NCBI GenBank assembly: GCA_937949245.1
Contig: CALEEC010000416.1
Span: forward strand, 1 to 28,172
DNA from: an uncultured Gemmataceae bacterium
GTDB taxonomy: Bacteria > Planctomycetota > Planctomycetia > Gemmatales > Gemmataceae
Length of the DNA: 28,172 nt
Reading direction: 5' to 3'
A program made the position numbers and the translations under genes. Under the pieces are notes generated by a model that saw nothing but the letters and a program-made list of their open reading frames with translations, had not been told where the DNA came from and did not search any database. Each line of letters begins with the position of its first letter. Positions within the stretch are counted from its first letter, which is position 1. Below are positions 1 to 28,172 of this stretch, one piece after another.

Positions 1-60
1 AGGATGGATCAGGGGACGCCGTGCAGACGAAAGATTCGAGCTTTTTCGACGTTTACTAAG

Positions 61-90
61 TTGACGTGCCGAAAATTCTGCTCTAAGGTT
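61..90 (+). promoter_or_regulatory. Putative sigma70-like promoter for the small ORF at 164..319
   Basis: TTGACG at 61-66, ~18-nt spacer, TAAGGT at 85-90. It sits upstream of a strong SD and ATG. Weak -10, so speculative. Confidence 0.2.
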
Positions 91-163
91 AAAGACGATA
101 GGAACGTAGTGGTTCCAGACAACTAAATCTCCCGTTCCAGGACTCCGTAAGGAGGCATCTCCG

Positions 164-319
164 ATGACGCCTCTAATTGTTAGCAATCTCGGTGCGCTGA
201 GCATTGCAGTTTTGTACTACCTCTGGCGCGATGTTTATCAAGCCCGCCTGCGCCGTGAGCGTATCAAACGCGAGCGTGTCGCTTACATGCTCTGGTGTGC
301 CGCCAATCAAATGAAGTAA
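164..319 (+). CDS. Small (51 aa) single-pass membrane protein, absent from the ORF track because it is under 60 aa (MTPLIVSNLGALSIAVLYYLWRDVYQARLRRERIKRERVAYMLWCAANQMK)
   Basis: Near-consensus SD TAAGGAGG at 148-155, 8 nt before ATG 164. Hydrophobic helix followed by an Arg/Lys-rich tail. TAA stop at 317-319, followed by hairpins. Confidence 0.45.
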   Translation: MTPLIVSNLGALSIAVLYYLWRDVYQARLRRERIKRERVAYMLWCAANQMK

Positions 320-324
320 GTCGA

Positions 325-395
325 ACCAACTCCCCCGAAGTTGGGCACGCCGACCTTTCGACCTCCGAAAGGCCGGCGTCCCAAAATTATTGGCA
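325..395 (+). terminator. Putative intrinsic terminator (two hairpins) between the convergent small ORF and the PQQ-propeller gene
   Basis: Hairpin CCAACT-N7-AGTTGG (325-343). A 12-bp stem GCCGACCTTTCG/CGAAAGGCCGGC with a 5-nt loop (349-377), followed by an A/T-rich stretch. The U-tail is imperfect. Confidence 0.35.
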
Positions 396-486
396 TCGAT
401 TCCGAACATTTGCTACGATCTCTACCTACCGAAGGGAACCATCAGGATCGTTCGCAGATCGATCAACGCGCGACTTCGGAATCTCG

Positions 487-2157
487 CTACGGTTGCAGCA
501 GCCGAAGATCACAAGCAGCCATCTCCTCACCATTTCTCAGGTAGAGAATCCCGTGCGCCAGTGCCGGGGTGTTCCAAGTCTTCTCGCCATCCAGAACAGG
601 GATTCGCCCGAGCTGACGGAATTCGTTCGGCGTAGCCTGAACCAAAGCGATTTCGCCATACTCCGTTACGAGCACCAGCAGATCTTTCCAACGTAAGAGT
701 TGGCCATGACCGTAAGCACCGGTAGCTTTGCGTGGCCGCCGTTCTTCGTGAGTCCATACCGCTTTCCCGGTACGCAAGTCCAGGCATTCCAAGACCCCAT
801 CGTTCAGGCCATACAAGTACCCCTGATATTCCACCGGCGAGGCAAATTTGCAGCGCATCGTGGTGCGTGGCGTTCGCCAAACTTCCTTGGTGGTCCAACC
901 TTTGGAGGTACGATCTACCTGAATTAGGGCACCTCCGGTGTTATATCCCGAGGCAATGAACACACGGTTCGCACCGACTACGATCGGTTGAGCAACATTG
1001 ATTCCTTGCTGCGTAGACCAAGCATGCCGCCACAGGGGTTTCCCCGTGGCGGGGTCGTATCCCGCCAAGCCGTCGCCATCGAACAACAGGATCTGCCGCC
1101 GGCCCGCCAAGGTGACTAGCATCGGCGAACTGTAGCCGGCCCGCCCGTTTCCTGAAGCCCAGACTTCCTTCCCTGTGGCATGATGATAGGCAATCAACGC
1201 ACGGTCGGCCGCACTAGGGAGTTGCGCCCCCGGATTGACGATCACCAAGTCATCGACAACCAACGGCGAGCCGCTCATCCCCCAATCGAGATTTTTGTTA
1301 TTGGTCAAGATGTTGACTTGCCATTTGACTTTGCCCGTGGCTGCATCCAAGCAGAGCAACTCGCCGGTGGCACCAAGGCAGAACAATTCGCCTTGGTCAA
1401 AGGTGGGGGTGGCGCGTGGCCCACGTCCGCCCATGGTTTCGTCGAACAAAGCCGGATAGGCGTGCTTCCATTTTTTCTCGCCGGTTTTCGCGTCATAGCA
1501 GACGACTTCTTCCATCTGATCGCGTTGTTCCAGCGTGAACAGATACCCTCCCACGACCGCGAAGCCGGAGTATCCCGCCTTCCCTTGCTGCGAGATGCGG
1601 TGTTTCCAGAGCAATTTCGGCGGATGCGTATTCCAGTCACGGGACAACTCTGGCTCCTCTTCGACGACCCCGGTGCGATCAGCACCCCGAAAACCGGGGC
1701 TATCGCCTTCCTGCAATTCGAGCGAAAGTTGAACTGGGGCAAGATCTTCCGGTGGATCGATCACAGATTGCCAACGCCAGTCAATCGCTGCGATCCCCAA
1801 GTTGCCATCGAAATGCACACGCCGAATCAAACCGGGTGGCAGCAGCACTAGGGAAAGGATGATCAACACCTTCCAGCGTGCGCCGATGACGGAACCGAAG
1901 ATCACCCAATAACCTAATAGCAGAGTCGCGATGAACGTGATGAGGTAAACGACCATCCAGCGGACCTGCTCTTCCATATGCCCCGCCGGCCAAGTCCAGA
2001 CGGCAAGGATCAACAAAGAGGCGAGCAGAAGCACCACTTGCGGAAAACGCAGTTGAAAAAACGACCGAACGACACTCTTAGCAGACCAATCAACCGTTGC
2101 GGAGGTCGAAGGGACGGCTTGTTGGGTAGCAGAAGCATTCGGGAGAGAATCATTCAT
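487..2157 (-). CDS. Membrane-anchored PQQ-like beta-propeller repeat protein
   Basis: N-terminal ~120 aa carries 3 hydrophobic helices. The remainder shows repeated PQQ/WD-like beta-propeller blade motifs (…YDAKTGEKKW…, …LDAATGKVKW…, …YDPATGKPLW…, …LDLRTGKAVW…). ATG at 2157. Confidence 0.8.
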   Translation of the reverse strand: MNDSLPNASATQQAVPSTSATVDWSAKSVVRSFFQLRFPQVVLLLASLLILAVWTWPAGHMEEQVRWMVVYLITFIATLLLGYWVIFGSVIGARWKVLIILSLVLLPPGLIRRVHFDGNLGIAAIDWRWQSVIDPPEDLAPVQLSLELQEGDSPGFRGADRTGVVEEEPELSRDWNTHPPKLLWKHRISQQGKAGYSGFAVVGGYLFTLEQRDQMEEVVCYDAKTGEKKWKHAYPALFDETMGGRGPRATPTFDQGELFCLGATGELLCLDAATGKVKWQVNILTNNKNLDWGMSGSPLVVDDLVIVNPGAQLPSAADRALIAYHHATGKEVWASGNGRAGYSSPMLVTLAGRRQILLFDGDGLAGYDPATGKPLWRHAWSTQQGINVAQPIVVGANRVFIASGYNTGGALIQVDRTSKGWTTKEVWRTPRTTMRCKFASPVEYQGYLYGLNDGVLECLDLRTGKAVWTHEERRPRKATGAYGHGQLLRWKDLLVLVTEYGEIALVQATPNEFRQLGRIPVLDGEKTWNTPALAHGILYLRNGEEMAACDLRLLQP

Positions 2158-2457
2158 CGCAAAATCTCATCAAACCGGGCGATGTCCATCAAGCAAAATC
2201 TATTGTAGGCAAGAAGCGCCGCGAAGGAAGGCAATCCGCGGCAGAAGCAATCTCAAAGCGATCATAACCTGGAAAATCTATCTTCTGCCTAAAGTTCCTA
2301 CGGTTCGCAGAACCGGAGCAAAACTCGTGAAGTGTGTTTCATGAAATGCCGATCAATTAATTGCTGCGATAGGATGCGATAACTTGGGAACATCTCGATA
2401 AATCTAGGTTTCAGCCTTACGTTGGTGTGTCAAGCCTCGAATGAGGAGAGCGTAAAT

Positions 2458-4899
2458 ATGCACATCGGTATCGATATGATCGGCACTCAGACACCTGGAA
2501 GCCGAAACCGTGGAATAGGACGTTACAGCAATTCCCTAGCGAAAGCGATCATCGAACAAGCACGCGATCATCGGATTACCTTGATTTATCACGAGGGATT
2601 ACCGATCGATCCAGTACCCGGGGCAGTCTCAAAATATGTAGTTTCACGACGTGATTCAGTTCGCCACTCTGAAAATGTCGAGGCCTTTCTTCGTGAAAAT
2701 CCTCTGAAACTTGATGCTTATTTGTTGACTAGTCCTATGGAAACTGGTAGTGGATTTGCGCCTCCGACAAAACCTTTACGGGGAATGGTGATGTCGTGTG
2801 TCTGTTATGATATTATACCTGCATTATTTCCGGATCGCTATTTTGCTAATAAATCAGATTATCAATCGGAATACTTTCACTTCCTTCAAAAAATGCTGCA
2901 GTACGATCGTCTGTTATGTATCTCTGAGGCCACACGTTCTGATTTGATATCATACTATCATTATCCGGAAACTCGGGCGGTTAACATCGGCACTTCATGT
3001 GATGAGCAATTGTTTACTCCGGGGGAGACACCGAAATATCTACTCAACCGTCTGGGGATTCATGGTCCCTATCTTTTATCTGTGACGGGGATGGATAGTC
3101 GAAAGAACTATCTCGGTATAGTTCGGGCATTTTCCTCACTGCCGACAACTCTAAGGAACAAATATCAATTAGTGCTAACTTGTAAAATGACTCCAGATGA
3201 GGAAAATCGTCTGCGTGTCTTTGCTGAAAGTCTTGGGGTATCTGACAAGTTAGTGCTAACCAATTTTGTGACAGATTATGAGTTACGCGATTTATATCGT
3301 GGCTGCACTTTGTTTATTTTTCCCTCGACTTACGAAGGTTTCGGATTACCATTGTTAGAAGCAATGTCATGCGGTGCTCCTGTGATGGGAGGCAATAATT
3401 CGGCACAAGTGGAATTAGTTCGTGATGTAGGGGTGTTGGTAAATGCCGGGGATGATAATGACATAGCCGAGAAACTGCGAGATGTATTATTAGATTCAAC
3501 GGAACTTCAAGCAATGCGACGGCGATCGTTGGCAAAAGCAACGAATTATCGTTGGTCGATGACTGCGGATCGAGCACTAAATGCGATAGAGTCCGCTCAT
3601 CAGCAGTTGGCACAACGCAAACTATATGCTTACAAGCCTGCGATTGCAATTGTCACGCCGTTGCCACCTCAGCAGTCAGGAATTGCCGATTATGTTCTTT
3701 CCTTGGGAGAAGCACTCGAGGATTATTACAGAATCGATTATTATCATGATGCTAGTTGCTATCCATACCTAGGACTCTCTTTTGATCAAGTTCGTGTTTT
3801 CGATGCACGATTGCTACCATTACGTGATCGTTCTGTTCATTATCATCAAATTCTCTATCAGATGGGGAATTCGGCATGTCATCATTTCATGGTTGACCTT
3901 TTTTATAAGTATCCTGGGGTGGTCACTCTACATGAATTTTTTCTAGGTAACGAATGCCATAATCGGCTCGCCTCGCAAGGTGCTATGGGACCAAAACTAT
4001 TTCGCGAGGTGATCATGCGAGAATGGAAGGCTCACCATGTGGATCCGGTGCCAGAAAGTTCTTCAACAGTCGAACTGTTTTACTGGGCACGCTCGCGTGG
4101 AATTTCTTTCACCAAGGAATTTCTCGAAATTGCACCTGGAATTGTCGTTCACTCTAAATGGGTTTTTGACAGAGCTGCTCAGTTAGAACCTGATGTGTTA
4201 TCTCGAATGGCTCTAATACCGTTCGGAGCTAATTTGCGGATATTGAGTAATCAAGAAAAATATAAGATTCGTAAAAGTTTTGGTCTGTCAGAATCTAGCC
4301 TAATTTTGGGATCGTTTGGTATAATTCATCCTAGTAAGATGAACTTGGAAACTCTTTCAGCAATCGAACCACTACTGAGAGAGCGTCCTAATGTGCAGGT
4401 AGTTTTTGCTGGCCGAATTGATGATGAAAGTTTCAAACTTAAAGTTCATGAATTGGGGTTGCAACCATTCATCCGATTGTTTGAAAACTGTAACTACCAG
4501 GATTTTATGAATCTTATCGCGATCACTGATATTGGTATCAATTTACGGCGTCCACCGACAAATGGTGAAACATCAGCTACGCTTTTTCAATTGCTGAGTC
4601 ACGGTGTCGCTACTATCGTCACAGACACTGGCACTTTTGCTGAGTTGCCCCAATCAGCAGTGGTCCGCATACCGTATGATGGCAATTTTCATCATCAGTT
4701 GACGCGAACTTTGTTTGAACTGGCGATCGATGATTCCCGCCGTGCCAGACTGGGGGCTGAAGCTCAGAAATTTATCCGCGAGAAACATGATTGGAAGATG
4801 ATTGCAGAACAATACGCTGCATTCCTCGATCGCACTGCACGCAATCGTAGCTGGGTTCATCCGGTTTCTGCACCAATTCGGCGTAACAAAGTCGCATGA
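2458..4899 (+). CDS. Tandem (double-domain) GT4-family glycosyltransferase, WbdA-like architecture
   Basis: Two consecutive GT-B units. Unit 1 has an N-terminal RGIGRY-type motif and the E-x7-E motif FPSTYEGFGLPLLEAMSCGAPV. Unit 2 starts ~nt 3630 (AIAIVTPLPPQQSGIADYV…) and carries a second retaining-GT C-domain (…TDIGINLRRPPTNGETSATLFQLLSHGVATIV). Start moved to ATG 2458 (MHIGIDM) because of the GAGGAGAG RBS 7 nt upstream. The track start 2422 is a TTG. Confidence 0.85.
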   Translation: MHIGIDMIGTQTPGSRNRGIGRYSNSLAKAIIEQARDHRITLIYHEGLPIDPVPGAVSKYVVSRRDSVRHSENVEAFLRENPLKLDAYLLTSPMETGSGFAPPTKPLRGMVMSCVCYDIIPALFPDRYFANKSDYQSEYFHFLQKMLQYDRLLCISEATRSDLISYYHYPETRAVNIGTSCDEQLFTPGETPKYLLNRLGIHGPYLLSVTGMDSRKNYLGIVRAFSSLPTTLRNKYQLVLTCKMTPDEENRLRVFAESLGVSDKLVLTNFVTDYELRDLYRGCTLFIFPSTYEGFGLPLLEAMSCGAPVMGGNNSAQVELVRDVGVLVNAGDDNDIAEKLRDVLLDSTELQAMRRRSLAKATNYRWSMTADRALNAIESAHQQLAQRKLYAYKPAIAIVTPLPPQQSGIADYVLSLGEALEDYYRIDYYHDASCYPYLGLSFDQVRVFDARLLPLRDRSVHYHQILYQMGNSACHHFMVDLFYKYPGVVTLHEFFLGNECHNRLASQGAMGPKLFREVIMREWKAHHVDPVPESSSTVELFYWARSRGISFTKEFLEIAPGIVVHSKWVFDRAAQLEPDVLSRMALIPFGANLRILSNQEKYKIRKSFGLSESSLILGSFGIIHPSKMNLETLSAIEPLLRERPNVQVVFAGRIDDESFKLKVHELGLQPFIRLFENCNYQDFMNLIAITDIGINLRRPPTNGETSATLFQLLSHGVATIVTDTGTFAELPQSAVVRIPYDGNFHHQLTRTLFELAIDDSRRARLGAEAQKFIREKHDWKMIAEQYAAFLDRTARNRSWVHPVSAPIRRNKVA

Positions 4900-4951
4900 A
4901 AAGTAGGCTTTGGGGAATTTAAGAACAAATCGGGAGCAAAGGAAATATATC

Positions 4952-5314
4952 ATGAAAACAACAATCAAACATGTGATGCGAGCAATCTGGCAACGACTTG
5001 GTTTTTTCCGTCGGCCTGTGCATCGCAAATTGACACGATTAGTCGTCGAAGCAACACGACCTCAGCATGAGACTCTCCTCAAGGAACTAGAAGTACAACG
5101 CCACCTGCTCATGCAACTTCAAGCCGTAGTCCAACAACTACTGCAACAATCTTCGCTGAATCTGTCGGCCTGCCAAACCCTAGAGTTGAATGCGGAAAGC
5201 CTCATCCGTGAAGTGGTGCGTTTTCAGTATCAACTCGATGTTCAACTTGCTGCCATGATGGAATTGATGGAAACCGGTATGGTCAAACCGCCGCATTTAC
5301 GAGCAGTGGCTTGA
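4952..5314 (+). CDS. Hypothetical small coiled-coil protein (~120 aa)
   Basis: ATG 4952 (MKTTIKHV…) preceded by AAGGAAA RBS. Sequence is rich in heptad-like Leu/Gln repeats (LLKELEVQRHLLMQLQAVVQQLLQQ). Stop overlaps the upstream in-frame start of the next ORF. No recognisable catalytic motif. Confidence 0.5.
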   Translation: MKTTIKHVMRAIWQRLGFFRRPVHRKLTRLVVEATRPQHETLLKELEVQRHLLMQLQAVVQQLLQQSSLNLSACQTLELNAESLIREVVRFQYQLDVQLAAMMELMETGMVKPPHLRAVA

Positions 5315-5361
5315 ACTTCTTGAGTTTTGGCCGTGTCCTCTTCATTCTGGAGCGATTTTTA

Positions 5362-6381
5362 ATGATTATCTCATATGCTCAACAATTTGAAGACGTGTTG
5401 CTCCGACGTCTGTTCCCTCACAATCACGGCTTTTACATTGACGTCGGAGCCAATGATCCAGTGGAATGCTCGGTTACGAAACTCTTTTCTGATTCAGGAT
5501 GGACCGGAATCAACATCGAACCTGGAGCCATCTTTGAGCGATTAAAATTCGGACGACCGCGTGATGTTAATCTTCGGGTAGCTGTATCCGATCGCAGTGG
5601 TGAAATGACGTTTTATGAGTTTCCCGACGCGCATGGCTTATCTACGCTAGATGCAAAGCAAGCCGCTGAACATCAACAGCGGGGATTTCGATTCATCGAA
5701 CGGCGAATTCCCGTGATGACTCTTGCTGAGATCTGCCAGCAGTATGTCTCGGGGCCGATCGACTTTCTATCCATTGATGTCGAGGGACATGAGCGCGAAG
5801 TGTTAGCTGGGGCTGATTTTCAACGTTATCGCCCGATATGTGTGATGATCGAATCGACTCGCCCCTGTTCGCCGATACCTACTCATCAACAATGGGAGTC
5901 ATTGATTCTGCAAGCCGATTATCGCTTCGCCACTTTTGATGGATTGAATAGCTACTACATACGATCAGAAAATGCAGAATTGATCGTGAAACTACAAAAT
6001 TCTGTAAACGTATTTGATGGAGATGACTTAGAACCGCCACTACGATTCAAGGATCTGTCTGAAAGATTGCGGAAGTTTGTATTGTATTCGACAGAACAAA
6101 AGAAATTACTGAATCGACTGCAAGAGCACGTAGCTTGGTTGGAACCACAGGTCGAACATTGGCGTCAGACAGCGCAGCAACTGCAACATCGCGAGGCAAT
6201 CTGGGAAACGGAAAAACTGCAATTCCAACAAGAGTGCGAACGACTACGCAAACTGGCTGAAGAGGCTCAGCAATTGGCGCATGCGGAAGCAATTCGGCGG
6301 GAGGTTGCTGAGAGTCTGGTCAATGGGCTGCAGAAAACCTTGGAAGCAATGCGCCAACGAAGTTCAGCCAGTGCGGCTTAA
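5362..6381 (+). CDS. FkbM-family SAM-dependent methyltransferase with a C-terminal ~110-aa coiled-coil extension
   Basis: N-terminus MIISYAQQFEDVLL is the typical FkbM-family start. GFYIDVGANDP (SAM-binding Gly-rich motif), …MTFYEF…, …LSIDVEGHEREVL… match the FkbM methyltransferase family. The C-terminal 100+ aa are Gln/Glu/Leu/Arg-rich heptads. Start chosen at ATG 5362 (GGAG RBS) rather than track start 5311. Confidence 0.8.
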   Translation: MIISYAQQFEDVLLRRLFPHNHGFYIDVGANDPVECSVTKLFSDSGWTGINIEPGAIFERLKFGRPRDVNLRVAVSDRSGEMTFYEFPDAHGLSTLDAKQAAEHQQRGFRFIERRIPVMTLAEICQQYVSGPIDFLSIDVEGHEREVLAGADFQRYRPICVMIESTRPCSPIPTHQQWESLILQADYRFATFDGLNSYYIRSENAELIVKLQNSVNVFDGDDLEPPLRFKDLSERLRKFVLYSTEQKKLLNRLQEHVAWLEPQVEHWRQTAQQLQHREAIWETEKLQFQQECERLRKLAEEAQQLAHAEAIRREVAESLVNGLQKTLEAMRQRSSASAA

Positions 6382-6693
6382 GGGAATTCTCTCGATAATA
6401 ATTCGGATGATGGGGATGCCTTTTCGTGGTGGTTGCAGGGCTTCGTGCATCTAGGTGTCCCCCGAGTCTTGAGTAAATGAGTATCTCACCCTTCGTTCCT
6501 GTTCTTATACTGCTGCGCTCGGCTTTTGCTTCGTGATGTGTGAGAATTCCAACGGTTTATGAATTTGCGAACAACTCTTATTTTATCTCATTAAAACTGC
6601 CTCTCTGTCAGAACCGCCATCGCTGGCTATGATGTCTCTCGCGGTTGGGGGATTTTATCTCGCGCGGTTTGGTCCGTGGGGGGGATTGTTGGT

Positions 6694-7719
6694 ATGGCTC
6701 CGCTGACACTCGAAGAGATCCAACAGCACCTGGAGGGGCTGACCAAACCGCCCGGGAGTTTAGGACGGCTTGAAGAAGTGGCCGCGAGCTTGTGTCGAAT
6801 GCAACAAACACTTCGGCCGGTCGCTCGTCCACGTCGGCTCGTGGTCTTCGCGGCCGATCATGGTGTGACAGAAGCCGGTGTCTCGATGTGGCCCAACACA
6901 GTCACCGGCTTGATGATCCGCAACATCGTTCAGGGCGGTGCCGCGTGTAGCGTCTTGGCTCGAGCGACCGATACCGAGTTGGTCCTCGTCGATGTCGGTT
7001 CGCTCAGCGAACCTTTGCCGGAAACCGCGACCTATCGCCCCCGCCTTGTTCGCCGGGCAAGCCGGAATCTCGCTGTCGAACCTGCGTTGACTCGCGAGGA
7101 ATTCTGGGCAGCCTGGCAAGTCGGTGCTGCCGAGGCTGATCTTGCCGCTGCTCAGGGCGTGCGCGTTGTCGCAGGGGGCGAAATGGGCATCGGAAATTCC
7201 ACTCCTGCGGCATGTTTGACGGTCCTGTTGACCGAAAGTGATCCCCTCGATTGTGTCGGCCACGGTGCAGGGGCCGATGAAGCCAGTCTCGGTCGGAAAC
7301 GTCGTGTGGTGCAAACCGCGGTCGAGACGGCACGCCGGTACCTTACGGCTGATCCTGTGGCTTGCTACGCGGCTGTGGCTGGTTTGGAAATCGTCGCATT
7401 AGCGGGATTTTATGCCCGAGCCGCCCAACTCAGGCGAGTCATCGTGGTCGATGGCTTTATTGCGACTGCGGGGGCATTGCTCGCGGAGGCACTGCAGCCT
7501 GGCGTGAAGGCGTACTTGTTGGCAGCGCATCGCTCGGCAGAACCGGGGCATTCGCTGGCTTTGGCCCGACTCGGGCTGACTCCATTGCTCGACGGTTGGA
7601 AGTTGCGTCTGGGCGAAGGCACCGGTGCTCTGCTCGTCCTGCCGTTGCTCGATTCTGCTTGTGCTGTCGTCTCGCAAATGGCAACCTTGGCCGAATGGGG
7701 GATCGCTCCCCACGATTAG
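6694..7719 (+). CDS. cobT: Nicotinate-nucleotide--dimethylbenzimidazole phosphoribosyltransferase
   Basis: MAPLTLEEIQQHLEGLTKPPGSLGRLEEVA… aligns with the CobT N-terminus. Conserved …FAADHGV… and …GGEMGIGNSTPAA… motifs are present. Length ~340 aa. Start at ATG 6694 (the track start at 6676 is GTG). Confidence 0.85.
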   Translation: MAPLTLEEIQQHLEGLTKPPGSLGRLEEVAASLCRMQQTLRPVARPRRLVVFAADHGVTEAGVSMWPNTVTGLMIRNIVQGGAACSVLARATDTELVLVDVGSLSEPLPETATYRPRLVRRASRNLAVEPALTREEFWAAWQVGAAEADLAAAQGVRVVAGGEMGIGNSTPAACLTVLLTESDPLDCVGHGAGADEASLGRKRRVVQTAVETARRYLTADPVACYAAVAGLEIVALAGFYARAAQLRRVIVVDGFIATAGALLAEALQPGVKAYLLAAHRSAEPGHSLALARLGLTPLLDGWKLRLGEGTGALLVLPLLDSACAVVSQMATLAEWGIAPHD

Positions 7720-8034
7720 CCAGCGAGCGGGCGGGTCGTTGCAACCATCGCGAAGCGATCGTTCGTTGTTGATGTGTTATAGACCCAACGACTGGCGTCG
7801 TCGGCTTCTTGCGCTTTGATATGGCGAGCCAGCGAATGGAATGGCGAGCCGACAGATGTCCGTCGCCGGAGGTAATCACCCGACGCCCGATGTCTCAACT
7901 AGGCGAGCCGGCAAACGTGAGTCGACAGAGGGGGTTGAGACACGGCGGACTGACGCCCGCCGCTCTGGGTGCGGTCGGCATCACTCCGCAGGATTCGAGG
8001 TCGATCGATGAGGCTCTGAAATGGAGGCAAGCGC

Positions 8035-8820
8035 GTGAGCCGATTGCGACACGAGTGGCAAGCGCTGCTGACCGCGATCCAGTTTCTGACGCGGGTGCCG
8101 GTTCCGGGAGGGATGAATCGCCCCGATCCTGATCGGTCTTTGCTTCGTTCGTCGGTGCGTTATTATCCGTTGATCGGCGGAGGTATCGGTGGCATAACGG
8201 CGGGGGTGGCTTTGTTGGCAGCGCAACTTTGGCCGATCAGCGTGGCTGTCGCCTTGGCACTGACCTTCGAGGTCTGGCTGACCGGAGGTTTTCACGAAGA
8301 CGCGGTTGCCGACTGCTGTGATGCCTTTGGCGGGGGGTGGACACGCGACGACATTCTGCGAATTCTGAAAGATAGCCGAGTCGGCAGTTTCGGGGGTCTC
8401 GGGTTGGCCCTCGCTTTGCTGATCCGCTGGAGTGCTTTTGCCGCGGTGCCCACGGAACAATGGTTGATCGTCGGCTTGGCCTCGGGCGGTTTGGGACGCT
8501 GGTCGATCGTGCTGTTGATGACGTGGATTCCTCCGGTTGCGGAACGGTCGAGTCTCGCCAAAGATGTCGGCGAACGGATGTCGGTTTCCGAATGCATTGC
8601 CGCATCGGGGTTGGCATTGCCGGCAACGATCGGTTGGGGAATGGCAGAACCGATGCGGCTACTGTTGGGAATTGGATTACTGATACTAGCTGTGCTAGGG
8701 TGGGGCCGATACCTTTGGCGACGCATTCACGGTGTCACCGGCGATTGCCTGGGCTTGATGTGCTATGGGGGACAACTTTTGATCTTGTTGACGGCATCGT
8801 TCCAGATGCCAAGGGGTTGA
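8035..8820 (+). CDS. cobS: Adenosylcobinamide-GDP ribazoletransferase (cobalamin 5'-phosphate synthase), polytopic membrane protein
   Basis: …LLTAIQFLTRVPVP… is the CobS signature. ~260 aa with multiple hydrophobic helices. GTG start at 8035 with a GGAGG RBS 6 nt upstream. Located between cobT and cobC. Confidence 0.8.
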   Translation: MSRLRHEWQALLTAIQFLTRVPVPGGMNRPDPDRSLLRSSVRYYPLIGGGIGGITAGVALLAAQLWPISVAVALALTFEVWLTGGFHEDAVADCCDAFGGGWTRDDILRILKDSRVGSFGGLGLALALLIRWSAFAAVPTEQWLIVGLASGGLGRWSIVLLMTWIPPVAERSSLAKDVGERMSVSECIAASGLALPATIGWGMAEPMRLLLGIGLLILAVLGWGRYLWRRIHGVTGDCLGLMCYGGQLLILLTASFQMPRG

Positions 8821-8826
8821 CCAGAA

Positions 8827-9441
8827 ATGGATCGATTGGTCATTTTGCTGCGTCATCCCGAAGTGGCGGCCCAAGGGAGGTGTTATGGCATCACCGAGGT
8901 GCCCTGGAGCCAGCGCGGACATAAGCAAATGATCGAGTTGACCAAGCGTTGGGGCGAAGAACGGTTCGATGCGATCTTCCACAGTGGCTTGAGCCGTTGT
9001 TCGCTCGTGGCCCAGGCTATCGCGCAACAACATCGCGTGCCAGTGCCAGTTTATGAAGATCACCGTTTGCGCGAGCGGCATTTCGGTGTCTGGGAAGGTC
9101 GATGGTGGGACGACATCTATGCCGAAACCGGCGATGCCATGCTGGGCATGATCCGCGACCCGCAAGCCTGGCGTCCGCCTGGAGGAGAGACGACCTTCGA
9201 GTTACGCGATCGAGTTTGGGCATGGTGGAACGATTTGCCGAGCAATGGTCGCTGGTTGGTCATCAGTCACGGTGGACCGATCGCGGCATTGCTCGGAACG
9301 CTGACAAGGCTCCCCGTGGAACAATGGCCCCGTCTCATTCCCCCACCAGCCACCACGATCGAAGTGCATGCCTGCATGAAAGACGATTCCGCCGACGATT
9401 CCTCAACCTCAATGCTTACCGTGATCGTGCATCCTCGCTGA
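8827..9441 (+). CDS. cobC: Histidine-phosphatase (phosphoglycerate-mutase) family protein, by context alpha-ribazole-5'-phosphate phosphatase
   Basis: N-terminal LLRHPE (RHG-type catalytic His motif) and …ISHGGPI… second His motif. 204 aa. 6 nt downstream of cobS. Confidence 0.7.
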   Translation: MDRLVILLRHPEVAAQGRCYGITEVPWSQRGHKQMIELTKRWGEERFDAIFHSGLSRCSLVAQAIAQQHRVPVPVYEDHRLRERHFGVWEGRWWDDIYAETGDAMLGMIRDPQAWRPPGGETTFELRDRVWAWWNDLPSNGRWLVISHGGPIAALLGTLTRLPVEQWPRLIPPPATTIEVHACMKDDSADDSSTSMLTVIVHPR

Positions 9442-9522
9442 AGGGCTGAGCAACACAGAGCATCGGTGGTTGCCGAGTTCGCGCGTTCGACAGAGAGGGG
9501 ATTACGATGCTCTCCGAGCGGA

Positions 9523-10911
9523 CTACGGCAATCGTGGTCGGGGCGGATACGCAGTCGGATAACTGGGCGGGGGGATCGGATTGTTCGGCAGCGGGGCGAA
9601 GGGAGATTCTTTCAAGCCACCGCTAGGCCGAACCGCTCCGCCGATGCCGATCAATTCGGGATGCCGGGCCAGTTTGTCGGCGAACGTCTCAAAGTCCTGC
9701 AAGATGCGATCGACGCGTGGCAGAACTTTGTTGATAGAACTGATGGTGTCGGTCAGCGCATGATACAGTTTGGAGTCGGTCAGCAGCATTTGCACCGTCC
9801 CTTCCGCTCGGCCGATGGCACGGGCCAGTTCGCGGATTTCGCTAAGCGCTGCATCGAGGTTCCGCGAGGCCGACTCGATGTTCTTTGTAACTTCCTCGGC
9901 ACGATCGCCCAAAGGTTTGGTGAACCGTTGAATGTCTTTGATGACCAATTCGACCTCGGGAAGATTCTTGTTGACGCTCTGGACGGTTTTGCTCGTATCT
10001 TGCAGGACGTTGTTGAGGGTGACGGCCACCTGGTTTAAGGTCGAGGCAATGTCATTGGCTTGCCGTAGCAGATTGGCAATTTGTCTCTGATTATCGGGGG
10101 TAAAAGTTTGTCCGATGGCATCGACGGTGGTTCGGAACGATTTCAGGGTGGTGTTGAGGACCGAGTCATCCTTCTGAATCAGTTCCTGCACATCGCGTGC
10201 GACTCGGTCGAAGTTAGCCAAGGTGATGCGTGCTTGCTCGGCGGTAGCGCGAACTTCCGGTCCGACACTCTTGAAAGCCGCGACCGTATCGCGAATGGTG
10301 TCGTTGGTGCGTCGCAATTCGGGGGCAATCTCGCGTGCGGTTCGGGTGAGATCTCGCACTTCTGTGAGGGTGTCTTTGAACGCCGGAATCAGCTCATCGA
10401 GTTTCTGGACCGAACGGCGGATTTGTTCCAACGATGCCTGCGCGGTCGGCAGCACGTCGGAAGCCTGGGTAAACAGTTCACGAGCATCGGGAGGTGGGAG
10501 GCCGACTAAGGTGCTGCCCACAGGGATGGGATCGCCCAGATCGGGCGATTTCCGTTCTTCGCTCCGCGGAATCAGGTCAATCGACGCGTCCCCCCCTAAG
10601 AGACTCCGCGACAACGCGGCGGTTTCTTTGCTCCGTGGCGGGTAGCGCGGATCGATCTTCACATGAATGCGGACCTGTCCGGTGGTCGGATCGAGTTCCA
10701 ACGAATCGACTTCGCCAATCTTCACTCCCGAACGGCGAATCGGCGTCCCGGGATTGATTCCCGTCGCATCGGGGAACAAGAACGTGTAACGATCGCGACG
10801 CTCGAACAAACTCGGCGCTCCGCCGAACAGTATGACCAAGCCGCCAAGTAGGATCAAGCACCCCGCCACGAACAGACCAAGGCGAAATTTCAGGGTACGT
10901 TCGTTGCTCAT
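9523..10911 (-). CDS. MCE/MlaD-family protein with a long C-terminal helical extension and Pro-rich tail
   Basis: N-terminal TM (LGLFVAGCLILLGGLVILFGG). An MCE domain follows (…YTFLFPDATGINPGTPIRRSGVKIGEVDSLELDP…VRIHVKIDP…). Then ~300 aa of heptad-like helical sequence. C-terminal PLPNNPIPPPSYPTAYPPRPRLP. Confidence 0.75.
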   Translation of the reverse strand: MSNERTLKFRLGLFVAGCLILLGGLVILFGGAPSLFERRDRYTFLFPDATGINPGTPIRRSGVKIGEVDSLELDPTTGQVRIHVKIDPRYPPRSKETAALSRSLLGGDASIDLIPRSEERKSPDLGDPIPVGSTLVGLPPPDARELFTQASDVLPTAQASLEQIRRSVQKLDELIPAFKDTLTEVRDLTRTAREIAPELRRTNDTIRDTVAAFKSVGPEVRATAEQARITLANFDRVARDVQELIQKDDSVLNTTLKSFRTTVDAIGQTFTPDNQRQIANLLRQANDIASTLNQVAVTLNNVLQDTSKTVQSVNKNLPEVELVIKDIQRFTKPLGDRAEEVTKNIESASRNLDAALSEIRELARAIGRAEGTVQMLLTDSKLYHALTDTISSINKVLPRVDRILQDFETFADKLARHPELIGIGGAVRPSGGLKESPFAPLPNNPIPPPSYPTAYPPRPRLP

Positions 10912-11272
10912 CGTGGACCTCGTTCATATGCTAGGGAGCCTGAAAAGTCCCCGACAGCACTTCGCCGCGATGGAGTACCGGCTATCTTTTATCGGCCGAA
11001 TCAATGGGGGAAAACACCTCGTGACGATTTTTTCGGTTCTACATGCAACTTCATCGGGACAAGGTCAGGATCATGATTCGTCAATTGCAATAGGGCATCG
11101 ATTCCTACGCAGCGGAAAATTCGCGGAGCAAATCGGAGAATCCGCTCAAGTCTTCGGGTCGGCACAACCGATACGCTTAAGGATGCGGGATGACGGCGAA
11201 TTGCACGGACCGTATTCCCAGCGATCTGAGGATTCGTGTATGACCCCCGCTCCTCACGAAAGGAGAAGACGC

Positions 11273-12727
11273 ATGGCCCGAATCCGTTCGAGCCTGCTCC
11301 TTTTGCTGTTGTGCGGAACTTGGGGCGTCCCGGAACCTTGTTTCGCCCAAGGGGAGCTGGTGCCGACGTATTCCAACATTCGTTCCTTACGCATCGGCTT
11401 TGGCATCGATCAAAGCCGCAAGATCCAAGAAATTCGCTTGTATGCCTCGTGGAATAAAACGCCTTGGGTGAAGGTCGGTACGGCACTGCCGACGCACCGA
11501 GCTTTCGAGTTCAAAAGTGATCGGGATGGCGAGTTCGAGTTCGCCGTCCAGGTCGTCTACGAAGGCGGGGCCATCGAGCCGCCAGTCCATGCGTTGCGGC
11601 CGTATCAGAAGGCGATTATCGACACAACGGCTCCGAATGTGGTGATGCGTCCGATCCAAGGTTCCGGCAATCAACCGGGGATCGAATGGGAAGTTCGCGA
11701 CGCGAACTTGGATGCCAGTAGCCTACGCTTGGAGTACCGTTGGCCCGGTCAGAATGATTGGATTCAATTTCCCGAAGCGATCAGTCCTCGTGGTTCGACC
11801 ACTTGGCCGCTCAGTCCGGGGCAGCGCTTGGAGGTGCGCATCTTGGCCGCAGACTTGGCCAAGAATCGTACCGTCTCCAATACGTTGACGATTCCGGGCA
11901 ACATCGGCAGCGAGATTCAGTCGGGCGGAGCACCACCGACCAGCCGTCCTGGAAGTGGAGGCTCTCTAGGCGGAAGTCTGTACCCGAACGCGAATGCGGG
12001 AGTGGCCCCACCCGCGAATATGTTTTTCGTGCCGAGTCGGAATATCGTTCTGACGGTAGGGGTGGTGAAGGAAGGCCCGTCGAAGATCGTCAGTCGGGAA
12101 CTGTGGGTCAAACCTGCCAATCGGGAATGGCACAAAGCCCCCCGGGAGCCACGGCAGTTGCCCGCAGACGATGGCAAACCGGATCGGCTCAAGCTGGTTT
12201 ACGAAGCGGAGGGGGACGGTCTGTACGGCTTCACGGTAGTGGCCAAAAGTGGGGTGGGGATCAGCGGACGGATTCCGCAGCAGAACGATGCACCGCAAGT
12301 GTATGTCGAAGTAGACACGGTCAAGCCAGTGGTCAAATTCAAGGATGTGAAAGTGATTCCCGGAGCAGAGAATCACAACGTGGTGCGGATTACTTGGGAA
12401 GCCAGCGATAAAAACCTCCTCCCTGATACGCCGATCAATCTGGAATTCGCTACCGATCCGAAGGGGCCGTGGGAAGAAATCGCTATGCGGCAGCCCAACA
12501 GCGGTTTCTACGAATGGACCCCGCCTTACCGTCCGCCTTATCGCTACTGGATTCGTATTCGCGCCGTCGATCGTGCTACCAACGTCGGCGAAGCGATCTG
12601 GAAAGAGCCGGTGACGATTGATCTGGAGGTGCCCGAGGTGCAGATTTTCGATGTGTCTCCGATGACCTCAGACCCGGCATCCAACAATCAAGCCAATCCT
12701 AATCCTGGCTTGGTGCTACCGCAGTAG
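11273..12727 (+). CDS. Secreted protein composed of ~4 tandem beta-sandwich (Ig/FN3-like) repeats, with a Gly/Ser/Pro-rich linker
   Basis: Start moved to ATG 11273 (AGGAGAAG RBS). It gives a classic signal peptide, MARIRSSLLLLLLCGTWGVPEPCFAQG. A recurring module W-x-(A/V)-x-D-x-NL…L-(E/R)-(Y/F)…W…(I/V)RA-x-D-x-A-x-N is visible four times. The track's upstream extension to 10832 would overlap the mlaD-like gene. Confidence 0.6.
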   Translation: MARIRSSLLLLLLCGTWGVPEPCFAQGELVPTYSNIRSLRIGFGIDQSRKIQEIRLYASWNKTPWVKVGTALPTHRAFEFKSDRDGEFEFAVQVVYEGGAIEPPVHALRPYQKAIIDTTAPNVVMRPIQGSGNQPGIEWEVRDANLDASSLRLEYRWPGQNDWIQFPEAISPRGSTTWPLSPGQRLEVRILAADLAKNRTVSNTLTIPGNIGSEIQSGGAPPTSRPGSGGSLGGSLYPNANAGVAPPANMFFVPSRNIVLTVGVVKEGPSKIVSRELWVKPANREWHKAPREPRQLPADDGKPDRLKLVYEAEGDGLYGFTVVAKSGVGISGRIPQQNDAPQVYVEVDTVKPVVKFKDVKVIPGAENHNVVRITWEASDKNLLPDTPINLEFATDPKGPWEEIAMRQPNSGFYEWTPPYRPPYRYWIRIRAVDRATNVGEAIWKEPVTIDLEVPEVQIFDVSPMTSDPASNNQANPNPGLVLPQ

Positions 12728-12760
12728 TGCCGAGCGAGTCGCTCCTCACCACCTTCTCGT

Positions 12761-12880
12761 GGGCGAGGCAAGCATCCCGCATCATTTTGGGGCGGGGCGC
12801 AAGCATGCTGCGCCGTTTGGGGGCGAGGCAAGCATCCCACACCATTTGGGGGGCGGAGCAAACATGCCTCACCGTTTTTT
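12761..12880. repeat. Four imperfect ~30-bp tandem direct repeats filling the gap between convergent genes
   Basis: Units at 12761-12790, 12791-12820, 12821-12850, 12851-12880. Consensus ~GGGCGAGGCAAGCATCCCRCAYCATTTTGG. Unit 2 contains the hairpin GGCGCA-AGCATGC-TGCGCC. The last unit overlaps the final codons of the HflC-like gene. Confidence 0.7.
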
Positions 12881-13810
12881 GGGAGCGGGAGGCACGCTGA
12901 GCGAGATGCCCTCTTGCGATAGTTCGCGGTCTAGCGGAATGAAGGTCGCACGCTTCTCCCTGAGCGTGGCAATGATCTTCTCCGTTTCTTCCCACCAGAT
13001 GGCGCTGAGTAATTGCGGATTGTTCTGACGGAGCCGTTGGAACTGTTCGGCCCGTTCACGGAAAGCCTGGGCTTCCGCCAACGCTTGGTCTTTCACCGAC
13101 TCGACGTAAGCGGAAGTGAGTTGTTCCAGACGGTACTTTTCCGAAAGTGCTTGGCGTTCGCGTTGCTTGGCTTCTTGGCGGGCATTCGATTCTTGGGTAC
13201 GCATCGTGGTTTGGGCGCGATTGACTTCTTGGAAGGCGTTCAGCACCGGTTCAGGAGGTTGCAAATAACTCACGTTGGCTTGCTGGACACGGACGCCCAG
13301 GCGATAAGGTTCGAGCCGCTGTTGCAGTCGTTCGATTAGCCAAGTGGGGAGGGCGGCATTGCCGGTGAGCAAGACTTCATCGACGCGGTGTCCGGCCGTC
13401 CATTCTGCGAGGAGGGATTCCGTTTGCCGGGCCAAGACCGCTTCCACGCGATCCCGATGCAGGAAGTAATCTTCCAATGCTTGGTCGGTTTCCGCGACGC
13501 GATAATCGAGGGTCACTTGCACGTCGACAAGGTTCCGATCGCCGGTCAGCAATTGTCCTGCGGGGGTCGGCTGGCCGAGCAGGTCGCTGGTAGGCTCGAA
13601 TCCCACCGTCAAACGTCTTACCGAAGCAATCGAGATGCGATGCACTTGGTCGATGCCATAGGGCAGGCCGATCCAGAGTCCCGGTCCGGGTTTGGCGACA
13701 ATGCGTCCCCACCGCTGCACGATCGCTCGTTCTTCCGGTCGAATTTGCGCGATGCCGGTGCTGAAGTAGCCGAGCACAAGCAAAAGCAGGAGCCAATAAC
13801 GTCCTTTCAT
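12869..13810 (-). CDS. SPFH/band-7 domain protein, HflC-like member of an HflK/HflC pair
   Basis: N-terminal TM (YWLLLLLVLGYFSTGIA) directly followed by an SPFH domain (…RAIVQRWGRIVAKPGPGLWIGLPYGIDQVHRISI…). C-terminal coiled coil. ATG overlaps the upstream stop by 4 nt (ATGA at 13807-13810). Confidence 0.8.
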   Translation of the reverse strand: MKGRYWLLLLLVLGYFSTGIAQIRPEERAIVQRWGRIVAKPGPGLWIGLPYGIDQVHRISIASVRRLTVGFEPTSDLLGQPTPAGQLLTGDRNLVDVQVTLDYRVAETDQALEDYFLHRDRVEAVLARQTESLLAEWTAGHRVDEVLLTGNAALPTWLIERLQQRLEPYRLGVRVQQANVSYLQPPEPVLNAFQEVNRAQTTMRTQESNARQEAKQRERQALSEKYRLEQLTSAYVESVKDQALAEAQAFRERAEQFQRLRQNNPQLLSAIWWEETEKIIATLREKRATFIPLDRELSQEGISLSVPPAPKKR

Positions 13811-14928
13811 GGTGTTTTGTTCTCGGGAGGCAGGGGCATCGGCGTGGTGAGCATGGGCACAGCGGGTGTGCCTTTGTTCGACGGCATCTGAAACAACCAG
13901 CGAAACGGCCCCTGCGTCGTCGATAGCAGAAACGTAGCGGTAGAGTCCGAAAACAGTTCGCGTAACGCCTTGCGTTCGCGTAGCATGGCGTAGAATTCGG
14001 GGTCGAGGGCGTGAGCCTGATTGCGAATCCGGTCAGCTTCGATATCCGCTTGATCTTTGCGGAGTTGACTTTGGATCGCGGCCGAGCGTTCAATGGTCTG
14101 GCTACGGGCTTCGGCTTCCGCGGTGATCGCGTCGGCGCGTTCCCGGCCTTGGGTGGCGTAGTCGGTCGCTTTGAGCATGCGATCGCTCTTGATGCGTTCA
14201 TAAATGCTGGGCCGCACCGTCTCGGGATAATTGAAGCGGCGCAGACGGACATCGACCAACTCGATGCCGTAGGTGGCAGCCACTTCGCGGAGCTTTTCGG
14301 TTTTTTCTTCCTCCCCGGCACGAATCGCTTCCAATCCGAGCAGTTGCCGGCGAATCCGTTCCATCCGGCGATCGATCGATTCCAAATTGCGTGCTTGCGC
14401 CCAATCTCGCCAAGCGGGGAGCTCCATGACGGGGCTGGCAGCAACCCCGACAATAGTGCCAACGGTCGTGCCAATATCGTCTACTTGAATCAGGTCGTCG
14501 AACGGCATGCGACTGATGACAGCCGCCAAGCGATTGCGAATACGGGAGCCCAGCACTTGCTTGGCTTGTTCTGCGGTGCCTACGGTGCGTACGAAGCGAT
14601 CGACCGAGTCGGCGTCGGGGATGCGCCAACAAACATACGCATCGACGGCGATGGTTTTGTCGACGGTGCTGTTGAGTCGATCGCGGGTCAGGGTTTCGGT
14701 GGGAGTCAGGTCGAAAATCTGCAATCGGCGATCGACCCGCTGAACCGCTTCGATGGGCCAAGGGAACTTGAAGTGCAAGCCTGCTTCGGTGTCACCATCG
14801 CGGGTGACGATCGGCTGGCCAAAGCGGGTTACATAGGCGTATTCTGTTTTGTCTACAGTGTAAGCGGCAGAGATCGCCCAAGGAATGAGGAGCAACGGTA
14901 AGCCATACATCAGCACAAAGCGGCGCAT
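13807..14928 (-). CDS. SPFH/band-7 domain protein, HflK/HflC family (upstream partner)
   Basis: N-terminal TM then …YAYVTRFGQPIVTRDGDTEAGLHFKFPWPIEAVQRVDRRLQ… SPFH core. Long Glu/Arg-rich coiled coil. ATG at 14928 with a GAGGGA RBS. Confidence 0.8.
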   Translation of the reverse strand: MRRFVLMYGLPLLLIPWAISAAYTVDKTEYAYVTRFGQPIVTRDGDTEAGLHFKFPWPIEAVQRVDRRLQIFDLTPTETLTRDRLNSTVDKTIAVDAYVCWRIPDADSVDRFVRTVGTAEQAKQVLGSRIRNRLAAVISRMPFDDLIQVDDIGTTVGTIVGVAASPVMELPAWRDWAQARNLESIDRRMERIRRQLLGLEAIRAGEEEKTEKLREVAATYGIELVDVRLRRFNYPETVRPSIYERIKSDRMLKATDYATQGRERADAITAEAEARSQTIERSAAIQSQLRKDQADIEADRIRNQAHALDPEFYAMLRERKALRELFSDSTATFLLSTTQGPFRWLFQMPSNKGTPAVPMLTTPMPLPPENKTP

Positions 14929-15006
14929 CGAGCCATCCCTCAGAAACTAGCACCAGGGGCTATGACGGATTCTAACAAACCCAAGGTGTTCGGACAGCTA
15001 GCCAAT

Positions 15007-16656
15007 TTATCCGGGGGGATGATCTTCGCCACGAAGTCGGCTGCCAGCTTGTTCCAAGATGTGATGCGCCATCTGATTGGCACTGTATCCCGCGGGCAGA
15101 CGCACGAAAGGTTTGCCGTATTTGTCCGCGATTTCACAGGCACGGGTGAAATCGTGGCTGGCCCAACGAATGGCAAGCACCACGACGGCGACATCTTCGC
15201 GACCAATCATGGGTTCAAAGGTCGTATACGACTGATGCTGTTTGGTGGGTATCCAGATGAGTTCGCTCAGGTCGAAGGCGGATTCCAAGGCTTGCCGCGT
15301 CTCGGGGCGTTCGTCGCCACCAATCAGGACCAAAGCGCGTTTCCGGAGCAATTCGCGGAGTTGTTGCACCTTCTCAGACAAAGGAGCGGCTGAATCGTCT
15401 TCTTCGTCGGGTTCGGAGCGTTCCGTCACACTTTGTCGAAACCGCTCAATTTCTCGCACGACCAGTTGCATCGAACGCGGCAGCGCGTCCACTGGTCGCG
15501 GCAATTTGTCGATGATGGGCAATAGAAAATCGCGGATTTCCTTGCTCGACGGGGGAGTACCTCCTTCCAGCAGTCCTTCGATCGCGTGGAAGATGCCCTC
15601 CCAATCTTCGGTGTGATCGATCAGCGGATGATCGAGGATCAGACCGGTGCGATGCTTCAACTTGCTAAGCAATTTCTTGCGATGCACCGCTTGTTTGTTC
15701 ACTTGGCCGAATTCCTCGGCTAGTTCTTCAATTTTTTGGCGGATGGCGAGCGAACCGCGAGGATCGGCGTAACTCTCCCGACGCATGTAGTTCGGTATGG
15801 GAATGTGCCGTGCCTTGCCACAATCTAGCAGCCAAAAGTACATGTCCATCTGATCGCGGTCTTTCTCGACTCGGAATTCCTTGGCGGCCCAGCGAAGTTG
15901 GCATTGTGCCTCGGCCGACAGATACAACGCCAGACGAACCTTTTCATCGGTGACGTGGGGGTTGTGAACCATTTTCAGCAGCATTTCGGCGGCAGCCGCG
16001 ACGGTTTCGTAGCAGACCGCCAATAGCTCGTAAGCACTGCGATCGAGCGGCGTGGGGGTTTCCGGGTGAGAGGTCCACAAGAAGCAATCGCGTTCGGCCC
16101 GGGCTTTGTTGAGGATCTCCTCGTCGCGGGGGGCAATAACGCGCTTGAAATCGACCCCTTGGCTCAGAAGGCGTTGTCGTTCGCCGGCCCAACGAGCGCC
16201 TTCGGCTTTCAAGCGACAACGTCGCGTGATCAAGCGCAAAATTTCTTCCAGGGGTTCGACTCCGTGTGGTCGGCGATCTGCCAACGATTCGGAAGGAGAT
16301 TCCCCACCGCGTGACCGGGGGGGCAATTCCACGATGGGAAAATGGCTCCAACTGCTTGAGATGCCCAATTGGGCCGCCAGCGATGAACGCGGCCGATCTT
16401 CTCCCCCGGCAATAGCAGGCGGAGTGGCAGCGGTTGGCATCCCCGAAGTCGCGGCCGAGGTCGAGCGGGGCGAGGGGGAGGCCTCAACAACGGTCGTATT
16501 CGGCGGGGCAGCCAAACGTTTTTCGGCAGGTTCGGCCAACTCCAACAGAGTTCGCCCCAACACCACCAAGAACCGACGCAAGGCTTCATCTTGGGCCGCT
16601 TGAGCCTGCCAGCGTTGGGCCAAAGGTTCTAAAGCTGCAATTAAATCTGCAAACAT
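15007..16656 (-). CDS. Hypothetical cytoplasmic protein (549 aa) whose C-terminal ~100 aa resemble DUF2325
   Basis: ATG 16656 (MFADLIAALEPL…) preferred over the track's TTG at 16737, which would overlap the upstream stop (TTGA). C-terminus …RALVLIGGDERPETRQALESAFDLSELIWIP…DVAVVVLAIRWASHDFTRACEIADKYGKPFVRLPAGYSANQMAHHIL matches, from memory, the DUF2325 pattern (vlivGG … Dlvvv…vSH… ak..gkP.v). It has a Pro/Ser/Ala-rich low-complexity N-terminal segment. Co-oriented between the ATPase-SPFH fusion and hflK/C. Confidence 0.55.
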   Translation of the reverse strand: MFADLIAALEPLAQRWQAQAAQDEALRRFLVVLGRTLLELAEPAEKRLAAPPNTTVVEASPSPRSTSAATSGMPTAATPPAIAGGEDRPRSSLAAQLGISSSWSHFPIVELPPRSRGGESPSESLADRRPHGVEPLEEILRLITRRCRLKAEGARWAGERQRLLSQGVDFKRVIAPRDEEILNKARAERDCFLWTSHPETPTPLDRSAYELLAVCYETVAAAAEMLLKMVHNPHVTDEKVRLALYLSAEAQCQLRWAAKEFRVEKDRDQMDMYFWLLDCGKARHIPIPNYMRRESYADPRGSLAIRQKIEELAEEFGQVNKQAVHRKKLLSKLKHRTGLILDHPLIDHTEDWEGIFHAIEGLLEGGTPPSSKEIRDFLLPIIDKLPRPVDALPRSMQLVVREIERFRQSVTERSEPDEEDDSAAPLSEKVQQLRELLRKRALVLIGGDERPETRQALESAFDLSELIWIPTKQHQSYTTFEPMIGREDVAVVVLAIRWASHDFTRACEIADKYGKPFVRLPAGYSANQMAHHILEQAGSRLRGEDHPPG

Positions 16657-16733
16657 ATGGCTAACCTTTCTACTTCCTTCGGTCCCAGAAGCACATCGGT
16701 TCTTGACGGCCGAACAACGCAGCAAACAAGCCC

Positions 16734-19700
16734 TCAAGGACCATCTTCCTTAGCGGGAAGGCGAACGGGACGCTCGTTGGTGGATGTCAAAGGGACGAAT
16801 CGCTGTTCCAGTTCCATCAGAAAGAGATTCAATCGACTTGGAGAACCTTCGTTGTCGACTAAGGTTAACGGACGCCGGCGCAGAGCAGACACGAGAGTTT
16901 CCCAATAAAGACGAGAATCCAGCAGTTGACGATGGATACGCAGACGAGATTCCCGTTGTTGGGCATATTCGGCTAACACCCATTCCCACGGGACACCATG
17001 GGCGAAGGCCTCCACGGCATGGGCTTGAAGTTCTTGTTCGATGGTCGAAGGTAGTTGGGTGCGGGCGCGATACCAACTTTGAAAGACCTGCCAAGTGGCT
17101 TGAGCCTGCCGGATTTTTTCTTCCGCGTCCGATTCGGCCAGACGGATCGAACGATTGGCTTGGGCCTGCGCCTCGCGTTTACGACTCAGTGCGCGCGTCT
17201 CGGCTTCGTTGATTTGCCGTTGCGCTTCTTCGGAGGCTTTGGCGACCTCGTGATAGGCCGGGACCACGGCCAACGGTGGATGCAGGTCATGAATCGCCAA
17301 ACCGGTTAAGCGGATGCCGATGCCTTGGGGAGACACACGCTGAATCCGTTGATCGATGCGTGCCAAGGCTTGGCGTTGGAAATCTTCGCGTTCCGTGGTC
17401 AGCACCTGCGTAAAAGGGCGTCCGGCGATCCATTCGCGAACCACGGATTCGGTGGCCCAACGCAACAGTTCTTCGGGTTGACGCACCGTGAACAGATAAC
17501 TGCGCGGGTCGCTGATCTGGTAATGCACGCTCACCAACACTTCCACCAGGTAATCATCTCCGGTGAGCATGCTAGACTCGTCGGGAATCGGACGGATGCC
17601 TTCGGCGTGGGGATTGCTCCAAATCGGAGCGTCACTAACCACGACTCGGCGAACTTGCTTCTCTTGGGCAAGTCCAATCACTCCTTGGGAAGAGCGTGTC
17701 CGATCTTGTTGGGGCAGCGAGCGGAACCCCACCTCGATCATCTGCACGCGATCGGGTTGCAGTCGCGTTACGTTTTCAATCGGCCAAGGCCAGCGTAGCC
17801 ATAAGCCAGGCGTCAAATCGGTCGCGAGCGGACGACCGAAGCGTTGAACAATGCCAACTTCGTCTGGTCCGATGCGAACCAAGCAGGTCGCGGCCCATGC
17901 TATGCTCGCAAGTATCAGCAAGAACGCAAGTATCTCGCGCCACTGATGTGACAATTCGTGCAGCAGATCGTCCAACTGCCACTGATCCAACACGCGATCG
18001 AGTTTGGCCACTAGCGAACGCAAGGACTGGCCCCAAGGATGCTCGCGCAGGCGATCAAACATCAGCAACCGCATCGAGTTGAGCAAAACGGCCAATGAGC
18101 CGGCTTGGTGATACAACACTCCTACCAAGGGGGCTTTTTCGTACCAATCGGGCGAACTGGCGAATAATGGCCAAAGCCAGCCGGTGAGGGCCACTCCGAT
18201 AAAATTGACGGCGAAAGCAAAAATCAGGATGTTTTGCTGAATGATCCGAACCGTCTCTCGGGAAAGGCGAACGAGCAATGGCAGCGGACGTAAGGCCTCG
18301 CCCATCAATACGATATCGCCGGCTTCCGCGGCAATGTCCGTCCCTTTAGCACCGATAGCAATGCCGACACTCGCTCGAGCTAGGGCAGGGGCGTCGTTCA
18401 CGCCGTCACCAACCATAGCGACACCGTGAGGCGAGCGTGGCCCGTTGAGCTTTTCCCAGAGGGTGAGGGTGGGGGTCGCCGGCGCGACTTGGGGAGGAGT
18501 ACGAAGCGTTTGTTCAAGCTGTTCGATGTACTCCAGTTTTTGCTGGGGCAACAACTCGGCACGGACTTCGGTCAAGGGCACCTGACGAGCAAGGGCATCG
18601 GCGACCGGTTGTCGATCGCCCGTCAGCAGCACCAGGGGAACGATGCCTAGTTCGCGTAGTTCGGCCAATACGCCGGCCGCTTCGGGGCGGACCCGATCGC
18701 GGGCACCAAGCAGCCCCAACAGCGTGGTTCCACGTGCTACCCCCAGCGAAGTCAGGCCGTCCTGATCGAGGCGTGCTAGCAGTTGCGTGGCCTGTTCGTT
18801 CCACTCGACCCCTTGTTCGAGTAGGAATCGGCGATTGCCGACGTGGAGGATCGAGCCGTCGATGCGTCCCTGGACTCCCCCCCCGGGATGAGCAACAAAG
18901 TCCTCCACGGCCGGTAGAGCCAATCCGCGTTCCTGGGCCGAGCGAACGATCAGTTGGGCCAGCGGATGCTCACTCTTGGCTTCAACAGCCGCGGCGAGAG
19001 TGAGAAGTTCCTGTTCCGAGATGCCCGGCAACGGCAGCAACTCGCCGAGTTCTAATTCGCCCTCGGTGAGGGTGCCGGTTTTATCAAAAGCGATGGCTCG
19101 CACCTGGGCCAAACGTTCGAGTGCGGCTCCACTTTTGATCAGGACTCCGGTTCCCGCGAGACGTCCCAAAGCGGCAATGATTGCCGCGGGAGTGGCCAGA
19201 ATCAAAGCACACGGACATGCAACCACCAAGACGGCCAAAGTCGGATAGGTGCTGACACTGACAGCTGCCTTCCAGGTGGGCTTGGAACCATCGGGGCGAG
19301 TCGAACGCAATTGATGATAAACGCAGTTGCCGACGAAGGTCAGAGCCGCCAGGGCGAGGACAACAGGCAGAAACCACCGGGCCAATCGGTCGGCATGACG
19401 TTCGATGGGGGATTTTGCTTGTAGCGCCTTGGCGGTCAAGTCAATCACCTGGCCGGCAACGGTTTGCTTAGCCACTTTCTGAGCCTCGATGGTGAGGGTG
19501 CCGAACTGATTGACCGAGCCGGCCAAGACCAAGTCGCCGGGTTTTTTGTCTTGGGGGAAACTTTCTCCGGTCAAGGCACTGGTGTCGACGGTCGATTGAC
19601 CTTCCAGAACGACGCCATCGGCAGGGATTTTTCCCCCCGGTTTGACTACGATCCGATCCCCCACTTGCAGTTCTTGAGTGAAAATCCGCTGTTCTTGCCC

Positions 19701-20150
19701 ATCGCGGAGTATCCAACAACGGATCGGAAATAGTTCGGATAGTTTTCGCAAGGCGTTCTGTGTGCGGGCAAAGGTAAACGCTTCCAAGCATTCACCGACC
19801 AAGCCGATGAAAACGACCTCCGCAGCGACGAGAGGTTCGCCGATGAGAATCGCGGCAATGCAGGCGATGGCGAGCGCAAGATCGGCTCCCAGTCGGCCCT
19901 CGAATAAGGACTCCAACGAGGTGTAAAGAATGCGTGCCCCGCCGAACACGGCAGCGATCATGGCGTAGCGATAGCCGAACAGTTCGCGGTTCCAACTTGG
20001 GAGCGACCATCCTTGCGTCTGCAACCACGATTGAACGATCGGCCATAAATCGAAACCGAGCAACACCCCGATCAATCCTGTCAACGAATACAAAGACAGA
20101 TTGCGCGGAGGATCAAAAACTTGCTCGGTATGTGTAATCTCACGGTGCAT
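16734..20150 (-). CDS. P1B-type heavy-metal-translocating P-type ATPase (no N-terminal metal-binding domain) fused in-frame to a C-terminal HflK-like SPFH/band-7 domain with coiled coil (1138 aa)
   Basis: Residues ~1-697 (nt ~18060-20150) are the ATPase core. It carries TGES (actuator), the CPC motif in ACPCALILATP, DKTGTLT phosphorylation site, the SEHP (HP) motif and GDGVNDAPAL, then …HQAGSLAVLLNSMRLL at the end of TM8. A linker follows. Residues ~740-757 form a TM helix (ILAFLLILASIAWAATCLV). Residues ~758-1138 (nt 16734-~17930) are an SPFH domain (…IGPDEVGIVQRFGRPLATDLTPGLWLRWPWPIENVTRL…) plus an HflK-style Glu/Arg/Ala coiled coil. No stop codon or frame change separates the parts. Confidence 0.8.
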   Translation of the reverse strand: MHREITHTEQVFDPPRNLSLYSLTGLIGVLLGFDLWPIVQSWLQTQGWSLPSWNRELFGYRYAMIAAVFGGARILYTSLESLFEGRLGADLALAIACIAAILIGEPLVAAEVVFIGLVGECLEAFTFARTQNALRKLSELFPIRCWILRDGQEQRIFTQELQVGDRIVVKPGGKIPADGVVLEGQSTVDTSALTGESFPQDKKPGDLVLAGSVNQFGTLTIEAQKVAKQTVAGQVIDLTAKALQAKSPIERHADRLARWFLPVVLALAALTFVGNCVYHQLRSTRPDGSKPTWKAAVSVSTYPTLAVLVVACPCALILATPAAIIAALGRLAGTGVLIKSGAALERLAQVRAIAFDKTGTLTEGELELGELLPLPGISEQELLTLAAAVEAKSEHPLAQLIVRSAQERGLALPAVEDFVAHPGGGVQGRIDGSILHVGNRRFLLEQGVEWNEQATQLLARLDQDGLTSLGVARGTTLLGLLGARDRVRPEAAGVLAELRELGIVPLVLLTGDRQPVADALARQVPLTEVRAELLPQQKLEYIEQLEQTLRTPPQVAPATPTLTLWEKLNGPRSPHGVAMVGDGVNDAPALARASVGIAIGAKGTDIAAEAGDIVLMGEALRPLPLLVRLSRETVRIIQQNILIFAFAVNFIGVALTGWLWPLFASSPDWYEKAPLVGVLYHQAGSLAVLLNSMRLLMFDRLREHPWGQSLRSLVAKLDRVLDQWQLDDLLHELSHQWREILAFLLILASIAWAATCLVRIGPDEVGIVQRFGRPLATDLTPGLWLRWPWPIENVTRLQPDRVQMIEVGFRSLPQQDRTRSSQGVIGLAQEKQVRRVVVSDAPIWSNPHAEGIRPIPDESSMLTGDDYLVEVLVSVHYQISDPRSYLFTVRQPEELLRWATESVVREWIAGRPFTQVLTTEREDFQRQALARIDQRIQRVSPQGIGIRLTGLAIHDLHPPLAVVPAYHEVAKASEEAQRQINEAETRALSRKREAQAQANRSIRLAESDAEEKIRQAQATWQVFQSWYRARTQLPSTIEQELQAHAVEAFAHGVPWEWVLAEYAQQRESRLRIHRQLLDSRLYWETLVSALRRRPLTLVDNEGSPSRLNLFLMELEQRFVPLTSTNERPVRLPAKEDGP

Positions 20151-20737
20151 CGGCGTATTGGATTCGGACTATTTCAGAGAAGGTCGGGTGATCAACCGAC
20201 AAGATGCAGATGCATTTTGATCAGAATAGAAAGAAAAGCTAGTTGCCGCAAGAGTTTCGTGATCGAGAACTGGACCGCTTCGAGAAAAGACGGTGTCGAA
20301 TCTGGGGCTGCAATGGCACAAAAGTGGTTGTGGAGTCGTTTCGCAAAATCCTGCAAGGGGTGTTGCGAAACCGAACAATTGGGGATTGCGACATTTCTAA
20401 TTGCGGAGGCGAGGGCAGGCAAAGAAATTCCCTGAGATAGCTTAAGTTCTTACTAATAGAAGGTTTGCAATCTGGCCAGTCGTGAAATGGGAGGAAAATG
20501 TTCTCATTGGTACAGCATATGCGGGTCAGGAGTTTGAGTGCTGGGTGCGAGTCCCGGAACTCAACTTCAACTGGTTGGCGAGTACCAGTTGTCCTGTGAG
20601 ATGAACAACCATCCCACCTAACCTGTTCCCCCCACCTCCTAGGGGCACGAGTCTCCGTGGGTTTGCGAGTCTCTGCGGAAAACGGCTCGTGTCCCCCACT
20701 TCTTTGTTATCACCAATGCTCCATGCTTTTACAGGTC

Positions 20738-20775
20738 TAGCTAGAAAGAAAACTGAGGAAGATGATCTTCCTCAG
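20738..20775 (-). terminator. Rho-independent terminator of the rplM-rpsI operon
   Basis: Perfect palindrome CTGAGGAAGA-TGA-TCTTCCTCAG (20753-20775). On the minus-strand transcript it is followed by UUUUCUUUCUAG (complement of 20741-20752). It lies 33 nt after the rpsI stop. Confidence 0.75.
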
Positions 20776-20807
20776 CGATCGATAAAAGCAGGGGGGCTTG
20801 GAAACAA

Positions 20808-21305
20808 TTAGCGCTTCGAGAATTGGAACGATTTACGAGCGCCTTTGCGGCCGTACTTCTTGCGTTCCTTCATCCGGCTATCCCGGGTGAGGAAACCGGA
20901 GTCGCGGAGTTTTTTGCCCAAGCTGGTTTCGCTAGGAGCGGATGCCTCGGGAGCAGGCGTGCCTTCTGTGGTAGCTAAGACCGGCGTGGTGACAGGTTTG
21001 GGAGCTGGAGGCGTGTCCGGCTCGAACATGGCTTTGATCGCCCGAGCGATCCCTTGGCTGGTGGCACCGGCTTGGCCACTTGGTCCCCCCCCGCGGACGT
21101 TCACCCAAATATCCAAGCGGTTTTGCAGATCGGTGATCTCCAAAGGACCGTAAATCGCGGCGCGGTCCTTTTCTTCGGTGAAGTAATCGCGCAACGGACG
21201 GCCGTTGATCAGGATTTGTCCTTTGCCTTCAGCAATGCGGACACGAGCGACAGCCGTCTTGCGACGACCGGTGCCGAAGGTGTAGCTTTTCTTCGTTTTC
21301 GCCAT
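20808..21305 (-). CDS. rpsI: 30S ribosomal protein S9 with an internal Pro/Ala-rich low-complexity insertion
   Basis: …GTGRRKTAVARVRI…, …GGGPSGQAGA…, C-terminal …GFLTRDSRMKERKKYGRKGARKSFQFSKR are canonical S9 motifs. A ~35-aa insertion (EPDTPPAPKPVTTPVLATTEGTPAPEASAPSE) precedes the C-terminal block. Confidence 0.9.
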   Translation of the reverse strand: MAKTKKSYTFGTGRRKTAVARVRIAEGKGQILINGRPLRDYFTEEKDRAAIYGPLEITDLQNRLDIWVNVRGGGPSGQAGATSQGIARAIKAMFEPDTPPAPKPVTTPVLATTEGTPAPEASAPSETSLGKKLRDSGFLTRDSRMKERKKYGRKGARKSFQFSKR

Positions 21306-21343
21306 GCGTTCCGACCCTATTCCGAGTATGCGAAGAACTAGTT

Positions 21344-21784
21344 TTAGGCTTCATGAGAAAGTTGGAAGGCCTTCGGTTGCTGACCTTGATGCGGATGCTG
21401 CGGACCAGCGTAAATTTTGAGTTTTCCCATCTGATAGCGGCCCAGGCGATTGCGCGGGATCATCCGCTTGACTGCTAGCCGCAGGATTTCTTCGGGTTTT
21501 TTGGCCAGCATTTCTTGAGCAGGGATGATCTTTTGACCGCCTGCATAATGTGAGTACGTTTGATACGACTTTTGTTCCCACTTTTTGCCGGTGAACTTCA
21601 CTTTCTCAGCATTGACAACGATGACGTAAGTCCCGGTGTCACAGTGGGGGGTGTAGTCTGGACGATGTTTCCCACGCAAGAGATTCGCGATCTTAACTGC
21701 CAACCGCCCTACAACGGCATCGGTAGCGTCGATGACGTACCACTCGGGCTGGACGGTCTGTTTCTTGGCCATGAATGTGGACAT
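21344..21784 (-). CDS. rplM: 50S ribosomal protein L13
   Basis: MSTFMAKKQTVQPEWYVIDATDAVVGRLAVKIANLLRGKHRP… aligns with the L13 N-terminus (MKTF.AKPETV..DWYVVDA…GRLA…LRGKH). 146 aa. The track's 227-aa version (to 22027) runs through the promoter and tRNA and is an artefact. Confidence 0.9.
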   Translation of the reverse strand: MSTFMAKKQTVQPEWYVIDATDAVVGRLAVKIANLLRGKHRPDYTPHCDTGTYVIVVNAEKVKFTGKKWEQKSYQTYSHYAGGQKIIPAQEMLAKKPEEILRLAVKRMIPRNRLGRYQMGKLKIYAGPQHPHQGQQPKAFQLSHEA

Positions 21785-21925
21785 AATCATCCGATCCCGC
21801 AAAACTGACTCGAGTAAAAACCTTATCTTAGAGTCTCTCTTCCCATCGTCAAGACCGGTATGGAAAAAGCCGATGTAACTGCTGCTGACTTCCGCAAAGT
21901 TATCGTTCTCGATTCCTAGACGCGG

Positions 21926-21954
21926 TTGACAGCCAAACTCAAAATCGGTAAAGT
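21926..21954 (+). promoter_or_regulatory. Sigma70-type promoter for tRNA-Cys
   Basis: TTGACA (21926-21931), 17-nt spacer, TAAAGT (21949-21954). The predicted TSS is ~10 nt before the tRNA 5' end. Confidence 0.55.
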
Positions 21955-21970
21955 CATTTCTAACCAAAAT

Positions 21971-22042
21971 GGCTCCGTCGCCAAGTGGTAAGGCAACGGT
22001 TTGCAAAACCGTCATTCCCCGGTTCAAATCCGGGCGGAGCCT
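21971..22042 (+). tRNA. tRNA-Cys (anticodon GCA)
   Basis: Acceptor stem GGCTCCG/CGGAGCC. D-arm with AGTGGTAA. Anticodon stem ACGGT/ACCGT with loop TTGCAAA, anticodon GCA. T-arm CCGGTTCAAATCCGG. Discriminator T. CCA not encoded. Confidence 0.85.
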
Positions 22043-22227
22043 CCTTCATTACAAATACGTTTGCAGTAATCCCTCCCCATGTTTGCATTCATTTTTATTT
22101 TACTCCCATCCATAGGAAAAATCTCGTCGAAAAGAGCGTGATTCTCTCCTATAAAAGGGGTATACTCGAATTTGCCCACGAATTGCCGCAAATTTTGCCC
22201 ACCTGTTTCCTGCACTTTTGATCGGGG

Positions 22228-25200
22228 ATGGCCATGCTACGAAGGAATGTTGGTTGGGCTGGGGGAGTGCTCGCAGGGTTGCTCCTTTTCCAGACGTTGG
22301 CTAAAGCCGGATCTCCTGAAGGCATTGAATTCTTTGAAAAGAAAATTCGCCCTTTGCTGAGCGAGCATTGTCAGAAGTGCCACGGTGTCGAGAAACAGAA
22401 AGGCGGGCTTCGTCTGGACAGCAAAGCCGCTCTGGCCAAGGGAGGCGACACCGGTCCTGTGGTGGTAGCTGGCCAACCGGACAAGAGTTTGCTGATTCGC
22501 GCGGTTCGTTGGCAAGATGACCTTCGCATGCCGCCCCGCAGTAAGCTCCCGGAGTCGTTGATCGCGGATTTGACTGCTTGGGTCCGCATGGGGGCTCCTT
22601 GGCCAGAAGAGAAAGTGACGGCTGCCGCGGATGCAGAATTTCCTCTCGAGGAACGCAAGAAATTCTGGTGTTGGCAACCGATTCGTGTGCCACAGGTGCC
22701 CGCATCACCTCCGTCCGACTGGCCCATCTCACCGATCGACCGATTCATTCTTGCGAAACTTGCCGAGAAAAATCTGTCTCCCGCTCCGAGTGCAGATCGC
22801 TTGACCTTGCTGCGTCGCGTCTACTTCGATCTGATCGGACTACCGCCAACGCTCGAGGAAATCGAGGCTTTTTTGAACGATTCTTCGCCGAATCCGTTGG
22901 CCAAGGTCGTCGATCAGTTGCTGGAACGTCCGCAATTCGGCGAACGCTGGGCACGTCACTGGCTCGACTTGGTCCGCTTTGCCGAAACACGTGGGCACGA
23001 GTTTGACTATCCGATTCCCAATCCGCATCACTACCGCGATTACGTCATTCGCGCTCTGAATGCCGATGTTCCCTACGATCAGTTCGTTCGCGAACACATT
23101 GCTGGCGATCTGCTGCCGAAGCCTCGGCTGAATCCCCATGACGGATGCAACGAATCGATCCTCGGGACAGGCTTTTTCTTCTTAGGCGAAGAGGTGCATT
23201 CGCCGGTCGACATTCGCCAAGACCAAGCCGACCGCTTCGACAATCGTATCGATGTGCTAACGAAAACCTTCCTGGGGTTGACTGTCAGTTGCGCTCGTTG
23301 TCACGACCACAAGTTCGACGCGATCTCCACGCGCGATTATTACAGCTTGTTCGGCTTTCTCGAAAGCAGCGGCTATCGGTTGGCGCGAATCGACACCCTG
23401 GAGCATCATCGGCAAGTAGCGACGGCACTAGCGCAGTGGCGTGCCCAGCGTCAAGGGGAATTCGGACGTACTATCGCGGCGGTGTACCGCCCTGCAGTGT
23501 CGCGCTTGGCAGAATATCTGCTTGCCGCTCGTGCGGTGCTTCATTCTCCTATGTCGGCTGCCGAGGTAGCCAAGCAACGGAACCTCGATCCGCTACGGTT
23601 GGGGCGTTGGCTTGCCGAATTGCAGACGGCCCAGCGGGACGAACGCCATCCTTTGCATCCACTGGCGATTAAGGAAGAGGGGGCGAAACTCGTGGAACGC
23701 TGGAAACAGCGTCGTGCGGCCGCCCAGCAGGCTTGGCCGACGCTGTCGGTCATCGCAGACTACAGCGATCCCAAGACTCCTTGGATGACGGATGAATTCA
23801 GCTATGGCTTGGGGCCAGTCCCCGTGGGATCGTTGAAGTGGTCTTCTACGGGCGAGACCCCGATCGTGGGGATTCACACGCGCGCAGCAGCCGTGTTTGA
23901 CCCGGCCTGGCACGTCCTCAAAGCGAAGCCGGGCGAGCAAATCGAAACCGGAGGGCTAGGAGCGTTCGATCGTTCAGGGAAAACTCTGCGCACCCCGAGT
24001 TTCACGCTCCAACCTGGGCGTGTGTACTACCTAGTTCGCGGCTCGGGGATGGCTTATGCCGCAGTCGGTCACCATGTGGTGATTCATGGCCCGCTGCATG
24101 GCCGACTGGTGCTTAGATTTCAAAGCCCCGATCGCTACACCTGGGTGGCTCATGATCTATCGCCTTATGTGGGGCAGACCACGCATATCGAATTTACGCC
24201 CAATCCAGGGGCCGAACTCAGCGTAGCGATGGTCGTTCAAGGACCGAATGCTCCGCCGACACCCGATGTGCCGATCGCAGGTTTCGACCAGTTTGCCCAA
24301 TTGGCTTCTGCGGAAGCCCAAGTTGCCGGTTTGCAGAAGCGATTGCTCCAACTTTTGGATCAGTGGAGCCAATCTGGTCTGGAAAGCGAAGAAAGCGCAG
24401 CGGTGCTAGCCGACTGGTTGATGCGCTCGCCGGAACTGTTCCTCGATGCTCCGGCACGTCAGCAATGGCACGAAACGCTAGCAGTGATCCGTGGTGAACA
24501 GCAGAAAATCCTCAGGCAAATTCGCCCTGAGTCGCGGCTGGCTCCGGCGATGTGGGATGGAACCGCAGTCGATGGCCGAGTGTTTATCCGGGGATCGCAT
24601 AAAGCACTCGGCGTACCTACGCCCCGCCGTTTCTTGGAAGCTCTCGTCGGGACGGAACCGATCCGTTCCCCGGGAAGCGGCCGGCTGGAATTAGCCCAAT
24701 TGATGACCGATCCGAAACGCAATCCATTGCTGGCACGCGTGCAGGTCAATCGGGTTTGGCACCATCTGTTCGGCCGAGGCTTGGTCGGTTCGGTCGACAA
24801 TTTCGGAGTATTAGGCGAAAAACCGACGCATCCGGAATTGTTGGACTATCTGGCGGATCAATTCATCCGCGATGGCTGGTCGCTGAAGCGGTTGATCCGT
24901 TCGCTGATCTTGACACGCACCTATCAGATGGCCAGCCGAATTGACCCAGCGACGGAGTCGCTCGATCCCGATAATCTGCTATGGCATCGGGCACGCATCC
25001 GCCGCTTGGAGGGGGAAGCGATCCGCGATGCGATGCTCGCGGTTTCGGGCCGATTACGCTCGACGATGTACGGTCCCTCGGTGCTGGTGCATCTGACCTC
25101 ATTCCAAGAGGGACGCGGTCGGCCGGCTAGCGGCCCGATCGACGGAGACGGTCGGCGAAGCATCTATTTGAGTGTGCGACGCAATTTCCTGTCGCCGTTT

Positions 25201-25533
25201 CTGTTGGCTTTCGATACACCGATCCCCTTTTCGACCGTGGGCCGACGCACGGTTTCCAATGTGCCCGCCCAGGCGCTGATTCTGATGAACGATCCGCTGG
25301 TGCATCAACTAGCACGGCTTTGGGCCGAGCGTGCTTTGAAAATTTCCGGGTCGGCCAAAAAGCGTATCGAGTGGATGTATCGTGTGGCTTACGCACGGGC
25401 TCCGCTGCCCGAAGAATTGGCCCAATGCGAAGCATTCGTCACCGAGGGAATGACCTCGCGGCCGCCGATCGATGTGTGGAGCGATCTGGCTCATGTGCTG
25501 TTCACCGCCAAAGAGTTTATCTACCTGAACTAA
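22228..25533 (+). CDS. PSCyt1/PSCyt2/PSD1 (DUF1549-DUF1553) domain protein with a planctomycete cytochrome-c-like N-terminus, secreted
   Basis: Signal peptide MAMLRRNVGWAGGVLAGLLLFQTLAKA. CQKCHG heme-binding-like motif in the N-terminal PSCyt1 region. …FLGLTVSCARCHDHKFDAIS… (DUF1549/PSCyt2). C-terminal DUF1553-like region. 1101 aa. Immediately followed by a DUF1501 gene. Confidence 0.85.
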   Translation: MAMLRRNVGWAGGVLAGLLLFQTLAKAGSPEGIEFFEKKIRPLLSEHCQKCHGVEKQKGGLRLDSKAALAKGGDTGPVVVAGQPDKSLLIRAVRWQDDLRMPPRSKLPESLIADLTAWVRMGAPWPEEKVTAAADAEFPLEERKKFWCWQPIRVPQVPASPPSDWPISPIDRFILAKLAEKNLSPAPSADRLTLLRRVYFDLIGLPPTLEEIEAFLNDSSPNPLAKVVDQLLERPQFGERWARHWLDLVRFAETRGHEFDYPIPNPHHYRDYVIRALNADVPYDQFVREHIAGDLLPKPRLNPHDGCNESILGTGFFFLGEEVHSPVDIRQDQADRFDNRIDVLTKTFLGLTVSCARCHDHKFDAISTRDYYSLFGFLESSGYRLARIDTLEHHRQVATALAQWRAQRQGEFGRTIAAVYRPAVSRLAEYLLAARAVLHSPMSAAEVAKQRNLDPLRLGRWLAELQTAQRDERHPLHPLAIKEEGAKLVERWKQRRAAAQQAWPTLSVIADYSDPKTPWMTDEFSYGLGPVPVGSLKWSSTGETPIVGIHTRAAAVFDPAWHVLKAKPGEQIETGGLGAFDRSGKTLRTPSFTLQPGRVYYLVRGSGMAYAAVGHHVVIHGPLHGRLVLRFQSPDRYTWVAHDLSPYVGQTTHIEFTPNPGAELSVAMVVQGPNAPPTPDVPIAGFDQFAQLASAEAQVAGLQKRLLQLLDQWSQSGLESEESAAVLADWLMRSPELFLDAPARQQWHETLAVIRGEQQKILRQIRPESRLAPAMWDGTAVDGRVFIRGSHKALGVPTPRRFLEALVGTEPIRSPGSGRLELAQLMTDPKRNPLLARVQVNRVWHHLFGRGLVGSVDNFGVLGEKPTHPELLDYLADQFIRDGWSLKRLIRSLILTRTYQMASRIDPATESLDPDNLLWHRARIRRLEGEAIRDAMLAVSGRLRSTMYGPSVLVHLTSFQEGRGRPASGPIDGDGRRSIYLSVRRNFLSPFLLAFDTPIPFSTVGRRTVSNVPAQALILMNDPLVHQLARLWAERALKISGSAKKRIEWMYRVAYARAPLPEELAQCEAFVTEGMTSRPPIDVWSDLAHVLFTAKEFIYLN

Positions 25534-25564
25534 CCAGTGCCTTCTGTAGGGTGGGGAAGATCTC

Positions 25565-26989
25565 ATGCCTCATGTTGCCACACCGTGTTCACGTCGAGAA
25601 ATGTTGCAGCGTTGTGCCAATGGCTTCGGTGCGGTCGCGTTGTCGATGTTGCTCGCCGAGCAAGGGCGAGCCGTCGATACGGCAACCGGCAAAACCGCGA
25701 CAAGGCGAGCAGTACAACATCATCCGGCGAAGGCGAAGTCCATCATTTTCCTCTACATGGATGGTGGCCCCTCGCAGGTGGACACCTTCGATCCGAAAGA
25801 CATGCTAACGAAGTACAACGGCCAAGATCCGCGCCGCATCTTCAAAGTGGAACCGACACAGTTCGACAACGTCGGCGAGGTGATGGCTTCGCCGTGGAAG
25901 TTTCGGCAGTATGGTCAGAGCGGCATCGCCGTTAGTGAACTGTTTCCACACATTGCCGAATGTGTCGATGACTTGGCGGTGATCCGGTCGATGGTGTCGA
26001 ATTTTCCCGAACACACGTCGGCCAACTATTTCTTGCACACCGGCACGGGCATTCAAGGCCGGCCGAGCATGGGCGCTTGGATCGGCTATGGCTTGGGGAG
26101 CGAAAACCAGGATCTGCCGGCGTTTATCGTCCTGAATGGGGGCTTGATTCCGCCGGGGGGACTGGACAATTTCAACAGCGGTTTTCTTCCAGCCGCGTTT
26201 CAAGGCTCGGTGTTCAAAGCGGCCAATCCGCCGGTCGCTAACATCCGCCGCTTGGAAGCAACCGAAGCCCAACAACGCAAACTGGCCCTTATGCGTCAGC
26301 TCGATCGCGGTTTCTCGGAGCGTTCAGGACGGGGAGACGAAATCGAGTCGGCCATCGCCAACTACGAAACCGCCTACCGAATGCAGACTTCTGTTCCTGA
26401 GTTGATGGACATTTCCTCGGAAACCGCTGCGACGCAACGCGAGTATGGCTTGGAATCGAAGTATGGCCCGACCAGGACATTTGGCACGCAATGCCTGATT
26501 GCTCGGCGACTGATTGAACGCGGAGCGCGATTCATCGAATTGACCTGCCCGAATACGGGGCATGATCGCTGGGACCAACACAGCAACCTCAAGAACGGCC
26601 ACGAAGACAACGCCCGCGCGGTCGATCAGCCGATCGGCGCGTTGCTCAAGGATCTGAAGCGGCGTGGCTTGCTTCAGACGACCTTGGTGGTCTGGGCGGG
26701 GGAATTTGGTCGCACGCCTTTTGCTCAGGGAGCCAATGGCCGCGATCACAACCCGTTCGGTTTCTCCATCTGGTTGGCCGGCGGAGGGATCAAAGGCGGC
26801 ACGGTGTACGGCGAAACCGATGAATGGGGCTACAAAGTGGTGCGAGACAAAGTCGAAATTCACGACCTGCATGCCACGATGCTGCATTTGCTGGGGGTGG
26901 ATCATAAACGCCTGACTTTCCGCTTCGGTGGCCGCGATATGCGGCTGACCGATGTCCACGGCGAGGTCATTGAGAAAATCCTGGCATAA
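25565..26989 (+). CDS. DUF1501 domain protein (sulfatase-like fold) with a Tat-type signal
   Basis: N-terminal SRREMLQRCANGFGAVALSMLLA (RR-type motif). Conserved DUF1501 blocks (…IFLYMDGGPSQVDTFDPK…, …LVVWAGEFGRTP…, …DHNPFGFS…). Partner of the upstream PSCyt/PSD gene. Confidence 0.85.
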   Translation: MPHVATPCSRREMLQRCANGFGAVALSMLLAEQGRAVDTATGKTATRRAVQHHPAKAKSIIFLYMDGGPSQVDTFDPKDMLTKYNGQDPRRIFKVEPTQFDNVGEVMASPWKFRQYGQSGIAVSELFPHIAECVDDLAVIRSMVSNFPEHTSANYFLHTGTGIQGRPSMGAWIGYGLGSENQDLPAFIVLNGGLIPPGGLDNFNSGFLPAAFQGSVFKAANPPVANIRRLEATEAQQRKLALMRQLDRGFSERSGRGDEIESAIANYETAYRMQTSVPELMDISSETAATQREYGLESKYGPTRTFGTQCLIARRLIERGARFIELTCPNTGHDRWDQHSNLKNGHEDNARAVDQPIGALLKDLKRRGLLQTTLVVWAGEFGRTPFAQGANGRDHNPFGFSIWLAGGGIKGGTVYGETDEWGYKVVRDKVEIHDLHATMLHLLGVDHKRLTFRFGGRDMRLTDVHGEVIEKILA

Positions 26990-27002
26990 AGTCCATGAAC
27001 AG

Positions 27003-27032
27003 ATGGCGATGTGGGCTTGGTCGCCCTTTTAG
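27003..27032 (+). terminator. Weak putative intrinsic terminator after the DUF1501 gene
   Basis: GGCGA-N11-TCGCC short stem (27005-27025) followed by CTTTT. Lies between convergent genes. Low stability. Confidence 0.25.
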
Positions 27033-27214
27033 CGCCCAGAACATCTCCATCTCATGTCAAGCTCAGGCAGGGCATAGCAACGCACACTCGTGCAAGGTTG
27101 GCATCAACATCGAGATGGTGCCGGTGCCACCTTGCCGCCGGCCGCTCCTGAAGATTCACGCTGCGGAGGACGATTCCCCCCTCGCCCCTCTCGTGCAGTG
27201 CCCAAGTTCACGGC

Positions 27215-28172
27215 TCATTCTTTACGCAAGGCTGGGATCAACGGGGCACGCAAGGTGCTGATAACGGCGATAGCAGCGACCGTCAGCCCCACCAAGATGG
27301 TCGCTCCGAGCAGAGTTGCTAGACGCAGCCAAGGGACATCACCTCCGCCGAGCAGTTGTGGGGCGACCGAGCCGAACGCGGCGATCACACCCGTCAAGAT
27401 GCCGAGCAGCAACAGCAAGGCGTTCTCGGCCAACATCAGGCCGTTCAAGGTGCGTTTGCCATATCCTAACGCCCGGAGTAGCGCCAATTCGCCGCGTCGT
27501 TCCCAGACATTGCGAAGCAATACCACCGACAAGCCTAGCACCCCCAATAACAGGCCGAAGCTGCCGAGCAATTGAAAGGTGGTCAAGTAGGTGTTCTGCA
27601 CTTCAAGATAAGCCGCCACGCGATCGCGACTCGGCGACACGGTGACGCCGTTGCGTCGCAGCGCCAGTGTCAGCAAGTTGGAGACTTCGGTTTCGGTCCC
27701 TGGTGCGGCTTCGATGAGGAAGAAGTTGAAATCTTCCTGGCGCGGAAACGCCTTGCGGAAGTGCGTGTCGGACAGAACGATTTCGCTCTGAAAGACGCTA
27801 TCTTGCAGCAAGCCGACGATTTTCAGTCGCAGCGGGCGACCCATTTCGTCGAATAAGGCAAAGTCGGGAGGTTCGAGTACATCCCCTAATCCGCGTTTGA
27901 GCATCCATTGGGCCGAGTTTTTTTCGACGAAGACCGGAATCGGCTCTTCGGCAGCACATGGCCGCTGGAGCAAACGCCACGGATTGGCCCTTTCTTCGTC
28001 GGTCGTGGCGAGGGTGTCAGCAAACTGAAATCCGCCGCGTTCGATCAACGTATCGGGGACGCTCAACAGGCGAGGTTTATTTGCTTGATATAGATTCAAG
28101 CAACTGGCATCATCGCCCCCGCGGAGGCGGAATGAAAAAATTTTAGTCGTTTGTAACACCTTTTCGGCAGCG
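27215..28172 (-). CDS. FtsX/MacB-family ABC transporter permease. The 3' portion is seen and the N-terminus lies beyond the window edge.
   Basis: C-terminal region has 3-4 TM helices typical of the FtsX permease domain (…FQLLGSFGLLLGVLGLSVVLLRNVWERRGELALLRALGYGKRTL…LLLLLGILTGVIAAFGS…LLGATILVGLTVAAIAVISTL…). It is preceded by a periplasmic-domain-like segment. The reading frame is open to the window end. Confidence 0.65.
   Translation of the reverse strand, partial: AAEKVLQTTKIFSFRLRGGDDASCLNLYQANKPRLLSVPDTLIERGGFQFADTLATTDEERANPWRLLQRPCAAEEPIPVFVEKNSAQWMLKRGLGDVLEPPDFALFDEMGRPLRLKIVGLLQDSVFQSEIVLSDTHFRKAFPRQEDFNFFLIEAAPGTETEVSNLLTLALRRNGVTVSPSRDRVAAYLEVQNTYLTTFQLLGSFGLLLGVLGLSVVLLRNVWERRGELALLRALGYGKRTLNGLMLAENALLLLLGILTGVIAAFGSVAPQLLGGGDVPWLRLATLLGATILVGLTVAAIAVISTLRAPLIPALRKE

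What the first reader, a model, noticed from the sequence alone, without database searches (positions are those of the whole stretch)
12869..20150. Co-directional operon: P1B ATPase fused to SPFH, then a DUF2325-like protein, then an HflK/HflC-like pair, with no FtsH in sight
Four co-directional minus-strand genes sit with short or overlapping junctions (16734/16656, 15007/14928 and an ATGA overlap at 13807-13810). The first is a heavy-metal P-type ATPase whose C-terminus continues, with no stop, into a transmembrane helix plus an HflK-like SPFH/band-7 domain and coiled coil. Two further stand-alone SPFH proteins of the HflK/HflC type follow. HflK/C are known to form large cages around the FtsH protease. 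An SPFH module covalently attached to a metal pump, plus a dedicated HflK/C pair, would be a different client for an SPFH cage, namely an ion pump in a membrane microdomain or cage rather than a protease. I do not recognise this as a described system. No MerR/ArsR/CsoR-type metal regulator is nearby, which is also atypical for metal-efflux loci.
Basis: partly seen in the sequence, partly recalled or inferred. Interest (0 to 1): 0.85.

Follow-up and report, generated by a model that had tools for sequence, protein, structure and literature searches.

The report
Metal pump fused to HflK scaffold
A heavy-metal export pump is permanently joined, in one protein, to an HflK-type membrane-scaffold module and is usually encoded next to its HflC-type partner; the arrangement recurs in hundreds of species, I found no paper on it, and it offers a natural test of what bacterial scaffold cages do besides holding the FtsH protease.

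Summary
Window 16734-20150 (-) is one 1138-aa ORF: an intact P1B metal ATPase, a ~40-aa cytoplasmic linker, a ninth TM helix, then a complete HflK-type SPFH module that by topology faces the periplasm. It is not an artefact. An independent assembly (98.8% nt identity) has the same ORF with mostly synonymous differences, and the fusion occurs in at least 537 species-level genomes. These are mainly Gemmatales, but named members also come from Isosphaeraceae and Bryobacteraceae.

The conserved module has three genes, not four: fusion, HflC-like, HflK-like. That order is found in 37 of 66 informative loci and in cultured Tuwongella immobilis. Fusion plus HflC alone also recurs. The 'DUF2325-like' gene is a lineage-specific insertion whose homologues lie in unrelated contexts.

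Best reading (inferred): the fused protein takes the HflK position in an HflK/C-type ring, tethering the pump to an SPFH cage or microdomain. 'No FtsH nearby' says little, and FtsH may still be involved. W844, H848 and H957 are invariant in fused SPFH domains and absent from the free partners, which hints at a metal-related adaptation.

I found no paper describing this fusion. Verdict: new variant of a known kind, interest about 0.65.

The parts
16734..20150 (-). Whole fusion gene (1138 aa): P1B ATPase, linker, ninth TM helix and HflK-type SPFH module
   Evidence: ORF. Pfam and NCBIfam domains. At least 120 homologous clusters with the same architecture. AlphaFold pLDDT 80.3. An independent assembly has the same ORF.
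18060..20150 (-). P1B ATPase core (aa 1-697): helices MA, MB and M1-M6 plus the A, P and N domains. Motifs TGES, CPC (C312/C314), DKTGT, HP (H395), GDGxNDxP, and M6 YHQxGS (H681). No N-terminal HMA domain.
17940..18059 (-). Cytoplasmic helical linker (aa 698-737) between M6 and the SPFH membrane anchor
   Evidence: AlphaFold helices 700-736. The segment contains several Arg/Lys residues (R700, R702, R711, K716, R719, R738; read from the translation). It is variable across the wider family.
17877..17939 (-). Ninth transmembrane helix (aa 738-758), which places the SPFH module on the periplasmic side
   Evidence: Hydropathy peak of 2.56 at 740-758. AlphaFold helix 738-754.
17190..17876 (-). SPFH/Band_7 domain (aa 759-987) with a fusion-specific insertion (about 816-848) and the invariant residues W844, H848 and H957
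   Evidence: Pfam Band_7 at 64.1 bits. TIGR01933 hflK at 130 bits. E. coli HflK is the best PDB match. Fusion-specific invariants.
16734..17189 (-). Coiled-coil and C-terminal tail (aa 988-1138) plus the stop codon: the rest of the long CC1 helix (962-1031), two further helices, and a disordered tail with a conserved KVLxD...PGxR.LFL motif
15007..16656 (-). Inserted gene (549 aa from ATG 16656; the ORF extends to TTG 16737). Cytoplasmic protein of a small family with a weak DUF2325-like C-terminus. NOT part of the conserved module.
   Evidence: Only 14 homologues. The three contexts checked hold no ATPase or SPFH gene. Absent from 84 related loci. DUF2325 is sub-threshold, matching 9 of 14 family members.
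13807..14928 (-). HflC-type SPFH partner (373 aa; N-terminal membrane anchor, SPFH domain periplasmic by inference)
   Evidence: Band_7 at 76.1 bits. TIGR01932 hflC at 127.5 bits against a cut-off of 134.4. Orthologues lie directly downstream of the fusion in 51 loci, in Tuwongella and in L090 and L091.
12869..13810 (-). Free HflK-type SPFH protein (313 aa), overlapping the hflC-like stop codon by ATGA
   Evidence: Band_7 at 61.7 bits. TIGR01933 hflK at 107 bits against a cut-off of 159.4. Present after the hflC-like gene in 37 loci. Overlap confirmed.
20752..20776 (-). Terminator-like hairpin (11-bp stem plus a T-run) after rpsI. It separates the ribosomal-protein genes from the fusion operon.

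Best explanation
The locus encodes a pump-scaffold module.

Shown:
- One polypeptide joins a catalytically intact P1B-type metal-exporting ATPase to a complete HflK-type SPFH module. The ATPase has CPC in M4, an invariant His in M6, and is closest to P1B-4 pumps.
- The two halves are linked by a ~40-aa cytoplasmic linker and a ninth TM helix.
- The gene is usually followed, in the canonical hflK-then-hflC order, by an HflC-type gene and often by an extra free HflK-type gene.

Inferred from an 8+1 TM count and from the N-terminal anchors of the partners: all three SPFH domains face the periplasm, as in E. coli HflK/C.

Inferred mechanism: the fused protein occupies HflK positions in an alternating HflK/C-type ring. 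This tethers one or more pump copies to, or inside, an SPFH cage or membrane microdomain. The free HflK-type subunit would dilute the number of pumps per ring.

Inferred and weaker, on purpose: the likely purpose is to confine, stabilise or control the turnover of the pump. Export may also be coupled to a confined periplasmic space, given the invariant fusion-specific W844, H848 and H957 on the SPFH domain.

The middle 'DUF2325-like' gene is an unrelated insertion.
For: - Architecture and catalytic motifs.
- Nine TM helices and the fold.
- The SPFH part is closest to E. coli HflK by sequence (E 7e-16) and by fold (9cz2, 7vhq, 9paw at E about 2e-14).
- Both partner proteins have N-terminal signal-anchor helices.
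- Synteny: fusion then HflC then HflK in 37 loci; fusion then HflC only in 5 (plus 2 on cut contigs); fusion alone in 22.
- Cultured Tuwongella immobilis has the three genes with a 12-nt gap and a 4-nt overlap.
- Three of four HflC orthologues looked up from the HflC side sit directly behind a fusion; the fourth does not.
- No other conserved neighbour in 83 loci.
- In a rough NJ tree the deep branches all carry the three-gene form, and 'fusion alone' is concentrated in one derived clade.
- The CC1 helix is exactly 72 residues from the PP motif in fused, free-K and free-C proteins alike, which is compatible with side-by-side packing in one ring.
- Breadth: at least 537 species-level genome hits; 673 clusters in the 50%-identity representative library at E<=1e-30, with 47 of the top 150 full-length fusions at 35-53% identity to the query; named members from Isosphaeraceae and Bryobacteraceae.
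- Precedents: SPFH domes enclosing transporters (PMC12407830) and scaffolded P1B pumps (PMC13460109).
Against: - There is no direct evidence of co-assembly. I could not run multimer prediction or obtain model coordinates.
- In about a third of informative loci the fusion stands alone (22 of 66, including Frigoriglobus, Fimbriiglobus ruber and Gemmata). One HflC orthologue stands alone in Telmatocola. Either the partners are encoded elsewhere in those genomes or the fusion can work without them.
- Whether bulky pumps can fit at HflK positions of a 24-mer is untested.
- The HflK and HflC assignments fall just below NCBIfam's equivalog cut-offs.
- The transported metal is unknown. The CPC + HQxxS combination fits none of the P1B subgroup signatures I compared it with (from memory, apart from the sCoaT alignment).
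Confidence: 0.6

Rival explanations
1. This is the organism's ordinary HflK/C-FtsH machinery, and FtsH remains the client. Fusing the pump onto HflK places a P-type ATPase next to FtsH, either for regulated degradation and quality control or so that the pump's state modulates FtsH. This is compatible with, rather than exclusive of, the tethering model.
For: - The closest relatives of all three SPFH proteins are HflK and HflC.
- NCBI names Isosphaeraceae and Bryobacteraceae fusions 'FtsH protease activity modulator HflK' and names the Tuwongella, Telmatocola and Zavarzinella partners 'protease modulator HflC'.
- The gene order fused-K then C mirrors hflK-hflC.
- The P-type ATPase MgtA is cited as a known FtsH substrate (PMC13220708).
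- ftsH is normally unlinked to hflKC (my own knowledge), so its absence from the window is uninformative.
Against: - No FtsH gene lies in this window or is conserved in the 10-kb flanks of 83 loci.
- Fused SPFH domains carry invariant residues (W844, H848, H957) and an insertion that the free partners lack. E. coli HflK has Asn and Arg at the positions aligned to H848 and H957. This suggests a specialised function.
- I could not test whether these genomes hold a second, canonical hflKC pair.
Confidence: 0.3
2. The fused protein forms a homo-oligomeric SPFH ring on its own, as stomatin does. The neighbouring HflC and HflK genes form a separate complex and are merely co-located.
For: - The fusion occurs alone in 22 informative loci, among them complete or cultured genomes.
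- Homo-oligomeric SPFH domes exist: human stomatin chains are among the next-best fold matches.
Against: - Tight, recurrent adjacency with an HflC-type gene, with short gaps or overlaps.
- The fused SPFH is specifically HflK-like. To my knowledge HflK is an obligate hetero-oligomer partner of HflC.
- CC1 length is identical in all three paralogues.
- In the NJ tree the three-gene form looks ancestral.
Confidence: 0.15
3. The long ORF is an assembly or sequencing artefact (a missed stop or frameshift near 17930-18060), or a strain-specific accident.
For: None found.
Against: - An independent assembly has the same uninterrupted ORF, with a synonymous-dominated substitution pattern.
- At least 120 close clusters and 47 distant full-length representatives carry the same architecture.
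- The fusion is present in complete genomes: Frigoriglobus tundricola CP053452.2 and Tuwongella immobilis LR593887.1.
Confidence: 0.01
4. All four genes, including the DUF2325-like one, form one functional system.
For: The genes are co-directional with short junctions. No convincing terminator lies between them. The same order is seen in the 98.8%-identical twin contig.
Against: - The middle gene is absent from all 84 related loci.
- It has only 14 homologues, and the three contexts checked hold no SPFH or ATPase gene.
- It has no TM helix.
- Its DUF2325 match is below threshold.
Confidence: 0.05

Closest known systems
E. coli HflK/HflC (SPFH cage around FtsH; PDB 7VHP, 7WI3, 9CZ2)
   Same: The fused C-terminal module and the two downstream proteins are HflK-like, HflC-like and HflK-like by HMM, by sequence and by fold. 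Each has a single membrane anchor followed by SPFH, a long coiled coil and a C-terminal tail. Gene order is K then C. The inferred orientation is periplasmic.
   Different: A whole P1B ATPase replaces HflK's short cytoplasmic N-terminus. A third SPFH gene (free HflK-like) is often present. Scores fall below the NCBIfam equivalog cut-offs. Fused domains carry an insertion and the invariant W844, H848 and H957, which are absent from the free partners; E. coli HflK has other residues at the two aligned positions. A link to FtsH is untested.
P1B-4 metal ATPases (for example sCoaT, PDB 7QBZ)
   Same: Best solved sequence match (E 2e-97). No N-terminal HMA domain. M6 aligns to the HEGST motif of sCoaT with the His conserved. 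All catalytic motifs are present.
   Different: M4 is CPC rather than SPC. M6 is HQxGS in Gemmatales-type members and HExxS in others. The metal specificity is unknown. The C-terminal extension (a TM helix plus about 380 aa of SPFH module) is unique to this family.
Stomatin dome enclosing AQP1 and UT-B (PMC12407830)
   Same: An SPFH oligomer corrals transport proteins in a membrane patch, which is the same logic as a pump in an SPFH cage.
   Different: That association is non-covalent, the dome is homo-oligomeric and eukaryotic, and it sits on the cytoplasmic face. Here client and scaffold subunit are one polypeptide, and the scaffold is the HflK/C-type periplasmic kind.
PacL-Ctp 'effluxosomes' of Mycobacterium tuberculosis (PMC13460109)
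   Same: P1B ATPases are encoded with a dedicated small membrane scaffold that is needed for pump stability and clustering into membrane platforms.
   Different: The review makes no mention of SPFH or flotillin for the PacL proteins. They act as separate polypeptides through the pump's cytoplasmic metal-binding domain, and they are metal-induced resistance systems.
P1B-5 ATPases with a C-terminal hemerythrin-like domain (from my own knowledge of the P1B literature; not checked here)
   Same: A precedent for a P1B pump carrying an extra C-terminal domain.
   Different: That domain is soluble and cytoplasmic. Here the added module crosses the membrane and belongs to a cage-forming scaffold family.

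Membership tests
P1B-type (heavy-metal) P-type ATPase | Catalytic motifs TGES, DKTGT and GDGxNDxP, plus the P1B-specific HP dipeptide in the N domain | tested here: met
   All are present and conserved in 121 close sequences. D356, K357, H395, D582 and D586 are invariant in 47 distant representatives. TIGR01525 scores 548.7 bits against a cut-off of 346.
P1B-type (heavy-metal) P-type ATPase | CPx-type motif in M4 and an eight-helix membrane domain (MA, MB, M1-M6) | tested here: met
   ACPCAL, with C312 and C314 invariant. Helices appear in the AlphaFold model and the hydropathy scan. The best fold matches are P1B structures.
P1B-type (heavy-metal) P-type ATPase | N-terminal HMA metal-binding domain (common but not universal) | tested here: not met
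   No HMA hit in Pfam. The N-terminus runs straight into helix MA.
P1B-4 subgroup | SPC in M4 and HEGxT in M6 | tested here: not met
   M4 is CPC. M6 is YHQAGS, aligned to the HEGST of sCoaT with only the His and the hydroxyl position kept. The protein is P1B-4-like but not a clean member.
SPFH / Band_7 superfamily | Pfam PF01145 above its gathering score, plus the SPFH fold followed by a long coiled coil | tested here: met
   Scores of 64.1, 76.1 and 61.7 bits against a cut-off of 23.6 for the three proteins. Model helix 962-1031. Fold matches to HflK, stomatin, erlin, prohibitin and flotillin.
HflK (NCBIfam TIGR01933 equivalog) | Score at or above the curated cut-off of 159.4 bits | tested here: not met
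   The fused module scores 130.3 bits and the free 313-aa protein 107 bits. Both are HflK-like but below the equivalog threshold. NCBI nevertheless names some fused relatives HflK.
HflC (NCBIfam TIGR01932 equivalog) | Score at or above the curated cut-off of 134.4 bits | tested here: not met
   127.5 bits, marginally below the cut-off, over the full length of the model. Orthologues in Tuwongella and Telmatocola are named HflC by NCBI.
HflK/HflC system | Adjacent hflK-hflC genes in that order, both proteins anchored N-in with periplasmic SPFH domains | tested here: met
   Fused-K then C adjacency in 51 loci and in L088, L090 and L091. Topology is inferred from 8+1 TM helices and from the N-terminal anchors. 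The topology itself is an inference, not an assay.
HflK/HflC system | Physical association with, and modulation of, the FtsH protease | not testable with these tools
   No ftsH in the window or conserved in the flanks. Whole genomes could not be scanned, and no interaction test was possible.
DUF2325 (PF10087), for the middle gene | Pfam gathering score of 33.6 bits | tested here: not met
   17.4 bits, E 0.005. Nine of 14 family members give weak hits, the best at 1.7e-5. At most this is a distant DUF2325-like C-terminal domain.

The most novel reading that the evidence does not exclude
The HflK/C-type ring built from pump-fused subunits encloses a periplasmic chamber into which the tethered P1B pumps export their metal. 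The invariant, fusion-specific His and Trp residues on the SPFH domain (W844, H848, H957) bind or relay that metal. This would be a membrane-attached metal-handling nanocompartment, for metallating or sequestering in the periplasm, and a function for SPFH cages unrelated to proteolysis.
Probability: 0.12. Interest if true: 0.9.

Novelty: new variant of a known kind. Interest (0 to 1): 0.65.

Why it matters
What bacterial SPFH cages do, and how they choose their clients, is an open question. FtsH has been the only well-defined bacterial client. Transporter clients have only recently been seen, for eukaryotic stomatin.

Here evolution has welded a client to an HflK-type scaffold subunit and kept the HflC partner beside it across hundreds of species and at least two phyla. 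The client is an ATP-driven metal pump. That gives a defined client-scaffold pair for structural work in culturable organisms (Tuwongella immobilis has the three-gene operon).

It would also test several things directly:
- whether clients sit inside or outside the ring;
- whether scaffolding controls pump stability or activity;
- whether FtsH is required.

For the P-type ATPase field it defines a large unclassified P1B subgroup (CPC plus H-Q/E-x-x-S) with an unprecedented membrane-crossing C-terminal module. For annotation, it explains why these proteins are inconsistently named either 'P-type ATPase' or 'HflK'.

Tried and rejected
1. Artefact or frameshift hypothesis. Rejected by the independent assembly and the substitution pattern and by hundreds of homologues.
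2. Four-gene operon including the DUF2325-like gene. Rejected.
3. Other conserved neighbours (regulator, metallochaperone, FtsH). All-against-all clustering of ORFs from 83 loci found none apart from HflC, HflK and antisense shadow ORFs.
4. Riboswitch or known RNA element upstream of the fusion. No credible match: nothing reached a gathering score, and the relaxed scan gave only two weak hits well below threshold.
5. Link to the nearby cobT, cobS and cobC genes (cobalt?). This neighbourhood is not conserved in other loci, so I treat it as coincidence.
6. Assigning the metal from the M4, M5 and M6 motifs. Inconclusive: CPC plus HQxxS matches none of the subgroup signatures I compared it with.
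7. Checking whether an FtsH-contacting Arg of HflK (R191, cited in PMC12048511) is retained. My residue numbering from the partial PDB alignment did not land on an Arg, so I dropped the test.
8. Spatial proximity of H848 and H957. Model coordinates are not exposed, so this could not be tested.
9. Whether the same genomes hold a second hflKC pair or where ftsH lies.
10. Literature searches for the fusion found nothing. The library lacks most subscription-journal papers, so a prior description cannot be excluded.
Full report
**Observation.** The 1138-aa product of 16734-20150 carries Pfam E1-E2_ATPase (140-332), Hydrolase (350-593) and Band_7 (759-987), all well above their gathering scores. The 373-aa and 313-aa products downstream each carry Band_7. 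NCBIfam places the N-terminal 695 residues in ATPase-IB_hvy (548.7 bits against a cut-off of 346). It finds hflK-like similarity in residues 760-1041 (130 bits), hflC-like similarity in the 373-aa protein (127.5 bits against 134.4) and hflK-like similarity in the 313-aa protein (107 bits against 159.4). The ATGA overlap between the last two genes is real. The window holds no FtsH and no MerR/ArsR/CsoR-type regulator. Its other genes are a BamB-like protein, glycosyltransferases, cobT, cobS and cobC, an MlaD-like protein, rpsI and rplM, planctomycete PSCyt/PSD1 and DUF1501 proteins, and an FtsX-like permease.

**The fusion is not an artefact.** A 98.8%-identical contig from an independent assembly (L092) has the same order: rplM, rpsI, fusion, middle gene, Band_7, Band_7. 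Across the fused ORF the two differ in 43 codons. Thirty-three are synonymous and 31 of 43 base changes are at third positions, with one in-frame indel. That is the signature of one translated, constrained reading frame. At least 120 protein clusters at 52-56% identity have the same three Pfam domains and lengths of 1058-1163 aa. They include proteins from Frigoriglobus tundricola, Fimbriiglobus ruber and Gemmata.

**Breadth.** A pattern scan of one genome per GTDB species found at least 537 stretches encoding a relative of the junction-plus-SPFH region. The best 80 all span the pump-SPFH junction and nearly all come from Gemmataceae or Gemmatales-type genomes. A profile search of 1.84 billion representatives gave 673 clusters at E<=1e-30. 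Of the top 150, 47 are full-length fusions (950 aa or more) at only 35-53% identity to the query, and all keep DKTGT, GDGxND and the CPC cysteines. Named members include Isosphaeraceae and Bryobacteraceae (Acidobacteriota) proteins. NCBI labels those two 'FtsH protease activity modulator HflK', and Pfam confirms all three domains in them.

**Anatomy of the fused protein.**
- *Membrane layout.* Hydropathy and an AlphaFold model (pLDDT 80.3) show the eight P1B helices (MA, MB, M1-M6), cytoplasmic helices at 700-736, and a ninth TM helix at 738-754. An SPFH domain, a 70-residue helix (962-1031), two further helices and a disordered tail follow.
- *Topology.* To my knowledge P1B pumps end in the cytoplasm after M6. 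The ninth helix should therefore put the SPFH module in the periplasm, which is the HflK/C orientation. The two partner proteins have N-terminal signal-anchor helices consistent with the same side. This is inference, not an assay.
- *The pump.* It looks active. TGES, CPC, DKTGT, HP and GDGxNDxP are all conserved. Its best solved relative is the P1B-4 pump sCoaT (7QBZ, E 2e-97). M6 aligns to the HEGST of sCoaT as HQAGS, but M4 is CPC rather than SPC, so the metal cannot be assigned. There is no HMA domain.
- *The scaffold module.* Modelled alone (pLDDT 75), its best fold matches are E. coli HflK chains (9cz2, 7vhq, 9paw at E about 2e-14). Stomatin, erlin, prohibitin and flotillin follow. By sequence it matches HflK and not HflC in the PDB.

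**What is conserved around it.** I ran tblastn with the four window proteins against 84 related loci.
- Fusion directly followed by an HflC-like and then an HflK-like gene: 37 loci.
- Fusion followed by HflC-like only: 5 loci, plus 2 on cut contigs.
- Fusion alone: 22 loci.
- Too short to tell: 16 loci. Ambiguous: 2 loci.

Cultured Tuwongella immobilis has the three genes with a 12-nt gap and a 4-nt overlap. Starting from the HflC side, three of four orthologues looked up lie directly behind a fusion, two of them with no free hflK. The Telmatocola orthologue stands alone. No other gene family recurs in the flanks of 83 loci. A rough NJ tree puts the three-gene form on all deep branches and concentrates 'fusion alone' in one derived Gemmata/Frigoriglobus-type clade. 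The operon therefore looks ancestral.

**The middle gene is an insertion.** It has no hit in any of these loci. It has 14 homologues in 5.8 billion clusters. The three contexts I examined contain no ATPase or SPFH gene. It has no TM helix. Its DUF2325 similarity is sub-threshold, although it recurs in 9 of 14 family members. It is an insertion specific to this lineage, present also in the near-identical twin contig.

**Mechanism.** The order fused-K then C reproduces the canonical hflK-hflC order. Fusion plus HflC is a recurrent minimal pair. The CC1 helix has exactly 72 residues between the PP motif and its end in fused, free-K and free-C proteins alike. I therefore think the fused protein takes HflK positions in an HflK/C-type hetero-oligomeric ring, and so tethers the pump to an SPFH cage or microdomain. 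The free HflK-like subunit could set how many pumps each ring carries. This step is inferred. I could not run multimer predictions.

What the tether is for is less clear. Three options are on the table:
- Stabilising and confining the pump. PacL scaffolds do this for mycobacterial P1B pumps (PMC13460109), and stomatin domes do it for AQP1 and UT-B (PMC12407830).
- Coupling the pump to FtsH-dependent turnover. The P-type ATPase MgtA is cited as an FtsH substrate (PMC13220708).
- Exporting metal into the enclosed periplasmic space.

One new observation bears on the last option. W844, H848 and H957 are 100% conserved in 77 fused SPFH domains, including 47 distant ones. W844 and H848 lie in an insertion that the 36 free HflK-like and 41 HflC-like partners lack. 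H957 is mostly Ala or Asn in those partners. E. coli HflK has Asn and Arg at the positions aligned to H848 and H957. Whether these residues form a metal site cannot be told without coordinates or experiment.

'No FtsH in sight' is weak, because hflKC and ftsH are unlinked in E. coli as well (my own knowledge). The lack of a neighbouring metal regulator is real and general, and no known riboswitch precedes the gene. This fits a constitutive or housekeeping pump as well as anything exotic. A strong terminator-like hairpin after rpsI (20776-20752) suggests the cluster has its own promoter in the 657-nt spacer.

**Novelty.** Nine full-text searches and a check of the 2009 survey of prokaryotic SPFH proteins found no description of a P-type ATPase-SPFH fusion. 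Public annotation calls these proteins either 'cation-translocating P-type ATPase family protein', 'Cu+-exporting ATPase' or 'HflK'. Both halves belong to known families, and SPFH cages with transporter clients are now known. I therefore rate this a new variant of a known kind, not categorically new. The library does not cover most subscription journals, so a prior mention cannot be excluded.

**Verdict.** Confidence is about 0.6 that the fused protein is the HflK-type subunit of a pump-tethering HflK/C-like assembly. Interest is 0.65.

Noticed in passing
window 16734-17876 (fusion aa 759-1138), especially aa 844, 848 and 957: W844, H848 and H957 are invariant in 77 fused SPFH domains, 47 of which are only 35-53% identical to the query overall. 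The free HflK-like and HflC-like partners lack them. W844 and H848 lie in a fusion-specific insertion. This may be a periplasmic metal site.
   Followed up: partly
L006, L011, L012, L030, L032, L090, L091 (fusion + HflC only); L001-L003, L028 and others (fusion alone); L089 (HflC alone): The module comes in several states: fusion+HflC+HflK, fusion+HflC, fusion alone, and in Telmatocola an HflC orthologue on its own. In a rough NJ tree 'fusion alone' clusters in a derived Gemmata/Frigoriglobus-type clade.
   Followed up: partly
window 15007-16737 (-): The inserted 549-576-aa gene belongs to a very small family (14 clusters found among 5.8 billion). It has a strongly conserved C-terminal third (...LIGGD.R...IRW.SH...GKP.VRLP.GY...) that weakly resembles DUF2325. 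There is no TM helix and no solved relative.
   Followed up: partly
window 21971-22044 (+): A tRNA-Cys (GCA) gene lies on the strand opposite rplM. It overlaps the 5' part of the mechanically listed 227-aa rplM ORF, so the real L13 start must be further downstream. Translating from 21790 gives a full-length Ribosomal_L13 match.
   Followed up: partly
window 20808-21305 (-): Ribosomal protein S9 (165 aa) matches Pfam Ribosomal_S9 in two stretches. A Pro/Thr/Ala-rich segment of roughly 40 residues lies inside the protein, where an insert would account for the split.
   Followed up: no
window about 2000-6000: G+C drops to 0.44-0.48 here, against about 0.58 elsewhere. The stretch covers a two-domain GT4 glycosyltransferase (2422-4899) and an FkbM-type methyltransferase (5311-6381). 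It may be a horizontally acquired glycan-modification islet.
   Followed up: no
window 6676-9441 (+): Genes for late cobalamin assembly (cobT/DBI_PRT, cobS, and a cobC-like histidine phosphatase) lie about 3.5 kb from a P1B-4-like pump, and the same is true in the twin contig L092. The neighbourhood is not conserved in other fusion loci, so it is probably coincidence.
   Followed up: partly
P0312, P0327, P0328, P0331, P0347, P0369, P0383, P0388 (representative-library hits): A second subfamily of fusions has M6 'FHE(L/V)(A/S)S', closer to the HEGxT of P1B-4. Most of them (7 of the 8 listed) also start with 'MHY(V/I/C)PES'. The Gemmatales type instead has 'MHRE' and 'YHQxGS'. Their taxonomic origin is unknown.
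   Followed up: no
window 10832-12727 (+): This 631-aa ORF has no Pfam match. In the twin contig the gene called on that strand is only 484 aa, so the true start is probably internal.
   Followed up: no
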